Part shown: positions 1-64,000 of the stretch, piece by piece
Numbering within the stretch: position 1 is the stretch's first letter
How the letters are laid out: each line of letters starts with the position of its first letter
Virus record (IMG/VR): IMGVR_UViG_3300037258_000590
Location: 124,001 to 188,000 of that record
Length of the DNA stretch: 64,000 bases
Strand: one strand, 5' to 3'
Program-made: the position numbers and the translations under genes
The notes under the pieces: generated by a model
Told to the model about the DNA's origin: nothing
Database searches by the model: none
Seen by the model: only the letters and a program-made list of their open reading frames with translations

Positions 1-2
1 AG

Positions 3-437
3 CACGGTAATCAGCCGCGGGCTGACCTCGGTGATTGAATGGGCCTGCGTGTGCCGGAGCCGGTGCACGCCGAACCGCTGGTGCCGGACGTGCCGCTTGA
101 CGGTCAGGTCAGCCGGGTCGTCATAGACGTCTTCCGCGTACCAGCCGAATTTCCAGCTCCAGAATGTCCGGGAATGGTCGTGCGGGTACTTCCGCTGGTC
201 GTCAGCCCTCCCGATCCGGGTGACATCGACTGAAGCCAGCGGAGTCCGGAAGACGATAAAGCGGGTCAGGAACCGCTCACCGTTGATATCAGAGGTATAC
301 GGCCAGTACAGCCGCAGACTGCCTTCGGCATCGATGCCTGCACCAAGGAGGGCCCAGCCGGGCATGCCACCGTGCTTGCGTACGGTCTTCGCAGTGACGC
401 TGGTATTCGCGGCCCTGCTGGATTCGGTTATCTTCAC
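3..437 (-). CDS. Conserved phage-type hypothetical protein, cupin-like (runs off the left edge)
   Basis: Translated by hand, absent from the ORF track. GTG at 437 follows RBS AGGAAAGGA; contains FLTRFIVFRTP...DDQRKYPHDHSRTFWSWKFGWYAE...HRLRHTQAHSITEV, an HDH metal-type motif I recall from phage cupin-like proteins. Confidence 0.6.
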   Translation of the reverse strand, partial: MKITESSRAANTSVTAKTVRKHGGMPGWALLGAGIDAEGSLRLYWPYTSDINGERFLTRFIVFRTPLASVDVTRIGRADDQRKYPHDHSRTFWSWKFGWYAEDVYDDPADLTVKRHVRHQRFGVHRLRHTQAHSITEVSPRLITV

Positions 438-479
438 GGAGTCCTTTCCTGATCGTCTCGTGTGATACTCAGCGATTGC

Positions 480-749
480 CTACTCACGCCAGGCGGCGGT
501 CTCATCCTGGTAGGCCAGGAACGCTTCGGCGGCGGCTTCCTTCGCAGCACCAGCGTTCACGGCCATGTCGGTGATGTGCGTGCCCGCCTGCTCCAAGCCC
601 TGGCCGCCAGCCCACTCAGCCAGCTCGTCCAGCTTGCGGGCCAGGGTCTCGCAGAACCCCGGCAGGCCTTCGATAGTGGCATGCAGCTCCGCGGGGTCCT
701 CCGGGATGAACCCGGCGGCGACAGTCTCGGTCAGGTCATCGATCTTCAC
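480..749 (-). CDS. TraA-like ~90 aa helical protein of actinomycete plasmids
   Basis: GFIPEDPAELHATIEGLPGFCETLARKLDELAEW pattern; similar to both halves of 746-1354 and the C-terminus of 9512-11401. Confidence 0.55.
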   Translation of the reverse strand: MKIDDLTETVAAGFIPEDPAELHATIEGLPGFCETLARKLDELAEWAGGQGLEQAGTHITDMAVNAGAAKEAAAEAFLAYQDETAAWRE

Positions 750-1354
750 CGCAAGTGACTCCTTGCATCCAGCCAGAATGCGTTGGCGCTGTGATACGTT
801 CCGCGGGCCTCATCAGCGGCCTGGCCCATTGCGGTCATCATCCCGGCTAGGGCGCCGAGCTGGTCACCGGTAACCGGCCTGTCCAGCTCCTGTTCAGCCC
901 ACACAGCCATGCGGCGTAGTTCTTCAGCTAGCAGCCCGGCCAGCTGGGAGATGGAGCCGAGCGTATCGGCCAGGGCGAAGCCAGCCGGGAAAGTGCCGTC
1001 CGGGATGAAGCCTTCAGCGACGTCCTCGGCCAGCGTTTCCGCGGGCGCGTACGAGCAGTCTTCACCTTCGAGCCAGTGCGTATTATCCGCCCGGAACCTG
1101 GCGCTGCAGGTTTCAGCAGCCGTGGCGGCTTGCTGCGGATACGGGATAAGGGCCTGAATCAGGTCACCGGGCCTGCCGCCGACGCCCCGCAACGCGGCAG
1201 CCCATTCGGCCAGCTCCGGCAGTCCGGCTGCCATGGCGCGGAACACATCCGGCAGCACGGCCAGCGCGCCGGCCAGTTCACGCGCGGTACCTGGCTGCAG
1301 GCCCGCTGACGCGCTGTCGATCATTGCTTCGATGTTGTCGCTAGGGGCTAGCAC
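746..1354 (-). CDS. Protein with two tandem TraA-like helical modules
   Basis: GTG after GGAGG; internal duplication (LPELAEWA / LRRMAVWA); VAEGFIPDG matches VAAGFIPED of the neighbouring gene. Confidence 0.6.
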   Translation of the reverse strand: MLAPSDNIEAMIDSASAGLQPGTARELAGALAVLPDVFRAMAAGLPELAEWAAALRGVGGRPGDLIQALIPYPQQAATAAETCSARFRADNTHWLEGEDCSYAPAETLAEDVAEGFIPDGTFPAGFALADTLGSISQLAGLLAEELRRMAVWAEQELDRPVTGDQLGALAGMMTAMGQAADEARGTYHSANAFWLDARSHLR

Positions 1355-1551
1355 CGGGCGCCTCCGGTTTCAGGTGCGATCTCCGCGATGTCCCAGTCGT
1401 CTCCCCGGATGTAGCGTACGGAGTACCCGCTGGAATAGCGGTGGACCTCGGCGAAGTGCAGGCAGACGACTACCTCGTCATTAGCCATGATCTCCGGGCA
1501 CCAGCCACACTGCACGAGTCCTCCGAGGATGTGCGGCTGTGACAGCACCAT
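1348..1551 (-). CDS. Small hypothetical protein with CxxC
   Basis: Tightly packed in the operon; CGWC motif. Confidence 0.5.
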   Translation of the reverse strand: MVLSQPHILGGLVQCGWCPEIMANDEVVVCLHFAEVHRYSSGYSVRYIRGDDWDIAEIAPETGGARC

Positions 1552-1554
1552 CGG

Positions 1555-2205
1555 TCAGGCTCCCAGCGCCCAGGCGGCGCGCAGCAGGCGGAGCGGGTTC
1601 CACTGGCTGCGCCGCTCAGCAGCCAGGATTACCTCAGCTTGCTTCTCATTCGCCCAGCCGTCCCACGGGACGTAGACGGCGCGACCTGACCGGCGGTACC
1701 GCCAGTAGTTGCTCTTGGTCAGGTTACATGGCTTGCATAGCGCCCGGCAGTTGAACAAGGTAGTAAGCCCGCCGAGTGACCACGGCATCGTGTGATCAAC
1801 TTCCAGGTGGTCGGCGTGTACCATCAGCCGGGCCCGGCAGCTGACGCACCGGTTCCGGTCGGCAGCGAGGACGACACGGCGCAAGCCGGCGCTGATCCGC
1901 GCGGATCGCTGTTCTTCTCGCGGGCGCCGCTTACGGTACCGCTTGCGCCAGTCTCGGGGGACGCACCCGGCTCGCAGCAGTGCAGGCAGGAAGTACAAGC
2001 CTGCCAGCAGGAGCGCAGGGATCACGAACAGCCCGGCGGCGGCCATGGCGCCCAGCCCGGCCCAGCGGAACGGCTCGTGCAGGTCGTGCCAGCCCCACAG
2101 CGGCAGAGCGAGTGCCGGGCCGAACGTGACGACGTGGCTGACGTGATAACTGCGGTACCGGCGGTACTGGCGTGAGGCTGTGCTCCGGCGGCGGACGGCG
2201 GTCAT
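1555..2205 (-). CDS. HNH endonuclease with N-terminal membrane segments
   Basis: DRNRCVSC...LEVDHTMPWSLGGLTTLFNCRALCKPCNLTKSN; two hydrophobic stretches upstream; ATG 2205 after GGAG overlaps the previous stop. Confidence 0.85.
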   Translation of the reverse strand: MTAVRRRSTASRQYRRYRSYHVSHVVTFGPALALPLWGWHDLHEPFRWAGLGAMAAAGLFVIPALLLAGLYFLPALLRAGCVPRDWRKRYRKRRPREEQRSARISAGLRRVVLAADRNRCVSCRARLMVHADHLEVDHTMPWSLGGLTTLFNCRALCKPCNLTKSNYWRYRRSGRAVYVPWDGWANEKQAEVILAAERRSQWNPLRLLRAAWALGA

Positions 2206-2504
2206 GCAGGCTCCTGACCGCGCCGGGTGGCGCTGCGGGCGATCGACCGGCACTGGTCTAGCAGGTTCCGGCCGAATTCGTTCATCTTCACGTACCGGAG
2301 CAGTTCGCGCAGCAGGTGGTCGTCCGGGTCAGGGAACACAGACCCTTCGCCTAGCGCAGCTTCCTGCACGGCGTACCGGATACAAGTCAGGGCGTGCGGG
2401 TTCAGGCGGCGCCACCAGGGGACCTGAGCGAGCTGCGCGTCGAACAGGTTCCCGGCTTCGATCCACCGCGGGTCGGTAATCCGCTGCGCGTAGGCCATGG
2501 CCAT
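2202..2504 (-). CDS. Hypothetical protein
   Basis: Stop overlaps the HNH start (ATGA); start uncertain; overlaps the tail of the DUF4326 ORF by about 100 nt. Confidence 0.45.
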   Translation of the reverse strand: MAMAYAQRITDPRWIEAGNLFDAQLAQVPWWRRLNPHALTCIRYAVQEAALGEGSVFPDPDDHLLRELLRYVKMNEFGRNLLDQCRSIARSATRRGQEPA

Positions 2505-3046
2505 AACCTGGTAACCGCCTGAACGGTGTCTTCCGGGCTGCCGTAGTCGCCGTGCTCGGCGGCGTGCTGCGCTATCGTGTCCGCGGCGATGCACCAGGCC
2601 CATTCCGGCAGTGCGGTAACCGCCCGCAGGATTTCAGGCGCCCAGCCCGGCGCGACGTCAGCGTGGCCGGCCACCGCGATGGCGTGCCCGGTGAGGGCAG
2701 CCAGGAATCCGGCGTCGCCGCCCCCGCACAGCAGGCCGGCCCGCAGCGCATACCACCAGGCGGTGCAAGCAGTACCCGGGAGCAGGAACCTGGTGGCGTC
2801 GGCCAGCCGGGCCAGGACGTCACCGTGGCAGGGCAGCGGCGCGCAATGGCAGCCGAGGCGCAAGCCGCGCAGGGCCGGCAGCATGGCCATCAGGTCCTGG
2901 CGGTGCACGATGTAACGCCAGTACCGGGCGGTCACCTGTTCCCGGTTTCCGTGCTGCCCGATGACAAACGAGTTACCGAGCGGAGTAGTCCGGTCAATCA
3001 GGACGTCATACGGCTCGCGACAGCAGTTGACGACCCGGGTGGTCAT
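2402..3046 (-). CDS. DUF4326 domain protein
   Basis: RVVNCCREPYDVLIDRTTPLGNSFVIG..GNREQV..RY...LRGLRLGCHCAPLPCHGDVLARLAD. Confidence 0.85.
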   Translation of the reverse strand: MTTRVVNCCREPYDVLIDRTTPLGNSFVIGQHGNREQVTARYWRYIVHRQDLMAMLPALRGLRLGCHCAPLPCHGDVLARLADATRFLLPGTACTAWWYALRAGLLCGGGDAGFLAALTGHAIAVAGHADVAPGWAPEILRAVTALPEWAWCIAADTIAQHAAEHGDYGSPEDTVQAVTRLWPWPTRSGLPTRGGSKPGTCSTRSSLRSPGGAA

Positions 3047-3098
3047 GATCCCGGCTCCGCGGCGTCGAGCAGGGCGACCAGGAACTTGTCCCGCAGCC

Positions 3099-3437
3099 TC
3101 ATGACGCGTGGTCTCCGTTCCCGGTGAGCGCCGCGTAATACTGACCGGCGGCAGCTACGAAACCGGCCGGGCCGGGCCAGGCGAACGCGCTGCCAGCCCA
3201 CGCCGCCCGGCTGGCGGCATCAGTCAGGTTCGCCAGGTGCCGCCCGGCCGCGCGACGGCGATTATGGCGATCTTCGCTGTTATCCGGGCCGCCCAGCAGC
3301 CAGTCCAGGACGGGCCCGGTACTGGCGAGAACAGCTGCCGGGTCGGCTTGGCATGCTGCCGCGGTCAGCGCGGACCCGATCTTGAGGGCCAGGTACCGGC
3401 TGTCGCACCGGTCCTGCTCCGCTATCTCCTGCCTCAT
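3099..3437 (-). CDS. Hypothetical protein
   Basis: ATG after ACGGAAGGAA; in operon orientation. Confidence 0.55.
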   Translation of the reverse strand: MRQEIAEQDRCDSRYLALKIGSALTAAACQADPAAVLASTGPVLDWLLGGPDNSEDRHNRRRAAGRHLANLTDAASRAAWAGSAFAWPGPAGFVAAAGQYYAALTGNGDHAS

Positions 3438-3452
3438 CTGCCATTCCTTCCG

Positions 3453-4034
3453 TCAGGGCCTGGTGATCCCCCGGGCCTGCGCGCAGCACAAGGCGGCCAG
3501 CGTGAAGCCGTCCGTTATGTCTCCGGAGGCCACGTGCATCATCAGCTCGGGGACCGGCACCCAGGTGATCGCGCTGACCTCGCCAGCGTCGGCGGTGGCG
3601 AGCTGCTTCTCGTCGTACCCGGCGGCGAACATGTGCACGACGCTGGACAGCAGCCCGGAATCCGGGGTCATCTGGCCGAGCGGCGTGAGCCACTGCGGCG
3701 CGGCGCCGAGTTCTTCCAGCAGTTCTTCCCGGGCCGTGGCCTCCGGGTCAGGCCCGTGAGCGATCCCGCGCGGCAGCCCCCATTCCCACCTCCCGGCCGG
3801 GTAGCGGTAAACCCGGACCAGGCCGGCGTCTCCTCCCGACAGCGGCAGGACCACGACTCCAGGCAGGCCCCCCGGCCGGTCGACGCGCACGTACACCCCC
3901 GGGCGGCCTGCATCGCGGAAGTACACGTCATCGGCGAACACCATGATGAACGCGTTCTCGTACACCAGGCGCTCGCGCAGGCAGATAACCGGGCTTGCCG
4001 GGTCGAGCCGCTGATTACCGGGAAAACCGCTCAT
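3453..4034 (-). CDS. NUDIX hydrolase, ADP-ribose pyrophosphatase (NudF)-like
   Basis: Nudix box LPRGIAHGPDPEATAREELLEELG; LVRVYRYPAGRWEWGLP; terminal ITDGFTLAAL. Confidence 0.9.
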   Translation of the reverse strand: MSGFPGNQRLDPASPVICLRERLVYENAFIMVFADDVYFRDAGRPGVYVRVDRPGGLPGVVVLPLSGGDAGLVRVYRYPAGRWEWGLPRGIAHGPDPEATAREELLEELGAAPQWLTPLGQMTPDSGLLSSVVHMFAAGYDEKQLATADAGEVSAITWVPVPELMMHVASGDITDGFTLAALCCAQARGITRP

Positions 4035-4354
4035 CCGTAATTCCTTCCGCTTCTGCCGGACCGGACGGCCTGGTACTGCGCCGGCGCCAGGATGCGCGAG
4101 GCGAACCGCGGGTGAGCCTTACTGCCCTTGCAGCACCAGCAGTTGCCGAACGGGCGCTGGCTTTCGCTGCGGCCGAGCCGGGAGTAATTAGCCCCGGTAC
4201 CCCTGCAGGTCCGGCACGGCACGTACGGGCGCCGCCAGATGTCAAACCGGTAGTACACGCCGGCGACAGCAGCGCCGATCGCGACAGCGAACCAGCCGAG
4301 CCCGTGCGCCAGCCCGAAGGCCGTTACCCCCGCGAAAACGGCGAGCAGGATCAT
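4031..4354 (-). CDS. Membrane protein with CxxCxGxG zinc finger
   Basis: Hydrophobic N-terminus, then CRTCRGTG...CWCCKGSK. Confidence 0.65.
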   Translation of the reverse strand: MILLAVFAGVTAFGLAHGLGWFAVAIGAAVAGVYYRFDIWRRPYVPCRTCRGTGANYSRLGRSESQRPFGNCWCCKGSKAHPRFASRILAPAQYQAVRSGRSGRNYG

Positions 4355-4361
4355 GGCGTGC

Positions 4362-4487
4362 TCACCCCGCCGAGCCGAAGAACGCGTGCCAGACGCGGTG
4401 GACATCTGCCGAGGCCGTATCCGGGTGGTTGATGGTCCAGATGACGATCCAGGTAAAAACAATCCAGCCGGTTATCTTCCAGAGCAT
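4362..4487 (-). CDS. 41 aa membrane peptide
   Basis: MLWKITGWIVFTWIVIWTINHPDTASADVHRVWHAFFGSAG; RBS GAGG; start overlaps the previous stop. Confidence 0.6.
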   Translation of the reverse strand: MLWKITGWIVFTWIVIWTINHPDTASADVHRVWHAFFGSAG

Positions 4488-4885
4488 TACTCGTCCCTCT
4501 TCACCTGGTCCGGATTGATACTGCGATGGACCCGGCCGGTCATGGCCCGGGAAAGCAGCACGACGACTCCGGCGGCCCCGGCCAGGATAACCAGGCTGCC
4601 GGTGACCAGGGGCGCCAGTTCCCAGGCCAGGGCAGCGAGCACTGCGGCGCCGGCCAGCATGAGCTGCACCAGCAGCCGCCTCGGATGGTTCATCTTGTGC
4701 CACCGGCTGTCGTGGTCAGCTTCCGGGACCACGGTCGCCGGGCGGATCACGTGCAGCAGGATCAGGTGGCCACGGTGATCCTTGATGACGTGATACAGCC
4801 ACGCACCGGCCAGCACGACAGCGACGGCGGTGACCACCGGAGTGCTGACGCCGGTAGCCGTACCGCGCAGGGCAGCCGCATTCAT
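4487..4885 (-). CDS. Small multi-pass membrane protein (Spd-like, inferred)
   Basis: Three hydrophobic segments; transfer-operon context. Confidence 0.55.
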   Translation of the reverse strand: MNAAALRGTATGVSTPVVTAVAVVLAGAWLYHVIKDHRGHLILLHVIRPATVVPEADHDSRWHKMNHPRRLLVQLMLAGAAVLAALAWELAPLVTGSLVILAGAAGVVVLLSRAMTGRVHRSINPDQVKRDE

Positions 4886-4967
4886 GCCCAGGCTTCCTCG
4901 CCGGCCGCGGTCCGCTGCAGGGTGGTCATGCCAGCCCGGGAACCGGAGTACCCGATCGTGATCCAGG

Positions 4968-5231
4968 TCATGCGCCCGGCCCCGCATCGTCAGACCGGTC
5001 ATCATAAACGGGATCTTCGGGAGAATCCCGGTCCTCAGCCCAGAGCCAGGACGCGTAAGCCCGCATAGCAGCTTCATCGCTGTCATGCCCGGCCAGCTTC
5101 CGGACGGGGCCAGGCGAGCTGGCCGCAAGATCAAGAGCAAACCCGGCTCCGAACCTGCAACGCAGCTCGGCCTGCCCAGGCGTCTCGCTGGCCTTCTGCC
5201 CCTCAGCCCACTCGCTGAATTTCGTGCCCAT
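4968..5231 (-). CDS. Hypothetical protein
   Basis: ATG after GGAGAGG. Confidence 0.5.
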   Translation of the reverse strand: MGTKFSEWAEGQKASETPGQAELRCRFGAGFALDLAASSPGPVRKLAGHDSDEAAMRAYASWLWAEDRDSPEDPVYDDRSDDAGPGA

Positions 5232-5706
5232 GATCCTCTCCCTTCAAGCGCTGCTCAGCCGCATCAGCCAAGATGCCTGCCGGGATCTCCGGCGCCTGAT
5301 CATTCTCGCTGGCCATCTCAGGGGCAGGCTCAGCAGGAATCCTCGCCGGCGGTGACGCCAGCACCTCTTCGCACGCCCAGGCTGGCAGGTAATCGCCTCG
5401 CGCGGCCAGGATGACCGGGCTCTCGTACTCAGGTTCAGCCGGAGGTGCGGGTAGCGGCGTGCGGGCGACGATGCGCAGGGCCAGCCAGGCCAGCAGCCCC
5501 GCGGCGGCGCAGGCAACAGCAGCGATGGCGGCGCGCGCAGCCTGGGCTAGCCCCGCGGAGTGCGCGTGCGCCTCGTAACGCGTGCCGCCGGCGAGGATGA
5601 CGGCGATAACCAGCCCGGTCGCGATCCCGGTCCCGGTCATGCTGCACTGCGCGGTCCGGGCCTGGCGGCGGCACCAGGCGCTGTAGCGACCCCGCAGAGT
5701 CCGCAT
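5203..5706 (-). CDS. Membrane protein with Pro-rich tail
   Basis: Two hydrophobic segments; start overlaps the previous stop. Confidence 0.6.
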   Translation of the reverse strand: MRTLRGRYSAWCRRQARTAQCSMTGTGIATGLVIAVILAGGTRYEAHAHSAGLAQAARAAIAAVACAAAGLLAWLALRIVARTPLPAPPAEPEYESPVILAARGDYLPAWACEEVLASPPARIPAEPAPEMASENDQAPEIPAGILADAAEQRLKGEDHGHEIQRVG

Positions 5707-6350
5707 TACGGCCGCCCCTCGATCAGCCCGGCCCAGATCCGGAACAGGCTGCTGTTCAAGCCCGGCCGGTACAGCGGGTCGCCACCGCAGATCTTGCCGC
5801 TGTGGTAGAGGACTTCCAGGAACGTGCGCGACGGCAGGCGGATGGCCCAGCTTCCAGGGTGCCGGAGGCCTGTGCCTGCATGGCCGGTGATGTCGAAGCT
5901 GCCGGCAGCCAGCTGGCGGATCACTTCCAGGGTGGCCTGGTCGGTGACCGCGTGCACGGCGCTGACGTCCTGGTTCTCATCCAGGTCAATCCGGGTGACC
6001 CGGAAGATGCCTGCTGCCACCGCAGTCTCCTGATCGCCGGTCTTATGTACGTCCTTTGCTGTAGTATAGCCGGTGCCCCCGAATCCGGGGATGCTGAACT
6101 CCTGCCCTTCGGGAAACTGCCAGATCCACCGGTCCTTGCCCTCCCGCCGCCTTGCGCGCAAGACGTATCCGTGCTGCTCCGCCCGGTTCAGCCAGGCGTG
6201 CACGGCCTGCCGGCCTGCAGTCAGGCCCTCGTTGTACAGCGCAGCCAGCAGCCAGGGCGCGGTACAGCCCGCAGAGCGGTGCTCGATCAGGAGCTGGTAC
6301 AGCCGCCTGCATGCCGGATGCAGCACCGGGATCTCCTCGTGGTCAGGCAT
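5706..6350 (-). CDS. Winged-helix protein whose N-terminus duplicates the TraB C-terminal domain
   Basis: ATG 6350 lies 2 nt after the TraB stop. RRLYQLLIE...RQAVHAWLNRAEQHGYV...RWIWQFPEGQEFSIPGF vs TraB KRMYTLLIE...RQTVHSWLSQARQQGYV...RWIWQLPEGQEFDIPGF. Confidence 0.75.
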   Translation of the reverse strand: MPDHEEIPVLHPACRRLYQLLIEHRSAGCTAPWLLAALYNEGLTAGRQAVHAWLNRAEQHGYVLRARRREGKDRWIWQFPEGQEFSIPGFGGTGYTTAKDVHKTGDQETAVAAGIFRVTRIDLDENQDVSAVHAVTDQATLEVIRQLAAGSFDITGHAGTGLRHPGSWAIRLPSRTFLEVLYHSGKICGGDPLYRPGLNSSLFRIWAGLIEGRP

Positions 6351-6352
6351 CG

Positions 6353-8998
6353 TCAGCTGAATCCGGGAATGTCGAACTCCTGGCCTTCGGGAAGCTGCCA
6401 GATCCACCGGGCCTTGCCGGACTGCGGCTTGCCGGTGGTGTATACGTAGCCCTGCTGGCGGGCCTGACTCAGCCAGGAGTGCACCGTCTGCCGGGTCACG
6501 CTCAGGTGCTCGTTTTCCAGCCTGGTCCACAGCATCCCGGCGGTGTAGCCCCGGCCGCCCGCCTCGATCAGCAGGGTATACATCCGCTTGCGGACCGGGT
6601 TCAGCTTGTGCCCAGGCTCGTCATCGTCCAGCAGGCCGCCGTCCAGGCCTGCCATGCCGCTCAGCAGCGGGTCGTTCTGCCAGATGGAGTCGAAGTCTTC
6701 CCCGGCCGGGCCGTCCGCCGGGTTACGGTCCGCGGCGCCACCGCCAGCGAGAACGGGGGCGGGGCGGTCCGCGATGCCTGCCTCAGTCTTCCACTGCGCC
6801 AGCAGGCCGGCGATATGCGGCTGCTCCCAGCGCTTGGCGTACGCGTCACCCATCGCGTCCGCAAGCAGTTTCTCCGGTGCCGGGCGCCGTTCCGCGGTGC
6901 TCAGCACGACCGGCGTGATCCGGTCCTCAGTCGGGTGCCCGTCATCATCGGGGCTGCCATCGGTGATGTTGTAGAAGTGGACCGGCGGGTACAGCTCGGA
7001 ACCGACCTTCGGGATGCCCGAGCCTTTGTCCTTCAGCTGGGCCAGCTGCCTGGCCGCGGGGTAGTCGTCGGGGAAAATCGCCTGGCCCTCGCCGATGGTG
7101 GCCACCTTCATCCCGATCCGGACTTCAGCCATGGCCTTGAGGCCGGAGTTACCGGTGACGTCGACTACCGCGCGGACCGCGGCGACCACCGGGTCAATGG
7201 CCACCGACCGGAATGTCTCGGCGATCTGCAGCAGCCGGGTGGCCAGCTGGGTGTTGGAGATGCTGTCCTCGCGGATGAAGTGCCCGGTCATGACCGCGGT
7301 CTCGTCGCAGATCACGATGACGGCCGGAGCCATCTGGCCGTCGTGCTGGATGCCGGGCCGCAGTTTCCGGGCGTACTTTCCCGATTCGGCTCGCGCGGTG
7401 CCGCCCGCCCACAGCGCATCGAGCATGATCTTAGCTTCCTCGCGGTTGGTGGCCAGCCAGTCAATCGGCGGCCGGTCCACATGCCCCTGCAGCCACGGCA
7501 TGAGCCACGCCCTGGCCTCCTGGCCGCCCTTGAGGTCGATCATGAAGATCAGCGCGTCAGGCATCCGGCACAGCTGCGCGATGAAGATATTCAGCAGGGT
7601 GGAGTTGTGCGTCGGTACGCACGCCTGCCCGGCCAGGTACAGGCTGCTCGGGCTGTCCACCTCGATGCATCGCACGGGAACGCTGGGCACGAGCCGGATG
7701 GCGCTGATGCACTGGTAATCCCCGTCTCGTGACCGGAACGGCGCTGCTGTCCTGATGCTGTACGGCACAGCAGTCAGCACTAGCTGTTCCGTCGTAAGAA
7801 CCCTGGGACAGCCGGCCGGGTGCTGCTCCTGCGGAGACCAGACCTGCCACTGATGAGCTGCATCGGCTGTGATCCGCTGGCCGCCGCTGAACTCAATCTC
7901 ATAGCAGCGCCTGCCGTGCAGGACGGCCGTCGTCGCGAGCACCCGGCAGGGCTGCCCGGCCTCATCGAACACCTGGTCTCCGGCCGTAATCTCGCCCATG
8001 GTGGTCCAGCCGGACGGCGTGGCGATCTTCGTATCCAGGGCCAGGGCCTTGCCGGACCCGCGGACCCCGCATATGAACACCACGACTTCGCGCAGTTTCA
8101 GGGCGAACTCGCGCCCGGTATCCAGCACGCCGATCCCGAACGGCCGGTTGACGGACAGCAGGCCGTTCCCCGCAGGCAGCCACCTGGCCACCCGCGGGCC
8201 GCGCAGCTCCCGGACGTGGATGATGAAATCCGCCGCCGAACCGCCAGCCGGCTCCTCCTCGATGTAGACGGCGCCCTTGGGCAGCCGCTTGTGGACGGCC
8301 AGCCGCATAGCCAGGTCCCGGATCGCGTCGTGGGTGAGGACCGCGTGGCCGTCGACCGCTTTGCCGTGCCTGCAGTGCACCTGGTAGCCGCCGTCGACCC
8401 GCAGGATGTCCCGGCAGATGACCCGCGGCACGTTGAGGCGGCCGAGCAGCGCTTCCCAGTACCGGCACTCACGGGTGTTCGTGCTGTCCCGGCCGGTCTC
8501 GGCGACCCGGTTCACCCGGTCCCGGAACCGGCGGATAACGGTAACCCCGGCCGGGGCCAGCATGACAACCGGAAGCAGCAACGCGAAAATCACGGTGCCG
8601 TTCCACGGGCCGGCCAGCCGCGCGGCAGTGAGCCACCCGGTCAGGCACATGCCCCAGATCCCCAGGTACCCGGCCATCGGCGCCGAATTGGTGAGCTGGT
8701 AAGAGGTGTACCAGATCACGGCGGTCATGACGCCCGCGAGGACGGAAAGCATCCACGTCGGAACGCTGTGCGGGACAGCGATCGCCGCGATCCAGGTGAG
8801 CACGGCCGCGGCGAAGCTGGTCTCCAGGACATGCAGCCACAGGCCGTCATCGGCGTGCTTGCCGGGCAGCGGCACATGTCCCGGCCGGTCCCGGCGCCGT
8901 GCCGGGCGCGAGTACGCATCCTCGGCCTGCTCGTCCACCCAGGCTGGCCGCTGCCCCTTCTCGTCCTGCTGTTCGCGGCCACCGTCGATGTCCTTCAC
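6353..8998 (-). CDS. traB: TraB-type FtsK/SpoIIIE conjugative DNA translocase containing an intein
   Basis: N-terminal TM segments; Walker A GVRGSGK|S split by an intein; MIDLKGG motif; Walker B VIVICDE; C-terminal winged helix. Confidence 0.8.
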   Translation of the reverse strand: MKDIDGGREQQDEKGQRPAWVDEQAEDAYSRPARRRDRPGHVPLPGKHADDGLWLHVLETSFAAAVLTWIAAIAVPHSVPTWMLSVLAGVMTAVIWYTSYQLTNSAPMAGYLGIWGMCLTGWLTAARLAGPWNGTVIFALLLPVVMLAPAGVTVIRRFRDRVNRVAETGRDSTNTRECRYWEALLGRLNVPRVICRDILRVDGGYQVHCRHGKAVDGHAVLTHDAIRDLAMRLAVHKRLPKGAVYIEEEPAGGSAADFIIHVRELRGPRVARWLPAGNGLLSVNRPFGIGVLDTGREFALKLREVVVFICGVRGSGKALALDTKIATPSGWTTMGEITAGDQVFDEAGQPCRVLATTAVLHGRRCYEIEFSGGQRITADAAHQWQVWSPQEQHPAGCPRVLTTEQLVLTAVPYSIRTAAPFRSRDGDYQCISAIRLVPSVPVRCIEVDSPSSLYLAGQACVPTHNSTLLNIFIAQLCRMPDALIFMIDLKGGQEARAWLMPWLQGHVDRPPIDWLATNREEAKIMLDALWAGGTARAESGKYARKLRPGIQHDGQMAPAVIVICDETAVMTGHFIREDSISNTQLATRLLQIAETFRSVAIDPVVAAVRAVVDVTGNSGLKAMAEVRIGMKVATIGEGQAIFPDDYPAARQLAQLKDKGSGIPKVGSELYPPVHFYNITDGSPDDDGHPTEDRITPVVLSTAERRPAPEKLLADAMGDAYAKRWEQPHIAGLLAQWKTEAGIADRPAPVLAGGGAADRNPADGPAGEDFDSIWQNDPLLSGMAGLDGGLLDDDEPGHKLNPVRKRMYTLLIEAGGRGYTAGMLWTRLENEHLSVTRQTVHSWLSQARQQGYVYTTGKPQSGKARWIWQLPEGQEFDIPGFS
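7604..8047 (-). mobile_element. Class 3 mini-intein (148 aa, no homing endonuclease) in TraB Walker A
   Basis: Starts ALALDT, ends VPTHN, +1 Ser; WCT triplet: ADAAHQW (block B), VRCIEV (block F), PTHN (block G). Confidence 0.9.
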
Positions 8999-9000
8999 GG

Positions 9001-9297
9001 TCAGCCTCCTCCCGGCGGCTCGGTTGCCGCGCGTACCAGCAACGCGAACTCGTTAGCAGCGTCTGCCGGGCCTGTGCTGCTGGCCTTCAGCGACTCGGCG
9101 GGCGGGTAACCCTGCGCCAGGTCCTCGACCAGGTACTCCGGTGTCTGCCTGCACCCGGCGCACATCGCATCGAGCCCGCTGGTCAGGGCGAGATCTCCGT
9201 CACGGGCGATGCAGGGGGTCATGTCAGACCTGGCCCACGGGCAGCCGACGTACTCAGGATCGTCGTCGTACCGCCCGTAACCCGCAGGTCCCTTCAT
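9001..9297 (-). CDS. Cys-containing hypothetical protein
   Basis: RBS AGGATTGAGG; CPW...CIARDG...CAGC. Confidence 0.6.
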   Translation of the reverse strand: MKGPAGYGRYDDDPEYVGCPWARSDMTPCIARDGDLALTSGLDAMCAGCRQTPEYLVEDLAQGYPPAESLKASSTGPADAANEFALLVRAATEPPGGG

Positions 9298-9314
9298 CGC
9301 CTCAATCCTTCCTG

Positions 9315-9512
9315 TCAGCCGGGTCCGTGCCGGAATTCTCGTAGCCGGCCGCGGAGCCGGGACGCCGGCCGGGCCTTCGGCGTGACAGCGACTCGCATCA
9401 GCTCATGATGCGGCGCGACAGCCAGCCTCCTGGCATCAAGTTCAGCATCTTCGGCATACACGCCGGCCGCGGAACCGGGCTCAGTGCGGACAACGATCCA
9501 TACGCTGGCCAT
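9315..9512 (-). CDS. Small hypothetical protein
   Basis: Start overlaps the previous stop. Confidence 0.5.
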   Translation of the reverse strand: MASVWIVVRTEPGSAAGVYAEDAELDARRLAVAPHHELMRVAVTPKARPASRLRGRLREFRHGPG

Positions 9513-11401
9513 CAGCCGCCTGGCCCGCGCATCACGCCGCCGGCGGTGACCTGTTCCAGGCTGTCGGCGATCCCGGCCATGCCGCCGGCTGCCTCCCGGG
9601 CCGCCTCACCGTACCGCGGGTGCACCCCGGTCTCATCGAATCGCTCGCCGTAGCCGTGCAGCACATCCTGAAGTGCCCCGACCAGTTCGTGCAGTCCGGT
9701 CAGGCTGTCGTGCACGTCTTGCGGATCGTGGAACTCCCGGCCGCCCAGCTCCCTGATCTGCTCGGCCATCGCTCCTGTATCCATGTTTCCTCCTGACAGC
9801 GGCCACAACGGGCCGGATCTTCCTGGCATCCCCGCCGCGGAAGGCGCGGATGCGGTCTGCGGAACCGGGACGCCAGCCGGGCGGCGCTGGCGGGCCAGCC
9901 ACCGGTCCTGCCGGCGCCGGTCCAGGTTCCGCAGCCTGCTGGTGAGCCAGCTGTTGCGGTGCCGGCCGCCGTGCGCCCACGCCCTCGGAGGCCGCCGGTT
10001 GCGGCGGATCCGGCGGAACCAGGCCCGCACGGGCCGGCCGTGCCGGCTGAGGCCTGCCCGGGTGACGTGCCCGCCCAGGCCCGCCAGCCGGATCCGCAAC
10101 GGCACGTGCCGTCTGGTGCCGAGCCCGAGCCCGCGGTACTTCCGCCGCCGCAGCCAGAAACCGTGCCACCGGGTCGCTACCCTGGCCCGCCACGGCAGGC
10201 GCGTCCCGGCACGGCGGCGTTTCGCGATTGCGCGCCTGGCCTGCCGGCGGCGCATCGTAGCCCGCAAGCCGCCGCCGCGGGTCCAGATCCGCCACGGCGC
10301 CCACAACGGCACACGACGCCGGTACGGATTCCGCGCGGCTCGTTTACGCGCGGCCCGCAGCCTGACCCGGTGAGCCTTGCGCCTGCTCCGGAGATAGGCG
10401 CGCCGTTCCGGGCGGCCGATCACCTTCCAGGCCTGGCGGCGGAAAAACCCGGCCCGCTTCAGTCCGGCCGGACGGCGGAACCAGGTCCGCGGGCGGGCCA
10501 GGCGGCGGGCCCAGGTCCGCGGGCGGAACCAGGTCCGCGGGCGGAACCAGGTCCGCGGGCGGAACAGGCGGCGCAGGCGAGCTGTCCCGCCCGCGGCGCC
10601 AGCGGTACGCGGCCGTCGCCCGATGCGGAAGCGGCGCCTGCGCGCTGTCCCTCCCGCCGCCCCGCCGCCAGGACGACGGCCGCGCGGTCCGGTACCGGTG
10701 CGCGGCCGTCGCCAGGTGGACGGGCGGAGCAGGCGGCGGCGGGGAACGCGGGGAGCGGTGCCGCCTGCTCCAGTCCTTCGCCGGGTCCGGGGAGAACCCC
10801 CCGGAAGCCGGCGGATCCTGCGAAAAGCCGGCGAAGACCGCCTGGCAGTGCCGGGATTCCGCCTGGGGCCGCGGAACAGCGCTGCCCGGCGGCCGGCTCC
10901 GCTGCCGGAACGGCCGCCAGGCCCGCGCCGCGCCGCAGAACGCCTGTGCGCGCCACCGGAAGCCCCCGCACCTGTCCCGCGCCGGCGGGGGCCAGCCCCC
11001 AGCGAGCGCAGCGCACTGCGGCCCCGACCGCGGGCCCTGCTGAACATGGCACCGCCACCGCGATGCCCGGCCAGCTGGCGGAAACCCCTGCCGCGCTGGC
11101 CGGGCCAGTTGAGACTGCCGCTGGTCCGCGTCCGGGTCACCCGGGTCGAGGTCCTGGCCTGACGTTCCCGGCGGCCGAACGGATGGAAGTGCCGCTGCAA
11201 GTGCGGGTAACGGAACAAGCCGAGCAGCAGCAGCGCGCCACCCCCGGTGCCGGCCAGGACCCACATCGACAGCCGGCCGCCCATGGCATGCTCAGCGATC
11301 AGCAGGGCTCCGGCGGCGAGCAGGATAACGAGAATGACACGACGCCATCCGATCCTGCCCGCGGGGGGGTCCGGTGCGCTAGTCTCAGGACCTGTTGTCA
11401 T
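9512..11401 (-). CDS. TraA-like protein: two TM segments, long Arg-rich region, C-terminal helical module
   Basis: Continuous ORF; RPRTWF repeats near 10480-10570; in-frame internal ATG 9784 with AGGAGG RBS. Confidence 0.6.
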   Translation of the reverse strand: MTTGPETSAPDPPAGRIGWRRVILVILLAAGALLIAEHAMGGRLSMWVLAGTGGGALLLLGLFRYPHLQRHFHPFGRRERQARTSTRVTRTRTSGSLNWPGQRGRGFRQLAGHRGGGAMFSRARGRGRSALRSLGAGPRRRGTGAGASGGAHRRSAARRGPGGRSGSGAGRRAALFRGPRRNPGTARRSSPAFRRIRRLPGGSPRTRRRTGAGGTAPRVPRRRLLRPSTWRRPRTGTGPRGRRPGGGAAGGTARRRRFRIGRRPRTAGAAGGTARLRRLFRPRTWFRPRTWFRPRTWARRLARPRTWFRRPAGLKRAGFFRRQAWKVIGRPERRAYLRSRRKAHRVRLRAARKRAARNPYRRRVPLWAPWRIWTRGGGLRATMRRRQARRAIAKRRRAGTRLPWRARVATRWHGFWLRRRKYRGLGLGTRRHVPLRIRLAGLGGHVTRAGLSRHGRPVRAWFRRIRRNRRPPRAWAHGGRHRNSWLTSRLRNLDRRRQDRWLARQRRPAGVPVPQTASAPSAAGMPGRSGPLWPLSGGNMDTGAMAEQIRELGGREFHDPQDVHDSLTGLHELVGALQDVLHGYGERFDETGVHPRYGEAAREAAGGMAGIADSLEQVTAGGVMRGPGG

Positions 11402-12422
11402 GGCCAGCTCCGTTCCGCTTAGCGCGGACTTCCTGCAGGACGCCTGCCGCGGTGCGGACACTGCCGTTCAGGCGGGCGTCATCCCTGGCCAGATGCCTGA
11501 CACTGGGCAGGGACTGCACGCCGAGGAGGTCCAGGACGACCTGCGCCCGGACTTCCGAAGCCACCGCCAGCCCCGCGGTACGGGCCGCGCGGCCGGGTAC
11601 CAGCCCGGCGCGGCTCCCGGTCCGTTGAGGACGGGGCTGACGGTGACGTCTCCGCGTGGCGGCCGGACCCGCTGCCTGCCCGGCGCCACGACTATCCAGG
11701 TGCTCCCTGGCAGTCTGAGTCTGGTTACCTGCGGGATGCCGCGTCAACTCACGCATGTCCCACTTCGGCGGGGCAACCAGCTTGATGGCCTCGGCGGGCC
11801 GGTTCTCGCCAGCCCACGCGGCCCGCCTGCGCACCTTCCAAGACAAGAACGGGTAGAAGAACGACCGCGTGAAACCGAGCCGGACGGCGTGGTCCTCGAT
11901 CTGGTCACAGGCCTTGAGGTCGTCACGGGACTCGCGGTTAGAGTGAATCCCCCACAGCACCGGGCTGAACACCGAGGCCACGCCGACCGCGATGGCAAAG
12001 GTATCGGGCCGCCAGCCCGGCTCACAGAAGTGGCTGTAATTCAAAGCGCCGATGCCGAGGCCGGTCAGGTAAGCCCCCAGCCGCAGCCGGAGCGCGGAGT
12101 CTCCCTTGAGCCGGGCGACGTGAGCCTGCCAGGCCAGGTAGACAGCGATGGATTCCAGCGCCGTAGCGACCACCGCGCTGACCGCGGACGGGATAGTGAC
12201 ACCCGGGACGGGATGCCGGTGCGACTGGAAGTACAAGAACTGCCCGTAGAACGCGACGAAGTTGACCAGGACGATCGGCACGGCTGCCAGCCACGCCCGG
12301 TGACTGCCGTGCTCCCGGGCGCGGCGGTTCTCAGCTCGCGTGCCAAGCACGAGAAGACCCGCGGTAACAACATCGCTCAGGCCTCGTGACCTGGGCCGGG
12401 AGTCCCGGTTAGGCTGTCCCAT
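11385..12422 (-). CDS. DUF2637/SpdB-like membrane protein with C-terminal HTH-like segment
   Basis: ATG after GGAGG; four TM segments (AVPIVLVNFVAFYGQ, ALESIAVYLAWQAH, LGIGALNYSH, SPVLWGIHS); IEDHAVRLGFTRSFFYP motif. Confidence 0.6.
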   Translation of the reverse strand: MGQPNRDSRPRSRGLSDVVTAGLLVLGTRAENRRAREHGSHRAWLAAVPIVLVNFVAFYGQFLYFQSHRHPVPGVTIPSAVSAVVATALESIAVYLAWQAHVARLKGDSALRLRLGAYLTGLGIGALNYSHFCEPGWRPDTFAIAVGVASVFSPVLWGIHSNRESRDDLKACDQIEDHAVRLGFTRSFFYPFLSWKVRRRAAWAGENRPAEAIKLVAPPKWDMRELTRHPAGNQTQTAREHLDSRGAGQAAGPAATRRRHRQPRPQRTGSRAGLVPGRAARTAGLAVASEVRAQVVLDLLGVQSLPSVRHLARDDARLNGSVRTAAGVLQEVRAKRNGAGHDNRS

Positions 12423-12608
12423 GTCCGGTGCACCTCCAACCAGGTGGTCCGGGTCAGGGGGCGTGGACCCGGTAGGTCGGGACCACGCCCCCGTGTTGAC
12501 TTCAGGTGACGGTAAGGGTATCACGCAGGACCCTTACCGTCGTTAACTACTTACCCTGCCGCCGTGTTCCCCCTGGGCGTGACAGCCCTGGGAAACGCCT
12601 GTGCTGTT

Positions 12609-12734
12609 TCAGGAACGGCGTTCCATGCCGCTAGCTGACAGCAGCCTGGCGACAAGCCCTGTCGCGGACTGGGCCACTTCCGCGGCCTGATGCAGGGCTG
12701 CTGCGCCGTTGCTGGCCCCATTCGGGTTGTACAT
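12609..12734 (-). CDS. 41 aa peptide
   Basis: ATG after CAGGAG. Confidence 0.4.
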   Translation of the reverse strand: MYNPNGASNGAAALHQAAEVAQSATGLVARLLSASGMERRS

Positions 12735-12862
12735 GATGATCTCCTGCCACGTCCCGGGCGGCCAGGCGGTTCCTGGCCGTTCTGCCGGATAATGCAACGA
12801 ACGCCTGCACGTGCACGAAACATTCCGCGCGTCAGCTGACGCAATCAGGTCACACGATCCGC

Positions 12863-13198
12863 TCAGGCAGCGCTCACCTTGTCGAACGTGTAGTACAGCT
12901 GAATAGGGGCGCTCACATCAGGCGGCACAGCCTCCATGTCGATCTGGCCACCCTGGAACACGCTGGCGTCGTCGGTCCCGAACACCGTGACCGGCTCGCC
13001 GTGAACGGCCGGATCGGGCCCGCGGCGGACACCAGTTATCTCCAGCTTGCCTCTCGTGAACCGCATTGTCGTAACCGGGTACGAGCGGCCGGCTACGACA
13101 ATGCGGCCCAGCGGCTGCCGCCCGCCCGGCAACTGCGGTACCTGCCCCGGCTTGCCTGCGCGGATCCGGCACCACTTACGCCAGGCCACCCGCTTCAC
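12863..13198 (-). CDS. Hypothetical protein
   Basis: RBS GGAGGT; GTG start overlaps the previous stop. Confidence 0.6.
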   Translation of the reverse strand: MKRVAWRKWCRIRAGKPGQVPQLPGGRQPLGRIVVAGRSYPVTTMRFTRGKLEITGVRRGPDPAVHGEPVTVFGTDDASVFQGGQIDMEAVPPDVSAPIQLYYTFDKVSAA

Positions 13199-13751
13199 TG
13201 TGCACCTCCGGCGTACGCAGTAATCAGCACGGCAATCTTATCCGCGGCTTCGTACGCCCCCGGCGGCCACTCGATCTCGAATACGGCCGGGCTCATCCCG
13301 CAATCGGTACTGACAATAAGCCGCCAGCCGCCCAGGCCGTCATGACAGCCAGCCAGGAAATGCGCCAGCTGCGGCAACGCGGCCAGGTCATCGGCAGCCA
13401 GCCAGATCCGGAACGGCCGCTCGCCGTGACCGCAGCAAGATTCAGCGGTCGCCAGGCCCGGCACAGCGCGATCACCTCAGGATCGATGTCCGCGGGAGGC
13501 GTCCGCGCAGCGGTCTCCGCATCGTCGTCTTCGGGCAGCCTCGCTGAGGCATGGCGTTCCGGATCGGCGAGCCACGCCCGGAATGCCCGCCACCGCGCGG
13601 CATGGACCTCCGGTACCGGGTTCCCGGTCGCAGGCCCGTGCCGGGCGCTGTCACGATACGAGCGGCACGATTCGCCAGGCGCCGCACCGCAGCTGTCACA
13701 CCCGGCGACGGAACGAACCCGCGTGCGACGGCCGTAACTACGTGACATCAC
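13195..13751 (-). pseudogene. Frameshifted gene: phage-type Zn finger followed by a PGxxTxESCCGHG domain
   Basis: Frame 1 gives CDSCGAAPGESC...HAARW...IDPEVIALC; a second frame continues PGLATAESCCGHGERPFRIW; junction near 13455-13465. Confidence 0.5.
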
Positions 13752-14098
13752 GCCTCCGGTCCTGCGTTACGCGACACGGTGTCTCACATGACGCAGCCGG
13801 CCTGAATGCGAGCACCGGCACAGCAGTGTTCCGCCGGACATGGCGTGCCAGCGCCCGGCGGGCCGCAAGCGGCTGTCCCAGCCAAGCCACGTCCGGCGCT
13901 CCGGTGCTGTCACGGCTGAGGTCTTCCGCAACGCTGGCACAACCCGGACCAGCCTCCGTCAACCCGCGACTGCGGACTGGCAGGCGGCCGGAAACGATGG
14001 GGCACGATACGCCAGAAGCGCCGCCGCCAGGATTTACCGGGAACCGGAAGGAAGTGCGGGCGTCTCCTGGTCATGCCACCCCGCCGGGCCTCAGGCCG

Positions 14099-14698
14099 TC
14101 AGGCGGCTTCAGCATCAATGGTCATTCCTACGACGACACTGACCAGTACCCGGTCCTGATCCCGGGCAGCTGGCGTCAGGTCGTCCCAGTCCACCAGGTC
14201 AGGATGGGTCTTGGCCACCGGGTCCCGCGGGCCGCGCTGCCAGCCGCGACCCTCCAGGAACTCTCTCCACTCCTGGTGGTGGGTTCGCGCGGACAGCGGC
14301 CGGGACCCCACCCGGCGGATGCCCCGGACACCCGCGACCGCAGCATCCCACAAGTCCGGGTGCAGTTCCCGCTTGACGGCCAGGGCCTCGGCCGCCGCGA
14401 TGGTCAGGTCAGGATCCTGCAGGCGCATCAGCTGATGGACCCTCTGCAAGCTCATGATGGTGTCGTGGCCGACCAGAGCCACGAGCACGTCACTGTAACC
14501 GCCCCCGCGGTGATGATTCACGCCATTCCTCGTTTCAGCTCTCCCGCCGGACAGCTTACGCCGTGCCCGGCCGATCCTGAGGCCGCTCTGCGCCGTAAGC
14601 GCGACGCATCCCGGATACGCCCCGGCGCACCCGCAGCACGTGCATCCTGCCCAGCACGCAACGCGGCGAAGGCCGCAAAACATCCCGCGCCCGGGCAC
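14099..14698 (-). CDS. RyR-domain protein (true start probably downstream of 14698)
   Basis: HQEWREFLEGRGWQRGPRDPVAKTHPDLVDWDDLTPAARDQDR matches the RyR repeat pattern. Confidence 0.75.
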   Translation of the reverse strand: MPGRGMFCGLRRVACWAGCTCCGCAGAYPGCVALTAQSGLRIGRARRKLSGGRAETRNGVNHHRGGGYSDVLVALVGHDTIMSLQRVHQLMRLQDPDLTIAAAEALAVKRELHPDLWDAAVAGVRGIRRVGSRPLSARTHHQEWREFLEGRGWQRGPRDPVAKTHPDLVDWDDLTPAARDQDRVLVSVVVGMTIDAEAA

Positions 14699-14789
14699 TG
14701 ACTGATCGCCGCGGCCAGCCGCGCCTGTTGCGAGGAACGGCAGCTGAGCACAGCATGCGCAAAACCCGTATCGCGCAGCAGGCAGCCCC

Positions 14790-15125
14790 TCACCGGAAGT
14801 TCCTGGCCCCTGCAGGCGACGGCGGCCGGAGCTGAACAGCCAGCAGCTGGAGCTGATCGGCCAGCGCAGCCAGTTCCTCCCGGGCGAACCGCTCGCCAGC
14901 CCCGGTCAGCCGGTAATACACCCGCAGCGGGCGCCGCAGCGCGACCGGATCAGCCTGCTCGCGTTCTGAAATGAGCAGGCCTGCGGCTTCCAGGCGATTC
15001 AGGATCGGGAACAGCGTCCCGGAGCGCATGTCAAGATCGGCGCACAAGCCGGTTCCGTATCGCGGGAGCGCTGGGTCGTTCAGGAACGCCCGCAGTGGCT
15101 TCGCCGAACTGACGGTTAGCTTCAC
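14790..15125 (-). CDS. PadR-family transcriptional regulator
   Basis: RYGTGLCADLDMRSGTLFPILNRLEAAGLL...RRPLRVYYRLTGAG. Confidence 0.85.
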   Translation of the reverse strand: MKLTVSSAKPLRAFLNDPALPRYGTGLCADLDMRSGTLFPILNRLEAAGLLISEREQADPVALRRPLRVYYRLTGAGERFAREELAALADQLQLLAVQLRPPSPAGARNFR

Positions 15126-15172
15126 ACCCCCATTGTAGCCATCCGTAAAAGCCTCCAGCTGGAACATCACGG

Positions 15173-15230
15173 TGTCGGCCGCACTGTCGGGCAGGCTGTC
15201 GGCCGCACTGTCGGCCGCACTGTCGGGCAA
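15173..15230. repeat. Five tandem 12-bp units TGTCGG(C/G)C(G/A)(C/G)(A/G)C
   Basis: Direct reading; immediately upstream of the PadR gene. Confidence 0.85.
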
Positions 15231-15454
15231 GTACCGGGCAGCGCCCTGTCGGGTGTCGTGCGCCCAGCTCGGATGGCAGCGCGACCCCGCATACCCGGGC
15301 CGGCGGCGGGCCCATCCGACAGGCGACAGCACGACGCTCCTGCCAGGCATTACCCGACGTCAAGAGCGGCTCAGGAATGCCCGGAAGTAGTTAGCACAGC
15401 TAAACACCGCGCTGAGTAGCCAGACGACCACAAAATACCCCTGACCTGGAGCTT

Positions 15455-15692
15455 TAGAACACCTGTACGAAAAACTCGGCACCGTTCACATAACAGCCAG
15501 GTAACGCCCTGGAAGGCCTAGCTCGGGCGGCGTGTCGCCTTACACATAGCTTTACCATGACAGACTTTTTCTAACACGTATTCGAACGTTCCGCACGCGG
15601 TAATTTTCCGCGGGGGCAGAAACGCGTGAGGCAGGCATCCCCGCAGGCGCGCACCAAAAAATCGAACATTTGTACACGAAACATACATTCGA
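15455..15692. promoter_or_regulatory. Four LexA(SOS)-box-like sites
   Basis: TAGAAC-ACCT-GTACGA 15455, TCTAAC-ACGT-ATTCGA 15570, TCGAAC-ATTT-GTACAC 15662, CGAAAC-ATAC-ATTCGA 15677 vs actinobacterial TCGAAC-N4-GTTCGA; 2-3 mismatches each. Confidence 0.45.
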
Positions 15693-15706
15693 TTTCTACA
15701 CGGCTG

Positions 15707-15834
15707 CCATTAGCCTCGCTAACTAAGCCATTAGCTAGGCTAACTACATGGGGGGTCCCGCTCCATTAGCGCGGCTAACTAAGCCATTAGCGAGGCTAAC
15801 TACATGGGGGTCCCGCTCCATTAGCGCGGCTAAC
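15707..15834. promoter_or_regulatory. Array of five palindromes CCATTAGC-N3-GCTAAC
   Basis: TTAGC cores at 15710, 15731, 15766, 15787, 15821 (spacing 21, 35, 21, 34 bp); spacers CTC, TAG, GCG, GAG, GCG. Confidence 0.7.
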
Positions 15835-15977
15835 AGTTGCCCGTAGGCACGTACAGCTACCTGGTCGCAAGATCGCCAGACGCACCCCCATGACAACCGC
15901 ACCGTGACAACCATCCATACCGGCGGCAATCGTGACGGTAACCACACAACGCCCGACGCTGGCAGGAGAGCATGCGT

Positions 15978-16028
15978 GTCACCAGCCACCGTCAACCAGC
16001 CACCGTCACCAGCCACCGTCACCAGCCA
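15978..16028. repeat. Four tandem 13-14 bp units GTCACCAGCCACC
   Basis: Direct reading. Confidence 0.85.
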
Positions 16029-16184
16029 GCTCATCGGCAATACCGACATACCGGACATGCCTCTATACGGCTCTGAGTTGGCCGCTAACGGCTTGCACCC
16101 CCCGGTTGGCCGTATCACCCCACCTCTATGCTCTTATGCGTTTTGGCTGGTCAGGAGGCATGTTTAGCGAGCAACCAGGGCAGT

Positions 16185-16352
16185 GTGGCCGCGATGCCGC
16201 GCGACCAGGCCAAGCAGCCGTGGCCGCGATGCCGCGCGACCAGGCCAAGCAGCCGTGGCCGCGATGCCGCGCGACCAGGCCAAGCAGCCGTGGCCGCGAT
16301 GCCGCGCGACCAGGCCAAGCAGCCGTGGCCGCGATGCCGCGCGACCAGGCCA
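16185..16352. repeat. 4.8 identical tandem 35-bp units GTGGCCGCGATGCCGCGCGACCAGGCCAAGCAGCC
   Basis: Units start at 16185, 16220, 16255, 16290, 16325; no spacers; length not a multiple of 3. Confidence 0.95.
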
Positions 16353-16854
16353 GACACGTACCCTGCCCGATATCGGGCAAGGTGTGACGGAGATCACAAA
16401 AGTCACATAACAGCAGGTCAAAGCCATGTTGATCATGAGATTCCCACTAGTCGGAGCATTGTCACTTGATACCGCATAGGACGGTGTGCGACATTGGGGA
16501 CTCAATCAAATTTCATACCGAGACGGCGCGCGGTGCGAAGATCGGACGCGCTTAGCTCGCCGGCCGGAAAATTCAATAGTGAGGAGTAGGCCGGCAAACG
16601 CGCGGTTGAGCATGGTTCTCAGATTGCCACGATGCCGCACATGCGAACTACCGGCCGTAATCACGGGTGACTCTGCCCACGTACCTAGACGCGTAGCGAT
16701 TAGGTACGGCACGGGGCGCGGATGGCTAGCAACCATCGCGCGCACCAATGAAATTTCCAGGCCAGCTCTTGGCGTGTCCCGTTCTACCGCGCACCTCGCG
16801 CCCACGGTGACCAGATGATCTATCCGCCGGCCGGCCTGGCTTGCACGACATGCA

Positions 16855-16974
16855 CCGTCTGTTGGTGGCGGACCATGGCACGCACAGTGACGATTCCGCA
16901 AGGGCCGGCCTTCAGTGGTCCGTTGCACTTGCTTACCCGCACGCCGCGCACCATGGCCGGCCACGGCCAGATGG
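16855..16974 (+). repeat. Hairpin motif B copy 1
   Basis: CCGTCTG-TTG-GTGGCGGACCATGG...CCATGGCCGGCCAC-GGC-CAGATGG. Confidence 0.6.
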
Positions 16975-17021
16975 ATTGAGCCGGCCGCCAGCACCCAACC
17001 GCAAGATCAGGAGTCCGCATT

Positions 17022-17126
17022 ATGTCCACCCCCATGTTCTGGGAAATTACCGCCGCGATTGTCCTGACCGTATTCACCGGAATGTTTGTCTTGCCCGTAC
17101 TCAGCGCGTACCGCAAGCAGCGTTAG
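17022..17126 (+). CDS. 34 aa membrane peptide
   Basis: CAGGAG RBS; MSTPMFWEITAAIVLTVFTGMFVLPVLSAYRKQR. Confidence 0.55.
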   Translation: MSTPMFWEITAAIVLTVFTGMFVLPVLSAYRKQR

Positions 17127-17173
17127 ACCCCGTGCATCAACCCGTTCACCAACCCAGATCAGGAGAAACCGTC

Positions 17174-18058
17174 ATGACCAGCAAGCCCAACACCAGCAAG
17201 CCCAACACCAGCAAGCCCAACACCAGCAAGCCCAACACCCCTGCCAAGCCGAACACCAGCAAGCCCAACACCAGCAAGCCCAACACCCCTGCCAAGCCGA
17301 ACACCAGCAAGCCCAACACCCCTGCCAAGCCGAAGATCGACCTGACCGCGTACAACAGCGCCGTCCGCACCGCTCGGGCCGCTGTTAAGCGCGCCGGTAT
17401 CGCCAACTGGGTTATCGGTGACGCCGCGCTTACCGTGGGCACCAAATACTCAGAGAACAAGCTCGGACAGTTTGCCGATGACATCGGAGTTGAGCTGCCA
17501 AGCGTGCGGAACATGCGCACCGTGAGCGCGGCGTACCAGGCCGACGCCATCGCTCGTGATCTCCAGTCATGGACGGTCTACGGGGTGTTCGCCTCTCAGG
17601 ATGACCGGTACGCGCTTATCGCGGCCGGCAATGACGGTAAGCCCTGGTCTGTGTCGGCCGCGCGTGCGCTGGTCAAGGGCCGGAATGAGTCGGCCGAGTC
17701 GCCGGCGGAAATGCCGGGCGGATCCGAGTCGGACGAGTCGCCGGCGGAAGTGTCGGATCTGGAGAAGGCCAGGGCCGAAGTTCAGCGGCTCGAAGGTGAA
17801 TTGCTGAAGGCACGCGCCAAGCTGGCCAAGCTGGAAGCTGGCATCAAGCAGCAACTTCCGATGCTGGCCGCTGACGGTACCGACTCGCTTGCGGCCACGG
17901 TTCCGGCGCCGATCCAGCACAGTGAACGCAGTGTGCCCGCACACGTGGCCGGCGACTTTCACGCCGCGTGCAAGCAGTGCCAGGCCGCTAAGGCATCTGC
18001 CACGGTGACCGAAATCAGCACGCCGCGCCGCGCGCGCAGTCGTAAGACTGCCGCATAA
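17174..18058 (+). CDS. Putative DNA-binding protein (LmbU-like HTH) with N-terminal (S/A)KPNT repeats
   Basis: About 10 KPNT repeats, then NWVIGDAA...YSENKLGQFADDIG...VRNMRTVSAAY...SWTVY; coiled coil and terminal CxxC. Confidence 0.55.
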   Translation: MTSKPNTSKPNTSKPNTSKPNTPAKPNTSKPNTSKPNTPAKPNTSKPNTPAKPKIDLTAYNSAVRTARAAVKRAGIANWVIGDAALTVGTKYSENKLGQFADDIGVELPSVRNMRTVSAAYQADAIARDLQSWTVYGVFASQDDRYALIAAGNDGKPWSVSAARALVKGRNESAESPAEMPGGSESDESPAEVSDLEKARAEVQRLEGELLKARAKLAKLEAGIKQQLPMLAADGTDSLAATVPAPIQHSERSVPAHVAGDFHAACKQCQAAKASATVTEISTPRRARSRKTAA

Positions 18059-18073
18059 CCCAGTCAGAACCTC

Positions 18074-18137
18074 CCGTCTGATGGTGGCCGGTCACAGTGC
18101 AGCGCTGCCTGTACCGTGACCGGCCACGGCCAGACGG
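18074..18137 (+). repeat. Hairpin motif B copy 2
   Basis: CCGTCTG-ATG-GTGGCCGGTCAC...GTGACCGGCCAC-GGC-CAGACGG. Confidence 0.7.
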
Positions 18138-18165
18138 CCGGAACCAAGATCAGGAGAAGGCACCC

Positions 18166-18420
18166 GTGAGTTTGCTAGACAGATCCGACGCACCACGCAC
18201 GCGGCGAGACGTGTCTGACTACGCCGTTGACATGCCGGTCATGGACGGGCCGTACGGCAACACTGCCGATCATGCGGCCGGCCACCGGCCAGATGCCCGG
18301 GATTTTGAACTTTTCGCGGAAGCATCCCTTACTCACAGTAAAACCCTAGCGGACACGCTCCCGTTGCTACGGCCAACAACGGCCACCTGTACCCGTTGCG
18401 GCCCGACATGCGATCACTGA
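18166..18420 (+). CDS. Hypothetical protein
   Basis: CAGGAG RBS, GTG start. Confidence 0.5.
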   Translation: MSLLDRSDAPRTRRDVSDYAVDMPVMDGPYGNTADHAAGHRPDARDFELFAEASLTHSKTLADTLPLLRPTTATCTRCGPTCDH

Positions 18421-18581
18421 TGAACTACACAATTCTGCGCACATGGTCGGACGGCCGGACACGATGGTTCACGGTCGCATGGTCGGACGGGCGGCGTACC
18501 ACGCATTCCCTGCCCGCTTAACGCCCCGCAACATTCTGACCAGTCAGCAATTCGGGCAGCTCTCAAGCAGGAGGCTTATCC

Positions 18582-19034
18582 ATGCGCACCAATGGCCGGC
18601 ACGTACGCGGCGTTATCCCGCCCGTGAACGGTAAGACGTTCGCAGCATTGCCGTTTATCGCCGGCGTCATACTGGGAGCAATCGCGGCGTTCACGCTAGC
18701 CGTAATGCCGGCGAACGCTGTAGCGCGCACCTCGCTGGCCACGGCCACGATAAGGTGCACCTTGGACGGCGGAGGATCCATAGCAGCCGGCGAGGTAGCG
18801 CACACTGATACCGGAACGTGGGCTTGCACCGAAGACAGAACACTCGTCCGCGCGCTCACGTGGCACCACCTCACGCACCTTTGCCACGCGCGTACCGTCC
18901 CGTGTACACGGGTTCCGGTTGCGGTACGCCGCGAGCTAGCCCTAGGCGGCCGGCCGGCGTTGCTGGTCATCGGTGCCACATCGTGGATTTATGTCCGCGC
19001 AGGCACGTGGGGTCTGGCGCTGTATGAGAGCTGA
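18582..19034 (+). CDS. Membrane/secreted hypothetical protein
   Basis: CAGGAGG RBS; hydrophobic segments. Confidence 0.6.
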   Translation: MRTNGRHVRGVIPPVNGKTFAALPFIAGVILGAIAAFTLAVMPANAVARTSLATATIRCTLDGGGSIAAGEVAHTDTGTWACTEDRTLVRALTWHHLTHLCHARTVPCTRVPVAVRRELALGGRPALLVIGATSWIYVRAGTWGLALYES

Positions 19035-19082
19035 CCCCGGTAGCGAACGAGTACAACCCTCCGACTAGTCGGAGCATCTCCC

Positions 19083-19146
19083 CCGTCTGATGGTGGCCGG
19101 CCACGGTGTGACACGCGCTCGCATCGTGGCCGGCCACGGCCAGACG
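19083..19146 (+). repeat. Hairpin motif B copy 3
   Basis: CGTCTG-ATG-GTGGCCGGCCAC...GTGGCCGGCCAC-GGC-CAGACG. Confidence 0.7.
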
Positions 19147-19173
19147 ACCAGTAGCTAACGGCAGGAAACAATC

Positions 19174-19530
19174 ATGACTGGACACCTCCTCATTACCCGC
19201 GACACCCACGTAACCGTACGCACGGAGAAGATACGGACCTGGAACCCGGCCGCCGGTGAATGGGTGCTGACTACGGTACCTGTACCAGAGCCAGCGCCCC
19301 GACGCAGGCCAGCTGCACGTCGCGCGCCACGCGTAGGCGCACCGCGTAACCTGGCCGGCCTGTCTGATGGCGCACCAATCCCGTCGTGGTGGCGCTATAC
19401 CGCGTTCGCTCCTGGCACGCCGCTAGCCGACATGCGCAGCTATCTCCCGGCGCCGGCCATGCGTACGCACCGCGCGGCGGCGGTAGTACCAGCATCGCCA
19501 GAGGTGTACGCCCCGCCGCTCGCGCGCTGA
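19174..19530 (+). CDS. Hypothetical protein
   Basis: CAGGAA RBS; array orientation. Confidence 0.6.
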   Translation: MTGHLLITRDTHVTVRTEKIRTWNPAAGEWVLTTVPVPEPAPRRRPAARRAPRVGAPRNLAGLSDGAPIPSWWRYTAFAPGTPLADMRSYLPAPAMRTHRAAAVVPASPEVYAPPLAR

Positions 19531-19581
19531 AACGCTCCCGAAGCTCCGACCAGTCAGAACATCCAAGACAGGAGTCCGTAA

Positions 19582-19764
19582 ATGGTTTTCCGCATCGTCA
19601 TGGCCGCGATGGCCGCGCTCATCGCAGGTCTCGCCATCAGCAGCGCCATCATGTTGGTCGTCGTGGGCGGCGACAAACCGCTGCACCACACGTACGCCTG
19701 TGACTTCTCCCGTGATTACCGGCAGGAAGTGCACTTGCCTCCGGCCGCTTGCAACACGCCTTAA
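19582..19764 (+). CDS. Small membrane protein
   Basis: GACAGGAG RBS; one TM segment. Confidence 0.6.
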   Translation: MVFRIVMAAMAALIAGLAISSAIMLVVVGGDKPLHHTYACDFSRDYRQEVHLPPAACNTP

Positions 19765-19843
19765 CCGGGCTGTGCCAGTCGCACATTGCGTTAAGCCAGA
19801 AGCTCCAACCAGTCAGAACATCACCAGTTAGGGGATAACGATC

Positions 19844-20302
19844 ATGACTGCTGTGCCAAGCGTCATCGAGTACAGCATCGACGGGGGCCGGGCCTGGTTC
19901 CACGGCCGGACCATCGAAGCATGGGTGACCGCGCATAAGGCCACGCTTAGCAACCAGCGGGCCATCGTGCGCGGCTTTGCGCGGCAGGAGCTAGGCGCCG
20001 TCGAAGCGATCACTACCCGCGTGCTGGCGGCGGATGACCCGCGCGGCGTGCTGAACCAGCCGCCCGCGGCCAGGACCTGGACCCACGGCCAGGTTCTCCG
20101 CGCCGTCAGTGACGGTACCAGCCTGGTCACCGATGACCCGCAGCTTGGCGCTTGCGAACGTGAAACCGATCTAGTCAGCATGGCCGGCCGGGCGATCATG
20201 GCCATCCTGGCAGACCCGTCCGTCACGCTAGACACCGTGATGGACACCGATTACGCGGGCGGCGCGGCACACGTGCGCACGTGGTGGGACGGCTGGCGCT
20301 AA
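19844..20302 (+). CDS. Hypothetical protein
   Basis: AGGGGA RBS. Confidence 0.6.
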   Translation: MTAVPSVIEYSIDGGRAWFHGRTIEAWVTAHKATLSNQRAIVRGFARQELGAVEAITTRVLAADDPRGVLNQPPAARTWTHGQVLRAVSDGTSLVTDDPQLGACERETDLVSMAGRAIMAILADPSVTLDTVMDTDYAGGAAHVRTWWDGWR

Positions 20303-20433
20303 GCCGAACCCTCCCACCAGTGGGAGCTTACCGTCAGTAATCCACCAGACAGGAGCAATCGAGATGCCCGCTTACAACGACAACCCGGCTGTGACCGGCT
20401 CAGGTCACCTACCCATGGTCGAGAGATAAGCCC

Positions 20434-20718
20434 ATGTTTTTCAATGAAATACCGGACTCCGAAATTACCGGCTTCGCCAGCAAATCCGGGCTTTTCTACG
20501 AGTTCAGCGATTTCGTCGTCCTGTTGCATGGCGGCACCTACTACTGGTCCTCGGACAGTGGATGCTCGTGCCCTAGTCCGTTCGAGTCCCACCAATTCCC
20601 CGATGACTTCGGATCAGGGAACGCCGTCCAGGCGCTCAATGCCCTGGATGAATGGAGCCAGGGCACTCCGGTCGATGACGACGGCTTGCGTACCCGGCTA
20701 ATAAGCGCGCGGGCCTAG
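20434..20718 (+). CDS. Actinophage-type conserved protein
   Basis: YYWSSDSGCSCPSPFE motif recalled from actinophage hypothetical proteins. Confidence 0.6.
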   Translation: MFFNEIPDSEITGFASKSGLFYEFSDFVVLLHGGTYYWSSDSGCSCPSPFESHQFPDDFGSGNAVQALNALDEWSQGTPVDDDGLRTRLISARA

Positions 20719-20762
20719 ACCACCCACCCGTCACAGGCAGCCCGGCGACCAGCCAGCAATTA

Positions 20763-20849
20763 GGCGAAACGTTCCCACTGGTCGGAGCTTTCCGGCCACG
20801 CGGGACGTCCACGGGAGGCTGACCACCCCGTGCCGAAGATGCCAGGTCA
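20763..20849 (+). ncRNA. Type II hammerhead ribozyme HH1 (core CCGAAGA)
   Basis: GGC-GAAA; stem III ACGTTCC/GGGACGT; GUC site after 20809; stem I CACGGG/CCCGTG; CCGAAGA-T-GCC; pseudoknot TGACC/GGTCA. Confidence 0.75.
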
Positions 20850-20868
20850 CCAGACAGGAGCGAATGCA

Positions 20869-20982
20869 ATGGACGATAACCGCACAGACAGCCCCGGCCA
20901 AGGTTCCCGCCGGCCCGCGCTGGACACGTACGCCGACAGGGTGGCCGCCGCGGAAACCGTCATAGCCAATAACGGCTGGTAA
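20869..20982 (+). CDS. 37 aa peptide
   Basis: GACAGGAG RBS after HH1. Confidence 0.45.
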   Translation: MDDNRTDSPGQGSRRPALDTYADRVAAAETVIANNGW

Positions 20983-21024
20983 TCGCCGGAAGATGCCGGA
21001 TAACACAGAGCAGGAGCTGTACCA

Positions 21025-21426
21025 ATGATCACCCGCGATGACGCGCTGACCGCCGGGGAATTCCACGAGGAGCACGAGCCGGCCGGCAAGGTCTACGCCT
21101 GGCGGCGTAACGGCCAGACGCAGATCACGATGACCCGCCCGGACGATTTCCGCGTACCGGTCACGTACGGCCTGCGATCTCACCACCAGATCACGCCGGA
21201 CAACGCGCACCGCTTCCACCGCGCGGACCAGTGCCTGACGCTACGCGTCCGCGTAGCCATCCCGGACGGCGGCGGCGAATGGTACGGGATCGTGATCGAA
21301 GAATTGCTGGCAGACAACGCCGGCTACGGCGTCACGCGCGTGCACGTAACCACACGCGGAGCATCGCGCTACCGCGTCGGCTCACAGGTCGACGTCCCGA
21401 CCAAGCGACTGACCTACCTGCAGTAA
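21025..21426 (+). CDS. Phage-type conserved protein
   Basis: WRRNGQTQ...RPDDFRVPVTYGL...ITPDNAHRFH motif; stop TAA abuts HH2. Confidence 0.7.
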   Translation: MITRDDALTAGEFHEEHEPAGKVYAWRRNGQTQITMTRPDDFRVPVTYGLRSHHQITPDNAHRFHRADQCLTLRVRVAIPDGGGEWYGIVIEELLADNAGYGVTRVHVTTRGASRYRVGSQVDVPTKRLTYLQ

Positions 21427-21514
21427 GGCGAAACGTTCCCACTGGTCGGAGGTTGCTCCGGCCGGAGGGGGCGTCCACGGGCGCTGACCTTCCCGTGCCG
21501 ATGATGCCAGGTCA
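21427..21514 (+). ncRNA. Type II hammerhead ribozyme HH2 (core CCGAUGA)
   Basis: Stem III ACGTTCCC/GGGGGCGT; GUC after 21475; stem I CACGGG/CCCGTG; pseudoknot TGACC/GGTCA. Confidence 0.78.
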
Positions 21515-21536
21515 ACCAGATGAGGAGACACCAGCC

Positions 21537-21773
21537 ATGCGCGGATTCATGTTCCCGGCCACGGCCGCCATCCTGCTGCGCGAGCGGACGTGGATGCCCG
21601 ACGTGGCGATCGCCAGCTGGCTCCGCAACTACGGCAAGTCGGGAGAGCGGTTCTTCATCCAGACCACGCGGCCCGGCAACGATCACTACCTGGTCCAGCC
21701 GGCTCCAGGCGGGTTCTGCATCGTGCCGTGCCGGATGGCCCCGGGCACGCCGGCCGGGTACGTCCTGGCCTGA
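21537..21773 (+). CDS. Hypothetical protein
   Basis: GAGGAG RBS; between HH2 and HH3. Confidence 0.6.
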   Translation: MRGFMFPATAAILLRERTWMPDVAIASWLRNYGKSGERFFIQTTRPGNDHYLVQPAPGGFCIVPCRMAPGTPAGYVLA

Positions 21774-21783
21774 CTGTCCGCCA

Positions 21784-21868
21784 GGCGAAACGTTCCGACC
21801 AGTGGGAGATTCCGGCCGGCCGGAACATCCGCGGGCAATGACCTCCCCGCGCTGACGATGCCAGGTCA
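21784..21868 (+). ncRNA. Type II hammerhead ribozyme HH3 (core CUGACGA, AUC site)
   Basis: Stem III GTTCCG/CGGAAC; site after 21829; stem I CGCGGG/CCCGCG; pseudoknot intact; C15.2:A16.2 mismatch. Confidence 0.75.
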
Positions 21869-21888
21869 CGAAAGCTCAGGAGACAGAC

Positions 21889-22410
21889 ATGCCCGCATAC
21901 GACGACAACCCGGCCGTGACCGGGGATTACGTCTGGATCACGGCTGACGGCACGGCCGGGCGGCGTTCCCGCGCGGCGCAGGTCAACGCCGCCAAGCGCG
22001 CCTACGAACGCAGCCACGGCGTGACGCTGACGCTGCTTGCCAGGAGCTACAGCGAAACGTACGGCTTCTTGCACCGGTCAGCGTTCCGGTACGAGATCGG
22101 CCGGCCCGGCCAGTCTTTCACGATCACGTACATGTCCGTGCGATGCGAGGTATGGGACACCGAGCCGGGCACGTACCCGACCATGGCCGCAGCGCAAGCG
22201 CACGTACGGTCAGCGTTCCGAACCCTGTCATCATACTGCCGGGTACGGATCCACGCGCCGGCCGGCCGGCAGAGCCAGGTCGGCTCGCGTACCGGTCTCG
22301 GCCCCTGGTACTTCGAGCCGTGCCCGGCGGGCGGGCGCGTGACCCTGCGCTTCCCGGGATTCCCGCCCGTTACCTGCGCCGGCCCCTCCATCACCGCTAT
22401 CGACGCGTAA
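21889..22410 (+). CDS. Hypothetical protein
   Basis: CAGGAG RBS; stop abuts HH4. Confidence 0.65.
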   Translation: MPAYDDNPAVTGDYVWITADGTAGRRSRAAQVNAAKRAYERSHGVTLTLLARSYSETYGFLHRSAFRYEIGRPGQSFTITYMSVRCEVWDTEPGTYPTMAAAQAHVRSAFRTLSSYCRVRIHAPAGRQSQVGSRTGLGPWYFEPCPAGGRVTLRFPGFPPVTCAGPSITAIDA

Positions 22411-22495
22411 GGCGAAACGTTCCGGCCTGCCGGTTCTTCCCGCCGGCCGGAACGTCTGTGAGAGCTGACCTCCTCACACTGACGATGCCAGGTCA
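22411..22495 (+). ncRNA. Type II hammerhead ribozyme HH4 (core CUGACGA)
   Basis: Stem III ACGTTCCGGCC/GGCCGGAACGT; GUC after 22456; covaried stem I TGTGAG/CTCACA; pseudoknot intact. Confidence 0.88.
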
Positions 22496-22514
22496 CCAGA
22501 GATCAGGAGACACC

Positions 22515-22685
22515 ATGCCGAACGCCACCAGTGACCCGCGCGCCGTCGCCCGGTTCGCGACCATGCGCCGCATCCAGGCGGCTGACGCGCCGGCCCGGTA
22601 CACGCGCAGCCGTCGCCTGGCGGCCATGGGGAAGGGTTACCACGGACCGCTGACCCGCGCGGAGCTAGCCCGTCGAACGGCGTAA
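22515..22685 (+). CDS. 56 aa basic peptide
   Basis: CAGGAG RBS. Confidence 0.55.
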   Translation: MPNATSDPRAVARFATMRRIQAADAPARYTRSRRLAAMGKGYHGPLTRAELARRTA

Positions 22686-22687
22686 CA

Positions 22688-22777
22688 GGCGAAACGTCCC
22701 ACTGATCGGAGGTTACTCCGGCCAGCCGGGACGTCCGCGGGCGCTGAGCACCCCGTACCGAAGAAGATGCCGGATCA
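22688..22777 (+). ncRNA. Hammerhead HH5, degenerate
   Basis: Stem III and GUC (22735) intact; core CCGAAGA followed by extra AGA; weakened stem I and pseudoknot. Confidence 0.5.
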
Positions 22778-22789
22778 CCGGAGGTACAC

Positions 22790-23035
22790 GTGAAAATCCA
22801 GCAAGCCCACTACGACCACATGGTCACGGAGATAAATACAGCTGTAACCAGGATCGGGCCAGATAGGGTGGCCAGCTTCAAGACGCATGTATCGCCGAAA
22901 CGATACCGGTGGGACCTGCTGCGCGCCGCCAACCTCATCCCGTACGTGTGCAGCACGCTCTACCCGTACATGAAGGACGAGCACATAGACACCGCGCTGC
23001 GCCACATCGTAGCCGACCCGTCAAACAAGCTTTAG
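22790..23035 (+). CDS. Phage-type hypothetical protein
   Basis: GGAGG RBS; RYRWDLL...LYPYMKDEHIDTALRHIV. Confidence 0.65.
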   Translation: MKIQQAHYDHMVTEINTAVTRIGPDRVASFKTHVSPKRYRWDLLRAANLIPYVCSTLYPYMKDEHIDTALRHIVADPSNKL

Positions 23036-23058
23036 GCGAAACGTCCGTTCCGCGCCTA

Positions 23059-23134
23059 GGCGAAACGTTCCGATCCTCCCACCGGTCGGAACGTCTACGG
23101 GAGCTGACCTACCCGCACTGAAGATGCCAGGTCA
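23059..23134 (+). ncRNA. Type II hammerhead ribozyme HH6 (core CUGAAGA)
   Basis: Stem III ACGTTCCGA/TCGGAACGT; GUC after 23095; stem I TACGGG/CCCGCA (1 mismatch); pseudoknot intact; a duplicated GGCGAAACGT stub lies at 23035. Confidence 0.82.
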
Positions 23135-23152
23135 CCAGATGAGGAGACGGCT

Positions 23153-23737
23153 ATGAGTGATCGTGAATGGATACCGGCGGCAGACGTCCAGGTCGGCGAC
23201 CAGCTGGCCCACAAGCTGTCGAACACACCGTGGACCTACACGCCGGTTACAGGCTGGTCGGACAAGGTTCTCCACCTCGGGGGCAGCCTCGGGAACGTCA
23301 CGCAGCGCCGGTTCACCGTATCCGGGGCGCCGTGGTGGGTCACCTCAGATGCGGCCAGTCTCTGGCATTCGCTGGACGGGCAAGCACTGGTCCTGAACCT
23401 GGGCAAATACCCCGAGCCTGAACCAATGCCCGAGCCCGAGCCCGAGCCCGAGCCTGTCACGCGCATCGTCCTGGGCGATGACTACTACGGGTTCCGCATG
23501 CCGGTACCGTCCGGCTTCACCGATTACCTGCTGGCCAGCACCGACGATAAATGGGCAGTCCTGGAGTCCATCGGCATCACGCGGCGCGATGACGTCTCCC
23601 CGCTGGCCGCGTGGCGCGACGCGGTAGCCGATGAGACCGGGATTCCCCGCGCGCAGCTAGACCCGGCCCAGGGCGGCGTATTCGACATCGGGTTTACGCC
23701 CGCGTACGTCCGCAAATTCGTGTTCTTCCTGGCCTGA
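23153..23737 (+). CDS. Hypothetical protein with PE-repeat linker
   Basis: GAGGAG RBS; PEPEPMPEPEPEPEP. Confidence 0.65.
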   Translation: MSDREWIPAADVQVGDQLAHKLSNTPWTYTPVTGWSDKVLHLGGSLGNVTQRRFTVSGAPWWVTSDAASLWHSLDGQALVLNLGKYPEPEPMPEPEPEPEPVTRIVLGDDYYGFRMPVPSGFTDYLLASTDDKWAVLESIGITRRDDVSPLAAWRDAVADETGIPRAQLDPAQGGVFDIGFTPAYVRKFVFFLA

Positions 23738-23844
23738 CCCGCAAAGACGTTTCCCGGCCCTTGATCCCCCGAAGCCGGCCGGGACGGCAACCCAGGGGGG
23801 CTAACACCACCCCGCTCAGGATCATGAGACAGGAGACAGCAACC

Positions 23845-24417
23845 ATGATCAAGGTGCTAGTTCAGTCCGTCCCGGACGAAATTCCGGACGGCACGCGCTA
23901 CGAAGTCGCGGCCGGCCTGCCGGGAGACATGACCGGCTGGTTCCAGATCTCACACGCGGGCCTGGTGCTGGCCACGGGCGAGCACAACTACCACGATGAC
24001 AGCGACTTCTACGCAACCGTATGGGACGGCCAGGGGCCGCGCGAGATCACCTACGCCAGCACGCGCGGGTGGACCTATGCCAACAGTGCCACGGCAGACG
24101 CCACGCCGGAGGTACAGGCCGCCTACGGCGCGTGGCGCCAGGCCCGCGCGGGCGAGCGTCAGGCCGCAGCCACGGCAGCGGAGGCGGCCACGCCACGCGC
24201 CGGCAAGACAGTCCGGGTGGTCAGAGGCCGCAAGGTGCCCGTGGGCACTGTGGCGGAAGTCGTCTGGTACGGCGAGGGTAAGCGGTTCAGCCGCCATGCG
24301 CCAGTCCCGATGCGCGTTGGCCTGCTGACCGGCGACGAGCGCGTGTTTACTGATGCGGCCAACGTCGAAGTCGTGACGGCCGATGAGCCAGGCCACCCGA
24401 TGAGGAGACACCTGTGA
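23845..24417 (+). CDS. Phage-type conserved protein
   Basis: GACAGGAG RBS; HNYHDDSDFYATVWD and GKTVRVVRGRKVPVGT motifs. Confidence 0.7.
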   Translation: MIKVLVQSVPDEIPDGTRYEVAAGLPGDMTGWFQISHAGLVLATGEHNYHDDSDFYATVWDGQGPREITYASTRGWTYANSATADATPEVQAAYGAWRQARAGERQAAATAAEAATPRAGKTVRVVRGRKVPVGTVAEVVWYGEGKRFSRHAPVPMRVGLLTGDERVFTDAANVEVVTADEPGHPMRRHL

Positions 24418-24755
24418 AAGTCATCAAAGAGATTGACCACGATCCCCGCACTGTTCGCGAGGTCCGTGTGTTCGTCCGTCAGTACATTTTCGTTGACGGT
24501 GTATCCAGCTACGACGTCCACCTGTCCGAGCTGCGGTACCGCAGCTCAGACGGTGAGCTGACCGACTGCCTGACACTGGACGACAGCTTTAGCCACGTGC
24601 CCGGAGACGCTGAAATAGAAGCCCTGCCGTACATCGCTCCCAGCGTACGGCGCGAGGCCCCCGGGGTGTTCTACATCCTGACCGGGCCTTACCGGAAAGG
24701 CCCGTACGCAAACCGCAGGGAGGCTAACGCGGACATCAGGGCTGGCCGCTGGTAA
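24414..24755 (+). CDS. Hypothetical protein
   Basis: GAGGAG RBS; GTGA overlap. Confidence 0.6.
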   Translation: MKVIKEIDHDPRTVREVRVFVRQYIFVDGVSSYDVHLSELRYRSSDGELTDCLTLDDSFSHVPGDAEIEALPYIAPSVRREAPGVFYILTGPYRKGPYANRREANADIRAGRW

Positions 24756-24779
24756 CCCCCTGCGCACTACCACTAGCCA

Positions 24780-24855
24780 GGCGAAACATTTCGATTCTCC
24801 CACTGGTCGGAACGTCCGCGAGAGCTAACCTGCCCGCGCCGATGATGCCAGGTCA
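24780..24855 (+). ncRNA. Type II hammerhead ribozyme HH7 (core CCGAUGA)
   Basis: Stem III ACATTTCGA/TCGGAACGT (1 mismatch); GUC after 24816; stem I CGCGAG/CCCGCG; loop TAACC vs tail GGTCA. Confidence 0.68.
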
Positions 24856-24876
24856 CGAGATAAGGAGACAGGTTCT

Positions 24877-25169
24877 GTGATCTACCAGGTCGGCCGGTTC
24901 ACCCGCGACCAGTTCACATCGGACGCCGCTTTCCACGCGGCGATCAGGTGCCAGATGATCAGTTGCCCCGAGCTGTACCCCGAGCTGGCAGAGGCCGCCG
25001 CCGAGACCGAGCGGCTGGCACCCAAGATCCGCAAGACCGGAAAGAAGACATCATGAACCCCTACCTGGTCCGCGACGAGAACGGCGAGCCGGTCATGCGG
25101 TTGGTCGAACGTGACCGCTACGGCCGGTTCTGCCGACCTTACTACGCCTACATCTGGAAGACATCATGA
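24877..25169 (+). CDS. Two coupled small ORFs (24877-25056 and 25053-25169)
   Basis: AAGGAG RBS; ATGA overlaps; both end KTS. Confidence 0.5.
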
Positions 25170-26473
25170 GCGTCAGCCTTAGCGCGGCAGCATCGGTCCG
25201 GCAGCACGCGGAGCGCCTGGAGAAGGATATCCGCAACCAGGCCAAAACCGTAGCCTACGACCTGACCATGTGCGCCCAAGCCGTGTTACGCGTGCGATCA
25301 GCCGGTCAAGTAACCCAGGAAGAAGAGAAGGCTATGGAAGCTAGCAAACTGAGCGCCGCCTACACCAGCGGCCCGCCGCACCCGCTCGCCGCCCGGCCGC
25401 GCGAGTACACCGGCCCGATGGCCCCGGACCACAAGCTGGGCGGCATCTACGCCATCATGGACCGGCACGGCATGCTGCCGGACGGACCGGGCGGGATCGC
25501 CTGCCTGCGGTGCGCGAAGCCGCTCAACGCTGACGGCGGCCACCCCGCTGAGCTGTACGCCGGGACATACAACGGCCTGTGCTACCCGTGCACCTCGGCG
25601 CCGGCATTCGTGGCCCGCACGGCCGTCCTGGACGGCGCCCGGGAGGTGTCCTGGCCGCCGCACTGCCCGTCGTGGCGCCGGGACCGCGAGAAGCACATTG
25701 CCTATGAAGGCTGCCCGGCCTGCGACGGCCTAGGCATCACCCTGGGCACCCGGACCTACAGCAGCGGCGGCCGGTCATGCGAGCCGTGCCGGACCCGGTT
25801 CTGCGGCCACCCGGTACGCGCGGCGGCCAGCCGGTGGAACGAGCAGGCCATGCGGTCTTGCCAGGCCGCCTTCGACCAGGCCATCGACCAGGCCGCGGGC
25901 GTGCCAGCACGATGCACCAGGAAACGTCGCACCGAGCTGCGTGAGGCGTTCATCGGCCTCGCCGGGAACGGCCGCTCGCCGGAATGCGAAGCGCTGCGCC
26001 TGGCTCACCTGGCTGGCTACTGGCGCATCCGCGCGCTTATCCGCGCGCACTTCGAGGCGCGAGGCTGGAACCAGTGGTCAGATACCAGCAACGATGAGGC
26101 GTGGGCCAGGGCGTACTGCACCTGGCGCGGACTGGATTATGACGCGCTGGCCGCCGGCGAGCCCCAGCCCGGACCGCCTGAGCCCCAGCCCGAACCGCCT
26201 GGGCCGGAAAACCCGCAAGCCGGGCGGATCGCCGTGCTACGGGCCCTGACCTTCGAGCGGGCCGAGGAGTGGTGGCGTACCGGCCGGATCAGTACCGACG
26301 AGTGGGAGGCGTTCGGTTACGCCTGGCGGCGCGGCGCCGTCCGCTTCTCCGGCGTCGGCGCCGGTTTCGAGCACCCCGTCTCGCAAAAGGTGCGCGAGCT
26401 GGGCAACGCCATCATGGGCGGCAATGCACCAGGCACCTGCCCGTGCCCGGCGGGCGAGAACTGCACCCTGTGA
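25166..26473 (+). CDS. Multi-CxxC hypothetical protein
   Basis: CLRC, CYPC, CPAC, CEPC motifs; ATGA overlap. Confidence 0.65.
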   Translation: MSVSLSAAASVRQHAERLEKDIRNQAKTVAYDLTMCAQAVLRVRSAGQVTQEEEKAMEASKLSAAYTSGPPHPLAARPREYTGPMAPDHKLGGIYAIMDRHGMLPDGPGGIACLRCAKPLNADGGHPAELYAGTYNGLCYPCTSAPAFVARTAVLDGAREVSWPPHCPSWRRDREKHIAYEGCPACDGLGITLGTRTYSSGGRSCEPCRTRFCGHPVRAAASRWNEQAMRSCQAAFDQAIDQAAGVPARCTRKRRTELREAFIGLAGNGRSPECEALRLAHLAGYWRIRALIRAHFEARGWNQWSDTSNDEAWARAYCTWRGLDYDALAAGEPQPGPPEPQPEPPGPENPQAGRIAVLRALTFERAEEWWRTGRISTDEWEAFGYAWRRGAVRFSGVGAGFEHPVSQKVRELGNAIMGGNAPGTCPCPAGENCTL

Positions 26474-26514
26474 AGCGACCCAGCATCACCCCGTAACTAC
26501 CGAAAGGCCCTGAA

Positions 26515-26763
26515 ATGTCTGACCGGTCTGAGCTGGCTACTCCATCCGGGTACGCCGGCGTTGAATACACGGACGGTAAGGTGCACGCCATCGACCTGGA
26601 CACGCTGCACGGTGAGACGCCGGCGTACCCGCGCGGGATGCCGTTGTGGCGCGAACCCGTGGTGTGCGGGGCCGCTAGTGGCGTGTCCAGCGATGAGGGC
26701 GGTCCTGCCGCGTTGCACCGCAAGACGCTCACCTGCTGGATGTGCGTCTCCATCCTGGCCTGA
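26515..26763 (+). CDS. Hypothetical protein
   Basis: Array orientation; LTCWMC. Confidence 0.55.
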   Translation: MSDRSELATPSGYAGVEYTDGKVHAIDLDTLHGETPAYPRGMPLWREPVVCGAASGVSSDEGGPAALHRKTLTCWMCVSILA

Positions 26764-26817
26764 GATCTTCCCACTGGTCGGAGCTTCCGGCCGGGCTGCT
26801 TACGACAGGAAAACCAC

Positions 26818-27060
26818 ATGACTGAATTCATCAGCGGCTACCGGGACCGCGCGGGCATTGACTCACGCGCCAATTCCGCGCTACTGCGCATTGCCGCGAT
26901 CAGCGCGGACGTGTACGTGCCGGCCGCCGTGCGTCTCGCGCAGGTCGCGCAGGTCATGGCGGGCGAGCCGATCCTCACGGACCCGTGCCCGGCCGCACGC
27001 ACCGTACGCGCGGAGCTTGCCGGCCGCACCGCTCTGCAAGACAGAGGGCTGACCTCATGA
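26818..27060 (+). CDS. Hypothetical protein
   Basis: GACAGGAA RBS. Confidence 0.55.
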   Translation: MTEFISGYRDRAGIDSRANSALLRIAAISADVYVPAAVRLAQVAQVMAGEPILTDPCPAARTVRAELAGRTALQDRGLTS

Positions 27061-27109
27061 AACTACACGCGGTAATCGAGCAGCCGTCACTGACCGTGGA
27101 ACAGCAACA

Positions 27110-27589
27110 ATGACAGGAGATCCCGTGAACCAGCCCGTACCTCCGCGCAAGCGGACCCTTTCCGACCTGGAGATCAACCGGTACGCCATGTTCCTGCCGT
27201 ACCTGCCAGCCGAGGAAAACAACGACGCGGAAGCGATGCCGTGCATCGTGCTGGGCAGCGACGAGGACGGCAACGGCGGCGTGCAGGTGTACGCCTACTC
27301 CGAGAACGGCGTAGTCCGGATCAGCGTGCACACCTACTCAGCCGGACCAGACGAGAACGGGGACGGCCCGTGGGCTTACTACGACCAGGGGCATGAGCGC
27401 GTGATCCCGGTCGTCATCGACGTCTACGACGCAGTGCCTGTAGGGCAGGCGACAGCTGAGGTGAACCCGCTCGGGCAGCCGCTCTGGGTGCCGTCAGCCG
27501 GGCTGGCCTACGCGGGCGTGCCACTGGACCAGATCCCGGACGACGGCCAGCGTGCCGCCGTGGCGCGTCACCGCGAGGCGGACCTGTGA
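27110..27589 (+). CDS. Hypothetical protein with C-terminal LAYAGVPLDQIPDDGQRAAV module
   Basis: Module shared with 51384-51731. Confidence 0.6.
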   Translation: MTGDPVNQPVPPRKRTLSDLEINRYAMFLPYLPAEENNDAEAMPCIVLGSDEDGNGGVQVYAYSENGVVRISVHTYSAGPDENGDGPWAYYDQGHERVIPVVIDVYDAVPVGQATAEVNPLGQPLWVPSAGLAYAGVPLDQIPDDGQRAAVARHREADL

Positions 27590-27780
27590 GCGGCAGGGAC
27601 AAGCTCAACGCCCAACCGGACGAGGACCCGGCACTGAACACGCGTATCGCAGAGCTGGAAGCCGAACAGCAGGCCGCGATCACGGCTGGCACGATCAGCG
27701 CATGGGAGCGGACGCCGGCATGCGCAGAACTGGACCGGCTGCGCGACGAGCGCGGCTACCGGCCGGGTACTGCCGGATAG
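27586..27780 (+). CDS. Small hypothetical protein
   Basis: GTGA overlap; stop overlaps HH8. Confidence 0.55.
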   Translation: MSGRDKLNAQPDEDPALNTRIAELEAEQQAAITAGTISAWERTPACAELDRLRDERGYRPGTAG

Positions 27781-27864
27781 GCGAAACGTCCAGCCGGCAG
27801 GAAACTTCCGGCTCGCAGGAACATCCATGAGAGCTGACCGTCTCACGGAGATGATGCCAGGTCA
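27780..27864 (+). ncRNA. Hammerhead HH8 with mutated core (GAGAUGA), probably inactive
   Basis: Stem II, pseudoknot and stem I CATGAG/CTCACG retained; C3 and U4 substituted. Confidence 0.55.
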
Positions 27865-27881
27865 CCACGACAGGAGCTGAC

Positions 27882-28436
27882 ATGAGACTGCACACGAACC
27901 TGACCGCAGACAATATCCGGACATGCCTGGACCAGGCCAAGGCAGGCGACATACCCAGTGACATCGTGTTCGACGTATTCGGTGAAACCGGTTCCAGGTC
28001 GCATCCGCACGGCTTCGAGGTCCACCTGGCCAGCACGCAGAAGAACACGCGCGATGATGGCGTGACCCGTAGGACCAACCCCATGGCCAGGCACGACGGC
28101 CCGCGCTACGCCGCGAGCTACGACGAATGGGGCTGGTTCCTAGCCGAGCTGTTCGCGGCAGACCGGGCCGCCAAAGCAGGCCCGTACAAGAACGAAGACG
28201 ATTTCCACGTCAAGACCAGGCACGCCTATACGCCCATGGGCAGGGCCCAGCTGCCGCCGGACCACGCGGGCGACCTGGAGCCGGCCCGCGCCGAGCCGGA
28301 CACCGAGCCGGTCAGCGACGCGAGGCTGCCCGTCATCGAGCGGATCGATGCCGTACTGGCCGATTACCCGCCTGACCCGGTTGTGTTCGGATCCAGCCCA
28401 GCACACCTCTCGTTGCGTCCGCGGATGCCGGTATGA
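27882..28436 (+). CDS. Phage-type hypothetical protein
   Basis: GACAGGAG RBS; GSRSHPHGFEVHL, AASYDEWGWFLAELF. Confidence 0.7.
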   Translation: MRLHTNLTADNIRTCLDQAKAGDIPSDIVFDVFGETGSRSHPHGFEVHLASTQKNTRDDGVTRRTNPMARHDGPRYAASYDEWGWFLAELFAADRAAKAGPYKNEDDFHVKTRHAYTPMGRAQLPPDHAGDLEPARAEPDTEPVSDARLPVIERIDAVLADYPPDPVVFGSSPAHLSLRPRMPV

Positions 28437-28489
28437 GATTACGGTCAGCCCGCGACAAAAGCACAGCAGTGAAAAAGGAAGAGACGATC

Positions 28490-28894
28490 ATGGTGATGAA
28501 CATCCAGGAAGAGGCAGCCAGTCTCAACGATGAACAGCTCGGGCGAGAGGTTGGCGCTATGGCGCTAGCTCGCGCCCTGGATACGCGAAAGGGATCGCGC
28601 GAGCGGGCGTTCCTTGACGAGATCCACCAGCGGCATCCCGAGCTGTGCCGGTGTCCGGCCCGGGAGCGGTCTCACTGGCTACACCAGCGGGTTAACGACC
28701 CGTACGGCACCAGCAACCGTCACCCGTTCTGGGAGACGGTCAGCTTCGAGCAGGTAGGCCCGTGGCGCATCTTCAAGCGGGATGCCGCCTGGTACGGCTA
28801 CGAGACCCGGCAGAACGCGTGGACGACCGCCCGGCCATCCCGCGATGACATCATCAAGCATGCCGCCGGGCCGCACGTTGATATCTGGGCCTGA
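28490..28894 (+). CDS. Hypothetical protein
   Basis: AAGGAAGAG RBS. Confidence 0.6.
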   Translation: MVMNIQEEAASLNDEQLGREVGAMALARALDTRKGSRERAFLDEIHQRHPELCRCPARERSHWLHQRVNDPYGTSNRHPFWETVSFEQVGPWRIFKRDAAWYGYETRQNAWTTARPSRDDIIKHAAGPHVDIWA

Positions 28895-28991
28895 CCGCTG
28901 ACCGACAGGCCGCGCAAGCGCGCCGCGGCGCTAGCGCAACGTTCTAACCGGTCGGAGCTTTTCCGGCCGCTCAACGACAGGAGACTGATGC

Positions 28992-29561
28992 GTGATGAAG
29001 ACCGTGCAGACCGTACCTGATGCGCTGGCCAGCGTGAACGCAGCTCAAAGCGCACCCGTGCAATTCGAGCCAGGGCCTCTCCATACACTGGTCGCACTGC
29101 GTCACATAGCCCGTGAGCTGACCGCGCTGCGTGACCTGGCCGCAGCGGTGCGAGCCGCGCTGGCCGTACCGTCTGACGCAGATGAGCTGGCCGACGCGGC
29201 GGACCGGGAAGCACGCAGCATGGCCCCGCCCGTACCCGGTGTTACCCGCGTGGGCGGCTACGTGGTCCGGGCACTCATCACGACCCCCGGCCGGAACACC
29301 GCATGGTTCGTCGCGGCCGAAGGTGACAGCGAGCACAGCACCGGACGCTGGTCCACCTGGCGGGCCGAGCAGGATTCCACCGGGCACCTGCTGTTCAGCT
29401 GCGCCCGGTTCTTTAACGTCCGGGCGGGGCTGACCGCGGCGGATATCCAGGCTGACTTGCACAATGAGCCTGAAACCTGGCGCCCCGACAGGCCGCACAA
29501 CCGCACCGCGGCGCTAGCCAGCCTGGCCGGACGAGCGGGCATCACGCCGGCCGCGGAATAG
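28992..29561 (+). CDS. Hypothetical protein, paralogue of the C-terminal domain of 35117-36286
   Basis: ARSMAPPVPGVTRVGGYVVRA...WFVAAE...WSTW. Confidence 0.65.
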   Translation: MMKTVQTVPDALASVNAAQSAPVQFEPGPLHTLVALRHIARELTALRDLAAAVRAALAVPSDADELADAADREARSMAPPVPGVTRVGGYVVRALITTPGRNTAWFVAAEGDSEHSTGRWSTWRAEQDSTGHLLFSCARFFNVRAGLTAADIQADLHNEPETWRPDRPHNRTAALASLAGRAGITPAAE

Positions 29562-29622
29562 GCGAAACGCCCCCGCCAGCCGGGGTTTTTCCGGCCGCGC
29601 TATGACAGGAGAACAGCACACC

Positions 29623-30009
29623 ATGGACGAAACCCCTGGCCGAACCGAGGTGTTCCGCGTCCCGGACAACACGCCGGCTCCAGACCAGGCGTTCTACACA
29701 ATCACCCCCGAAGATGCCGGCCAGCACGAAATCCGCACCACCGCCGGGGTTATCGAAGTCCCCGATGGCATCTCTCCCGCCCGGACGGGACCTTTCCAGC
29801 TCGCAGACGCCGGAACGCGCCTGTACGGCATGGCGAGCCAAGCCTGGCCCGGCACGGGCTGGTACTGGACGACCACGCCTCATGAAACCTGCGCAGTATG
29901 CGGAAGCCAGCTAGACCATACCGGCATCCGCGGACGCAACGATGAGTTCGTGCACCTGGATGACGACCACGAGGATCACGCCCCGGTCCGGCTCCGTTCT
30001 GAGCAGTAG
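29623..30009 (+). CDS. Hypothetical protein
   Basis: GACAGGAG RBS; CAVC motif. Confidence 0.6.
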   Translation: MDETPGRTEVFRVPDNTPAPDQAFYTITPEDAGQHEIRTTAGVIEVPDGISPARTGPFQLADAGTRLYGMASQAWPGTGWYWTTTPHETCAVCGSQLDHTGIRGRNDEFVHLDDDHEDHAPVRLRSEQ

Positions 30010-30064
30010 TCACAGTAACCGCTGAATACTGCGGCCGGATACGGACGTAGACGACCAGACGATA

Positions 30065-30150
30065 GGCGAAACGTTCTGGCCAGCCGGAAATTTCCGCGTG
30101 GCCAGAACGTCCGCGGGGGCTGACCTCCTCGCGCTGATGATGTCAGGTCA
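30065..30150 (+). ncRNA. Type II hammerhead ribozyme HH9 (canonical CUGAUGA)
   Basis: 12-bp stem III ACGTTCTGGCCA/TGGCCAGAACGT; GUC after 30111; stem I CGCGGGGG/TCCTCGCG; stem II GTC/GGC; pseudoknot TGACC/GGTCA. Confidence 0.9.
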
Positions 30151-30167
30151 TAGAACAGGAGCTGATC

Positions 30168-30356
30168 ATGTCGACTAAGCACAACACCCGGCATCCGGAC
30201 CGGAACGCCAGCCGGTATCCGGCGCGACTGCACCAGCGCGGCCTTTCCAAGACTCCGCCGATGGCGTCAGCTGAGAGCCTGCGTACCGTGCAGGAGCGCC
30301 GGGCCAGGGAGACGGGCTCGCCGTGGGCACCGGCTCAGGCGGCCGAAGCCAGCTGA
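30168..30356 (+). CDS. 62 aa basic protein between HH9 and HH10
   Basis: ACAGGAG RBS. Confidence 0.55.
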   Translation: MSTKHNTRHPDRNASRYPARLHQRGLSKTPPMASAESLRTVQERRARETGSPWAPAQAAEAS

Positions 30357-30366
30357 CAGTCCATCA

Positions 30367-30453
30367 GGCGAAACGTTCTGACCAGCCGGAGATTTTCCGC
30401 GTGGCCAGGACGTCCGCGGAGGCTGACCGCCTCGCGCTGATGATGCCAGGTCA
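30367..30453 (+). ncRNA. Type II hammerhead ribozyme HH10 (canonical CUGAUGA)
   Basis: Stem III ACGTTCTG/CAGGACGT; GUC after 30414; stem I CGCG..AGG/CCTCGCG; pseudoknot intact. Confidence 0.88.
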
Positions 30454-30471
30454 CGAACAGGAGCGCAGATC

Positions 30472-30687
30472 ATGCTGAAGGCATTCCGCCAGGACGGCAC
30501 CGAAGTCCGGCCGGGCGACATCATAACCGATTTTCGCAGTGAGACGGCGACCTTCGAGCGTGCTACCCGCGCGCCGCACGGCCACCGGACGGGCAGAATC
30601 CAGGTGGATGGCCCGCACGGGAGCGAGTTCTACATGACGGTGTTCAACCTAGACGTCCGCGAGGTGCCGGACGCAAACCCCGCCTGA
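30472..30687 (+). CDS. Hypothetical protein
   Basis: ACAGGAG RBS. Confidence 0.65.
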   Translation: MLKAFRQDGTEVRPGDIITDFRSETATFERATRAPHGHRTGRIQVDGPHGSEFYMTVFNLDVREVPDANPA

Positions 30688-30840
30688 CGTCGTGGCGCAG
30701 CAGCAACAGGTGAGCAAGCGCGCCGCCGCACGGCAGGCTACATCGCGGCGCCGTGACAATACGGCTGAGCCGGAGCCGGCTGACTGGCGCCCGCCCTGGT
30801 ACATACCGCCCGCCCGGCGGGCAGCACGGAGGAAACGATC

Positions 30841-31068
30841 ATGACAGACGCCGCTAACCAGCGCACTCGCTACGCGCTGATCGCCATTGAGGTACGCGTG
30901 CCTGTGGACCTGCGCCACGACCCGCACGTAGCCAGCGAGATCGCGCTGGCCGCGCAGGAGTACGCCAACGAGACTTACGGCCGTGACTATGACGGCAGCG
31001 AACCTGAGCCGGTCAGCGCTCCAGCAGGCCGGGCCGACGAACAACACAGAGGAAACGCCCGTGACTGA
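30841..31068 (+). CDS. Hypothetical protein
   Basis: GGAGG RBS. Confidence 0.55.
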   Translation: MTDAANQRTRYALIAIEVRVPVDLRHDPHVASEIALAAQEYANETYGRDYDGSEPEPVSAPAGRADEQHRGNARD

Positions 31069-31516
31069 CAAGAATACCGCTGGCACGCCTAAGCTTCCTG
31101 GCGGCCTGGACGCCCGCGTGCGCCTGGTCAGCCAGCAGCGTGCCGGCATGGGCGGTTACGCCACGCTGAGCCTGTACGGCACGGCTGCCGCACCGCAGCT
31201 GTACGCGGACACCCCGGATACGTTCAGCGGAGTCAGCGTGGCGCCGGATCCGGCTGACCTGATCCGGTTCGCCCGCGGACTGCTGGCTTTCCTGGGCGAG
31301 AACTACGGTGTGCAGCTGCCGCCGTGGCGCCCGGCCAGCAACGGCGCAGGCAAGCGGCACTGGTTCCTGACCCGGTACAGCGGTCACGATGATCAGAGCG
31401 TGCCGCTGGCTGACCGCTACCACTTCGGAGGCGGCGGCCAGCTGGTGCGCTATGCCACCTGCGAGTCGGCGCAACGCGCGGCCAGCAAGCTAAACGCCGC
31501 CGAGGTGACGCCATGA
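31061..31516 (+). CDS. Hypothetical protein
   Basis: AGAGG RBS, GTG start. Confidence 0.6.
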   Translation: MTDKNTAGTPKLPGGLDARVRLVSQQRAGMGGYATLSLYGTAAAPQLYADTPDTFSGVSVAPDPADLIRFARGLLAFLGENYGVQLPPWRPASNGAGKRHWFLTRYSGHDDQSVPLADRYHFGGGGQLVRYATCESAQRAASKLNAAEVTP

Positions 31517-31851
31517 GCTGGACACCAGAGCAGCTGCGTGCGCTAAACGACGAGCGCGCACGCAAGCAGGCCATGCGGGACACCGGGGTTGACCCGGCTG
31601 AACGCGAAGCGGAGGACGTGCCCCCCGGTTCGCTTGAATGGCACCCGAGCACGGCGTTTCCCGAGCACCAGCAGCGCGATCTGCACGATTCCCCGTACTG
31701 GGCTGAGGTAAGCCCAGACGGGTCGTGGGGCATCTTGTCTCCAGACCAGGACGGCGACGTTACTTCTGGCCGCGCAGCCGATATGACCACAGCTAAGCAC
31801 GCTGTGGCGAACTGGGAAACCGCTCACCAGCAGGCCGCCGGATCCAGCTGA
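31513..31851 (+). CDS. Hypothetical protein
   Basis: ATGA overlap. Confidence 0.6.
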   Translation: MSWTPEQLRALNDERARKQAMRDTGVDPAEREAEDVPPGSLEWHPSTAFPEHQQRDLHDSPYWAEVSPDGSWGILSPDQDGDVTSGRAADMTTAKHAVANWETAHQQAAGSS

Positions 31852-31885
31852 CCGCACTATCCACCCCTTACGGCAGGAGCCGATT

Positions 31886-32590
31886 ATGAATTACAGCGAG
31901 ATCCTGGATACGCAGGGCCGGTACCGGGCCCGGCTGGTGCTGGACGAGGACGCAGGCGAGCGGTATGACGACGGCGCTTCGCCACTACTGCGCATTGACA
32001 GCGGCGCCAGGGCTACGCATGTTATGGCTACCGGCCGGCCGCTGGACGCAGACGAAACAGTGGAGCAGGCCATCTCGTACTGGCATACCACGCCCGGCGA
32101 CAGTAACTGGCGGCTGATTGAACGCTACCTGCGGGCCTTTCACGGCGTGACCCAGATCGAGACGTGGCACAGCGGATCGTACTGGTACGTGACGTACGAC
32201 AGCGCGGCCTGGCGCGAGTACGCCGGCGCGCCGCCGGGCAGCGCGGACATGTCCGAGTACCGCGCCTGGTGCGAGGGCGACGTGTGGGGCTGGGTCGTGG
32301 AGAAACTCGTGCTCTGGACCACTGCGGACGCGGCGGTCTCCCCCGCGTTCAAGGACGAATGGGAGCACGTCAACTCGTGCTGGGGCTACTACGGCAACGG
32401 CGAGTACCTGAAGCAATGCGCTCGCGAGGCCCTGGCGTATGAAGCCGAACACGGCGATGACCTGCCGCACGAGCCTGCCGCGCCCGGCACAGGCGATGAC
32501 ACGCTCACGCCAGAGCGAATCGCCGCAGCAGTAGCGGACATGCAACGCGTACAGCGCAACCTGGACGCCGACCGCAACAAGGAGGGCTGA
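31886..32590 (+). CDS. Conserved mobile-element protein (SCWGYYG motif)
   Basis: EYRAWCEGDVWGWVVE...NSCWGYYG, a pattern I recall from phage/ICE hypotheticals. Confidence 0.7.
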   Translation: MNYSEILDTQGRYRARLVLDEDAGERYDDGASPLLRIDSGARATHVMATGRPLDADETVEQAISYWHTTPGDSNWRLIERYLRAFHGVTQIETWHSGSYWYVTYDSAAWREYAGAPPGSADMSEYRAWCEGDVWGWVVEKLVLWTTADAAVSPAFKDEWEHVNSCWGYYGNGEYLKQCAREALAYEAEHGDDLPHEPAAPGTGDDTLTPERIAAAVADMQRVQRNLDADRNKEG

Positions 32591-32594
32591 ACTC

Positions 32595-32945
32595 ATGAGA
32601 ATCACCCAGAAAACTGTCGGGCACCTGGCCGCCGAGGTGGAACGACTATCCGGCCGGGCGCCCGTAACCGTCATCAGCCGGCCTGGTGACGGCCGCACCC
32701 GTTACGTAATGTCCGAGTCGCTGACGAGCGTCTATTGCGGTGCCCGGCAGGCATGTGCGTACCTGCTCGGCATCCTGGCGGGGCTGGATCCGGACGGGCC
32801 GGTGCACCACGTGGACGCCCGGCAGCAATGGGTCGCGGACGTCGATGCGGCATACGCGTACGGCCGGATCCCGGTTGCGGAGCGCACGGCTCGTGCGAAC
32901 GGCAGACGGTACGGCGAGTACCTGCGCACGTACGTCATGCGCTAA
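32595..32945 (+). CDS. Hypothetical protein
   Basis: AAGGAGG RBS. Confidence 0.65.
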   Translation: MRITQKTVGHLAAEVERLSGRAPVTVISRPGDGRTRYVMSESLTSVYCGARQACAYLLGILAGLDPDGPVHHVDARQQWVADVDAAYAYGRIPVAERTARANGRRYGEYLRTYVMR

Positions 32946-32946
32946 A

Positions 32947-33022
32947 GGAACGTCCGACCAGTCGGAACTTCCGGCTGGCCGGCACACCCCGCAGGCACTA
33001 ACCGGCCTGTGATGCCGGGTCA
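32947..33022 (+). repeat. Decayed hammerhead HH11
   Basis: GGAACGTCCG...hairpin...CCTGTGATGCCGGGTCA; GAAA and CUGA core segments damaged. Confidence 0.55.
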
Positions 33023-33041
33023 GCTAAGACAGGAGCAGGTT

Positions 33042-33620
33042 ATGCCAGTAAGCAAGCCGGATATCCGGTTCGCGGTCGCGATCACTGAATCCGCATACGG
33101 CGGCGGGTCGCGATACGTGCATTTCACGGCACAGGCGATGATCGCCGCCATCGGCCGGTTCGGCAGCGATGAGGGCAAACCGGGCCTGTTCAGCCCGGCC
33201 AGCTACGAGCTGCCGTTCGATCCGGACGTCAAGGCGCTAGCGGGCCTGGAGATTTCCGCGCAGGCAGATGAGAACACCATGCGCAAGACCGGTCAGGAAT
33301 TCTACGGCTGGTCGGTGGCTTACCAGCGCCGGTCGGTAGAACTGGCCGACGCGGAAGCCATGGTCAGGGTCCTGCGCAAGATCGGCCGGGGGATGACCCG
33401 GCTGTCTGGCGAGCTGGGCAGGCCGGTGACGCTCGCGCAGTTCGCGACGCACGCCGTCCGGGCGCTCACCGCTGAACGCGCGCCGTTCACCCGACACGTC
33501 GAAGACAACCACGACTTCGGGGGGACCGGGTACCGGTCGATGGACCCGGCCGCGCTGGATCACTACATCTGGTCCGAGTGCGCCGCGTGGCGCGAGCGCT
33601 ACGGCGTCCAGGTCACGTAA
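33042..33620 (+). CDS. Hypothetical protein
   Basis: GACAGGAG RBS. Confidence 0.65.
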   Translation: MPVSKPDIRFAVAITESAYGGGSRYVHFTAQAMIAAIGRFGSDEGKPGLFSPASYELPFDPDVKALAGLEISAQADENTMRKTGQEFYGWSVAYQRRSVELADAEAMVRVLRKIGRGMTRLSGELGRPVTLAQFATHAVRALTAERAPFTRHVEDNHDFGGTGYRSMDPAALDHYIWSECAAWRERYGVQVT

Positions 33621-33660
33621 GACAACACCCGCACCGCAAACAAGACAGGAGCCCGTCAGC

Positions 33661-34722
33661 ATGTCAGGAATTTCCCTGCACGTATCTGTCCGGTCAATAC
33701 AAGATCTGCTCGCAGATGTGCCGCGGCTGACTGGTTTCACGCCAGCCAACAGCCTGGTCATCATCGGAGCAAAGCCCCCGCATGACCGCGTGTGCGTCAC
33801 GCTCCGGTACGACATGCCCGCCGGCGCCGAGACGATAGCCGGGACGCTTGCGCACGCCAGCGACGTCCTGGCCGGCGCGGATGCCACCAGCGTGGCCGCG
33901 GTGATCTACGGAACGCAGGAGCAGGCGGCGCCGATCGTGGCCGGACTGGCCAGCCTGACGGAACTCCAGGCAGAACTCCAGGTCACCGAGGTCATCAGGG
34001 TAGACGCAGGCCGGTACTGGTCGTATACCTGCGATGACCCTGATTGCTGCCCGCCAGAAGGCACCAAGTTCACTGTTGGCGACGTTGCCGGCCTGGCAGT
34101 CCCGGTACTGGCTGACCGGGAAACGCTGGCGGCCACGCTGGCGCCGGTCACGGGAGCGAGTGCGGAATCGATGCGGGCAGCAACGCAAAAGGCCGAGCAG
34201 CCTGTCAGCTTGCCGTCAACCGTACACGCCGGGGCAGCCCGTGCATGGCAGCGTGCTACCGCAACTAGCGGGCTGCGTAACAGCCAGGATCTTCTCCGGC
34301 GCTACCGCGCAGGCAATTACGTCATGTCCGACGACGAGGCAGCGCGGATCACGGTGGCGCTGAGCAGCCTGCGGGTTCGCGATGACTTGTGGGCAAGGAT
34401 GGACCCCGCCCACGCCAAAGCTCACCTCGTGCTGCTCACCGACCTGACCCGGCGCGCTCAGCCAGGATACGTAGCAGCCCCGGCAGGCGTACTCGCATTC
34501 GTCGCCTGGCAGTCCGGGAACGGTGCGCTAGCCAATATCGCACTAGACCGGGCGCTGGCCGACCAGCCCAGGTATTCAATGGCGCAGCTGCTGCGCCAGG
34601 TCATCACCGCCGGGGCACCGCCTTCGATGGCCCGGCTGCCGATGACACCAGAGGAGGTTGCCCTCACCTTCGATGAGATGGATGACGAAGCCGACCTAGA
34701 GGACGAGGCCAGCGAAGAGTAA
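33661..34722 (+). CDS. DUF4192 domain protein
   Basis: DLLADVPRLTGFTPANSLVIIG...RVRD...LAFVAWQSGNGALANIALDRALADQPRYSMAQLL. Confidence 0.85.
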   Translation: MSGISLHVSVRSIQDLLADVPRLTGFTPANSLVIIGAKPPHDRVCVTLRYDMPAGAETIAGTLAHASDVLAGADATSVAAVIYGTQEQAAPIVAGLASLTELQAELQVTEVIRVDAGRYWSYTCDDPDCCPPEGTKFTVGDVAGLAVPVLADRETLAATLAPVTGASAESMRAATQKAEQPVSLPSTVHAGAARAWQRATATSGLRNSQDLLRRYRAGNYVMSDDEAARITVALSSLRVRDDLWARMDPAHAKAHLVLLTDLTRRAQPGYVAAPAGVLAFVAWQSGNGALANIALDRALADQPRYSMAQLLRQVITAGAPPSMARLPMTPEEVALTFDEMDDEADLEDEASEE

Positions 34723-34723
34723 A

Positions 34724-34813
34724 GGTGAAACGTCCCGCTGGCCGGAGCTTCCGGCCGGCGGGGCGTCCGCGAGAGCCAGCCGCCTCGCCGACCTGAACCG
34801 CTCGGAGGATGCC
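34724..34813 (+). ncRNA. Hammerhead-like HH12 with an insertion in the core
   Basis: GGT-GAAA; stem III ACGTCCCGC/GCGGGGCGT; GUC after 34767; CCGA-[16 nt]-GA-T-GCC. Confidence 0.45.
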
Positions 34814-34832
34814 GCAAAGGAAGGACTGACCT

Positions 34833-35102
34833 GTGAGCACAGACCACGAATTCAGCCCGTGGAAGTTCAACACCGAGTACGCCCCCGTCCGGTGGGCGCG
34901 ACGATGCAGGACCTGCCACCTCGGCCTGGGTCACGCCGAGGTCAGCCCGTCGCCTCTGCCGCCAGCGTCGGCGCTCGCCGAGATGCCGGAGTGGGAGCGC
35001 GCAGCGGTAGAGGGCCTTTCAGCGGCGTACTGGGTGACCGCCGCCGCAAGCAGCAGCGGGATCCGGGAACGGTCCGGCTTCCCGGACTGGCTCAACAAGT
35101 AA
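34833..35102 (+). CDS. Hypothetical protein with CxxC
   Basis: AAGGAAGG RBS. Confidence 0.55.
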   Translation: MSTDHEFSPWKFNTEYAPVRWARRCRTCHLGLGHAEVSPSPLPPASALAEMPEWERAAVEGLSAAYWVTAAASSSGIRERSGFPDWLNK

Positions 35103-35116
35103 AGGAGCACCCGACC

Positions 35117-36286
35117 ATGCACAACACCGGACTAGAAAGCGCAGAGATCCCTGACCCGATAGAGGAAGCGCGCAGGCTGGACGGGCGCGCCTCCCGCCAG
35201 GAAGCGCTGGCGCTAGAGCAGGCCCTGCGCCGCGAAGGCTGGCAGCACACGTTCGCTGCCTACCGCGGCGAAAATTACGACCGGATGTCCGGCCCGCTCT
35301 CAACATCGGTGTCCGGAGCCGGGTACTGGGACCACCCGGACCACCCCGGCGTCGTGATCAGGGCCGGGGAGGGCATCAACTACCGGGCGGGGACCTCGTG
35401 GGGGGAAGTCTGCATCCTGGCCGGCGAGCGGCTGGCCTCGGTGCAGGCCGAGATCGCGACGGAGCGGGAACGCCGCGCCGCCCTGGCCGCCGAAGACGCG
35501 CGCCTCGCCGCCCTTCCCTCCGTCGCCATCCCCGGTGCCAGCGACACCGATATAGCCGCCCTGTACCGTGCCGTCGGCGAAACGCTCGCCGGCCTCAATG
35601 ACGCGTGCTCAGAGGCGGGCCGCGCGGACCAGCTGTACGGCAACCGGGAAGTATCCCTGCAATGGGATGCCACCAAGGAAGCCGTCTACGCCGCCCGGCA
35701 AGCGGCGGACACGCTCCATCAGCGGCTCATGGTGGCGCAGATCCACCGCGAATCCCTCGCCCGGTCCGAACTCCAGTCCCTGGCTCCTTACATAGAGGCT
35801 GGTGACACCGAGCTGCTGGAAGCGAGCGGCGTGCCCGAAGGCTACGCGGATGAGCTGGCCGCCGAGGCCGAGCACGCCGCCCGCACGATGGCCCCGCCCG
35901 TGCCGGACGTGACGCGAAACGCGGGCTACACCGTGCGCGCGGTCATGCCTGGCCACCCGGCCGGGAACGACCTGCTGGCCAGCTGGTGGGTAGCAGCCGA
36001 AGACATAGCGGACGGCGGATGGGTGACCTGGGAAGCCTACGCACTGAACGGCGAGCAGGCAGGACAGCTGAGTTACAACGCCGGCCACTACTTCGACGGC
36101 ACGGATCAGGCCGTGAACCGGCGCGGCGCGCTGGCGAACCTGGCTGTCCGGGCCGGCACGATGCCGGAAATGGCCCACCTCATCGCGGCTGAGGTCATGC
36201 GGTACGCCGGGAACATACTCCCGCCGTCCGTTAAAGCCGAGGACCAGCGGATGGCGTCCCGCCTGCGCAAGTGGGCTTCGCGCTGA
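35117..36286 (+). CDS. Mosaic multi-domain hypothetical protein
   Basis: AAGGAG RBS; C-terminus paralogous to 28992-29561. Confidence 0.7.
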   Translation: MHNTGLESAEIPDPIEEARRLDGRASRQEALALEQALRREGWQHTFAAYRGENYDRMSGPLSTSVSGAGYWDHPDHPGVVIRAGEGINYRAGTSWGEVCILAGERLASVQAEIATERERRAALAAEDARLAALPSVAIPGASDTDIAALYRAVGETLAGLNDACSEAGRADQLYGNREVSLQWDATKEAVYAARQAADTLHQRLMVAQIHRESLARSELQSLAPYIEAGDTELLEASGVPEGYADELAAEAEHAARTMAPPVPDVTRNAGYTVRAVMPGHPAGNDLLASWWVAAEDIADGGWVTWEAYALNGEQAGQLSYNAGHYFDGTDQAVNRRGALANLAVRAGTMPEMAHLIAAEVMRYAGNILPPSVKAEDQRMASRLRKWASR

Positions 36287-36318
36287 GCGCCGGAACTACT
36301 GACAGACAGGAGACGGTC

Positions 36319-37056
36319 ATGACCGATAACACGATCACCCAGCCCGCGCCCGCACCGCGCGATGGAGACGCAGCTGAAATCCGCGAGCTGCTAGCTGAAC
36401 TGTCCGGCGCCCTGGATGGCGACTTCGGTGACTGGCCGCAAGGTCGCAGCCTGGTGCGCCAGGTGACCGCGTACCTGGACGGCGAGGCGAGCCGCCTGCC
36501 TGCGCGGGCTGGTTCCCCGGCCCTGCGGGTGATCGCGGCCATCCCGCAGGGCACGGGCCGGGAGATCATCGCGGTGGTGGAGCAGCCGGGCCCGTATCCG
36601 GGCGGCCAGCGTTACGGGACGGTCCGCGGGTACCGGAACGACCTGGATGACGGGACGGTGCGGTGGTCGGCGGAGGCCGGGCATTACGACTACCTGGACC
36701 TAACCCGGGCGCTGCGCGGCATGTGCAGCCGGGCGGGAATAAAGGTGGTGTGGCCGGATCCGGCAGCACTGACGCCGGACATGGTGCTGGCCCAGCGGAT
36801 GGCGGAAACGATGTGGGCGATCGCGACCAGCACGAACCACGCCATCGCGGTGTACAGCACGCCGGTCTACCTGCACATGGAACAGGCGTTCCTGAGCGCG
36901 GTACAGGTGGCCTACAGCTGCTCGCGACTAACCGCGCGGCGGGTGCGGGATCTGCTGGCCGAGTACGGGCCGGATGAGTCTCTGCAGGGCACGTCCGGTA
37001 GCGGCGTGTGGAGCTACGTCCGGTTCGCGCAGGACCGGGCCAACCGGCGCTACTGA
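36319..37056 (+). CDS. Hypothetical protein
   Basis: GACAGGAG RBS. Confidence 0.65.
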   Translation: MTDNTITQPAPAPRDGDAAEIRELLAELSGALDGDFGDWPQGRSLVRQVTAYLDGEASRLPARAGSPALRVIAAIPQGTGREIIAVVEQPGPYPGGQRYGTVRGYRNDLDDGTVRWSAEAGHYDYLDLTRALRGMCSRAGIKVVWPDPAALTPDMVLAQRMAETMWAIATSTNHAIAVYSTPVYLHMEQAFLSAVQVAYSCSRLTARRVRDLLAEYGPDESLQGTSGSGVWSYVRFAQDRANRRY

Positions 37057-37087
37057 CAACAGAACATCACCGGAGAGCAGGCTAGCA

Positions 37088-37621
37088 GTGAAATCAGTCC
37101 CGATGAAAACCAGTGAGCTAGGCCATTTCATATGCGCAGCGCATGGCGGCTGCCTACACCAGGATCGCACCATCTACTCCAGCGGAGTCTGGGTGCAGTA
37201 CACCCTCGGGGGGATAACGCGCCACGGCAGTAGCGCCCATCAAGACTGTTTCGAGGCATGGGCACTCCGGGAAGCCGCACCAGTTGATCAGATGCCGCAG
37301 AGCGCGCCCGCAGAACCCGGCGTCAAGAACGAGCCGTGGCCGATAGCTAACGCCATCGCCTGCCTAGAAGAGGTGCGCGACCGCGAGAGCGGCAGCAACG
37401 CTGATCCCGCGCGTGCCGAGACAGTACGGCTGACCATCGATTACGCCATCGAGGTGGTCAAGGCCCTCAACACGATGCGCGAGCCGCAGCCGCCGGACCC
37501 GGCCGAGGAGGCACGCAAGGCAGTCCGCAAGTTCGCAGGCGAGCTGGGCCAGGCGATCGAGAACCTGGGGCTGGCCATGCAGGACATCGCTGACGGGAAC
37601 ATCCCGGAACGCGACGGCTAA
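37088..37621 (+). CDS. Hypothetical protein
   Basis: GGAGAG RBS; start uncertain. Confidence 0.5.
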   Translation: MKSVPMKTSELGHFICAAHGGCLHQDRTIYSSGVWVQYTLGGITRHGSSAHQDCFEAWALREAAPVDQMPQSAPAEPGVKNEPWPIANAIACLEEVRDRESGSNADPARAETVRLTIDYAIEVVKALNTMREPQPPDPAEEARKAVRKFAGELGQAIENLGLAMQDIADGNIPERDG

Positions 37622-37640
37622 CCGGAGACAGGAGACCCAG

Positions 37641-38015
37641 TTGAGCAACGCCGACGTCGGCGCGATCACCCCGCAAGACGTAGAAGCCTTTACCTCCGGC
37701 GCCTGCGGGCTGCTGGCTGAGGCGATCCATGAGACAACCGGCTGGGAACCGGCGTGTTTCTGGAACGGGTTCAGCGCATGCGGGCATGCGTTCGTGCGAA
37801 TGCCGGATGGTTTGTACCTGGATATCCGCGGAGTGCATACGCACCGGGAGATGCTGGACAGCCACTGGGGGCAGCCAGGAAAACGGCACGGCCGCCGCGG
37901 GGTCACCACGGCACACTACGCCAGCCCGCTTGCGCTTGGTGACCAGGCGGCCCTGACAGCGCGCGCCCGGCAGCTCGTGCCCGCCGTACTAGCCCTGGCA
38001 GCGCAGCCCGGCTGA
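37641..38015 (+). CDS. Putative Cys-His-Asp (papain/transglutaminase-like) small protein
   Basis: FTSGACGLLAEAIHETTGW...GHAFVRMPDGLYLDIRG. Confidence 0.45.
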   Translation: MSNADVGAITPQDVEAFTSGACGLLAEAIHETTGWEPACFWNGFSACGHAFVRMPDGLYLDIRGVHTHREMLDSHWGQPGKRHGRRGVTTAHYASPLALGDQAALTARARQLVPAVLALAAQPG

Positions 38016-38023
38016 CCAGTTTC

Positions 38024-38102
38024 CGGCGAAACGTCCCGCCGGCCGGAACTTCCGGATAGCGGGGCGTCCGCGGGGGATAGCCGCCTCGCGCTGATGATGC
38101 CG
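38024..38102 (+). ncRNA. Type II hammerhead ribozyme HH13 (CUGAUGA, 4-bp stem II, no pseudoknot)
   Basis: CGGC/GCCG stem II; stem III ACGTCCCGC/GCGGGGCGT; GUC after 38068; stem I CGCGGGG/CCTCGCG. Confidence 0.78.
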
Positions 38103-38347
38103 AACCGTTTTTTATGACAGGAGTGCTGATCGTGATCGGTATTTGCATCGGGTTTACGCGAATCGGTGAGGCGGCGACATGGCGGGAGGCCATGGCCGCT
38201 TGCACGACCTGGGCGAGTTCATGAAGTCGGCGGCCGGTTTCGAACAGCGGGGCTGGCACGGGTTCGCCGCGGACTCGGCGGTCAGCGGGGTTCTGGTCCG
38301 GCTGATCGATGACGAGACGGTGCAGACCGGTTTCGCGGTGAGCTGAG

Positions 38348-38659
38348 ATGACCACCGCGAAGACAAGCATGGTGCACTGCGGCGTGCCCCGGTGGGATGC
38401 CCGCGTGACAGACGCTGCCGGGAAGCCGGTGCCCGCATGGTACCCGCCATGGTCGCGCAGGTGGTTCATCATCCGCCGGGCGGCCGGAGAAGCCGGGGTG
38501 ACACTGGAAACCAGGATCCCGGGATGGCCCAGCGGAATAGCAAAGCACGATAACCAGGCTGCGGCCGAGATGGCGGCACGCGAAACCTGGCGCGGATACG
38601 CGGCAGAGGTGACCAGGATCACCGGCCGGGAACAGGAGAGCGAACCATGGACGAGCTGA
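38348..38659 (+). CDS. Hypothetical protein
   Basis: Array orientation. Confidence 0.55.
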   Translation: MTTAKTSMVHCGVPRWDARVTDAAGKPVPAWYPPWSRRWFIIRRAAGEAGVTLETRIPGWPSGIAKHDNQAAAEMAARETWRGYAAEVTRITGREQESEPWTS

Positions 38660-38841
38660 TGGCCCCGGATGATGTCGTGACCCGGATAACCGAAGCAGCC
38701 GCTGATGCGGACGCGCTGGCGATCATGCGCGGCGTTCCGCACGCAATGCTGCTGGCCGTGGCGGACCTGCTGCACATCGACCCGTACGGCCACCACGACC
38801 CGTGGCTGCGCAAGGCCATCGTGACCGAAGCCAGGACCTGA
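38647..38841 (+). CDS. Hypothetical protein
   Basis: ACAGGAG RBS. Confidence 0.6.
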   Translation: MDELMAPDDVVTRITEAAADADALAIMRGVPHAMLLAVADLLHIDPYGHHDPWLRKAIVTEART

Positions 38842-38848
38842 TGAGGAG

Positions 38849-39523
38849 ATGAACATTCCCGTGACCAGCGAGAAAACCGCTCTCGGCAGCTACACCGTAT
38901 GCGACCCCCCGTTCGACACGTATGGCAGCACCACCGTACCGCTGCGCACGCCGCACGGACCGGTAACGCTGCACGTCACCGACGACAGCCATGTATACGC
39001 CGACTCCAGCTACCGGGCGCGCGAGTATGACAGCAGCCCGAGCCTGAACGCGACAGTGGAGTGCTTTACCTGGAAAGGCGCCGATGTGATCGGCTCTGCG
39101 AACTTCTACGCTGACACCGGCTGGATGCCTAAATGCGACGAGCACTTCTCCGGGCGCGGACGAAATATCACCGCGAAGATGACCGCGGAAATCATCGCGC
39201 ACTGGTCAGCGGTGATAACGCGGTACATGACAGAGAACCCGCTGATCCCGGTGCACGCCGGATTCCGGGCTCAAGTGCTGGCCATGGGCAAGAAAAGCGC
39301 GGAGATCCGCAAGACCACGGAGGTACTGGCCGCATTGCGGGCCGATCACGCCAGGCTGCGCCGCGCGGTACGCCAGGCGCTTGCCGCCGAGCGCACTCTG
39401 CGCGAACCAGGCGGGATGAACGAGCCGCGCCCGTACGCCGATTACCAGAGCCACTACGCCAGCGGTTACGTCGTAGAGCTGGAGCAAGATGCAGCTCGCA
39501 AGGAGCACGACGCGAAATCGTGA
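38849..39523 (+). CDS. Hypothetical protein
   Basis: GAGGAG RBS. Confidence 0.65.
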   Translation: MNIPVTSEKTALGSYTVCDPPFDTYGSTTVPLRTPHGPVTLHVTDDSHVYADSSYRAREYDSSPSLNATVECFTWKGADVIGSANFYADTGWMPKCDEHFSGRGRNITAKMTAEIIAHWSAVITRYMTENPLIPVHAGFRAQVLAMGKKSAEIRKTTEVLAALRADHARLRRAVRQALAAERTLREPGGMNEPRPYADYQSHYASGYVVELEQDAARKEHDAKS

Positions 39524-39563
39524 CCGGAGCCAAGACCCGCCGTACTGAGAACAGGAGACAGGC

Positions 39564-40178
39564 ATGCCCGGAATGACCCCCGCCGAACAACGTGACAAGC
39601 AGTACCGGGAGCTGGCGGCGACCATCGCGAGCCAGGCCCAGGCCATCGCGGACGGCACGCTGACCGGACCGTGTTACGCCCATGCGCGATTGATCCTGCG
39701 CAACGCTGAGCAGCTTGCAGCCGAGACGCCGGATGACCGGAGCGGCATGCCCGCCGCGGAACCCGGACCGGGTACCGGCACGCTAACCGAACGACGCAAG
39801 GCCGACCGCGCGCTGATGGCCGGCAGCGTAGCCGAGCTGGCCCGCCAGTACGGACTGCGCGCCGTGGTAACAGGCGAGCAGCACGGATCGCGGGAAACGT
39901 CTGTCAACCTGTCCGGCCCGCACGAACTGAAACTAACTGTGCACTTCCGCGGCGATTCTGTGCAACCAGATACCCACGTACTGATCTGGTACAGGGTGGA
40001 CCACCCGGTACCAGGCTCAGGTATCCAGTTGAACCCGGCGGTTTTCCGCAACGTCGATGCGCATCACGGCGCGGATGCCGCCGATGTCGTGCACGGATTC
40101 CAGGCGCTGTGCGAACTGCTGAAGCAGCGGTTCGCGGCCATCGCGGACGGGCGTGCGTTCATCATCCCTGACCGCTGA
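39564..40178 (+). CDS. Mosaic hypothetical protein
   Basis: ACAGGAG RBS. Confidence 0.65.
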   Translation: MPGMTPAEQRDKQYRELAATIASQAQAIADGTLTGPCYAHARLILRNAEQLAAETPDDRSGMPAAEPGPGTGTLTERRKADRALMAGSVAELARQYGLRAVVTGEQHGSRETSVNLSGPHELKLTVHFRGDSVQPDTHVLIWYRVDHPVPGSGIQLNPAVFRNVDAHHGADAADVVHGFQALCELLKQRFAAIADGRAFIIPDR

Positions 40179-40184
40179 CGGATG

Positions 40185-40240
40185 CGGCGAAACGTCCCGC
40201 CGGCCGGAACTTCCGGATAACGGGGCGTCCCTGAGGGCCG
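40185..40240 (+). repeat. 5' half of a hammerhead (HH14), truncated
   Basis: Nearly identical to the first 46 nt of HH13; no CUGANGA downstream. Confidence 0.65.
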
Positions 40241-40346
40241 GCCGCCTGCCGGACGGCAGCCTGTACGTCGTGATCCTGAGCACCCTGGACCAGCGCACCA
40301 GCACGTAAGTCAGCACCAGCAGCAGCACAAGACAGGAGAACCCGTA

Positions 40347-40823
40347 ATGATCGGGCTTGAACCGGAAGACGAGATCACCAGCGATGAAGACCTGATCCTC
40401 CTCGCAGAGGTCCGGGCGCGGATCGCGGCCCTGAAGCCGTACCACGTGGAAGACACGCGGATTCTGCGCCGGTTTGCCGAAGAGGCATTCGGCACGCGGG
40501 AAACCGCGGATAGCTGGCTGGCCGGGCAGGAAGCTGACCTCCGGCCGCACCTGGAAGTGGTGACGTGGAGCGCCGAGGAAGAGGAGCTGCTGGCGCTAAA
40601 GGCGCTGGAAGCGGCGATGGCAGCACTGGGCGAAAACACGACCGCGATCAACGAGGGCTACGTGCGCACGGTTGTCGAAGACGACACCGAGGACATCACC
40701 GGTGCCGTTGCCATCGAGATCCTGGGCGAGTACGTGGACTGGGAGCGGATGACCGAAGACCGCAAAGCGGTGCTGACCCAGGTCATGTACCGCGGCACCG
40801 GCTTCTACCTGGAAGGACGCTGA
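40347..40823 (+). CDS. ArdA-like acidic putative antirestriction protein
   Basis: Very acidic; C-terminal GEYVDWERMTEDRKAVLTQVMYRGTGFY resembles the ArdA-type YIDWExxARD...dGvtYY ending. Confidence 0.5.
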   Translation: MIGLEPEDEITSDEDLILLAEVRARIAALKPYHVEDTRILRRFAEEAFGTRETADSWLAGQEADLRPHLEVVTWSAEEEELLALKALEAAMAALGENTTAINEGYVRTVVEDDTEDITGAVAIEILGEYVDWERMTEDRKAVLTQVMYRGTGFYLEGR

Positions 40824-40825
40824 TC

Positions 40826-41248
40826 ATGCTTGTCACAATTGTCCAGAATTCAGACGAGTACGCGCTCGTGCACCGAGCGGGGTGCACGGATATCAAGCGC
40901 CGGGAAATGCGGCAGCGAGCGTACCTGAGCCAGTGGGATGCCGACGTGGCAACTCAGCAGGAAGCAGCGAATGACGCCTGGTCGGATTTCATCGCTGAAG
41001 ACATGACCGAGGAGGCCGCCCTGGGCTACACCACATTCCTGCCCTGCTGCGCTGAACTGCCCGCAGCAGCGATTACCGTGCCGTGGGACCAAGCGCAGAC
41101 GAACATCGCAGCGCTAGCCCTGCACCGGATGGCGTTCTCGGCGCCGGATTCCGAAGTATCGGCGGAGATGCGCGAGACCGCGCGGGCAGCACACCAGACA
41201 CTGCGAACGGTCCTGGACGCGACCAGGCCCGGAGCCGGCGCGTCATGA
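40826..41248 (+). CDS. Phage-type hypothetical protein
   Basis: VHRAGCTDIKR...FLPCC motif. Confidence 0.6.
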   Translation: MLVTIVQNSDEYALVHRAGCTDIKRREMRQRAYLSQWDADVATQQEAANDAWSDFIAEDMTEEAALGYTTFLPCCAELPAAAITVPWDQAQTNIAALALHRMAFSAPDSEVSAEMRETARAAHQTLRTVLDATRPGAGAS

Positions 41249-41322
41249 CAGCGGAGCAGCTGCTCGTCAAAAACGCCTGATCAGCTCTTACCAAGAACCA
41301 TTTCCAGACAGGAGACACCACG

Positions 41323-41697
41323 ATGCAGCAGCACGTCACGATCAGCAAGCGCCGGGAAAGCCGAGAGGGCATTGAACGGGCGCTGACTCATCACGCAGAA
41401 CATGGCCGGATCGGTGTCTGGAGCCGCGGAGCGCACGACAGTGGCCACACGATATGCCTGATCGGCGGTCGCTGGCTGGAAACGCGCTCGCTGCGGGAGA
41501 CGGCGCTGGTCGTGCTCGCGCTGGCCAGTGCGGAGCAGGGCAGCCGTCCGCGGAAGCTGAGTGACATGGACCCCGCTGAGCAGCACCAGGTGGCAAAACG
41601 GGCGATGGCGCAAATCGGGGCTGAACTGCAGGCTGCCGCGCCGCAGATCAGCGCGATCATGACCGGCCAGGCCGTGCCGGAGACCAGGACCCTATGA
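41323..41697 (+). CDS. Hypothetical protein
   Basis: GACAGGAG RBS. Confidence 0.6.
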   Translation: MQQHVTISKRRESREGIERALTHHAEHGRIGVWSRGAHDSGHTICLIGGRWLETRSLRETALVVLALASAEQGSRPRKLSDMDPAEQHQVAKRAMAQIGAELQAAAPQISAIMTGQAVPETRTL

Positions 41698-41814
41698 GGA
41701 GAAAGACAATGGATGATGAGGGCGCTGGGGAAGCTCTGACGGCCCGGAACCGGGCAACTGGCCGGTTCCGGACGGGGAAGCTTCCCCAGCCATCACGACG
41801 GGAGACTGAGCACC

Positions 41815-42045
41815 ATGCGTATCCACCCGCGCTACCTGCAACTCCGTGACCTCGCGGACCGGGCTGGCATCCACCCGTCACGCTGCTGGCGATGCAAGAA
41901 CGACAACAGCGGCTGGAAGATCGGTGAGGATGACGGCCGCGATCCGGACTACGTGGGCTGGCAATGCCAGCGCTGCGGCGCCGCGAACGGCCTGAGCCGG
42001 GGCGCCATCCGCGCTCGCATCCGCAGGGCTGCGGACAAGCAATGA
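41815..42045 (+). CDS. Zn-ribbon protein
   Basis: CWRC...CQRC. Confidence 0.6.
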   Translation: MRIHPRYLQLRDLADRAGIHPSRCWRCKNDNSGWKIGEDDGRDPDYVGWQCQRCGAANGLSRGAIRARIRRAADKQ

Positions 42046-42232
42046 CCACCGGGACGGCAAGGAGGACGCGCGTGCCAGACGACCCGTACGGCGATCCTGA
42101 CGGCCTTACCTCCCGGTGGGTGTCCGCGGGCGAGCCTGATCACCCCTTCAAGGGCGACGGCAAACGGCGCGGCGAATGCGGGTGCACTCGCCGCGCCAGT
42201 CAGCACGACTAACCAGAACAGGAGGCCCGGCC

Positions 42233-42523
42233 ATGCCGAGGTCGCAAATCACCGTCAACACGAATTGCGTAGCGGGTCAGCACGCCAGCGAGAAGAACAT
42301 CGAATTCAGCTCGCCGGTCGGCGGGGGGCTGATCAACTTCGAGATCACTCCTGATGACCAGCTGAAAGTGCACATCTGCCGGCAGGACCTCACGGTGCAG
42401 GTCTCGGCGGGCGAGCCAGGCCGGCCGGTTCGCTACGGCAATCTGCGCCTGGACCGGGCGCTGTACCGCGCCGCTAAGGCGTTCGTCACCGACTACGAGG
42501 CAAGACAGGAGAACGCGACGTGA
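42233..42523 (+). CDS. Hypothetical protein
   Basis: ACAGGAGG RBS. Confidence 0.6.
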   Translation: MPRSQITVNTNCVAGQHASEKNIEFSSPVGGGLINFEITPDDQLKVHICRQDLTVQVSAGEPGRPVRYGNLRLDRALYRAAKAFVTDYEARQENAT

Positions 42524-43126
42524 TCTCAGACCTGACCGCTACCGACCGCGCCGTCAATGCGGCCCGCATCCTTGAGGTGCAGCAGCCTATCCGCGAAGGC
42601 AAGGACCCTGATGAGTCCGCGAGGCTCACCGAGCCCGAGCCTATGTGGAACACGAAGGTCGCCGTCGTGATGAACCTGCGAGCCAAGGATGCCAGCGCTG
42701 CGGGGCGGCGAACGGCCTGAGCCGGTCCGCTATCCGCGCTCGCATCCGCAGGACAAGGAGCGCAGAACGATAAGCATCCCCTACGAGCCCGGAGACCAGG
42801 ACCCTATGAGGAGAAAGACAATGGATGATGAGATAGCGGCGGAACTGACAGCCCCAGAACGCGATGCCCTCTGGGGCATCCTGAACAGCCGCAGATACGT
42901 ACCCGCGTATGACCTTTGGGTCAGCCTAGAGGATCGCGGGCTGATCGGCCCGGGTCCCCGCCCTGACCTCGTGGACCCGACTCCGCTGGGCCGCGCGGTC
43001 TGGCACCGGCTGTTCGTCCCCGCAGGAGTGCGGGAGGCCAACGCCCGATTCGCCCGGCACTATGCCGAGTGGCAGGCATGAGCCCTGCCAGGGTAGCGGC
43101 CCCATGCCTAAGAGAGGGAGTACGAG

Positions 43127-43399
43127 ATGAGCGAGACCGCAGCCGCACTCGCGGCAGCGAAAGACATCCTCGAAAAAAGCAAGTGGCCCGCTGCCGCGCT
43201 GGACAGGGGGAACTTCGCCCCCGGCTGGGGCGTCGTGGACGGCCGGGGCAACTGGCTCGGCTGGTTCAGGATCAGAACCCCGGGCGGAGACGCCACGTGG
43301 ACCTACAGCGACCCCGGCGGGATCGCGGAGAAGATGGCCAGCAAGTGGGAGATAGCCCCCGGCGCGGTCCCTTACCTCGCTGGGACCTCGCCGACCTGA
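43127..43399 (+). CDS. Hypothetical protein
   Basis: GGGAG RBS. Confidence 0.6.
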   Translation: MSETAAALAAAKDILEKSKWPAAALDRGNFAPGWGVVDGRGNWLGWFRIRTPGGDATWTYSDPGGIAEKMASKWEIAPGAVPYLAGTSPT

Positions 43400-43570
43400 A
43401 CCGCTCGGGCGCTCCCCGGCCAGGATGCAGACCTCTCCCCCAGGAGGCTCGCGCAAGTACAAGCCGAGATCACGGGGGAACGGGAGCGCCGGGCCGGCCT
43501 TGGACGCCGAGGACGCGCGTCTTTGCCGCCAGCGGGATATCAGCCAGCCCGAGACAGGAGAAATGTGATA

Positions 43571-43870
43571 ATGCAAACCATTCTTACCGTCATCGTCACC
43601 ACGCCCGACGACACTCCGGCGAACGTGGCCGACGCCATCGCCTACGCACTGGACAACCCCGCGAACTACCCGGATGACGCGGAGGACGTAAGCGGGTGGG
43701 ATGTCTATGTCGGTCCCGCAAGCTCCGGCTCTCCCCTCTACCTCTGGGAAGAGATCAAGCCGATCATCCACTCGGACGGGGCTTGGCCCGGCGACGACCT
43801 GGTTCCCGTAGTCGACCTGTGGCTGCAAAAGGCCGGGATCGACACCGGGTGGACACCGGACCCCGAGTAA
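43571..43870 (+). CDS. Acidic hypothetical protein
   Basis: GACAGGAG RBS. Confidence 0.65.
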   Translation: MQTILTVIVTTPDDTPANVADAIAYALDNPANYPDDAEDVSGWDVYVGPASSGSPLYLWEEIKPIIHSDGAWPGDDLVPVVDLWLQKAGIDTGWTPDPE

Positions 43871-43961
43871 ACCTCTAGTGCCTCCCGGCCGCTGGCTGCG
43901 GCGTCTGCCGCCCTGGCGGACGCTGCGGAACGACCAGGACCCGAGAAAAGGAAATCACCTG

Positions 43962-44246
43962 ATGGCTACATTCGCAGTGACCTACTGGCAGTCACATCAG
44001 TACAGCCTCACCGTGGACACGGCTGAGGTCATCCCGGCCGTACGCGACTGGGCCGGAAAAGCTAGCGACCCGGACGGGCGTATCGCGCGCACGCTCGCTG
44101 ACCTTGAGGCCGGGTGCATCCCGTCTGACCTTTACATCGTGGCCGAAGCGCTCGAAGAGGACGGCCAGCTGGTGGCCGCCGATGACGCGGAGCCGGACAG
44201 CTCGGACGAGCCCAGCGACTACAACGTGGAAGTTGTGGCGAAATGA
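43962..44246 (+). CDS. Acidic hypothetical protein
   Basis: AAAGGA RBS. Confidence 0.6.
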   Translation: MATFAVTYWQSHQYSLTVDTAEVIPAVRDWAGKASDPDGRIARTLADLEAGCIPSDLYIVAEALEEDGQLVAADDAEPDSSDEPSDYNVEVVAK

Positions 44247-44584
44247 ATCCCGCCGAGCGGCACCAGGCCCAGGCGCGGGCCGCGGAGCCGCTGATGGAAA
44301 ACTTGCTGGCCCGCCTGCGCAACCTCGCGGGCGAGCTGGAATCCCGGGGCTGGCAGTGCGAGGTCATTGACGGTTCATGGGTCTTCACGCTGCCGCAGAA
44401 GGGCCACGCAATGGCCCCGGGTGACACCGTAATCCGGGCAGACGACAGTGGCCTGGTCCCGCTCACCGGTGAAGTAACCGGCTGGGCCACGCGGGATCAC
44501 GAGAAGGTTTACGTGCTGTGGGGCACCGCAGACACGGCAACCGCCGAATACGCCAGCAAGCTGCGCGTAGTAACCCCCGGCTGA
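44243..44584 (+). CDS. Hypothetical protein
   Basis: ATGA overlap. Confidence 0.6.
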   Translation: MNPAERHQAQARAAEPLMENLLARLRNLAGELESRGWQCEVIDGSWVFTLPQKGHAMAPGDTVIRADDSGLVPLTGEVTGWATRDHEKVYVLWGTADTATAEYASKLRVVTPG

Positions 44585-44599
44585 AACACAGACAGGAGC

Positions 44600-45568
44600 A
44601 TGACCATGAGAACTGACTCGCTAGCCGTCGCAGAGCACGAAGCACGAGCCTATGCAGCGTGGCTGATCGCGCACGGCTACCACGAGGCCACCACATGGCG
44701 GTTCAGCACAGCGCTAAACAACTACGGGCTAGGCCACAGCCGCGCGATCTGTGCAACGGGCTACGCGGTCCGGTACGCGGGCACGCTGGTCCGGGACAAC
44801 GGCAGCACAGCGGAATACCCGACCGCGGGGGTCACGGTGTTCTGCCAGGATGATCAGCTGCCCATCAGCGAGCTGATCCAGGACGGCCGTGCGCTGGCCG
44901 CGTTCAGCAGCGATTCGGGTGCCACAGACGCGTTCCTGAGCTACACACCGTACTACGTAGCCAGCTGGAACCCGCGCGAGACGGATCTCCAGCGGAATCC
45001 AGCGGTCAACCCGGGCACCCTCCCGCTGGTGATCCTGCATGAACTGACCCCTGGGATCGCCGGAGACGGGCCGATGCGGTTCTTCGACCTGCGGCTGGTC
45101 CCAGCCGGTGACCTGGCCACAGGTGACCGGGTGCGCGTCGTGTCGGGCACGCACGGCGGCCTGCAAGGCGTCATCACGCACCCTGACGCACGACGACCGA
45201 TGGTGGAACTGGACCCGGTGTACGACCCGGCTGCGAACACCACCCGGCCATGGGGATCGCTGCACCAGGTCTCCCGGGCTGACCTGGAGCCGGGTGATAC
45301 GTGCGCGGACGGGCATGCGTTGCGGTGGGACGCGGAAAGCTACGCCACCCCGCGCTGGGTGCACGTCAGCGGTGCGGACCTGATGACGTGCACCACGGTC
45401 ATGGCCGATCCAGGCAGCCTGGCCCGCACGATGCCCGACTACGGCGACAACTGGCCAGCGAACCAGCCCGCCGCCTGCCGTCAGCACCCGGATTACTGCG
45501 TGAACTACCCGGACAACGATCACGGCCAGACCACCGCAATACCCTCGGCAGACGACATAGACGGCTAG
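44600..45568 (+). CDS. Mosaic protein with KOW-like motif
   Basis: GACAGGAG RBS; TGDRVRVVSGTHGGLQGVI. Confidence 0.65.
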   Translation: MTMRTDSLAVAEHEARAYAAWLIAHGYHEATTWRFSTALNNYGLGHSRAICATGYAVRYAGTLVRDNGSTAEYPTAGVTVFCQDDQLPISELIQDGRALAAFSSDSGATDAFLSYTPYYVASWNPRETDLQRNPAVNPGTLPLVILHELTPGIAGDGPMRFFDLRLVPAGDLATGDRVRVVSGTHGGLQGVITHPDARRPMVELDPVYDPAANTTRPWGSLHQVSRADLEPGDTCADGHALRWDAESYATPRWVHVSGADLMTCTTVMADPGSLARTMPDYGDNWPANQPAACRQHPDYCVNYPDNDHGQTTAIPSADDIDG

Positions 45569-45678
45569 GCGTCGCATCCCGCGTAAGCGGGTTCGCAGGC
45601 CGGGCCTGGCCAGGCCCCCGTATCTCCTGCGCCTGCGCTGCGGCGCTGAGCAGAATATACGGGCTGAAAACGCAGCAG

Positions 45679-45721
45679 CCAGCGAAACTTCCAGCCAGTC
45701 AGGCAATCAGCACGACAGGAG
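45679..45721 (+). repeat. 43-bp intergenic motif C (also 47882-47924; variant 48494-48537)
   Basis: CCAGCGAAACTTCC(A/G)GCCAGTCAGGCAATCAGCACGACAGGAG. Confidence 0.85.
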
Positions 45722-45730
45722 ACAGGCATC

Positions 45731-46240
45731 ATGCCAGCTGAGACATTCGATGAGTTCATGGCCCGGTACAACCCAGGCGGCACGCACCCGGTCACCGAGA
45801 TCACTGCGCCGCTCAGCGCGGAGCGGAACACGAGCCCGTTCGTCATCGTGCGGGCGGGCCGGTACACGGCAATCGTCAACCCGCTGCCATTCGAGGAATA
45901 CCTGGATATCGACGTGCACTCGTTCGCAGACGGCCGGAAAGCAGCAGCCGGAGTGCTGGGCATGACGCAGGGACGCCGGGTCGCACTGCAGCCGACCGGG
46001 CTGACCAGCGCTGGAGCGCCAGCGGCCGGACTGGTCATCGTGCTGATCGGGGAGCAGGGCACCGAGCCGGTCGCGCAGACGCTGAACGTGAGCATCCCGC
46101 TCACCAGCACGATGCGCACGCCGGACGATCTGGCTGACGCGCTGCGGCAAATCGCCTCTGCGGTCCAGTCAGGAACCGGCACCGGCCAGATCCGCGGGAA
46201 GACGGGCAGCAGCGCGGGCAGCTTCGACATCACCGGCTGA
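45731..46240 (+). CDS. Hypothetical protein
   Basis: Follows motif C. Confidence 0.65.
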   Translation: MPAETFDEFMARYNPGGTHPVTEITAPLSAERNTSPFVIVRAGRYTAIVNPLPFEEYLDIDVHSFADGRKAAAGVLGMTQGRRVALQPTGLTSAGAPAAGLVIVLIGEQGTEPVAQTLNVSIPLTSTMRTPDDLADALRQIASAVQSGTGTGQIRGKTGSSAGSFDITG

Positions 46241-46265
46241 CACATCAGCAAGACAGGAGATCACC

Positions 46266-47408
46266 GTGGACAACACCCTCACCCTGGCTGACGCTGGCTC
46301 GCTGGCCGCGATCCTGCACGCAGCGCAGCGCAAGTCGGTCGTCGGGCGGCTAGCCCCAGACGGACAACCAGCATTGATCGGCACGGCCCGGTACATCGGC
46401 TGTGTCTGGTCCCTGGCAGGGGGACGACCCGATTACGCGGCAGAGGCCGGCACGGACGTACTAGACATGAACCTGTACGTCCAGTCAGGCAGCGGTACCA
46501 CCTGGATCTGGCCAGTGCGCCAGCTGATCGCGGAATCGCGCACCGACGCGTTCATCCCGGACTTCGACGTGGCGGCGTTCGAGGCGGCAGGCGGCCAGGC
46601 AGCAGTCCCGGCGTCGGTGGCCGCGTGGAAAACTAGCCAGCCCGTCCGGCCACCCTGCCAGCCGGATAACGCTGACCTGCGCAACTGGCCGGCTGAAGAC
46701 CTGCTCCGGCTCGCGCGGGCGGCCGGGCAGCTGTGGCACAGCACCGGGGGCAGTGATCCGCACGACGTGCTGAACGACAGGCAGCGCACGCTGTTCGATC
46801 GCGCAGCTGCCAGCTACCTGACGGCAGGGACGCCGGATGGCCGATCCGGGCTGAGCCCGGCGCACCCTGATCCTCATGCCGGAAAGCCGCTATTCGCGGC
46901 GGAATTGGCCACTGCGGCAGCAACCAGGCACCCGGACAGCACCGCAACTGCGCCGCTCGGCAGCCAGCCGTTCAAACGAGGCGATGTCGTGGAATACGAC
47001 CTGGCTACTGATAGCCAGCAGGTCACCGCGATCTTCGCCAGCTACCCGGATAACAATCCGGAAGCGGTGTACGCCCACGTCGTGCCTCTCGGCACGCGTG
47101 TCCGCGTGCAAATACGGCAGAGCTGTCTCCGGCACGCCGGCCCGGCGCTGATCAGCGCGGCGCGGTCCTGGGCGGCGGACTGCCAGTGGGAGGACATCAA
47201 TTACGAGGAGGACACCGCGGGCCTATCTGACGGTCAGGTAGTACACGGCGTGAACGAGCACTATGCCGGCGGCTGGGAACAGTTCGTTCGCGACGGCAGT
47301 GAAACCCGTTCAGGCTGGTTATTCCCACTGGTCGGAACATCACCTGCGCCAGGTGAGATGCCCTTACCCGGCGCAGGCAGTACCAGGTCACGAGACAGGA
47401 GCCAGTGA
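46266..47408 (+). CDS. Mosaic hypothetical protein
   Basis: GACAGGAG RBS; the 3' end overlaps a decayed hammerhead remnant. Confidence 0.65.
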   Translation: MDNTLTLADAGSLAAILHAAQRKSVVGRLAPDGQPALIGTARYIGCVWSLAGGRPDYAAEAGTDVLDMNLYVQSGSGTTWIWPVRQLIAESRTDAFIPDFDVAAFEAAGGQAAVPASVAAWKTSQPVRPPCQPDNADLRNWPAEDLLRLARAAGQLWHSTGGSDPHDVLNDRQRTLFDRAAASYLTAGTPDGRSGLSPAHPDPHAGKPLFAAELATAAATRHPDSTATAPLGSQPFKRGDVVEYDLATDSQQVTAIFASYPDNNPEAVYAHVVPLGTRVRVQIRQSCLRHAGPALISAARSWAADCQWEDINYEEDTAGLSDGQVVHGVNEHYAGGWEQFVRDGSETRSGWLFPLVGTSPAPGEMPLPGAGSTRSRDRSQ

Positions 47409-47415
47409 TCATGAC

Positions 47416-47880
47416 ATGACCGGACGACGGAAAAAGCGCGGGGCGGTCTATCTGCTGTGCTGGGCCAAGACGCCGTACAAGCACGCCGGGCACTATCTGG
47501 GTTTCGCCTACCCGGATGACCCGGCTCATGCCGATGAGAGCATCCTGGCTGAAGTCCGGGCAGCTCTGCACACCCGGGTCAGCTGCCGCTACCTGACAGC
47601 GGAACAGGCCGCCGGGGTGGCTGCCCGGATCGCCCAGCACCGTGCCGGGCACGGCGCCAGGCTGACGGCGGTCATCAGCACAGCAGGGATCGAATTCACG
47701 ATCGTCCGGGTATGGGCCAGCGGGACCGAGGGAACCGAGAAGGCCCTGAAAGACCTGAACGACAGGCGCAGGCTATGCCCGCTGTGCACACCAGGCAGCC
47801 AGGCGGGCACGGTCATCACGCCGAAACGGTACCGGCGTGCTCGCTCGCGCAAGCCGGCACCGCAGGCTCTGGCCGCCTGA
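47416..47880 (+). CDS. GIY-YIG-type endonuclease
   Basis: VYLLCWAKTPYKHAGHYLGFA...RIAQHRAGHGARLTAVISTAGIEFTIVRVW...EKALK...RLCPLC. Confidence 0.75.
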   Translation: MTGRRKKRGAVYLLCWAKTPYKHAGHYLGFAYPDDPAHADESILAEVRAALHTRVSCRYLTAEQAAGVAARIAQHRAGHGARLTAVISTAGIEFTIVRVWASGTEGTEKALKDLNDRRRLCPLCTPGSQAGTVITPKRYRRARSRKPAPQALAA

Positions 47881-47932
47881 ACCAGCGAAACTTCCGGCCA
47901 GTCAGGCAATCAGCACGACAGGAGAACCCGTC

Positions 47933-48493
47933 ATGGCCACATGGTTCGTGATCAAGTTCGAAGGCAAACCCACTGAAGCCGACTTTGCCCGGGTCGCTGA
48001 GCTAGCCGCCCAGGGTTACACCAGCGGCAAGCTGACCAATGAACCCGGCGCCGAGCGTGCTGAAAACGCAGCCTCCAGCTACTTCGCCGAGCCGCTTATG
48101 CACGGTGCGGCAAGGACTGCCATGGACGCGCAGCAGCGGCGTTTCCGTCACTTCACCCAAGATCAGCTCACGACGTGGCTGCGCCGGCGCGGCCTGGATG
48201 TCAGGTGCACCGACCCGGCCACGCTGCGGGCGGCGGCTGGCATCGCGGTCGAGGCGCTGCGGCGCTGTCAGGCCACGGCCGGCAGTGAGAACCCGCCTGC
48301 CTGGCAGGCCGAGGTGCTGTTTACCGGAGATGCCCGGAGAACGACGTTCTACTACCACGAACCAGCCGAACTGGCCAAAGGGATTACCGCGCTGCGCAAT
48401 GACCTGGCCGCTGGCGTGATAGCCGAGCTGAGGGTAAGCAGCCCTGACAGCAAGGTCATCTTCGACAGCACAACCAGCAGCGGCAAGCAGTAG
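47933..48493 (+). CDS. Hypothetical protein
   Basis: Follows motif C. Confidence 0.65.
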   Translation: MATWFVIKFEGKPTEADFARVAELAAQGYTSGKLTNEPGAERAENAASSYFAEPLMHGAARTAMDAQQRRFRHFTQDQLTTWLRRRGLDVRCTDPATLRAAAGIAVEALRRCQATAGSENPPAWQAEVLFTGDARRTTFYYHEPAELAKGITALRNDLAAGVIAELRVSSPDSKVIFDSTTSSGKQ

Positions 48494-48545
48494 CCGGCAA
48501 AACTTCCCGCCAGCCGGGCAATTCAATGCGACAGGAGCACTGCCC

Positions 48546-49439
48546 ATGACTGCATACAGCTCGTACATCTTCCGGATGCCGGAAGGCTGCCCGTACCTGG
48601 ATTTCACCAGCCTGAAAGCGTACATCCGCGCCGCGTACAACAGCGAGGGCCTGCATTTCACCGACCATGCGGAGATCGGCACGACCGTCCGTGTCGTCTG
48701 GCACGGCAGCCGGCGCCCCCGCCTGGAACTGCCGCCATCTATAGCGTTCGAGCTGTACGGCTTCACCGCGGCGGAGATCTACCCGGACCGGGTGGGGTTC
48801 GCGGCGGCCGATGACCCGCACATGGCGACGACCGCGTGGCTGAGCAGGATCGTCTACGACAACGCGATCGGTCATGGTGTCAGCCGGGTCCGGCGCCGGA
48901 AGGCGGACGGCGAAGGGCCGCCGATTGCGCGCGGCCACGCTGGCCTGCTGGTGATCGACGGGAACCGGGATAAGCTGGTTACCGGCCAGTCCTACCCGGT
49001 GGGCGACATCGAGAGCCAGCGGCGCAAGGATGCTGAACAGCAGACCGCGCGGGCTGCTGCGCGCGAACGCTACGCTGAGGAGTCCCGGCAGCGGGAAGCG
49101 CTGAAAACCTGGCGGCACCCGCAGTACGGCTGGCTCTACGCGGTCGAGGAACACCACCTGGATCACGGCTACCACTGGCGTGTCATGGACAGTACGTTCT
49201 GCGACACGATCGGCTATATCCGGGACTGCAGGGTCGGCCCTGGGCAGCCAGCGCATCAGGCGTCTCCGTACCCGGGCAGCAAGATCCCGCTGCTCACGAC
49301 TCTCGCAGGCGGGGATGCCGCGTGGCTCCCGGTGTTCACTGCCTTCGCGGGCGGCGCAGATCACCGCCAGGACGCGCTAGGCACCTTCTGCACGATAGCC
49401 GAAGCACTGGCCGCCATAGCCGGTGCGCAGCCAGCCTGA
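48546..49439 (+). CDS. Hypothetical protein
   Basis: Follows motif C variant. Confidence 0.7.
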   Translation: MTAYSSYIFRMPEGCPYLDFTSLKAYIRAAYNSEGLHFTDHAEIGTTVRVVWHGSRRPRLELPPSIAFELYGFTAAEIYPDRVGFAAADDPHMATTAWLSRIVYDNAIGHGVSRVRRRKADGEGPPIARGHAGLLVIDGNRDKLVTGQSYPVGDIESQRRKDAEQQTARAAARERYAEESRQREALKTWRHPQYGWLYAVEEHHLDHGYHWRVMDSTFCDTIGYIRDCRVGPGQPAHQASPYPGSKIPLLTTLAGGDAAWLPVFTAFAGGADHRQDALGTFCTIAEALAAIAGAQPA

Positions 49440-49490
49440 TGCCCGCGGCGGTCGCCGTGGCTAGTACCGAGGGAACACGAAAGGCAGCGC

Positions 49491-49667
49491 ATGAACGAGG
49501 CAAGAACCTACGGAACCGTCACCGACTACACGACCGGCGCGGCCCTTCGCCCGGCCACGGCCAGCGAACTGGCGCGCACCGAGGCCAAGATGGCCTCCGG
49601 CGACTCCGACGCCTGCACAGGTGCGTGGCGCGACGCTGACGGGCGCATCGTCTTTGTCGATGCCTGA
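49491..49667 (+). CDS. 58 aa protein
   Basis: Translated by hand; GAAAGG RBS. Confidence 0.55.
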   Translation: MNEARTYGTVTDYTTGAALRPATASELARTEAKMASGDSDACTGAWRDADGRIVFVDA

Positions 49668-49692
49668 ACACCTGGCCGGAAGAGGCAAACCC

Positions 49693-50022
49693 GTGACTGA
49701 CGTCCCCGGCACCCCGTCGCTAGCGGCATGGGATGAGCAGCTGATCGCGCGTGCGGAGGAGCTGGCGGCGTGCGAAGATGCGGCGCAGATCCTGGCCTTC
49801 TACCGCCGGGCATACGGTGACGAGCACGCGGAGCTGCTAAGCCGCACGCCGTATCCAGCCGCGTTCGGACGGCTGGCCGGGATGACGCAGACGCTGACCG
49901 GGATCATCCGCGGGTTTCAGCGTGAGCGAGCTGCCGGAGAACACTACGGGCCGGCCGCGGATGCCGCCACGGCCGGCCCGGCTGCGAACGCCCTGCCGCA
50001 TCCAGGTCACGGACAGGAGTAA
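49693..50022 (+). CDS. Hypothetical protein
   Basis: AGAGG RBS, GTG start. Confidence 0.55.
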   Translation: MTDVPGTPSLAAWDEQLIARAEELAACEDAAQILAFYRRAYGDEHAELLSRTPYPAAFGRLAGMTQTLTGIIRGFQRERAAGEHYGPAADAATAGPAANALPHPGHGQE

Positions 50023-50379
50023 GCGACCCGGGCGCCTGGCAGGCGCATCCCACGATAACAGCAGCCGTACGGCTGGCATGCCCGTAACAGAGGAGAACAT
50101 CATGGACAAGCTGATCGCCCGCGTAGCAGAGCTGACGTCGGAAGGCATCTACGAGCCCGGCCAGTACACGAGACAAGGCGGCCTGTCGGCAAGCGCGCTG
50201 ACAACGCACACCGATGGCAGCATGAGTTTCTCGGTGTTTACAACGTTCCCGAACATGGACCGGGAAACCGTCAAGGTCACTATCAGCCGTCCGTGACCTG
50301 AGCGGCCCGAACGTTACTTTCAGCCCGGCGTGCGGGCGTCAGCCGCATCGTCTTCCGAGCCAAGAACTAGGAGGTCCAA

Positions 50380-50745
50380 ATGAGCGGATGCTACGAAGCG
50401 CGGGACGGTTCTGTCTGGCGTGACGGGGAAATCATCCTGACCCTGGCCGGGGCAGGCTGGGAGGCCGCGGATGCGGTTGCCTCAGCCCTGCGCAACGAGC
50501 GCGTGAAGACGGCTGAGGCAATCGCGGACATGATCCGGCACGAGCGCAACGGCCTTGACAACGAGGATCAGGCGTCTGTCACGCCCGGCTGGATGAGCCA
50601 CGCACGGGCCAGGAAATGGCGTGACCAGGACCGGGCCAAGATCAGCGGTTACCGGATTGCGCTGAGCTACGCGCTCGGATACCCAATGGACTTCAGCAAG
50701 ACCGACGCGTTCATCGACAAGAAAGACTACTGGGAGGCGCTGTGA
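50380..50745 (+). CDS. Hypothetical protein
   Basis: AGGAGG RBS. Confidence 0.7.
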   Translation: MSGCYEARDGSVWRDGEIILTLAGAGWEAADAVASALRNERVKTAEAIADMIRHERNGLDNEDQASVTPGWMSHARARKWRDQDRAKISGYRIALSYALGYPMDFSKTDAFIDKKDYWEAL

Positions 50746-50963
50746 GCAAGGACAGCGGGCCGGTCATGCCCCTAGAGCAAAGGTGCGTCAGGCCGGGTCG
50801 CTGGGTCATCGAAGGCTGGGATGTGCGCAAGGAGGCGAAGCACCCGCATTACGGCTACTGGGTGGCCCGCCGGTTCGGCGAAGTTTTCGAGCAGCGCACC
50901 CTGGCCGGCGTGCGAGAAGAAGTCCGGGAGCGGAGGGACGATCATGACCCTGCTGGATACTGA
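50742..50963 (+). CDS. Small protein, paralogue of 59202-59411
   Basis: VMPLEQRCVRPGRWVIEG vs VMPLEQRCLYPGRWIIEG. Confidence 0.65.
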   Translation: MSKDSGPVMPLEQRCVRPGRWVIEGWDVRKEAKHPHYGYWVARRFGEVFEQRTLAGVREEVRERRDDHDPAGY

Positions 50964-51249
50964 ACAGGCAGCGGCCGGCCTGCGTACCGGGTTCACGGCC
51001 ACGTTTCCGTGCCACGCCTACGCTGTCCAGTTCCTGGAAGCCATGGCGGGAAACACGCAGGTCACGAGCACCCGGCTCAACCGGCGGAATGGCCGCGTGG
51101 TGTCTTTCGAAGCGCCAGCGGGCAGCCGGGGTGACCTGGCCAGGATTATCGGCGACATCGGGTCCACGCCTGGCGATGCTGACGGCTCGCACACGGCATA
51201 CCTGGACGAGGAGGCGTGTGCGCCGCCAGATGGCTGCCTCCGAAGGTGA
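50944..51249 (+). CDS. Hypothetical protein
   Basis: GGAGGG RBS. Confidence 0.55.
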   Translation: MTLLDTEQAAAGLRTGFTATFPCHAYAVQFLEAMAGNTQVTSTRLNRRNGRVVSFEAPAGSRGDLARIIGDIGSTPGDADGSHTAYLDEEACAPPDGCLRR

Positions 51250-51383
51250 CGTATCCCCGGCCCCAGGCCGCCACGCAAGTTTCCTAGCGCTGACCTGGCG
51301 TTAAACGCGTGCGGCCTAGGCCGGAGTTGCGCGATATGTATACGCCATGAGACAATACTCATACGAGACAGGAGACCGCCAGC

Positions 51384-51731
51384 ATGACTACGACGACTCC
51401 GGCTGAGATCAGGGAAAAGATCGATCGCGCATTGCGTGACCGTGCCATCGGCATACGGCACGAAGCCGCACTGCGCGGCAATTCCGGCGAGCACAACGCG
51501 GCGTACCGCGCTAGCCTGCGTGCCGAGGCGCAGCTCTGCGAAGACCTCGCGCACGTTGTAGCGCACACGGACCCGCAGCGGCTGGCGCAGGCACTGGATA
51601 CGGGCAAGCCAGACCAGATTCCTGCGTGGCTGGCCTACGCGGGCGTGCCGCTGGACCAGATCCCGGACGACGGCCAGCGTGCCGCCGTGCGGGCGCATCG
51701 TGCAATCGCAGCAGACTCCGGGCCGTCATGA
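51384..51731 (+). CDS. Hypothetical protein with LAYAGVPLDQIPDDGQRAAV module
   Basis: GACAGGAG RBS; shared 62-bp patch. Confidence 0.65.
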   Translation: MTTTTPAEIREKIDRALRDRAIGIRHEAALRGNSGEHNAAYRASLRAEAQLCEDLAHVVAHTDPQRLAQALDTGKPDQIPAWLAYAGVPLDQIPDDGQRAAVRAHRAIAADSGPS

Positions 51732-51789
51732 GGAAATCGCCGTACATCACGCGTGCCTTCCGGTCAGACGAACCAGGAGCCCCACGGCC

Positions 51790-52212
51790 ATGACTCAGGC
51801 AATTTCACCTAGCGCCATTACTCCTGGCCTGCCGTGCCGTACCTGCCAGGGAGCGTCGTTCTTCGATCGTGAGATAGGCAGCGCATGCCCGGCGTGCGGT
51901 GGCCGCGGCCAGGGTTCGGCGGTGCTGCTGCCATTCAGCTGCCTGGCTGAGATCACGCCCGGACTGGCGGGCTGGGCCTGGACGATCCTGTGCGAGGGAA
52001 CCCCAGTCGACGGCGGCGTCCGGGCCACTGAGGAAGCCGCCTTGGCGGCCGTAGCCGGATGGGCCGCAGCGGATAAGGCCCGGAAGGCAGACGCGATAAC
52101 AGCGGAGATCCTGTCCGACGCTATCAGCGCACTCGGATTCACCGAGCAGGCGTTCGCTGCCGCGTTCGCGGCGGTGGCGTTGTCGAGTGCATTTCAAGAG
52201 GAGGAAAGCTGA
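51790..52212 (+). CDS. CxxCxG zinc-finger protein
   Basis: CRTCQG...CPACGGRG. Confidence 0.6.
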   Translation: MTQAISPSAITPGLPCRTCQGASFFDREIGSACPACGGRGQGSAVLLPFSCLAEITPGLAGWAWTILCEGTPVDGGVRATEEAALAAVAGWAAADKARKADAITAEILSDAISALGFTEQAFAAAFAAVALSSAFQEEES

Positions 52213-52213
52213 C

Positions 52214-52462
52214 ATGACGGTCGAGCACCGTGAACACCGCGAGCTGAAGGTTAATCCTGAAGGGGTGGAGGATGTGCTGCCGCGTACGTTCCGGCTGGAC
52301 GCATTCACGGCCGCGCAGCGCCGGGACGGCCGCCAGAGAACATGGCTGGACGAGACCCCGCGCCAGCGGACCACACTGGCTGAAGGGATCACCCGTCCGG
52401 AAGCCGTAGACCTGATCAGCCAGCTGGCGGACTGGCTGGCCTGGGACGGGAAAAACGGCTGA
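52214..52462 (+). CDS. Hypothetical protein
   Basis: GAGGAGG RBS. Confidence 0.6.
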   Translation: MTVEHREHRELKVNPEGVEDVLPRTFRLDAFTAAQRRDGRQRTWLDETPRQRTTLAEGITRPEAVDLISQLADWLAWDGKNG

Positions 52463-52526
52463 CCCGCCGCTGGCAATGCCGGGCCAGCACGAGAACACGC
52501 AAGACACGCAGACAGGAGAAGCATTC

Positions 52527-53867
52527 ATGACGCTCGTTCACGCCAGCCGGCTAGACACCAGCCCGCCGGAATACACGGTAGAAGCCATGCTCCCGGATAT
52601 GGGGGTGGGCTTCGGCTACGGCAATTCGTATACGGGCAAGACGATGGTGCTCGGGATCGAGCTGTGCCTGGCCATCGCCAACGGCGTGCCGTTTTTCGGC
52701 CGCGAAAGCGTATACGGGAGCGCCGCGTGGTGCCTCGGCGAGGGGCTGCCGGACGCGGGCGTGCGGATCAAGGCGCGGCTGATCCGCGAAGCCCACGACC
52801 GGCAGCTCCAGGCGGCGCAGATCGCCAGGAAGGACGGTGACGCCGCGGCACAGGAGTGGCTGGCGGCGTTGCCGACGTACAGCGATGACCGGATGTTCGT
52901 CAAGACAACGGCATTCCAGGTCCCGTTCATCGCGGCTAACGAACCGCCGGAAGACCTGCAGCAGGCGGCCCGCGAACTGGGCCTGATCGAAGACCTTCGG
53001 CTGGTCGTGCTGGACACCGCACGCCGGTTCTCCAGCCTGTCGCTGTCGAACGGCACGACGAGCAACCGGTTCATGCTGGGCATGAGCTGGCTGGCCGCGC
53101 AGCTGCAGTGCACGGTACTGGCCATCGCGCACCCGGTCAGCAAAGGCCGCGGCGAAGTAGGCCTGCCCGGTGACACCCTGTTCGGGGCATCGGACTTCGT
53201 ATGGCGGTTCCAGTCGGCCGACGACAGCACGCCGGACGCGCCGGCCGCCATGATCATCGCGGAGAAGGTCAAGAGCGGGCCGCTATTCGACCCGATTCCG
53301 TATGAACTAGAGCGGATCAAGTGGCGTCAGCCGCCCACCGACCCGGAGACCGGCGAGGACATCCAAGGTGCCGAGCTGCTTGAGGTCAAGTCCGCTACAG
53401 TCCGGCAGCGTGAGAGCCGGCAGGCGCCTGTGAGTGCGATGCTGCTGCCGGGGATGACGCCCCGGAGGACAATGCGGCTGCCGCAGGCCGAACCGGTACC
53501 GCCGTCCAGGCCCCGGCGCCGGACCGGCATTCTCCCGGACACGTCGTTCCGCGCGGTGGTCGCGCCTGCCGAGACCGCGGTCCCGGACCCGGCCGCGGGC
53601 GCACTGGTCGCGGCCCTGATCTCGGGCGCGTGCCCGGAGAGCGCCTGCGCCGCGCTGCCTGGCGCGAGCTGCAACCCGGGCGTCCGGGGCAGCGGCGTCG
53701 TCATGCTGGACCGCGAGCCGCTGATAGCCGCGCACGTCGCGCGGATGGACGAGCGCATCACGGCCGGGACGGCCTCCCTGGACGCGGTGCTGGCCCAGTT
53801 CCCCGAAGGCACGGCTCCGGCGCTGCTGGCCCAGCGTGCGGACGAGCTGACCGGAGTGCAGGCGTGA
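52527..53867 (+). CDS. AAA_25 / RSF1010 RepA-like SF4 helicase homologue with C-terminal Zn finger
   Basis: Walker A GNSYTGKT; WCLGEG; LVVLDTARRF; AIAHPVSKG; tail CPESAC...SC...HVARM. Confidence 0.75.
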   Translation: MTLVHASRLDTSPPEYTVEAMLPDMGVGFGYGNSYTGKTMVLGIELCLAIANGVPFFGRESVYGSAAWCLGEGLPDAGVRIKARLIREAHDRQLQAAQIARKDGDAAAQEWLAALPTYSDDRMFVKTTAFQVPFIAANEPPEDLQQAARELGLIEDLRLVVLDTARRFSSLSLSNGTTSNRFMLGMSWLAAQLQCTVLAIAHPVSKGRGEVGLPGDTLFGASDFVWRFQSADDSTPDAPAAMIIAEKVKSGPLFDPIPYELERIKWRQPPTDPETGEDIQGAELLEVKSATVRQRESRQAPVSAMLLPGMTPRRTMRLPQAEPVPPSRPRRRTGILPDTSFRAVVAPAETAVPDPAAGALVAALISGACPESACAALPGASCNPGVRGSGVVMLDREPLIAAHVARMDERITAGTASLDAVLAQFPEGTAPALLAQRADELTGVQA

Positions 53868-54102
53868 CCGTGATGGCGGCTGTCACGCAGCAGCCCGCCG
53901 CGCCAGGTTTCTGGCTGGCGCGACGGGACAGCAGAGAGCCGGTCGCTGAGTGGGCGCTCCGGATGGCCGCGGGTTACGCCGCGGAGAACCCGGCCGCACT
54001 GGCCCGCCTGGCGCTGGCCGACGTCATAGACGACCAGGCGCAATCCCCCTGCCGGCCGGAACATCCCGGTCATCACAGCAACAGCAGTAACGGAGGTACC
54101 CG

Positions 54103-54651
54103 ATGACACGCAGCCCAGCCACGCTGGACATCAACCTCGGCAGCAGTAACTGCCGGCTAGAAGCCCTGGACGACGCGGTGGACCTGGCCCGTTTCCAGCA
54201 CGCGCGTACCGTGATTACATCATTCAGCACGGCCATCGCCGCAGTCGTCACTGCCGAGGACCTGGCGCAGCTGCAAGACCTGGACGCTCAGGCTGCGGCA
54301 GGCGCGGGCCCGGAAACCGGGGAATCCGGGCCGGCCGGGATAAATCCGGTCAGCGCGAAGACGGCTGGCGCGGAGCCACCGCCAGAGCGAACCTGGCTCG
54401 CTGAGCAGATCCTGTCCGCGCTGACCGGCCGGATCTTCCCCGCGCCCGTAGCTACCCCGGAAAGCTGCCGCACCGTAGACGTCATGCGGGCGCACGCGCC
54501 TGAACCTGACGCCATCAGCCGGATCGCCTCGCTGTTCAGCGCGCTAGCTGATACCGCGACGCCATTCGGCGTGAGCCTGCGCGACGCCATCGGCGACACC
54601 AGCCGCGCCTTCTCAGCCGAGGGCATCGAACAGTGGCTGCGTAATGGGTAA
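54103..54651 (+). CDS. Hypothetical protein carrying the GESGPA...PERTW repeat module
   Basis: GGAGG RBS; patch 54319-54433 recurs near 62110 and 63248. Confidence 0.6.
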   Translation: MTRSPATLDINLGSSNCRLEALDDAVDLARFQHARTVITSFSTAIAAVVTAEDLAQLQDLDAQAAAGAGPETGESGPAGINPVSAKTAGAEPPPERTWLAEQILSALTGRIFPAPVATPESCRTVDVMRAHAPEPDAISRIASLFSALADTATPFGVSLRDAIGDTSRAFSAEGIEQWLRNG

Positions 54652-54827
54652 CTTCACGCCGACCCCGGACGAGCGCCGGTTCCTGCGCGGGATCACCACG
54701 GTAAGCCCGGATCGCAGACCGGGTGCAGCAGGCTAACGGTCTCCGGGCGGCCGGGACATCCCGGCAGCCAGGACCTCTGCCTGCGCTCCGGCGCGGACAA
54801 GAACAACGTCTACCAGGAGGAACTCCG

Positions 54828-55199
54828 ATGACACGAATTCAGATCGGCACGGTACAGGTCATCCGGACCCGGAGTTACTGCCTAGACCCGTACGCAGGTG
54901 ACATCCCGGGATTCATCCCGTCCGAGGTCCTGGTAGAGCCAGGTGAGTACCCGCTCTACCAGGACGGCCTGAGCCGGTACTGGCGGATGACCGGCGTCCT
55001 GAACCGCAATATCAACCGGATGGGCGACGGCCTGTTCAGCTTTCCTGCGAACGGCAGTGACATGCGCAGCGACGACGACGTGGTGTTCTACTCGCGCCGG
55101 TACGGGCCCGACGACTGGGCCCTCCTGGTCAGCGGCTTCCAGTCCGAGAAGGATCCTGCGCTGGTGTTCAGCATCATTGAAGCGGTATCCGGTGCCTGA
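54828..55199 (+). CDS. Hypothetical protein
   Basis: AGGAGG RBS. Confidence 0.65.
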   Translation: MTRIQIGTVQVIRTRSYCLDPYAGDIPGFIPSEVLVEPGEYPLYQDGLSRYWRMTGVLNRNINRMGDGLFSFPANGSDMRSDDDVVFYSRRYGPDDWALLVSGFQSEKDPALVFSIIEAVSGA

Positions 55200-55599
55200 C
55201 CTGAACCTGGACGCACGGGTAACGATAGAGCGGCTGACCAGCCTGGTCTCGGCCATCGCGCTGGGGATCCAGCTCCCGGCAGCGGAAACAATTCCAGCGC
55301 ACTCACTGCCGGGCTACCTCCCTGCCGGAACAGGGGCGGTAACCCGCGCACGCGCAGCACTGACGCGTGCGTTCAGCGTGACCTGGCCGCACCCTGACTG
55401 GGGAACGATCATCCCGGCCCTGGCCGAAGCCGAACAGTACCTGCGTGACGCCGGGCTGATGCGCAAGCCGGAGCTTATGCAGTTCGTGCACCTGGCTGCG
55501 CGAGCTGCCAGCCAGCGCCGGGGCGACGACACCCGGGCGTACATCGATAACATCCGCGGCTACCTGCCAGCTGAAGACAACGAAAAAGAGGGCCCATGA
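55192..55599 (+). CDS. Hypothetical protein
   Basis: Overlaps flanking stop and start codons. Confidence 0.55.
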   Translation: MPDLNLDARVTIERLTSLVSAIALGIQLPAAETIPAHSLPGYLPAGTGAVTRARAALTRAFSVTWPHPDWGTIIPALAEAEQYLRDAGLMRKPELMQFVHLAARAASQRRGDDTRAYIDNIRGYLPAEDNEKEGP

Positions 55600-57668
55600 G
55601 CAAGGTCTGCTACGAACAGCAGCGGTTCACCGATGCCGCCGGGGACGTCATCACCCAGGCTGAGGCGTTCTGCGCGCAATACGCAGCCCAGGGCTGGGAG
55701 CTAACGCTGCGCCAGCTGTACTACCGGTTCATCGCCACCAACACTTTCCCGGACAGCCGGACCGATCCGGTGTCGGGCACTAAGAACACCGAGCGGAATT
55801 ACAAGTGGCTGGGCGACCTGGTATCCAAGGCACGGGTGGGCGGCCTGATCGACTGGCGGCATATCACCGACAGGGGACGGGGGACAGCAGGCGGAGACAG
55901 CGGCTGGCAAAGCCCGGAGTCGATGCTGCGCAGCGCAGCGCGCGGCTACGGGATCACCCACTGGGACGGCCAGCCAGAGTACATCGAGTGCCTGCCACCT
56001 GATCAGGTGATCATCACCAGCGAGGGCGTAAAACCAGTCATCAAAGTGGAAGCCGGCGATCTCGTCCTGACCGGCAAAGGCCGGTTCCGCCCGGTGACCC
56101 GGGTCCTGGCACACGAATACGACGGACCGATGATGACGATCCGCGCAACCGGGCTGCTTCCGTTCCAGGTAACCGCCAACCACCCGGTCTGGACAGCTCA
56201 CTACGACACCTCCAAGCCGGGCTGCAAAGGCGCGACCCGGAAATTCAGCGCAGAGGGATTCGACCGGGCCGACAGCTTGCGCCCGTTTGACCTGCTAGCC
56301 GTCCCGGCACTATCCGAAACCCGCGCAGTCGGACCGGTCACCATGCGGACCAGCGGTAGCCGGGCACGGGTACTCACCATGCCGTGGAACACCAGCTTGC
56401 AAGCACTCATCGGCCTGTACCTGGCCGAAGGCTGCATCCGCAAGGACGGCCGCACCGTCCAGTTCACCATCGGCATGCACGAGCCTGAGCACTGGACCGC
56501 ACTGACAAGCTGGGCCGAGTCCGCCGGTGTCAGCACAAGCACTGCGGTGGACGGCGGCGCGCGACAGGTCTACCTGTATTCAGCCAGCCTGGCTGAATGG
56601 CTGCGCGAGCAATTCGACTGCGGCGCGCGGAACAAGCGCATCCCGCGCTGGCTGCTGGAAGCCCCCAGCGAGGAGCAGATGGAGGTCCTGCGCTGGTACT
56701 ACCGGGGCGACGGGACCGTGGACTACAGCACCAGCAACAGCCTGGTCGCCACCACCCGCAGCCTGCACCTAGCCCACCAGGTCGCGCTGATCCTGATCCG
56801 CAACGGCTACCTGCCCCGCGTGCAGAGCACCCAAGACCACGGCGATCCCCGGTACAGCATGGCGGTAAGCGGCCAGTCCGGTGCGGACCTGATGCGGCGC
56901 TGGGGTCACGAACCCCGCTCGCGAACCTACTCGTACAACCACATGCGAGCCGGAGACGGCCACATGGCCGCGCCCGTCCGGTCAGTCACGACCGAGCATT
57001 ACTCCGGGCTGGTCTACAACCTGGAAGTAGCGGACGACCACACTTACTGTGTGTCAGCGACCGTACACAATTGTTGGGTGGAGAAGGACGCACTATCCCA
57101 GATTATCGACCGGGCAGCCACGCGGTGGGACGTCACCTCATTCGCGTGCAAGGGCTCGCCGTCTACTTCAGCGATGCACGACGCGGCCTTGCGCCTGCGC
57201 GAGCAGGAACGTAACGGCAAGAAAACCACGGTCATCTACCTGGGTGACCATGACCCGACCGGGATCGACATCAGCCGTGACGTACAGGCCCGGCTAACCC
57301 TGTTCCGTTCGAGTGCGTACGTGGACCGGATCGCGCTGAACATGGATCAGGTACTGGAGCTGAACCCGCCGCCGAGCCCGGTCAAGGTCACCGACAGCCG
57401 GACTAACGGCTATGTCGAGACTTTCGGCACAGAGGAGTGCTGGGAGCTGGACGCGATCGAGCCGGCTGACCTGGACACCCTGATCGAAACAGCCATCTTG
57501 TCCCACCTGGACCTGGACCTGCGCCAGGCCCGGCTGGACCGCGAGGAGCAGGAGCGGGCCATCCTGACCGCCATTTACGAGAACTTCAGCCTTGTCCGCG
57601 GGTACCTGCGCGATGAAGGCCTGGCAGGCGATGAAGACGGCAACTACGACGATGACGAGGACAGCTGA
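55596..57668 (+). CDS. Spo11/Top6A-like protein (winged helix plus Toprim) interrupted by an intein
   Basis: LTLRQLYYRF candidate catalytic Tyr; extein YIE|CWVEKDAL; Toprim IYLGDHDPTG; WELDA. Confidence 0.75.
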   Translation: MSKVCYEQQRFTDAAGDVITQAEAFCAQYAAQGWELTLRQLYYRFIATNTFPDSRTDPVSGTKNTERNYKWLGDLVSKARVGGLIDWRHITDRGRGTAGGDSGWQSPESMLRSAARGYGITHWDGQPEYIECLPPDQVIITSEGVKPVIKVEAGDLVLTGKGRFRPVTRVLAHEYDGPMMTIRATGLLPFQVTANHPVWTAHYDTSKPGCKGATRKFSAEGFDRADSLRPFDLLAVPALSETRAVGPVTMRTSGSRARVLTMPWNTSLQALIGLYLAEGCIRKDGRTVQFTIGMHEPEHWTALTSWAESAGVSTSTAVDGGARQVYLYSASLAEWLREQFDCGARNKRIPRWLLEAPSEEQMEVLRWYYRGDGTVDYSTSNSLVATTRSLHLAHQVALILIRNGYLPRVQSTQDHGDPRYSMAVSGQSGADLMRRWGHEPRSRTYSYNHMRAGDGHMAAPVRSVTTEHYSGLVYNLEVADDHTYCVSATVHNCWVEKDALSQIIDRAATRWDVTSFACKGSPSTSAMHDAALRLREQERNGKKTTVIYLGDHDPTGIDISRDVQARLTLFRSSAYVDRIALNMDQVLELNPPPSPVKVTDSRTNGYVETFGTEECWELDAIEPADLDTLIETAILSHLDLDLRQARLDREEQERAILTAIYENFSLVRGYLRDEGLAGDEDGNYDDDEDS
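55989..57071 (+). mobile_element. Class 1 intein (361 aa) with LAGLIDADG homing endonuclease
   Basis: CLPPDQ start; VTANHP block B; LIGLYLAEG and LRWYYRGDG; VYNLEV...TVHN end; +1 Cys. Confidence 0.9.
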
Positions 57669-57670
57669 CC

Positions 57671-58180
57671 ATGACCATCCGTGAGCACATCACGCACGCC
57701 GAGACCGACCTGACCAGGCAGCGCCAGTTCAGCGTCGGTTCACAGGCATACCAGGCTGTGACCCTATCGGCGATCGCGCACGTCCTGACCGCGATTTCCC
57801 TGCAGCTGGCGGAAGCCGAGCGCCCGGCTATCCCGGGCCTGCCGCCAGGCTACAGACTGGACACCGGCCAGGACCCGGCGGGCGAGCATCGGTGGGCGTA
57901 CACGGTGACCACGCCGGACGGACGGACCATGACCACGCGGCATCTGTGGACGGCGTACGCGGGCGCCCTGGGTGCTGGCCTGGATGTGGCCCGGGAACAC
58001 GCTGCGGGCATGGCACGAGAGCACGCCGCAGCAAAGGCCGCCGCGGCGTCCGCGAACAGCTGCGAGCACGGACCAGGAGCCTGTCCGCAGGGCTGCGGCT
58101 GCCGGTGCGCTACCTGCATGCGCCAGATGAAACTGAGCCCGGCGTACCCGGGCGGCGCAACGGACGCGCGGTCATCATGA
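57671..58180 (+). CDS. Hypothetical protein with Cys-rich tail
   Basis: GAGGA RBS; CEHG..CPQGCGCRCATC. Confidence 0.6.
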   Translation: MTIREHITHAETDLTRQRQFSVGSQAYQAVTLSAIAHVLTAISLQLAEAERPAIPGLPPGYRLDTGQDPAGEHRWAYTVTTPDGRTMTTRHLWTAYAGALGAGLDVAREHAAGMAREHAAAKAAAASANSCEHGPGACPQGCGCRCATCMRQMKLSPAYPGGATDARSS

Positions 58181-58527
58181 CGGCCAGCCACGACATGCCG
58201 CTATCCAGCGAGCAGTGGCCCGCGGGGCACCGGAGCCACACGGGCACCTGGCACACCGGCCAGACTGGCAGGGGCCAGATTTTCTGCAGCACCCGGGAAA
58301 GTGCGCTGGGCCGGGCGGTGCAGCTGGCTTCGATCGGCGGGCCGCTGCGGCTCAAGCACGAGATCATCAGTTACGAGGAGGTGCTGGCTCATGTGCAGCG
58401 CCCTTGAAAGCGAACTCGCAGTCTGCATAGTCCTCCTGTTCGCCATCTACATAGCCATCCTCTACAAAAAGCCCTGAAAAGGCAGACCTGACATAAAAAG
58501 CAATACAAAAAGAAAGGCAGGCCTGCC

Positions 58528-59205
58528 GTGAAAAGCACAGAAAATCCTGTTACCGGCGAAGACGGATCCGAGCACCACCCGGCCTTCGGGATGGCTCGCG
58601 TCGGCCGGATCATGTCTACCCCGGGACAGGTGCTGTTCCAGTCGGATATCCGGCACGGCGAATACATAGAAATAACCGTGAGCGAGGCATCGCGCCGCCG
58701 CGATCTCAAACACGATTGGGTACATCCTGAGCAGGTACTCATCAAGTTCTGCCTGTCGATAGCACAATTCGCCTCGTTCATCGCCAGCAGCAGTACCGAA
58801 GGTGTTCCTGTCACGATCGGTTACGATCACGGCGACCGCCCGGGACTGCCTGCCGGATCCCGGCTTGCCCTGACCAGCACGGAAGTACACGCAGCAGCTC
58901 ATGAGGCGTTCCGGCACATCCAGGAAGCTGAAGCAGCCTACGAGGAAGCGCTGACAGGAAAAGCACCGGCAGCAGAACGCAAACGCCTCCTGGCAAACCT
59001 GCGCGCTGCGATCAGGGGTGCGGTGCCTAACGTGGATTACGCGGCTGACCAGCTGACCAGGCACGCAGAAGAAGTCGTGGAGAAATCCCGCGCGGACATC
59101 GAGGCAATGGCTGCTGCCGCCAGGAACCGGCCGCAGCTGCCCGCGCAGGAGACACCGCAGCTGCTGCACGCAGAAGCATCCCCGGCAGAATGCCAGCCGC
59201 GATGA
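58528..59205 (+). CDS. Conserved phage-type protein
   Basis: HPAFGMARVGR...LFQSDIRH...RDLKHDW...SIAQFASFI...GVPVTI. Confidence 0.75.
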   Translation: MKSTENPVTGEDGSEHHPAFGMARVGRIMSTPGQVLFQSDIRHGEYIEITVSEASRRRDLKHDWVHPEQVLIKFCLSIAQFASFIASSSTEGVPVTIGYDHGDRPGLPAGSRLALTSTEVHAAAHEAFRHIQEAEAAYEEALTGKAPAAERKRLLANLRAAIRGAVPNVDYAADQLTRHAEEVVEKSRADIEAMAAAARNRPQLPAQETPQLLHAEASPAECQPR

Positions 59206-59411
59206 ACAGACGCGAGCAAGGCAAAGTAATGCCGCTGGAACAACGATGCCTGTACCCCGGACGATGGATAATCGAAGGTTACGGTGTATACCAGCGCAAA
59301 GGCCGCAGAGCAGTGAACTGGCAATCCGAATGGCACGTCATCGGACACCCAGGCGTGATCCGGCGAACCCTGCCAGAAATCAGGGACTGGATCCGGGAGC
59401 AGGCGCAATGA
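59202..59411 (+). CDS. Small protein, paralogue of 50742-50963
   Basis: ATGA overlap; shared motif. Confidence 0.6.
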   Translation: MNRREQGKVMPLEQRCLYPGRWIIEGYGVYQRKGRRAVNWQSEWHVIGHPGVIRRTLPEIRDWIREQAQ

Positions 59412-59794
59412 CCAGGCAGCTAGGCAGTTATTACACGGTCACCCCTGGCCAGGGCGAGCCGGAGTTCTTCGATCGCGCGAACGGCCTGAAGGGCCTGGGG
59501 CTGGCCATGGGCCGCGCCGCGCACCTGTCGATGGCCGGGATCGCACAGCAGGTGACGGTGACCGCGAACGGTACCGCCAAAGTAATTTTCGAGTACCGGG
59601 AAGGCAGGGAAACATTGCGCTCGTGCACGGGATTTGTCCCGGCCGGGAAAACGATACCAGCTCCGCCGGTAACGGCTGAAACCGTGATCACAGACCTGGC
59701 GGCCCGTCGCCGGTCCCGGCCGCGCAGGCGCCCGGCCAAGGCAACGTGGCCCGGCCTGGACCTGGCCGACCCGCCATGCAACCGCACAGGCTGA
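59408..59794 (+). CDS. Hypothetical protein
   Basis: ATGA overlap. Confidence 0.6.
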   Translation: MTRQLGSYYTVTPGQGEPEFFDRANGLKGLGLAMGRAAHLSMAGIAQQVTVTANGTAKVIFEYREGRETLRSCTGFVPAGKTIPAPPVTAETVITDLAARRRSRPRRRPAKATWPGLDLADPPCNRTG

Positions 59795-60098
59795 TCATGC
59801 GCACCAGCGAGAGGCTGCTAGCCCGGCTGCAGGAAGCTGGCGCGGACTTGCCGCCGTGCACCGAACTGCGGCGCACGTACCGGAACCGGCAGACCGGGAT
59901 CGGTGCCTGGTCGTGGTTCGCGTACTGCCCGCTGTCCCTGGCTGACCCGGAGCACGGACGGCACGTGGACTTGCACGTGGGCTCGCACTGGCCGATGGCC
60001 GCCCTGCTGGCCAGCGAAGGATTCACCTTCCAGGAACTGGACTGCGGCGGCATCTGCGTAGACCCTGCACTGACAGCGAACGACAGGAGAACAACCCC

Positions 60099-60503
60099 GT
60101 GACCACCGCACCGCAGCCCAGCTGGATACCGGAGATTGCCGCGTCCGAACCGTACCGCGTACCGGTAATGGCCTGTGACATGCTCGCGTGGCGCCTGCGC
60201 CAGATCGGGGTCAGCGCTGCCCTGATCAGCCAGGTAGCCGCGCTGAGCCAGGCGATCCGCACTGAGCTGGGCAACTCCGGCTCAGTGCCCGCAGAACTTC
60301 CCCGGTACGCCATCGGCACGATGATCGAGCACCGCCTGGTGCCCGCGTTCGCGATACGCGTGGAAGCGGTTCGCGAGTGCGAGATCAGCCCGAGCCGCCC
60401 CGGACCGCACCTGGCCTACCGGGTCACTGACCTGGCGGGAAACCCGAACTGGCTATGCGCGTACGACGTGCAGCTGCCGGGCCAGAACCTGCCCTGGGCG
60501 TGA
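60099..60503 (+). CDS. Hypothetical protein
   Basis: GACAGGAG RBS. Confidence 0.6.
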   Translation: MTTAPQPSWIPEIAASEPYRVPVMACDMLAWRLRQIGVSAALISQVAALSQAIRTELGNSGSVPAELPRYAIGTMIEHRLVPAFAIRVEAVRECEISPSRPGPHLAYRVTDLAGNPNWLCAYDVQLPGQNLPWA

Positions 60504-60507
60504 TCTC

Positions 60508-60765
60508 ATGACCGAACCGTTCCCGTCCGCCGTAGTCGCTGAGCTGAACCAGCGGCTAGCCGGGTGGAACGAAAGCCTGGACCGGTGGATAACCGTATTC
60601 CGGGAACAGGCGGCTAAAACCGGCGAGCAGCAGGCCCGTGCCAACGCCGGGCTTACGTTGTCCTATTTCGACGCCGATACGAAAGACTCGCTGCTGCTAA
60701 CCGCCCTCATCCGGCTAGCCGAGATGGAGCGCGGCGGAACGCGGCAAGAAAACCGGGAAACGTGA
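60508..60765 (+). CDS. Hypothetical protein
   Basis: Packed in the operon. Confidence 0.6.
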   Translation: MTEPFPSAVVAELNQRLAGWNESLDRWITVFREQAAKTGEQQARANAGLTLSYFDADTKDSLLLTALIRLAEMERGGTRQENRET

Positions 60766-61184
60766 CCTACGACGACGCGTGGCGCCCGGCCGTGCCGGAC
60801 TGGAACCCGCCCGGCCCGGGTACCTACGTGTATTACCTGGAGGTCCGTTACCCACCTGGCTCATTCGAGCCGGGCTGGCGGCCAGACTTCTGGTCTGACC
60901 CGGCGTTCCTGGCCAGCTTGTCCCGCAAAGGACGCAAAGCGCTGGCGAAGCAGACGTTCAGGTGGCCGCGGGAGCACCTGTACCTGTCGGCTTCTGGCGC
61001 GGCCAAGCGGGCCGGGACGCTGCGCTGGTTCGGCGCCGAGGTGGCGGTGCGCCGGTCAGTGCCGGTCAGGTGGCCGGTACCTGGCCCGGAGACCTGGATC
61101 ATCGACCTGAAAGTGCCCGGCACGGAATGGCCCGGGAACCCTTACCCGGAAGAATTCGACGCGTCCGGGTTGCCGAAGACCTGA
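60762..61184 (+). CDS. Trp/Pro-rich hypothetical protein
   Basis: GTGA overlap; tail duplicated at 62185-62291. Confidence 0.65.
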   Translation: MTYDDAWRPAVPDWNPPGPGTYVYYLEVRYPPGSFEPGWRPDFWSDPAFLASLSRKGRKALAKQTFRWPREHLYLSASGAAKRAGTLRWFGAEVAVRRSVPVRWPVPGPETWIIDLKVPGTEWPGNPYPEEFDASGLPKT

Positions 61185-61202
61185 CGACAGGAAGAAACGA
61201 CC

Positions 61203-61964
61203 ATGCCGGAGACGGAAGTTATCCTCGATATCTGCATGCCGGAAGGGAAGACCTGGCTGGCGCGCATTACCGGGCCAGACGAGCGCTGGGGTGTAGTGCG
61301 TGCATTCATCAACCCGGTCAGTACAAGCACGTCGAAATCAGGCCGGACCGGCCAGGCCACCTACCTGATCGGTCCCGGCATCTACGAGCGGCACGAAGGC
61401 CGCCGGAACCTGGCCGGGTTCAACGGGTTCTTCCAGGTAACCGGTGCCGGCCAGGTCGTGCCACTGAACTCAGCGGCGGAAAGCCTGAACGTCCTGGCAG
61501 CGCCAGCAGCCTGGCCAGCGAGCGATCCTGCGTTCAGGGGGGAATCCGGCCTGGACGGCCATCACGCTATCACGCCGGACGGCGCATTCACCGAGCCGGC
61601 TGCGGCAACGGAAGATCAGCTGCTAGCCGAGATAGCCAGCCTGGAGGACCAGCTGGACCGGGCGCATGCAGCACTCCAGGCCGAGCGCTTCAAAGACGTC
61701 CCGCGGTATAGCAAGGGCGACATCATACTGGTACCGCGCAAGCTGTTCGGCAAAATAACGCCGTGGGCAGCCCAGATCGCTACCGTGCACCTGGACTATA
61801 GCGCAGGTGCGGTACGCGGCGGAAAACGCTGGGAGACCCGCCTCGTCTCCTACAGTGTCTTTCTCCGGCGGCCAGACGGCACATTCGGCGGCGCCAGCGA
61901 AGGCTACCGGCACGACGAGGTGCGCCTGGCACCACAGGAACCCGCTGAGGAGCACCATGATTAG
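61203..61964 (+). CDS. Mosaic hypothetical protein
   Basis: GACAGGAAG RBS; KTWLARITGPDERWGVVRAF. Confidence 0.7.
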   Translation: MPETEVILDICMPEGKTWLARITGPDERWGVVRAFINPVSTSTSKSGRTGQATYLIGPGIYERHEGRRNLAGFNGFFQVTGAGQVVPLNSAAESLNVLAAPAAWPASDPAFRGESGLDGHHAITPDGAFTEPAAATEDQLLAEIASLEDQLDRAHAALQAERFKDVPRYSKGDIILVPRKLFGKITPWAAQIATVHLDYSAGAVRGGKRWETRLVSYSVFLRRPDGTFGGASEGYRHDEVRLAPQEPAEEHHD

Positions 61965-62223
61965 CCCGGATCAGCGCGCTGGTGAACTAGCCCGGCAGTA
62001 CGAGGAAGGCGGCATCACCGCCAGGGCGGCCCGCGGCGGCGGCATCATCTACGCCAGGGACACCGAAACTGAGGCCGTACTGCGGCAGCTATCCAGGAAT
62101 CGCGCACCCAGGGGGGAATCCGGGCCGGCCGCGATAGATCCGGTCAGCGCGAAGATGGCTGGCGCAGAGCCACCGCCGAAGCGAACCTGGGTCATTGACC
62201 TGAAGGTGCCCGGCGCGGAATGA
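61957..62223 (+). pseudogene. Chimeric ORF truncated by TGG>TGA
   Basis: Fuses the 54319-type and 61092-type patches; the Trp codon of the 61092 copy is TGA here. Confidence 0.5.
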
Positions 62224-62502
62224 CCTGGCAACCCGTATCCGGAAGAATTCGACGCCTCCGGGATACCGAGAACCTGACGACAGGAGAAACGCTCATGCCA
62301 CCCGCGGAAAACGAAAAAAGAAAGAACGCGCTGCCTGCCATTCAGCTGATTGTGTACATCAACGACGCCCTGGCCGCGATAGCTGCTCAGCTAGAGGCAG
62401 CAGGCGTAAGCTCCGCAACCGTAAGAAAACTGCGGAACGCGGGCTTCACCTGAGCAGCGGCGTATAACAGGACGACAACGTACACGAGGAACAGGAGACA
62501 CA

Positions 62503-62892
62503 GTGGAAGACATCACATGCCTGGGCGGCGCGCCCCGGTACATCAACATGGACGCCGGGCCAGCCGAAGATATCACCCGCGACATCGCCGGGGCCATCGG
62601 CGCGGCCCGCGACGGCAGCCGTACCCTGATCCGCTGGGAGGGAAAGACGCTCGCCGTGATCAGCCCGGTGGCGGGCAGCCCCGGCGCGGAGACCGTCACC
62701 GTCACGGTCAGGTTCGCCGACCGGGCCGAGGCCATCCCGCTGGCCGTGAGCCGGGCCCGCGAGCTGTACGGCGACGACGCTCCCCTTACCGTGGTCAGTG
62801 TCGGGAAGATCTGGTCCGGGAACGGGCCGTCCAGGTTCCTGGCCGACGTCACCCTGCGCTGCGATGAGCTGCCCGCGGAGCTGGCCCCGTGA
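62503..62892 (+). CDS. Hypothetical protein, possible Phd/YefM-like N-terminus
   Basis: ACAGGAG RBS; TLIRWEGKTLAVISPV. Confidence 0.45.
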   Translation: MEDITCLGGAPRYINMDAGPAEDITRDIAGAIGAARDGSRTLIRWEGKTLAVISPVAGSPGAETVTVTVRFADRAEAIPLAVSRARELYGDDAPLTVVSVGKIWSGNGPSRFLADVTLRCDELPAELAP

Positions 62893-63272
62893 GGCCGCGG
62901 GTCCCCGCGCGGCGCGCCGGGAGCATCGTCACCCCGCACGAGGTCAAGGTGCGCCGGTACCTGGAAGGCCAGGGGTACAGTGCCGACGAGGCACACATGG
63001 CCGTCGCGCGGGCCATCACCAGCGAGACCGGCAGCTACCCGCTGCGCGACCACTACGTCTACTTCAACGGCATCCAGTACGCGTCCGGCCCGGCGGCGGT
63101 GCTGACGGCCGCTGACATCGCCGCTGCCGAGGCCCGCAGCCTGGACGCCGCGGTCAGCCGTGCGGTCAGCGGCCGGTACCCGACCGCCAGTTCCTCCTAC
63201 AGGAAGCTGGGCGAGGAGTTCGGCGAGCTGGGAACTCCGCACCCAGGGGGGAATCCGGGCCGGCCGCGATAA
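62889..63272 (+). CDS. Hypothetical protein
   Basis: GTGA overlap. Confidence 0.55.
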   Translation: MRPRVPARRAGSIVTPHEVKVRRYLEGQGYSADEAHMAVARAITSETGSYPLRDHYVYFNGIQYASGPAAVLTAADIAAAEARSLDAAVSRAVSGRYPTASSSYRKLGEEFGELGTPHPGGNPGRPR

Positions 63273-63487
63273 GTCCGGTCAGCGCGAAGACGGCTGGCGC
63301 GGAGCCACCGCCGGAGCGAACCTGGCTCGCTGAGCAGATCCTGTCCGCACTGGCCGGCCGGAACCGTACGCGGGCCTGCTGCTGGCAGAAATGGCCGCTA
63401 GGCACCTGGTATACGCGCGTCCTGAGCGAAACCGCATTACCTGGTTCCTGGCAGGCACGGCAGTGCCCGCGAGAAGGAGAAGCGATA

Positions 63488-64000
63488 ATGATACTGAAAC
63501 GTAAGATCACCGGCCCGGACGGAGACCGGGTACTCACGGTCATCCGCGCGGCGGGCGGGCGGCCGGTGCTGGCCGGCGGCTGCGTGCGGGATGCGATCCT
63601 GCACCCGGGGCGGCCTGCGAAAGACATCGACATCGAGGTTTTCGGCCCCGCGGACTTCGAGCGGCTGGCGTACGCGCTCACTGAGGCCGGATTCGCGCCG
63701 GGCCTGACCGGAGTCAGCTTCAGCGTCATCAAGATCCGCAGCAGCGGCACTGAGTTCGATATTGCTCTCGCGCGCCAGGATTCCAAGACCGGGCCGGGCC
63801 ACCGCGGGTTCGACGTCATTCCCGATGGGCTTCTCGGGTTCGCAGCGGCGAGTGCGCGCCGGGACTTCACGGTCAACGCGCTGATGGCCGACCCGGATAC
63901 CGGTGAGGTGACCGATTGCCACCACGGACTGGATGACCTGCGCGCGGGCGTCCTGCGGCATACCTCAGGCGCATTCACGGAAGACCCGCTGCGGGTGCTG
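63488..64000 (+). CDS. tRNA nucleotidyltransferase / CCA-adding (poly(A) polymerase family) enzyme, runs off the right edge
   Basis: Translated by hand: LAGGCVRDAILH...KDIDIEV...FDIALAR...RRDFTVNAL...GLDDLRAGVLRHTSGAFTEDPLRVL; AAGGAG RBS. Confidence 0.92.
   Translation, partial: MILKRKITGPDGDRVLTVIRAAGGRPVLAGGCVRDAILHPGRPAKDIDIEVFGPADFERLAYALTEAGFAPGLTGVSFSVIKIRSSGTEFDIALARQDSKTGPGHRGFDVIPDGLLGFAAASARRDFTVNALMADPDTGEVTDCHHGLDDLRAGVLRHTSGAFTEDPLRVL

What the first reader, a model, noticed from the sequence alone, without database searches (positions are those of the whole stretch)
20763..23134. Six consecutive hammerheads delimit gene-sized RNAs that could circularise
Predicted cut-to-cut fragments are 666, 354, 627, 279 and 360 nt (and 303 nt for HH9-HH10). 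Each carries one ORF with its own RBS, except the 666-nt fragment, which has two. Each fragment keeps stem I plus the RBS at its 5' end and the stem III hairpin at its 3' end. The 5'-OH and 2',3'-cyclic-phosphate ends are RtcB ligase substrates. Inference: stabilised monocistronic mRNAs or retrozyme-like circular coding RNAs, and possibly RNA-mediated cassette mobility.
Basis: inference. Interest (0 to 1): 0.7.

Follow-up and report, generated by a model that had tools for sequence, protein, structure and literature searches.

The report
Hammerhead ribozyme array punctuating phage genes
In a 210-kb soil phage genome, six copies of a type II hammerhead ribozyme each fill the gap between one small gene's stop codon and the next gene's ribosome-binding site; they most likely cut a long transcript into hairpin-capped single-gene mRNAs, which is a known arrangement in an unusually dense form, and nothing supports circular RNAs.

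Summary
The sequence observation holds. Six type II hammerhead (HH) elements lie at 20762-23136 on the + strand. The cut-to-cut distances are exactly 666/354/627/279/360 nt, with one ORF plus its own SD per fragment and two in the first.

They belong to a family of 12 copies plus relics, all within window 20.7-40.3 kb of a complete 210-kb tailed phage. The fold, including a loop I/3'-tail pseudoknot, is supported by covariation. A model built only from 70 copies in five other soil contigs recovers all six.

Only two of the six (22410, 23058) have a fully canonical core. One has a C.A mismatch at 15.2-16.2, two carry U4C, and one (22687) is probably dead.

Other contigs carry denser arrays, up to 36 copies in 24.7 kb, with invariant cores, a free N7 and the same stop-HH-SD-start layout.

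Best reading: self-cleavage yields mono- or oligocistronic mRNAs with hairpins at both ends. Clustered prophage hammerheads of this kind were described in 2011.

Circular or retrozyme-like RNA is unsupported: the phage has no RtcB, reverse transcriptase or RNA ligase, and no RNA run was listed. Cassettes are reshuffled at the HHs between related contigs, and DNA recombination between the repeats is enough to explain that.

The parts
20762..20851 (+). HH1, type II hammerhead. Cut predicted after C20809. Core variant U4C (box CCGAAGA).
   Evidence: R2 67.6 bits. Rfam 23.5 bits.
20869..20982 (+). ORF A, 37 aa, SD GGAG 8 nt upstream of the start.
   Evidence: 43-49% identical homologs, each flanked by HHs on both sides, in L024 and L046.
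21025..21426 (+). ORF B, 133 aa, own SD. Its stop TAA overlaps the first base of HH2.
   Evidence: GC3 0.85. 17 metagenomic homologs. No Pfam or PHROG hit.
21426..21516 (+). HH2. Cut after C21475. Core variant U4C (CCGAUGA).
   Evidence: R2 77 bits.
21537..21773 (+). ORF C, 78 aa.
   Evidence: GC3 0.92. 70% identical homolog L052 2149-2364.
21783..21870 (+). HH3. Cut after C21829. Consensus CUGACGA box, but AUC at the cleavage triplet (C15.2.A16.2 mismatch).
   Evidence: R2 80.7 bits.
21889..22410 (+). ORF D, 173 aa. Its stop TAA overlaps the first base of HH4.
22410..22497 (+). HH4. Cut after C22456. Fully canonical core (CUGACGA, GAAA, GUC), pseudoknot intact.
   Evidence: R2 88 bits.
22515..22685 (+). 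ORF E, 56 aa.
   Evidence: frame check. 50% identical homologs in L020 and L052.
22687..22779 (+). HH5, degenerate: U4C plus a 3-nt insertion in the box, a C.A mismatch at 1.1-2.1 and one pseudoknot mismatch. The cut after C22735 is doubtful.
   Evidence: R2 only 47.5 bits.
22790..23035 (+). ORF F, 81 aa, GTG start, SD GGAGG.
23034..23048 (+). Stub: the first about 14 nt of a hammerhead (AGGCGAAACGUCCG) overlapping the stop of ORF F, 24 nt before the real HH6. It looks like a junction scar.
23058..23136 (+). HH6, with a short stem III. Cut after C23095. Canonical core (CUGAAGA). A.C mismatch at 1.2-2.2 in this strain.
   Evidence: R2 80.9 bits. Variant 23097 A>G in runs X2 and X3 restores the pair.
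23153..23737 (+). ORF G, 194 aa, the first gene after HH6.
24779..24857 (+). Seventh copy: U4C, a mismatch in stem III and one in the pseudoknot.
27779..27866 (+). Eighth copy. Box GAGAUGA (C3 and U4 both changed) and AUC at the cleavage triplet. Probably inactive.
   Evidence: 47.6 bits.
30064..30152 (+). Cut after C30111.
30366..30455 (+). Cut after C30414. Together with 30064 it brackets a 303-nt unit holding the 62-aa ORF 30168-30356.
38024..38109 (+). Canonical copy with a different loop I and tail. The only one above Rfam's gathering score (39.6 bits).
34723..34801 (+). Degenerate copy: GGUGAAAC, and the CUGANGA box is disrupted.
40185..40269 (+). Relic. Its 5' half, through GUC, is 44/45 identical to that of copy 38024. 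Its 3' half is scrambled.
32946..33024 (+). Decayed full-length relic.
29560..29600 (+). Half-hammerhead stub: AGGCGAAACG plus a hairpin followed by T5 (terminator-like), then directly an SD.

Best explanation
The six elements are members of a phage-borne subfamily of type II hammerhead ribozymes. Each serves as a complete intergenic module: stop codon, then HH, then about 10 nt, then SD, then the start codon.

Proposed mechanism:
- The + strand block of small genes is transcribed as long polycistronic RNA (inferred).
- Each competent copy cleaves itself after GUC.
- The upstream product ends in the long stem III hairpin with a 2',3'-cyclic phosphate and one unpaired nucleotide.
- The downstream product begins with a 5'-OH that is already base-paired in stem I. 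Its leader is locked by the loop I/tail pseudoknot just ahead of a free SD.

The result is mono- or oligocistronic mRNAs. Their stability and translation are insulated from whatever gene lies next door, like a natural RiboJ-type insulator.

As a by-product, the roughly 80-nt repeats act as recombination points at which gene cassettes are exchanged between related phages.

In this particular genome the array is partly eroded. Efficient cleavage is expected at 22456, 23095, 30111, 30414 and 38068. It should be slower at 21829, weak at 20809, 21475 and 24816, and absent at 22735 and 27825.

Shown: the motif, its fold, the layout, core conservation in relatives, and the synteny breaks. Inferred: co-transcription, cleavage in vivo, and the stabilising or insulating benefit.
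For: (1) Fold. The three-way junction with stems I and III capped and stem II open has 89.4% of cells paired in the 11 window copies. In 80 distinct rows it has 95.2%, against 24-43% when slid. Sixteen pairs carry double changes. Pseudoknot pair 79-111 is AU 49 / GC 20, and the pseudoknot was not part of the search model.

(2) Catalytic signature in the 70 copies from other contigs. G12, A13, A14, A15.1, U16.1, C17, C3, G5, A6, G8 and A9 are each 70/70. N7 is free (A22, C15, G22, U11). The 1.1-2.1 pair is CG 47 / UA 23. That is selection for catalysis, not merely for a hairpin.

(3) Strand. All copies lie on the coding strand, and 17 G.U cells among the 11 window copies would be A.C on the other strand.

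(4) Layout over 73 inter-HH gaps. Forty-eight hold one ORF. The first start codon lies 15-24 nt after the HH in most gaps. The last stop lies within -1 to +12 nt of the next HH in most gaps.

(5) Hairpin caps. Stem III is -16 to -32 kcal/mol in the six copies (as weak as -5.5 in the eroded copy at 24779) and ends 1 nt before the cut. Stem I starts at the first nucleotide of the 3' product in eight of the eleven window copies.

(6) Transcription signals. No sigma-70-like promoter was found in 12000-31999 and no terminator-like hairpin inside the six-copy run.

(7) Precedent. Clustered type II HHs flanking single genes in prophages cleave in vitro and in E. coli (PMC3088659). Type II HHs next to phage-like genes cleave in vivo in D. 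vulgaris (PMC8782182).

(8) Natural variants at 23097 and 30420 in other populations turn stem I A.C mismatches into G-C pairs.
Against: - No RNA data exist for this phage; no RNA run was listed. Cleavage and co-transcription are therefore untested.
- Four of the six copies deviate from the canonical pattern, three of them in the conserved core. U4C is reported to lower activity considerably in vitro (PMC3088659).
- A related 150-kb phage (G001), and contigs that carry ORF B homologs, have no such HHs. The module is therefore dispensable for expressing at least some homologous genes.
- The promoter scan covers only sigma-70-type sites. The host, possibly an actinobacterium, may use other promoters.
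- The stabilising or insulating benefit rests on general knowledge of bacterial RNases and of synthetic ribozyme insulators, not on any test here.
Confidence: 0.6

Rival explanations
1. The cut-to-cut fragments are circularised, either by host RtcB or by the hammerhead's own reverse reaction. They would then act as stable circular mRNAs or as RNA intermediates of cassette transfer, in the manner of retrozymes.
For: - The ends would be 5'-OH and 2',3'-cP, which are RtcB substrates (established knowledge).
- Stem II (GGC/GCC) is the same in all copies. The two ends of any fragment could therefore rebuild a hammerhead.
- One clean chimeric HH (L020:1740) has its crossover within the 5 nt before the cleavage site.
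- The 3' half of an HH is co-inherited with the downstream gene (p = 1.5e-4).
Against: - The complete phage genome has no RtcB, RVT_1 or RNA_ligase domain.
- After cleavage the two products are held together only by a 3-bp helix, because the pseudoknot lies wholly within the 3' product.
- Predicted end-joining stem II probabilities range from 0 to 0.67 and are uninformative.
- Other breakpoints are not at the cut site. Several pairs that share only the upstream gene also share the whole HH.
- The 5' half is not significantly co-inherited with the upstream gene (p = 0.13).
- Perreault et al. looked for circular or spliced products in comparable arrays and detected none.
- The ORFs have ordinary stops.
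Confidence: 0.06
2. The elements matter mainly at the DNA level, as dispersed repeats that promote modular shuffling of accessory gene cassettes in the way PeSL motifs do in T4-type phages. RNA cleavage would be incidental or already decaying in this genome.
For: - In 9 of 19 HH junctions whose two flanking genes both have homologs in the same other contig, those homologs are not adjacent there.
- Gene order differs between the window, L052 and L020.
- Chimeric HHs, half-HH stubs and relics occur at 23034, 29560 and 40185.
- Four of the six copies here depart from the canonical pattern.
- All copies lie in one 20-kb region of ORFan genes.
Against: - Pure DNA repeats would not keep eleven catalytic nucleotides invariant in 70/70 copies while N7 drifts freely. 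They would also not show compensatory changes in three helices and a pseudoknot.
- The precise spacing to the SD and start codon argues for an RNA-level role.
- The two roles are not exclusive.
Confidence: 0.2
3. They are not ribozymes at all but another kind of structured intergenic repeat, such as terminators, attenuators or protein-binding hairpins, that resembles a hammerhead by chance.
For: Rfam's Hammerhead_II model scores the six below its gathering threshold, at 19.5-28.2 against 37 bits.
Against: - The full hammerhead core, the NUH site, the three helices and the family-typical loop I/tail pseudoknot are all present and covary.
- No U-tract follows stem III.
- One window copy and one relative copy pass Rfam's threshold.
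- The low Rfam scores come from the long stem III and an extra U after A9 (alignments).
Confidence: 0.03

Closest known systems
Clustered type II hammerhead ribozymes flanking single genes in prophages (Perreault et al. 2011, PMC3088659; Rfam RF02276)
   Same: - Type II topology, with a pseudoknot between loop I and the tail 3' of stem II.
- Intergenic position in phage DNA, with several copies in one orientation bracketing single genes or short gene blocks.
- The same proposed role: processing long phage transcripts into gene-length mRNAs.
- The same alternative, circular or spliced products, was raised there and not detected.
   Different: - Density and number. The arrays tested there had three copies. 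Here there are 12 copies plus relics in 20 kb, and relatives have 36 in 24.7 kb and 13 in 8.6 kb.
- This subfamily has a 31-43-nt stem III and, in most copies, an extra U after A9. It falls below Rfam's threshold in 10 of 11 window copies and in 32 of 33 copies in L052, L030 and L024.
- Strict stop-HH-SD-start spacing and association with synteny breakpoints were not described in that paper, as far as I read it.
Synthetic ribozyme insulators such as RiboJ (own knowledge; not checked in the paper library)
   Same: A self-cleaving hammerhead placed just upstream of an SD removes the upstream RNA context and leaves a 5'-OH hairpin leader. This makes expression of the downstream gene independent of its neighbour.
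   Different: RiboJ is an engineered type III satellite-virus hammerhead with an added hairpin. The element here is a natural type II ribozyme, and the upstream product is also left with a stable 3' hairpin.
PeSL regulatory cassettes in T4-type phages (Arbiol et al. 2010, PMC2839356; PMC4122927)
   Same: Short repeated regulatory motifs flank small ORFan genes in a hyperplastic genome region. Recombination between them shuffles, deletes and replaces cassettes between related phages.
   Different: PeSLs are a promoter plus a terminator, so each cassette is a separate transcription unit. Here the repeat is a ribozyme, with no promoter or terminator consensus. DNA mini-circles, shown for PeSLs, could not be tested here.
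Retrozymes and viroid-like circular RNAs with hammerheads (PMC4918200, PMC7761336)
   Same: Two hammerheads in direct orientation delimit an RNA of a few hundred nucleotides with 5'-OH and 2',3'-cP ends.
   Different: - Those use type III or type I hammerheads and are non-coding.
- They circularise through a host tRNA ligase or RtcB, are copied by a reverse transcriptase supplied in trans, and have been detected as circles.
- Here the units are coding, the ribozyme is type II with a 3-bp open stem II, the phage has no RT or ligase, and there is no RNA evidence.

Membership tests
Hammerhead ribozyme, type II (Rfam RF02276) | Conserved catalytic core: C3 U4 G5 A6 N7 G8 A9, G12 A13 A14, A15.1-U16.1. 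| tested here: met
   Met in full by 22410 and 23058, and outside the run by 30064, 30366 and 38024. Also met by 21783. 20762 and 21426 have U4C, a natural variant known to be slow but viable. 22687 fails: U4C plus an insertion. In 70 related copies every invariant position is 70/70 except U4, which is 66/70.
Hammerhead ribozyme, type II (Rfam RF02276) | Three helices around the core, with stems I and III closed by loops and stem II open (type II permutation). | tested here: met
   Pair counts are 89.4% paired for the window copies and 95.2% for all copies, against 24-43% when slid. Stems I and III show compensatory changes. MFE folds of single copies reproduce the junction.
Hammerhead ribozyme, type II (Rfam RF02276) | Cleavage-site triplet N-U-H following stem III. 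| tested here: met
   GUC in four of the six and AUC in 21783. AUC is still NUH but breaks the 15.2-16.2 pair. GUC in 70/70 relatives.
Hammerhead ribozyme, type II (Rfam RF02276) | Tertiary contact between loop I and the tail 3' of stem II (a pseudoknot of 4 or more bp, typical of type II). | tested here: met
   UGACC pairs with GGUCA (5 bp). It covaries to UGGCC/GGCCA in 20 relatives and to UGGCU/AGCCA in one. One mismatch in 22687.
Hammerhead ribozyme, type II (Rfam RF02276) | Score at or above Rfam's gathering threshold (37 bits). | tested here: not met
   The six score 19.5-28.2 bits. Only 38024 passes, at 39.6 bits. This is a property of the curated model: canonical relatives also fail in 32 of 33 cases. 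It is not a defining biochemical feature.
Hammerhead ribozyme, type II (Rfam RF02276) | Site-specific self-cleavage giving 5'-OH and 2',3'-cyclic phosphate ends. | not testable with these tools
   No RNA run was listed for this sequence. Only DNA metagenomes hold it.
Retrozyme / viroid-like circular RNA | The RNA is detected as a covalently closed circle (back-splice junctions). | not testable with these tools
   No RNA data.
Retrozyme / viroid-like circular RNA | A reverse transcriptase (in trans) and an RNA ligase are available for the cycle. | tested here: not met
   The complete phage genome has no RVT_1, RtcB or RNA_ligase (PF09414) match. The host is unknown, so a host RtcB cannot be excluded.
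Retrozyme / viroid-like circular RNA | A non-coding unit bounded by type III or type I hammerheads within long direct repeats. | tested here: not met
   The units are protein-coding and the ribozymes are type II. The repeats are the ribozymes themselves.
PeSL-type mobile regulatory cassette | The repeat consists of an early promoter plus a terminator stem-loop. | tested here: not met
   No sigma-70-like promoter in 12-32 kb. Stem III is not followed by a U-tract.
PeSL-type mobile regulatory cassette | The repeats coincide with insertion, deletion and replacement boundaries between related phages. | tested here: met
   Nine of 19 informative junctions are non-syntenic. Chimeric HHs exist.

The most novel reading that the evidence does not exclude
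A lineage of soil phages uses one hammerhead subfamily as a universal gene separator and as the joint of a cassette-exchange system. The cut-to-cut RNAs themselves, which all carry compatible stem II halves, would be re-ligated or circularised and would take part in cassette transfer or serve as long-lived circular mRNAs. This would be RNA-level modular exchange in a DNA phage.
Probability: 0.05. Interest if true: 0.9.

Novelty: new variant of a known kind. Interest (0 to 1): 0.5.

Why it matters
What the thousands of genomic hammerheads in bacteria and phages actually do is still an open question (PMC6765202). This phage group offers an unusually clean system for studying it. Dozens of copies of one ribozyme sit in a fixed stop-HH-SD-start frame. 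Natural slow and dead variants lie side by side. Related genomes hold the same genes in a different order, or lack the ribozymes altogether.

It also shows that Rfam's curated threshold misses almost the whole subfamily, so such arrays are probably under-reported.

If the insulating role is confirmed, the element would be a natural counterpart of the ribozyme insulators used in synthetic biology. It would also be a second example, after PeSLs, of a regulatory repeat that doubles as a recombination joint for phage accessory genes.

Tried and rejected
- Rfam at gathering and at E-value thresholds: only sub-threshold scores for the six. I therefore built family models R1 and R2.
- Megablast and blastn against 50,697 isolate phage records: no match for the region or for a single HH.
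- Exact family pattern in IMG/VR contigs: none.
- The same pattern in 185,579 species genomes: 15 single hits, none of which is a hammerhead by Rfam, so they are chance matches.
- Searches of the phage genome for RtcB, RVT_1 and RNA_ligase: none.
- Pfam and PHROGs on 30 ORFs of the region: only one DUF and one PHROG of unknown function.
- RNA sequencing runs: none was listed. Cleavage and circles could not be checked.
- DNA contigs of four soil runs: no cassette deletions or circles between HHs. These are assembler contigs that drop rare forms, and most joints were paralogous HHs cross-mapping.
- Thermodynamic test of whether fragment ends re-pair through stem II: probabilities 0-0.67, and equally erratic for intact HHs, so uninformative.
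- Idea that the CCUCC loop of stem III (in 23058 and 24779) masks the downstream SD until cleavage: it applies to only 2 of 11 copies, so I did not pursue it.
- Apparent N-terminal homology of ORF D with L052 and L020 ORFs: the DNA alignment shows similarity confined to the HH, the SD and the start codon.
- One search was an empty script.


Full report
**Where the window lies.** The window is bases 124001-188000 of a 210,383-bp IMG/VR virus record with direct terminal repeats, rated 100% complete, at 66.7% G+C. It is a genuine tailed phage. An HK97-type major head protein, a portal and a large terminase lie on the minus strand at genome 86-110 kb, and tail genes lie at 33-46 kb. The capsid protein's best matches among isolates are Streptomyces phages at about 32% identity. 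An actinobacterial host is therefore plausible but not shown. The DNA comes from soil metagenomes.

**The observation.** Reading 20600-23300 shows six copies of one motif on the + strand. Each has AGGC-GAAA, a long hairpin, GUC, a second hairpin, a CUGANGA-like box, and UGCC followed by AGGUCAC. This is the type II permutation of the hammerhead.

- Stem II (GGC/GCC) is open.
- Stem III and stem I are capped by loops.
- The scissile bond follows C17, between the two hairpins.

The C17 positions are 20809, 21475, 21829, 22456, 22735 and 23095. They give 666, 354, 627, 279 and 360 nt, and the 30111-30414 pair gives 303 nt.

The gaps hold ORFs 20869-20982 and 21025-21426, then 21537-21773, 21889-22410, 22515-22685 and 22790-23035. 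Each ORF has its own SD and high GC3. The upstream stop codon overlaps or abuts the first base of the next hammerhead. The next start codon lies 54-61 nt after the cut.

**Is it real?** Rfam's Hammerhead_II model puts only one window copy (38024) above its gathering score. The six score 19.5-28.2 bits. Three independent lines show they are hammerheads all the same.

1. An alignment of 11 window copies supports the three helices and a 5-bp pseudoknot between loop I (UGACC) and the tail (GGUCA). It has 89.4% of cells paired, against 28-43% when slid, and ten pairs have changes on both sides.
2. A scan of public metagenome contigs with the family's two conserved ends found five other soil contigs. 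A covariance model then found 70 further copies in them.
   - Every catalytic nucleotide is invariant (70/70) except U4 (66 U, 4 C).
   - N7 is free (A22, C15, G22, U11).
   - The 1.1-2.1 pair switches between C-G (47) and U-A (23).
   - The pseudoknot covaries A-U to G-C (49 and 20), although the search model did not include it.
3. A model built from those 70 foreign copies alone recovers all six window elements at 47.5-88 bits.

The fifteen pattern matches in bacterial genomes are chance hits, not hammerheads.

**State of the six copies.**

| Copy | State |
|---|---|
| 22410 | Canonical |
| 23058 | Canonical core; an A.C mismatch in stem I is G-C in the populations of runs X2 and X3 |
| 21783 | Consensus core but AUC, which breaks the 15.2-16.2 pair; that pair is G in 70/70 relatives |
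| 20762, 21426 | U4C |
| 22687 | U4C, a 3-nt insertion in the box, a 1.1-2.1 mismatch and a pseudoknot mismatch; lowest score under R2; probably dead |

U4C is a known natural viroid variant. It cleaves poorly in vitro yet suffices in vivo (PMC3088659). It also recurs in four relatives. One of these is the copy upstream of the ortholog of the 37-aa ORF A in contig L024.

Outside the run, 30064, 30366 and 38024 are canonical. 24779 and 27779 are damaged, 34723 is disrupted, and relics or half-copies lie at 23034, 29560, 32946 and 40185. All copies lie on the + strand within window 20.7-40.3 kb. The other 190 kb of the genome has none. The array in this genome is therefore real but partly eroded. 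The best candidates for discrete excised RNAs are 22457-23095 and the 303-nt unit 30112-30414.

**The wider picture.** The relatives carry much denser arrays.

| Contig | Length | Copies |
|---|---|---|
| Ga0210383_10001119 | 24,717 bp | 36 |
| Ga0307478_10005789 | 8.6 kb | 13 |
| Ga0307478_10013583 | 5.6 kb | 10 |

- Of 73 inter-hammerhead gaps, 48 hold exactly one ORF.
- The first start codon is 15-24 nt after the ribozyme in most gaps.
- The last stop is within -1 to +12 nt of the next ribozyme in most gaps.

Several window ORFs have homologs at 43-78% identity in these contigs, including the 37-aa ORF A. The small ORFs are therefore real genes and the contigs are related phages. None of the 30 ORFs tested has a known function.

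A more distant 150-kb relative and several contigs with ORF B homologs lack the family entirely. One of the latter contigs (L073) has a different type II hammerhead variant, again placed directly before an SD and ATG. Rfam's threshold detects only 1 of 33 copies in three of the array contigs. This may explain why such arrays are not widely annotated.

**Mechanism.** The anatomy points to RNA processing.

- The 5' product of each cleavage would end in a 31-43-nt hairpin of -16 to -32 kcal/mol in the six copies, with a single unpaired nucleotide carrying the cyclic phosphate.
- The 3' product would start with a 5'-OH nucleotide that is usually already paired in stem I. The pseudoknot follows, then a free SD.
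- By general knowledge of bacterial RNA decay, 3' exonucleases need a single-stranded toehold, and RNase E and RNase J sense an accessible 5' monophosphate. Such ends should therefore be protective. This step is inference.
- The fixed distance to the SD suggests the module also standardises translation initiation, as engineered ribozyme insulators do (own knowledge).
- No sigma-70-type promoter was found in 12000-31999, and no terminator-like hairpin lies within the run. This is consistent with co-transcription but does not prove it.

Perreault et al. (2011) already reported that multiple hammerheads flank single genes in prophages. Three tandem arrays cleaved in vitro, and one also cleaved in E. 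coli. They proposed processing into gene-length mRNAs. Type II hammerheads beside phage-like genes cleave in vivo in D. vulgaris.

**Circular RNA.**

- The phage has no RtcB, reverse transcriptase or RNA ligase domain.
- In a type II hammerhead the two cleavage products are joined only by the 3-bp stem II, because the pseudoknot lies wholly within the 3' product. Product release should be fast and religation disfavoured.
- All copies share the same stem II, so a fragment's ends could in principle rebuild a ribozyme. The thermodynamic estimate of this was uninformative.
- No RNA run was listed.
- The earlier study looked for circles and found none.

I rate this reading at about 0.06.

**Cassette exchange.** Gene order differs among the window, L052 and L020 while orientation is kept. 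For 19 hammerheads, both flanking genes have homologs in the same other contig. In nine of these, the homologs are not neighbours there.

- The part of the ribozyme 3' of the cut is significantly more similar when the downstream gene is shared. The median identity is 0.85, against a background of 0.76 (p = 1.5e-4).
- The 5' part is not significantly tied to the upstream gene (p = 0.13, n = 15).
- One clean chimera (L020:1740) has its crossover within ACGUC, just before the scissile bond. Other pairs show whole-ribozyme co-inheritance.
- Stubs at 23034, 29560 and 40185 look like junction scars.

Hammerheads therefore mark recombination joints. The pattern is what homologous recombination between roughly 80-nt repeats would give, as shown for PeSL motifs in T4-type phages (PMC2839356). 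An RNA intermediate is not needed and is not indicated.

**Verdict.** It is unsupported on circular RNA. It is right that cassettes move, but probably wrong about RNA mediating the movement. The kind of system is known. The subfamily, the density of the arrays, the rigid stop-HH-SD-start frame and the link to synteny breaks are new details that deserve an experiment.

Noticed in passing
L020, L030, L037 and L046 (together contig Ga0210383_10001119, 24,717 bp); L052; L024: Other soil contigs carry far denser arrays of the same hammerhead subfamily: 36 copies in 24.7 kb, 13 in 8.6 kb and 10 in 5.6 kb. Their cores are almost all canonical. Rfam's gathering threshold detects only 1 of 33 copies in L052, L030 and L024.
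   Followed up: yes
window 23097 and 30420: Two stem I A.C mismatches in this strain's hammerheads are G-C in other populations (A>G in runs X2 and X3, and in X4). Together with G>A at position 16.2 of copies 21783 and 27779, four helix-weakening differences in this genome are all G-to-A on the + strand.
   Followed up: partly
window 21421: Variant C>T in runs X2, X3 and X4 turns the last sense codon of ORF B (CAG) into TAG. In those populations the ORF ends one codon earlier, just before the hammerhead.
   Followed up: no
window 29560-29600: A half-hammerhead: AGGCGAAACG plus a hairpin followed by T5. It scores as an intrinsic-terminator-like site and runs directly into an SD. It may be a hammerhead 5' half converted into a terminator.
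   Followed up: partly
window 40185-40269 compared with 38024-38109: The relic shares 44 of 45 nt with copy 38024 from the start through GUC and then diverges. The similarity ends within a base or two of the cleavage site.
   Followed up: partly
window 23075-23084 and 24796-24804: The short stem III loops of copies 23058 and 24779 contain CCUCC or CUCC, which is complementary to the downstream SD (GAGGAG). They could mask the SD until cleavage removes stem III. Only 2 of 11 copies have this.
   Followed up: no
window 49935-50011: Weak R2 hit (21.3 bits) with a CCAGGUCAC tail followed by GACAGGAG. It may be another decayed copy outside the main region.
   Followed up: no
L068 10444-10522 (likewise L069 and L070): In contigs with ORF B homologs but no hammerheads, the intergenic space after that gene gives a sub-threshold tRNA-like Rfam match (34 bits to tRNA-Sec). 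ARAGORN does not call a tRNA there. It may be a different processing signal.
   Followed up: partly
L073 587-661: A different type II hammerhead variant (Rfam 31.4 bits) with its own loop/tail pseudoknot (GUAGC/GCUAC). It sits directly before an SD and ATG in a more distant relative.
   Followed up: partly
window 6353-8998 (-): An 881-aa protein combining a terminase/exonuclease-like ATPase region with an FtsK/SpoIIIE-like region. It is separate from the genuine large terminase at genome 107012-109819.
   Followed up: no
genome 95481-97133 (-), locus L011 9481-11133: A transposase gene (phrog_506, E 3e-47) lies among the structural genes, between the major head protein and a nucleotide-sugar epimerase. 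It may be an insertion sequence inside the phage.
   Followed up: no
window 55596-57668 (+): A 690-aa protein with a DNA topoisomerase domain (phrog_6247, E 2e-76). A primase/polymerase-like protein lies at 52476-53867.
   Followed up: no

What the first reader, a model, noticed from the sequence alone, without database searches (positions are those of the whole stretch)
20833..30150. Recurring core variants: U4-to-C, variable N7, extra U after A9
HH1, HH2, HH5 and HH7 have CCGANGA instead of CUGANGA. N7 is U, C or A. Every copy has an extra U between A9 and G10.1, and most have only a 3-bp stem II. An extra nucleotide at this position is known in natural viroid hammerheads (e.g. CChMVd plus strand). 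Recurrence of U4-to-C suggests it is tolerated; different cores might tune cleavage rate, and so expression, gene by gene (inference).
Basis: partly seen in the sequence, partly recalled or inferred. Interest (0 to 1): 0.6.

Follow-up and report, generated by a model that had tools for sequence, protein, structure and literature searches.

The report
Phage hammerhead array with C4 cores
A 210-kb soil phage carries a row of self-cleaving hammerhead RNAs between its small genes, and in this phage lineage one supposedly fixed core base (U4) is freely U or C, which suggests the ribozyme still works with C there, although no cleavage has been measured.

Summary
The window (bases 124001-188000 of a 210,383-bp IMG/VR phage genome) holds 11 full-length type II hammerhead copies plus 5 relics. 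All are on the + strand and intergenic, between a stop codon and the next Shine-Dalgarno site. Nine copies keep an otherwise consensus core.

CCGANGA occurs in the copies at 20762, 21426, 22687 and 24779. N7 is U, C or A. A U follows A9 in every copy, and stem II is GGC/GCC.

- **Ordinary features:** the extra U, the 3-bp stem II and the loop I/3'-tail pseudoknot form a common architecture in phage type II hammerheads. Variable N7 is part of the consensus.
- **Unusual feature:** C4 is lineage-specific. A collinear 190-kb relative has C4 in 12 of 15 copies. Across 68 intact copies (two genomes plus soil metagenome contigs) position 4 is C in 38 and U in 30, while every other core base is 68/68.
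- **Evidence C4 is tolerated:** C4 copies keep 96% canonical pairs with compensatory changes. C4 is conserved at four orthologous sites and swapped for U at one.

Gene-by-gene tuning is not supported. Cleavage activity is untested.

The parts
20762..20850 (+). HH1. Type II hammerhead with core CCGAAGA-U (C4 at 20834). Predicted cleavage is after C20809 (GUC). The helices and the 5-bp pseudoknot (UGACC/GGUCA) are intact.
21426..21515 (+). HH2. Core CCGAUGA-U (C4 at 21499), cleavage after C21475, helices intact. It is sister to HH1. The UAA stop of ORF 21025-21426 ends on its first base.
21783..21869 (+). HH3. Core CUGACGA-U, cleavage after C21829 (AUC). It has one C.A mismatch at 15.2-16.2.
22410..22496 (+). 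HH4. Core CUGACGA-U, cleavage after C22456, all helices intact. It has the best R1 score (100.5 bits).
22687..22778 (+). HH5. Degenerate copy: CCGAAGA is followed by AGAU before stem II. It also has a C.A mismatch at 1.1-2.1 and a mismatched pseudoknot.
23034..23057 (+). 5' fragment of a copy (AGGCGAAACGUCCG...) lying directly upstream of HH6.
23058..23135 (+). HH6. Core CUGAAGA-U, cleavage after C23095, short stem III. The A.C mismatch in stem I (23097) is G-C in two other soil strains.
24779..24856 (+). HH7. Core CCGAUGA-U (C4 at 24840), cleavage after C24816. It has A.C mismatches in stem III, stem I and the pseudoknot.
27779..27865 (+). HH8. Copy with a broken core (GGAGAUGA, C3/U4 lost) and several stem mismatches.
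29560..29600 (+). Half copy: GGCGAAAC plus a hairpin followed by UUUUU. It is the only + strand terminator-like site in 14-33 kb.
30064..30151 (+). HH9. Core CUGAUGA-U, stem II GGC/GUC, cleavage after C30111, 6-bp pseudoknot.
30366..30454 (+). HH10. Core CUGAUGA-U, cleavage after C30414.
32946..33024 (+). Relic. Both core strands are deleted, but the hairpins and the pseudoknot-like tail are kept.
34723..34801 (+). Relic. GGUGAAAC and both hairpins are kept; CUGANGA is deleted.
38024..38108 (+). HH11. The only copy above the Rfam gathering score. Core CUGAUGA-U, 4-bp stem II, no detectable pseudoknot, U6 downstream.
40185..40269 (+). Relic related to HH11, with CUGANGA lost.

Best explanation
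The region is an array of type II hammerhead self-cleaving ribozymes in the accessory (ORFan) gene module of a 210-kb soil phage.

**Arrangement (shown).** Each unit starts at or within two bases of the upstream stop codon. Each unit ends about 6-10 nt before the next Shine-Dalgarno site.

**Mechanism (inferred).**
- The long + strand transcript cuts itself after C17. This releases single-gene mRNAs.
- The 3' end of each released mRNA is the long G+C-rich stem III hairpin with a 2',3'-cyclic phosphate.
- The 5' end is a 5'-OH followed by stem I locked to the tail by the pseudoknot, 54-63 nt before the start codon.
- These ends would uncouple the stability of neighbouring messages.

**Core variants.**
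- The extra U after A9, the 3-bp GCC/GGC stem II and the pseudoknot are the normal build of a widespread class of phage hammerheads (shown).
- The peculiarity of this lineage is that position 4 of the U-turn is a pyrimidine (C or U) rather than U (shown).
- C4 is a tolerated, near-neutral or mildly attenuating state that has switched with U several times. It is not a mark of decay and not a gene-specific setting (inferred).
- A minority of copies (HH5, HH8 and the relics) really are decaying (shown).

**Shown versus inferred overall.** Sequence, structure, covariation, conservation and distribution are shown. Self-cleavage, its rate in C4 copies and the effect on mRNA fate are inferred.
For: **Identity and structure**
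- Rfam hits to RF02276.
- Covariation in stems I and III and in the pseudoknot. The pseudoknot pair is A-U in the window and G-C in relative G001, 10:16, with none unpaired.

**Placement**
- All copies are on the + strand and intergenic.
- Stop codons overlap the first bases of the element.
- Cleavage site to start codon is 54-63 nt.
- There is no + strand terminator-like site in 14-33 kb other than a relic.

**Precedent**
- Clustered prophage hammerheads cleave ~2-kb polycistronic transcripts in vitro.
- The Agrobacterium set also cleaves in vivo when expressed in E. coli (PMC3088659).
- The pseudoknot is needed for speed.

**C4**
- G001 is a collinear relative with core proteins at 40-86% aa identity. 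It has 12 C4 copies of 15.
- Across 68 intact copies, position 4 is C in 38 and U in 30. C3, G5, A6, G8, A9, G12-A14, A15.1, U16.1 and C17 are all 68/68.
- C4 copies show 95.9% canonical pairs, with compensatory changes at 10 of 18 helix positions. U4 copies show 95.1%.
- C4 is kept at four orthologous sites between phages of about 70-78% nt identity.
- HH2 (C4) and its orthologue (U4) differ by two compensatory stem I changes.
- The tree needs at least 3 U/C switches, and 10 on the best tree.
- C4 persists in other soil strains.

**Extra U**
- It is common elsewhere.
- It is absent in 5 copies of the lineage, including C4 copies.
Against: - No cleavage data exist for any copy. No RNA run holds the phage.
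- Mutagenesis of a tertiary-stabilised hammerhead found low activity for all single mutants in the CUGA turn (PMC9901934).
- The viroid U4C variant is much slower in vitro (PMC3088659). C4 copies may therefore cleave slowly.
- HH5 and HH7, two of the four C4 copies in the window, carry additional defects.
- Copies cluster by phage. Gene conversion could therefore help preserve cores independently of function.
- The metagenome sample was drawn with a C4 pattern, so its C4 share is biased upward.
Confidence: 0.72

Rival explanations
1. Gene-by-gene tuning. C4, N7 identity and stem strength are set separately for each gene to fix cleavage rate and so expression level.
For: - Core and helix quality differ between copies.
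- U4C is known to slow cleavage, so C4 and U4 units would probably differ in rate.
- N7 = G never occurs with C4: 0 of 38 against 8 of 30.
Against: - The state is not tied to the gene. Orthologous HH2 (C4) and L325:2040 (U4) precede the same ORF.
- Homologous ORFs at window 23153 and G001 5313 follow U4 and C4 copies respectively.
- Presence of a hammerhead itself varies between homologous genes.
- C4 follows copy clades and is the default in G001, at 12 of 15.
Confidence: 0.13
2. C4 copies are catalytically dead. They are kept only as hairpin and pseudoknot elements (3'/5' stabilisers or nuclease sites), or they are on the way to becoming relics.
For: - All single mutants of the U-turn had low activity in a deep mutational scan.
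- The window shows a decay series: HH7 with mismatches, HH5 with an insertion, HH8 with a broken core, and three relics that keep the hairpins but have lost the cores.
Against: - Where catalysis is evidently lost (the relics), the core is quickly deleted. In 38 C4 copies every other catalytic base is invariant.
- The helices of C4 copies are as good as those of U4 copies.
- C4 is conserved across orthologues of about 70-78% nt identity.
- The viroid U4C variant remains infectious.
Confidence: 0.1
3. The elements are selfish intergenic repeats that spread by recombination or duplication inside these phages. Self-cleavage is irrelevant to gene expression.
For: - Copies cluster by genome (99/96 support).
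- Fragments and tandem partial copies exist, for example at 23034.
- Density reaches 15 copies in 8.6 kb in one contig.
- Presence varies between homologous genes.
Against: - Strict orientation with the genes.
- Fixed placement from stop codon to Shine-Dalgarno site, with 54-63 nt to the start codon.
- Invariant catalytic bases and compensatory helix changes. These show selection on the ribozyme fold, not just on a repeat.

Spread by duplication is compatible with the main explanation.
Confidence: 0.05

Closest known systems
Clustered type II hammerheads of prophages (Perreault et al. 2011, PMC3088659; Rfam RF02276)
   Same: - Type II topology.
- Loop I/3'-tail pseudoknot.
- Short stem II.
- Several ribozymes flanking single genes or short gene blocks in phage DNA.
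- The same proposed role in cutting polycistronic RNA.
   Different: - Position 4 is C in about half of the copies.
- A U follows A9 in most copies.
- Stem III is long.
- Only 1 of 11 window copies reaches the Rfam gathering score.
- The host genome is an uncultured 210-kb soil phage.
Natural U4C variant of a viroid hammerhead (Ambros and Flores 1998, as cited in PMC3088659)
   Same: The same substitution in the U-turn. It is reported as much slower in vitro yet sufficient in vivo.
   Different: - The viroid case is a single variant of a type III viroid ribozyme.
- Here C4 is a stable, recurrent state in dozens of type II copies, conserved between phages.
CChMVd (+) hammerhead with extra A10 between A9 and G10.1 (De la Pena and Flores 2001, via PMC3705267 and PMC1636495)
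   Same: An extra base at the same place. U there gave a 3-4 fold faster trans-cleavage.
   Different: - Here the base is U, not A.
- It is common in phage type II hammerheads generally.
- It is optional within the lineage (absent in 5 of 68 copies).
Natural A6C hammerhead variants that prefer Mn2+ (PMC7151607)
   Same: A natural single-base core variant found in phage contexts that changes reaction conditions rather than abolishing activity.
   Different: The position is different. No metal or pH data exist for C4.

Membership tests
Hammerhead ribozyme, type II (Rfam RF02276) | Three helices around a junction, with the open ends in stem II (order: stem II 3' strand, GAA, stem III hairpin, H17, stem I hairpin, CUGANGA, stem II 5' strand) | tested here: met
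   - Rfam alignments.
- The MFE folds of most copies give the junction.
- 93.9% of cells pair, and 13 of 24 pairs covary in 26 copies.
Hammerhead ribozyme, type II (Rfam RF02276) | Conserved core C3 U4 G5 A6 N7 G8 A9 / G12 A13 A14 / A15.1-U16.1 / H17 | tested here: inconclusive
   - All positions are 68/68 in the lineage except position 4 (C 38, U 30).
- In the window, six copies have the full consensus. HH1, HH2 and HH7 differ only at U4. HH5 and HH8 are broken.
Hammerhead ribozyme, type II (Rfam RF02276) | Score at or above the family's gathering threshold (37 bits) | tested here: inconclusive
   - Only the copy at 38024 passes (39.6 bits).
- The others score 19.5-34.6 bits. They lose score to the long stem III, the extra bases after A9 and C4.
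Hammerhead ribozyme, type II (Rfam RF02276) | Tertiary contact between stem I and stem II regions (pseudoknot of loop I with the 3' tail) | tested here: met
   - UGACC(U)/(A)GGUCA in the window against UGGCC(U)/(A)GGCCA in G001.
- The central pair switches A-U to G-C, with no unpaired cell.
- No pseudoknot was found in the copy at 38024.
Hammerhead ribozyme, type II (Rfam RF02276) | Site-specific self-cleavage giving 2',3'-cyclic phosphate and 5'-OH ends | not testable with these tools
   Only DNA runs (soil metagenomes, kept as contigs) hold the phage.
Phage/prophage clustered hammerheads (Perreault 2011) | Several ribozymes in one orientation flanking genes of a phage transcription unit | tested here: met
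   - 11 copies plus 5 relics on the + strand between + strand ORFs at 20.7-40.3 kb.
- 15 copies lie in the matching module of G001.

The most novel reading that the evidence does not exclude
In this phage lineage C4 is selected rather than merely tolerated. Cytosine lacks the N3-H through which U4 is expected to bond the A6-N7 phosphate. C4 hammerheads would therefore be slower or conditional (dependent on pH or metal ion) versions of the ribozyme. A mix of C4 and U4 units along one transcript would then give timed or condition-dependent release of individual mRNAs during infection.
Probability: 0.15. Interest if true: 0.7.

Novelty: new variant of a known kind. Interest (0 to 1): 0.45.

Why it matters
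U4 is treated as an invariant hammerhead core base. Searches commonly reject hits that lack it, and laboratory mutants at this position are poor.

This lineage has dozens of copies with C or U at that position, and every other catalytic base is fixed. It offers a natural, matched set for asking how the U-turn tolerates cytosine in a pseudoknot-stabilised scaffold. It also argues for using CYGANGA descriptors in phage searches.

The data add large, dense examples (up to 15 units per genome module) to the still unexplained habit of phages of placing hammerheads between genes.

Tried and rejected
**Searches that found nothing useful**
- A 14-base tail pattern scanned over IMG/VR gave 117 loci, all chance matches with no hammerhead.
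- The exact two-part pattern with the GGUCA tail found nothing outside the phage's own genome.
- A blastn search of one copy against 50,697 phage records gave only chance hits.
- A distant DNA match to Caulobacter jumbo phages (Bertelyvirus) covers one ORF only, and phage RB23 has no type II hammerhead.
- A tblastn search with the AAA_25 protein found no cultured relative.
- The one hit of the C4 pattern in prokaryote genomes (an Acidimicrobiia MAG) lacks stem I and is a chance match.
- Pfam and PHROGs give no function for the ten flanking ORFs scanned.
- Neither phage encodes RtcB or an RNA_ligase-family (PF09414) enzyme that could rejoin the ends.
- No RNA run holds the phage, so cleavage in vivo could not be read.

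**Ideas considered and dropped**
- *C4 is compensated by the extra U.* C4 also occurs without the extra U.
- *C4 is compensated by the 1.1-2.1 pair.* The association holds only inside one clade and is absent among the window-type copies.
- *C4 is a sequencing error.* It is present in independent soil runs.

**Papers not available**
- Two cited papers (PMC147498, PMC2271363) are not held. What I say about them rests on citing papers.
Full report
**What the window is.** The window is bases 124001-188000 of a 210,383-bp IMG/VR virus record. The record has direct terminal repeats and is rated complete. It is about 66% G+C. From roughly 16 kb onward it is packed with small + strand ORFs.
- Ten ORFs next to the elements have no Pfam family and almost no PHROG match.
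- Elsewhere in the window there are DUF4192, AAA_25 and LAGLIDADG_3 proteins.
- The DNA is found only in soil metagenome runs.
- No cultured relative was found.

**The observation.** Rfam's Hammerhead_II model matches the + strand at 38024 above threshold. It matches below threshold at 30064, 30366, 22410, 23058, 21426 and 21783, and at 20762 and 22687 in the whole-genome search.

A motif scan and a covariance model built from nine copies (R1) give the full list.
- **Full-length copies** start at 20762, 21426, 21783, 22410, 22687, 23058, 24779, 27779, 30064, 30366 and 38024.
- **Core-less relics** lie at 32946, 34723 and 40185.
- **Partial copies:** a half copy at 29560 and a 5' fragment at 23034.

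Nothing similar lies elsewhere in the genome.

The layout of each unit is: A-GGC, GAA, a long stem III hairpin, (G/A)UC, a stem I hairpin, CYGANGA, U, GCC, A, GGUCA.
- CCGANGA occurs in HH1, HH2, HH5 and HH7.
- N7 is U, C or A.
- A U precedes G10.1 in every copy.
- Stem II is 3 bp.

There are three corrections.
- HH5 has AGAU, not a single U, after A9, and it has further mismatches.
- HH8 has lost C3/U4.
- HH7 has A.C mismatches in stem III, stem I and the pseudoknot.

**The structure is real.**
- Among the nine window copies, eight pairs change on both sides (0/500 shuffles).
- In 26 copies from two phages, 93.9% of cells pair against 32-39% for slid partners, and 13 of 24 pairs covary.
- The central pseudoknot pair is A-U in the window and G-C in the relative, with no unpaired cell.

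**Placement.**
- The upstream stop codon overlaps the first one or two bases of several units (UAA|GGC, UAG|GC).
- A Shine-Dalgarno site follows the pseudoknot tail within about 6-10 nt.
- The predicted cleavage site lies 54-63 nt before the start codon in all 11 copies.
- The only + strand terminator-like site in 14-33 kb is the half copy at 29560.

This fits one long transcript cut into single-gene mRNAs.
- Perreault et al. proposed this role for prophage hammerhead clusters. Their clusters cleaved ~2-kb transcripts in vitro. The Agrobacterium set also cleaved in vivo when expressed in E. coli (PMC3088659).
- The products would end in the stem III hairpin with a cyclic phosphate. They would begin with a 5'-OH and the stem I/pseudoknot fold. 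The effect on stability is my inference.

**Which features are ordinary.**
- N7 is variable by definition.
- Stems II of one or two pairs, and the loop I/tail pseudoknot, are described for type II hammerheads.
- A scan of IMG/VR for GGCGAAAC...CYGANGAUGCC returned more than 117 loci. After a stem check, at least 39 distinct U4 hammerheads from many unrelated contigs have the same extra U, GCC/GGC stem II and A-plus-tail pseudoknot.
- Unselected neighbours in those arrays often lack the U: 9 without, 3 with U and 1 with A.
- The extra base has a viroid precedent, and U there was the fastest variant (PMC3705267).

The extra U is therefore a common, optional variant.

**Which feature is not ordinary.** An exhaustive IMG/VR scan for the C4 form of this architecture gave 105 stretches. 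Those that fold as hammerheads all lie in one 190-kb contig, G001, apart from one weak, doubtful candidate (L181).

G001 is a collinear relative of the window's phage. Its core proteins are 40-86% identical. The hammerhead module sits in the matching variable region. G001 has 15 copies:
- 12 with CCGAYGA;
- one with CUGAUGA;
- two with CUGAAUGA.

A metagenome scan added 15 soil loci with 45 more distinct copies. These loci were chosen for holding a C4 copy, so their C4 share is biased upward.

Over 68 intact copies:
- position 4 is C in 38 and U in 30;
- C3, G5, A6, G8, A9, G12, A13, A14, A15.1, U16.1 and C17 are each 68/68;
- the base after A9 is U in 59, absent in 5 and another base in 4.

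**Evidence that C4 is compatible with function.**
- C4 copies pair as well as U4 copies (95.9% against 95.1%) and show compensatory changes at 10 of 18 helix positions.
- Copies cluster by phage (99/96 support), yet both phages carry both states.
- The 68-copy tree needs 10 U/C switches, with at least 3 forced by well-supported branches.
- In the window, HH1 and HH2 are sisters, which counts as one event. HH7 is a separate event.
- At orthologous sites, C4 is kept in four G001/metagenome pairs of about 70-78% nt identity.
- HH2 (C4) faces a U4 orthologue that differs by two compensatory stem I changes before the same gene.
- Strains in two other soil runs keep C4 in HH1, HH2 and HH7. One SNP there restores a G-C pair in HH6.

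**What this means.** Where catalysis has evidently been lost (the relics), the core strands are deleted while the hairpins survive. C4 copies do not look like that, so most of them are very probably working ribozymes.

How fast they cleave is unknown.
- A deep mutational scan found low activity for all single mutants in the CUGA turn (PMC9901934).
- The viroid U4C variant is slow in vitro but viable.
- U4 interacts with the A6-N7 phosphate. Cytosine cannot donate that bond in the same way unless it is protonated or uses its amino group. That last point is my inference.

**Compensation and tuning.**
- I found no compensating change. C4 occurs with and without the extra U, and its link to a U-A closing pair of stem I holds in one clade only.
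- Gene-specific tuning is not supported. The state differs at orthologous and homologous genes and follows copy clades.
- Only kinetics can settle the tuning question.
- A 2026 survey of RNA viromes already searched with a CYGANGA descriptor and noted C/U degeneracy at that position. That degeneracy was allowed by its own descriptor (PMC13481778).

**Verdict.** This is a known kind of element (phage type II hammerhead arrays) in a new lineage, with a well-supported natural C4 core variant. It is moderately interesting and easy to test.

Noticed in passing
window 32946-33024, 34723-34801, 40185-40269: Relics of the same element. They have lost the GAAA and/or CUGANGA strands but keep both hairpins, and in one case the pseudoknot-like tail. 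They form a decay series next to intact copies.
   Followed up: partly
window 29560-29600: A half copy (GGCGAAAC plus hairpin) followed by UUUUU. It is the only + strand terminator-like site in 14-33 kb.
   Followed up: partly
window 21424-21428, 22408-22412, 27778-27782, 29559-29563: The stop codon of the upstream ORF overlaps the first one or two bases of the hammerhead (UAA|GGC or UAG|GC). Many G001 copies show the same arrangement. A terminating ribosome would sit on stem II and the GAAA strand.
   Followed up: partly
L253 3105-3192 and 3505-3594 (G001): Two copies have CUGAAUGA, with an extra A between A6 and G8. Perreault et al. reported this kind of insertion as giving low activity.
   Followed up: no
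G001 (L253, L254, L302-L309); window 14902, 21812, 22258, 22718, 32971: The hairpin CCGGYYRRCCGG, which forms the tip of stem III, also stands alone in many intergenic regions of G001. There are 40 hits in G001 and 11 in the window's genome.
   Followed up: partly
window 23097: In two other soil runs this A is G, which restores a G-C pair in stem I of HH6. The window's strain carries an A.C mismatch there.
   Followed up: yes
window 38024-38125: The only copy above the Rfam threshold has a 4-bp stem II and no detectable pseudoknot. A run of six U lies 5 nt after stem II.
   Followed up: partly
L325 (Ga0307478_10005789, 8.6 kb) and L315: Soil contigs related to the window at about 73-81% nt identity. 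They carry 15 and 11 hammerheads, about one per 500-600 bp. Some of these lack the extra U, and some have N7 = G.
   Followed up: partly
window 55596-57668; 33661-34722; 52476-53867: A 690-aa ORF has a LAGLIDADG_3 domain (possible homing endonuclease or intein). There is also a DUF4192 protein and an AAA_25 (DnaB/RepA-like) protein.
   Followed up: no
window 10522-10565: GGCGGAAC recurs every 18 nt, a short tandem repeat inside long ORFs.
   Followed up: no

What the first reader, a model, noticed from the sequence alone, without database searches (positions are those of the whole stretch)
55596..57668. Stand-alone Spo11/Top6A-like protein with a full LAGLIDADG intein beside the Toprim glutamate
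The intein sits four residues before the conserved Glu of CWVEKDAL. No Top6B or Wadjet (JetABC) partner is visible in the window. An intein at this site implies a conserved, functionally important nuclease or topoisomerase-like activity that I cannot assign; this insertion site is unfamiliar to me.
Basis: partly seen in the sequence, partly recalled or inferred. Interest (0 to 1): 0.62.

Follow-up and report, generated by a model that had tools for sequence, protein, structure and literature searches.

The report
Intein-split Mini-A topoisomerase-like phage gene
A soil jumbo phage carries a stand-alone topoisomerase VI A / Spo11-like gene of the already named but uncharacterised "Mini-A" family. 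It is interrupted by a complete self-splicing, self-homing intein in the first strand of its metal-binding Toprim domain: a textbook kind of element at a site I found described nowhere.

Summary
Window 55596-57668 (+) is one 690-aa ORF made of three parts:
- N-extein, aa 1-131
- a 361-aa class-1 intein with a two-motif LAGLIDADG endonuclease, aa 132-492 (Cys1 ... His-Asn)
- C-extein, aa 493-690, starting Cys+1 three residues before the Toprim Glu (E496)

The extein meets every published sequence criterion of the "Mini-A" family (Takahashi et al., PMC7671362): about 300 aa, RxxYY, E...DxDxxG, xWELDAL box, no B subunit, viral. A close intein-less homologue folds like Topo VI A. It is also predicted to form a homodimer (0.60 against 0.01 for the best control).

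The window lies in a complete 210-kb soil phage with terminal repeats. That genome has no detectable GHKL ATPase, no JetABC and no other Toprim or topoisomerase gene, and it carries about six inteins.

At least 23 other metagenomic Mini-A proteins carry a homologous intein at this site or two residues downstream. Thousands of Mini-A proteins lack it.

The endonuclease domain is under purifying selection (dN/dS about 0.25).

The only published "Toprim" phage intein is in an unrelated primase at a different position.

Verdict: a real, ordinary-type intein in a new host protein. What Mini-A does remains the open question.

The parts
55596..57668 (+). Whole precursor gene (690 aa plus stop): a Mini-A protein interrupted by an intein
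   Evidence: ORF list and translation. PHROG 6247 'DNA topoisomerase' matches at E 2e-76 in two stretches.
55588..55592 (+). Shine-Dalgarno-like GAGGG, 3 nt before the ATG
   Evidence: Read directly from the sequence. Weak evidence only.
55596..55988 (+). N-extein, aa 1-131: short 5Y-CAP-like domain plus linker. It ends in E131, which is invariant in the family.
   Evidence: Boundaries. E131 is invariant in alignment A1 and its equivalent is invariant in A2.
55707..55730 (+). Catalytic-tyrosine motif L-R-Q-L-Y-Y-R-F (R39, Y42, Y43), the RxxY/FY signature of type IIB A subunits
   Evidence: Position. The Arg and the second Tyr are invariant in 119 intein-less homologues. The motif is defined in PMC7671362.
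55989..57071 (+). Intein, aa 132-492 (361 aa), class 1: Cys1, block B T193-x-x-H196, block F, block G His491-Asn492
   Evidence: The fold matches solved inteins that carry an endonuclease. It is absent from intein-less alleles.
56316..56915 (+). LAGLIDADG homing-endonuclease domain inside the intein (about aa 241-440), two alpha-beta-beta-alpha-beta-beta-alpha repeats
   Evidence: Pfam LAGLIDADG_3. The secondary-structure pattern is modelled with pLDDT above 90. dN/dS is 0.25 against the 79%-identical homologue.
56406..56435 (+). LAGLIDADG motif 1 (L-I-G-L-Y-L-A-E-G-C), acidic residue E278
   Evidence: Position. G273, Y275, A277, E278 and G279 are conserved in at least 90% of the A1 rows.
56685..56717 (+). 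LAGLIDADG motif 2 (V-L-R-W-Y-Y-R-G-D-G-T), acidic residue D372
   Evidence: Position. G371 and D372 are conserved in at least 90% of the A1 rows.
57072..57665 (+). C-extein, aa 493-690: Toprim domain plus C-terminal helices. It starts with the +1 nucleophile C493.
57072..57095 (+). C-W-V-E-K-D-A-L: second half of Toprim strand beta-1, with the metal-binding Glu E496 and K497
   Evidence: E496 and K497 are invariant. In the homologue model, strand beta-1 is residues 104-110 and the Glu is residue 111.
57240..57263 (+). Toprim DxDxxG motif (L-G-D-H-D-P-T-G; D551, D553, G556)
   Evidence: Invariant columns. Position.
57438..57458 (+). T2BI box C-W-E-L-D-A-I, the xWELDAL signature that separates Mini-A from Topo VI and Topo VIII
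   Evidence: Position. W616, E617 and D619 are invariant. The box is defined in PMC7671362.

Best explanation
The gene encodes a Mini-A protein, the virus-borne, B-subunit-less branch of the type IIB topoisomerase A-subunit / Spo11 family. Its reading frame is invaded by a bifunctional class-1 intein.

Shown:
- The precursor is N-extein, then Hint and LAGLIDADG intein, then C-extein.
- The intein sits in the middle of Toprim strand beta-1, between the invariant E131 and position +1, three residues before the metal-binding E496.
- All splice-site residues, both endonuclease acidic residues and all Mini-A catalytic residues (R39, Y43, E496, D551, D553, WELDA box) are intact and conserved in relatives.

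Inferred:
- The precursor is inactive, because beta-1 and part of the predicted dimer interface cannot form until splicing.
- Splicing (Cys132 N-S shift, attack by Cys493, Asn492 cyclisation) joins E131 to C493 and yields a protein of about 329 aa.
- That protein dimerises like Topo VI A / Spo11 and cuts DNA by Mg2+-dependent attack of Tyr43, forming a 5'-phosphotyrosyl link without an ATPase gate.
- The released intein endonuclease cuts intein-less Mini-A alleles of co-infecting phages at the conserved E-V-W-V-E-K coding stretch and is copied in by repair (homing).

Biological role (least certain): DNA breakage or rejoining in the phage replication and recombination module. Examples are starting recombination-dependent replication, or relaxing or unlinking phage DNA.
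For: Anatomy and boundaries.

Mini-A identity:
- PHROG 6247 matches at E 2e-76.
- The motif set matches the published definition.
- At least 7,999 intein-less relatives were found, and 4,553 50%-identity cluster representatives.
- The genome is viral: a complete 210-kb phage with a 127-bp terminal repeat.
- No GHKL ATPase, no JetABC, and no other Toprim or topoisomerase gene was detected in it.

Fold:
- The AF2 model of an intein-less homologue (57% identical in the extein columns) has pLDDT 93.9.
- Foldseek's top hits are Topo VI A chains, probability 1.00 over 300-310 columns.

Dimer: score 0.60 against 0.01 for the best of 3 controls. This mark was reached by 20 of 30 proteins solved as pairs and 1 of 23 solved as single chains. 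The runs share at least 49% of their contacts and pLDDT is at least 73. The interface includes the Glu at position -1 of the insertion site.

Precursor model: the intein is confident (pLDDT above 90). The flanking extein residues 117-130 and 494-498 fall below 50 and form no strand.

Intein:
- It matches TliVMA, PI-SceI and PI-PfuI.
- Homologous inteins at the same site occur in 20 further proteins at 34-81% intein identity.
- dN/dS is 0.25 in the endonuclease domain and 0.12 in the N-terminal Hint part.
- The nearest intein-less allele is identical at 35 of the central 40 bp around the site.
- Independent soil runs hold contigs that span both junctions.

Context: in Pseudomonas phage NP1 the Mini-A gene lies between the DNA ligase gene (one small ORF intervening) and the Sak4 recombinase gene. 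In Roseobacter phage RDJL Phi 1 it lies close to the DNA polymerase and helicase genes. Here an AAA_25 RecA-like ATPase lies 1.7 kb upstream.
Against: - No Mini-A protein has been characterised biochemically (reviews up to 2024). DNA cleavage, the covalent intermediate and the biological role are therefore inference.
- No Pfam Topo VI A model reaches its cut-off. Only recurrent sub-threshold hits were seen, and a sequence profile finds no solved structure.
- The fold evidence comes from a homologue, not from the window's own spliced product. The global TM-score to Topo VI A is only 0.37, because the domain orientations differ.
- The CAP-like domain was not tested on its own.
- The dimer pass may reflect the model's memory of Topo VI A / Spo11 dimers.
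- Splicing and endonuclease activity were not tested. Block F has Asn where many inteins have Asp.
- dN/dS rests on one sequence pair.
- No conserved neighbouring gene was found, so the context says little about the role.
Confidence: 0.8

Rival explanations
1. Mini-A is only half of an enzyme. It needs an undiscovered, non-GHKL 'Mini-B' or a host protein, and then acts as a true strand-passing topoisomerase.
For: All other type IIB enzymes pair the A subunit with an ATPase B subunit. The authors of the family leave this possibility open. The phage has dozens of unannotatable genes around Mini-A, including one that is translationally coupled downstream (57671-58180).
Against: - No GHKL or transducer domain was found in the complete 210-kb genome.
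- Mini-A lacks the N-terminal CAP part that binds Top6B.
- No neighbouring gene is shared with the loci of three relatives, at 79%, 58% and 57% identity.
- The phrog_6452 neighbour occurs in phages other than the Mini-A-bearing ones.
- A homodimer is predicted without any partner.
Confidence: 0.2
2. The extein is a JetD/MksG-type hydrolytic nuclease rather than a tyrosine transesterase. It would be used against host or competitor DNA.
Against: - The RxxYY tyrosine motif is invariant across 119 plus 25 homologues. From my own knowledge, JetD and MksG lack a catalytic tyrosine.
- No JetA, JetB or JetC was found in the genome.
- The PADLOC JetD hit is far from significant (E 0.03).
- Foldseek ranks Topo VI A first over the full length.
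Confidence: 0.12
3. The intein is a decaying remnant, either splice-dead or endonuclease-dead. The gene would then be inactivated, or the intein fixed and immobile.
For: Inteins often lose endonuclease activity after fixation. One relative (P0025) has lost most of the endonuclease domain. No intein-less variant of this phage was seen in four soil runs. Pfam Hint and Intein_splicing scores are below their cut-offs.
Against: - All splice residues (C132, T193, H196, H491, N492, C493) and both LAGLIDADG acidic residues are intact and conserved in at least 90% of relatives.
- dN/dS of the endonuclease domain is 0.25, like the exteins.
- The frame is open over 690 codons.
- The extein catalytic residues are also intact, which is not expected of a dead gene.
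Confidence: 0.08
4. The intein has been co-opted as a conditional switch that times activation of a dangerous DNA-breaking enzyme during infection, for example through redox control by the Cys1 / Cys+1 pair.
For: The insertion splits the catalytic strand and a predicted dimer contact. Both nucleophiles are cysteines. Conditional splicing of this kind is known for other inteins (SufB, cited in PMC5050341).
Against: Thousands of Mini-A genes function without any intein. Intein-bearing alleles are well under 1% of those found. An active-looking homing endonuclease is enough to explain persistence. There is no direct evidence for regulation.
Confidence: 0.08

Closest known systems
Mini-A proteins (Takahashi et al., NAR Genom Bioinform 2019/2020, PMC7671362), e.g. 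Pseudomonas phage NP1 gp49 and the Listeria prophage Mini-A
   Same: An extein of about 300 aa (here about 329) with a short 5Y-CAP plus Toprim, RxxYY, E...DxDxxG and the xWELDAL box. There is no B subunit and the gene is virus-encoded. It matches the same PHROG (6247).
   Different: This copy, and at least 23 metagenomic relatives, is interrupted by a 361-aa intein. The describing paper does not mention inteins at all (0 occurrences). The host here is a 210-kb high-GC soil phage rather than the 40-90-kb phages listed so far.
Topo VI A subunit / Spo11 (PDB 1d3y, 2zbk, 9o8p, 8uru)
   Same: The same two-domain architecture and catalytic residues. These are the best structural matches. A dimer is predicted.
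   Different: The protein is about 100 residues shorter and lacks the B-binding N-terminal CAP part. No Top6B was found. It scores below the Pfam TP6A_N cut-off. Sequence identity is 12-17%.
HEN-bearing class-1 inteins such as TliVMA, PI-SceI and PI-PfuI (PDB 7qsu, 1vde, 1dq3)
   Same: A Hint splicing domain with a nested two-motif LAGLIDADG endonuclease, Cys1, terminal His-Asn and a +1 Cys. The fold match is E 5e-22, TM 0.75 normalised to the target.
   Different: The host protein and insertion site differ. Sequence identity is only 11-17%.
The 'TOPRIM' intein of cluster A1 mycobacteriophages (BillKnuckles gp54; Kelley et al. 2016, PMC5050341)
   Same: A phage intein placed at the Toprim glutamate motif of a DNA-metabolism protein.
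   Different: The extein is a DnaG-like primase of about 200 aa, unrelated to Mini-A. That intein lies two residues after the Toprim Glu (E-G-E|C), not three before it. The two inteins share no significant similarity beyond block A.
JetD / MksG of Wadjet (PDB 7til, 8b7f)
   Different: No JetABC is present. The JetD HMM is not matched. Mini-A keeps the invariant tyrosine motif.

Membership tests
Mini-A (type IIB topoisomerase A-like, viral) | Length of about 300 aa, shorter than Top6A | tested here: met
   The exteins are 131 + 198 = 329 aa. Intein-less relatives are 300-340 aa.
Mini-A (type IIB topoisomerase A-like, viral) | RxxY/FY motif with the catalytic tyrosine | tested here: met
   R39-Q-L-Y42-Y43. 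The Arg and the second Tyr are invariant in A2.
Mini-A (type IIB topoisomerase A-like, viral) | Toprim Glu followed by DxDxxG | tested here: met
   E496, D551-H-D553-P-T-G556, all invariant.
Mini-A (type IIB topoisomerase A-like, viral) | C-terminal T2BI box of the xWELDAL type | tested here: met
   C615-W-E-L-D-A-I621. W, E and D are invariant. Definition.
Mini-A (type IIB topoisomerase A-like, viral) | No B (GHKL) subunit, and encoded by a virus | tested here: met
   No PF02518, PF13589 or PF09239 hit in the complete 210-kb phage.
Mini-A (type IIB topoisomerase A-like, viral) | Top6A-like fold (CAP plus Toprim) | tested here: met
Mini-A (type IIB topoisomerase A-like, viral) | DNA cleavage or topoisomerase activity | not testable with these tools
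   No biochemistry is published for any member.
Topo VI A / Spo11 in the strict sense | Match to the curated TP6A_N / Top6A models | tested here: not met
   No Pfam hit for the exteins. TP6A_N appears only below threshold, in 8 of 119 relatives, best E 0.055. A profile search against PDB sequences found nothing.
Topo VI A / Spo11 in the strict sense | Partner B subunit (Top6B / TOPOVIBL) | tested here: not met
Wadjet JetD / MksG | JetD HMM match and JetA, JetB, JetC partners | tested here: not met
   PADLOC JetD3 E 0.03 only. No DUF3375, DUF4194 or SbcC_Walker_B in the genome.
Class-1 intein with LAGLIDADG homing endonuclease | Precise in-frame insertion that is absent from orthologues | tested here: met
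   The A1 alignment includes the intein-less allele P0024. 119 intein-less homologues and P0158 also lack it.
Class-1 intein with LAGLIDADG homing endonuclease | Splice residues: Cys1, block B TxxH, terminal His-Asn, +1 Cys/Ser/Thr | tested here: met
   C132, T193/H196, H491-N492, C493. All are conserved in at least 90% of the A1 rows.
Class-1 intein with LAGLIDADG homing endonuclease | Hint fold with a nested double LAGLIDADG fold, both acidic residues present | tested here: met
   Precursor model. Matches to 7qsu, 1vde and 1dq3. E278 and D372 are conserved. LAGLIDADG_3 is above its cut-off, while Hint_2 and Intein_splicing are below theirs.
Class-1 intein with LAGLIDADG homing endonuclease | Protein splicing and site-specific DNA cleavage | not testable with these tools
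   Indirect support only: dN/dS 0.12-0.30 across the intein.
Published phage 'TOPRIM' intein site (Kelley 2016) | Same extein family and same insertion point | tested here: not met
   BillKnuckles gp54 is a DnaG-like primase with the intein after E-G-E. There is no extein similarity.

The most novel reading that the evidence does not exclude
Mini-A is an autonomous, B-subunit-free homodimeric DNA breaker, a viral counterpart of Spo11. It makes protein-linked double-strand breaks to start recombination-dependent replication of the phage. In this lineage the intein also keeps the enzyme inert until splicing rebuilds Toprim strand beta-1 and the dimer contact.
Probability: 0.15. Interest if true: 0.75.

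Novelty: new member of a known kind. Interest (0 to 1): 0.4.

Why it matters
- Inteins settle in the most conserved, least mutable codons of important DNA-metabolism proteins. A long-lived, diversified intein lineage in the catalytic Toprim strand of Mini-A is indirect evidence of two things. First, this strand is under strong constraint. Second, Mini-A alleles meet and recombine in co-infections.
- Mini-A is very abundant (thousands of 50%-identity clusters) but functionally unknown. It bears on the origin of type IIB topoisomerases and Spo11.
- The precursor and the spliced product would give a natural on/off pair for biochemical work.
- The intein lineage adds a new extein and two adjacent insertion points to intein catalogues.
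- The host genome is a complete jumbo soil actinophage-like virus with about six inteins.

Tried and rejected
- **Spliced extein not handed to remote tools.** A joined extein has no reference, so no remote search or fold tool received one. HHpred-like analysis of the window's own spliced product was left out. Natural intein-less homologues (P0024, P0038-P0156) were used instead. Joining was done only inside scripts: for one local pairwise identity (58% to P0158) and as an unused variable.
- **PDB sequence searches found nothing.** A single-sequence search and a profile search both failed to find Topo VI A. Only the fold search did.
- **First model starts late.** It begins at P0024 residue 140, although the Mini-A part starts at residue 117. 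The first 23 residues are therefore missing from the model.
- **No conserved partner gene found.** The phrog_6452 neighbour (58528-59205) occurs in different phages from Mini-A. The loci of P0002, P0024 and P0158 share no neighbours with the window.
- **PADLOC.** No defence-system assignment.
- **No intein-less variant seen in soil runs**. These were contigs only, which cannot show rare variants, so this is not evidence of fixation.
- **Cluster look-up.** It gave no organism names for the NCBI-derived relatives.
- **Literature.** Searches for an intein in Mini-A, Top6A or type IIB topoisomerases gave nothing relevant. This is an absence in the held library only.
- **Intein versus extein divergence.** Pairwise identities correlate only weakly (Spearman 0.27), and the intein tree is poorly resolved at depth. 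No statement is made on vertical against horizontal spread.
Full report
**1. What is there**

Window 55596-57668 (+) is a single open frame of 690 codons. A GAGGG stretch lies just upstream, and the start overlaps the stop of the preceding ORF in an ATGA. The next gene starts three bases after the stop.

The protein divides cleanly into three parts:
- aa 1-131, the N-extein
- aa 132-492, a 361-aa insert that starts with Cys and ends His-Asn
- aa 493-690, the C-extein, which starts Cys-Trp-Val-Glu-Lys

The PHROG family 6247 ('DNA topoisomerase', 303 positions) matches at E 2e-76 in two stretches that flank the insert. Pfam sees only the insert: LAGLIDADG_3 above its cut-off, and Hint models below theirs. 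N492 is four residues before E496, and the junction itself is three residues before it.

**2. The genome**

The window is bases 124001-188000 of a 210,383-bp IMG/VR virus record. The record has a 127-bp direct terminal repeat and is rated 100% complete. GC content is about 66%.

Its large terminase is at most 35% identical to those of Rhodococcus, Arthrobacter, Gordonia and Mycobacterium phages. It is therefore a jumbo phage, probably of an actinobacterium, with no close cultured relative.

Near-identical DNA occurs in four soil-metagenome runs from four studies, one of which may be the source. Contigs from two other runs cross the intein-extein junctions at over 99% identity, and one contig spans both junctions.

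**3. The extein is a Mini-A protein**

Takahashi et al. (PMC7671362) defined Mini-A as virus-encoded homologues of the type IIB topoisomerase A subunit. The defining features are a length of about 300 aa, a short 5Y-CAP, a Toprim domain, RxxY/FY, E...DxDxxG, a C-terminal xWELDAL 'T2BI' box, and no B subunit.

The window protein has all of them: R39-x-x-Y42-Y43, E496, D551-x-D553-x-x-G556 and C-W-E-L-D-A-I (615-621). These residues are invariant in 119 intein-less relatives.

The family is very large:
- 7,999 of the 8,000 candidates scored were significant in the word-indexed search.
- The exhaustive search with the C-extein found 4,553 representatives of 50%-identity clusters at E <= 1e-3, and 2,069 at E <= 1e-10.
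- 76 isolated-phage records carry it, among them NP1-like Pseudomonas, Xylella, Roseobacter, Microbacterium, Curtobacterium and Listeria phages, all below 60% identity.

No Pfam family covers it. Relatives give only recurrent sub-threshold hits to DUF2399, Toprim_2 and TP6A_N.

**4. Fold**

A joined extein has no reference, so I did not hand one to any search or fold tool. I modelled a natural intein-less homologue instead (P0024:140-439, 57% identical to the window's extein columns) with a 119-row alignment. Mean pLDDT was 93.9. By oversight this model lacks the first 23 residues of the Mini-A part.

Foldseek's four best PDB matches are Topo VI A chains, at probability 1.00 over 300-310 alignment columns. 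TM-scores are low (0.37) because the two domains are oriented differently.

|---|---|
| M. jannaschii Top6A | 10.7 |
| MksG | 10.6 |
| JetD | 10.2 |
| Spo11 | 8.8 |

The CAP half was not tested separately.

A two-copy prediction supports a homodimer. The score was 0.60 against 0.01 for the best of three controls. This mark was reached by 20 of 30 proteins solved as pairs and by 1 of 23 solved as single chains. The runs share at least 49% of their contacts, and pLDDT is at least 73. This may partly reflect the model's memory of Top6A or Spo11 dimers.

**5. No partner**

The complete genome has no hit, even at E <= 1, to any of the following. The control genomes did respond to each search.
- HATPase_c, HATPase_c_3 and the Topo VI B transducer
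- JetA, JetB and JetC models
- Toprim, Toprim_2 and the type IIA topoisomerase A domain

Mini-A is thus the only topoisomerase-like gene detectable.

The neighbours are mostly unannotatable. An AAA_25 RecA-like ATPase lies at 52476-53867, and a phrog_6452 protein of unknown function at 58528-59205. The phrog_6452 protein is found in phages other than those carrying Mini-A. The loci of three relatives share no neighbouring genes with the window.

In annotated phages the gene sits among replication and recombination genes. In NP1 these are ligase, Sak4, a Cas4-like exonuclease, helicase and primase. In RDJL Phi 1 they are DNA polymerase and helicase.

**6. The intein**

The insert has these features:
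- Cys1
- block B T193-x-x-H196
- a block F (V-Y-N-L-E-V...D-H-T-Y-C)
- His491-Asn492 and Cys+1
- two LAGLIDADG motifs with E278 and D372

All are conserved in at least 90% of the aligned relatives.

In the precursor model the intein is confident. It shows the two alpha-beta-beta-alpha-beta-beta-alpha repeats of a LAGLIDADG enzyme. It matches solved endonuclease-bearing inteins: TliVMA at E 5e-22 and TM 0.75 normalised to the target, then PI-SceI, PhoVMA, PI-PfuI and others.

Against the 79%-identical relative P0002, dN/dS is as follows:

| Region | dN/dS |
|---|---|
| N-terminal Hint part | 0.12 |
| Endonuclease domain | 0.25 |
| C-terminal Hint part | 0.30 |
| Exteins | 0.25-0.40 |

The endonuclease is therefore under purifying selection, although this rests on a single pair.

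**7. The site**

In the homologue model, Toprim strand beta-1 is residues 104-110 (H-Y-V-E-V-W-V), followed by the metal-binding Glu at 111. The intein lies between the invariant Glu (E131 here) and the next residue, in the middle of beta-1.

Intein-less alleles have Val at +1. Intein-bearing alleles have Cys.

In the precursor model, residues 117-130 and 494-498 fall below pLDDT 50 and form no strand. The Glu at -1 is part of the predicted dimer interface. I therefore infer that the precursor cannot be active and that splicing is obligatory.

**8. Spread**

Twenty further proteins (P0002-P0016, P0018-P0021 and P0023; 34-81% intein identity) carry the intein at the same point. The figure excludes the mini-intein P0025 and the fragment P0221.

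Three others (P0017, P0022, P0229) carry a homologous intein two residues downstream (E-V-W|C-E-K), immediately before the Toprim Glu.

P0025 has lost most of the endonuclease domain.

Of the 150 best cluster representatives, only three clearly carry an intein (P0006, P0229 and the fragment P0221). None of the 76 isolated-phage Mini-A genes appears among the phage hits of the intein.

The closest intein-less allele found is P0158, 63% identical in the C-extein. It has the same P-E-Y-I-E flank and is identical at 35 of the central 40 bp around the site. This is a plausible homing target.

**9. Comparison with what is published**

The Mini-A paper does not mention inteins. Searches for 'intein' with Mini-A, Top6A or type IIB topoisomerase found nothing relevant.

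The one published phage 'TOPRIM' intein is in cluster A1 mycobacteriophages (Kelley et al., PMC5050341). It lies in a DnaG-like primase, two residues after the Toprim Glu. Both that extein and that intein are unrelated to the ones here.

InBase and other catalogues could not be consulted.

**10. Verdict**

This is a genuine, apparently functional, classical intein in a new host protein and site. The host protein belongs to a named family whose function is still unknown.

The mechanism of the intein part is well supported by analogy and conservation. The DNA-cleaving, dimeric, ATP-independent mode of Mini-A and its role in phage replication or recombination remain inference.

Noticed in passing
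L018:1-2892 (-), L008:961-3237 (-), L003:967-3171 (-), L004:1-2661 (-) (genome coordinates 572-3463, 51041-53317, 79200-81404, 107015-109855; all outside the window): The same phage has about five more inteins in four other open frames: two in a 964-aa protein, one in a 759-aa protein, one in a group-1 glycosyltransferase and one in the large terminase. That makes about six in one 210-kb genome. The terminase intein and the second intein of the 964-aa protein have no N-terminal Cys but do have a Cys in block F, so they may be class 3.
   Followed up: partly
P0017, P0022, P0229 (metagenomic relatives): A homologous intein occupies a second site two residues downstream (E-V-W|C-E-K), directly before the Toprim Glu. 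This resembles the adjacent TerL1-a and TerL1-b sites of mycobacteriophages. The tree does not resolve whether this arose from one shift or several.
   Followed up: partly
P0025 (metagenomic relative): An intein at the same site has lost most of the endonuclease domain. It looks like a mini-intein derivative, although the record is N-terminally truncated.
   Followed up: no
window 50742-50963 (+) and 59190-59411 (+): Two small ORFs share an almost identical N-terminal stretch (M-P-L-E-Q-R-C-x-x-P-G-R-W-x-I-E-G). They form a small paralogous gene family either side of the Mini-A region. Function is unknown.
   Followed up: no
window about 55511 (run X3); L015, L013, L019: The contig from run X3 diverges from the window just upstream of the gene, at 55511. 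The 79%-identical intein-bearing gene in L015 has entirely different neighbours. The Mini-A cassette therefore moves between phage backgrounds as a module.
   Followed up: partly
window 52476-53867 (+): A 463-aa AAA_25 (RecA/RepA-like) ATPase lies two or three ORFs upstream of Mini-A. It has weak PHROG links to polymerase/primase families and is the only other recognisable DNA-metabolism gene nearby.
   Followed up: partly
P0256 (metagenomic relative): The C-terminal Toprim half of a Mini-A follows an N-terminal region with motifs typical of C5 DNA methyltransferases. This is either a fusion or a chimeric gene call.
   Followed up: no
L012:4935-5561 (Roseobacter phage RDJL Phi 1 gp26): The annotated 'DNA topoisomerase' is only 208 aa, the Toprim half. 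An opposite-strand ORF is annotated where the CAP domain would be expected. This may be a truncated Mini-A or a mis-annotation.
   Followed up: no
P0005, P0013, P0161, P0162, P0177 and others: Several relatives carry an extra insertion of about 40-60 aa in the Toprim domain, after the helix that follows DxDxxG. It is absent from the window protein.
   Followed up: no
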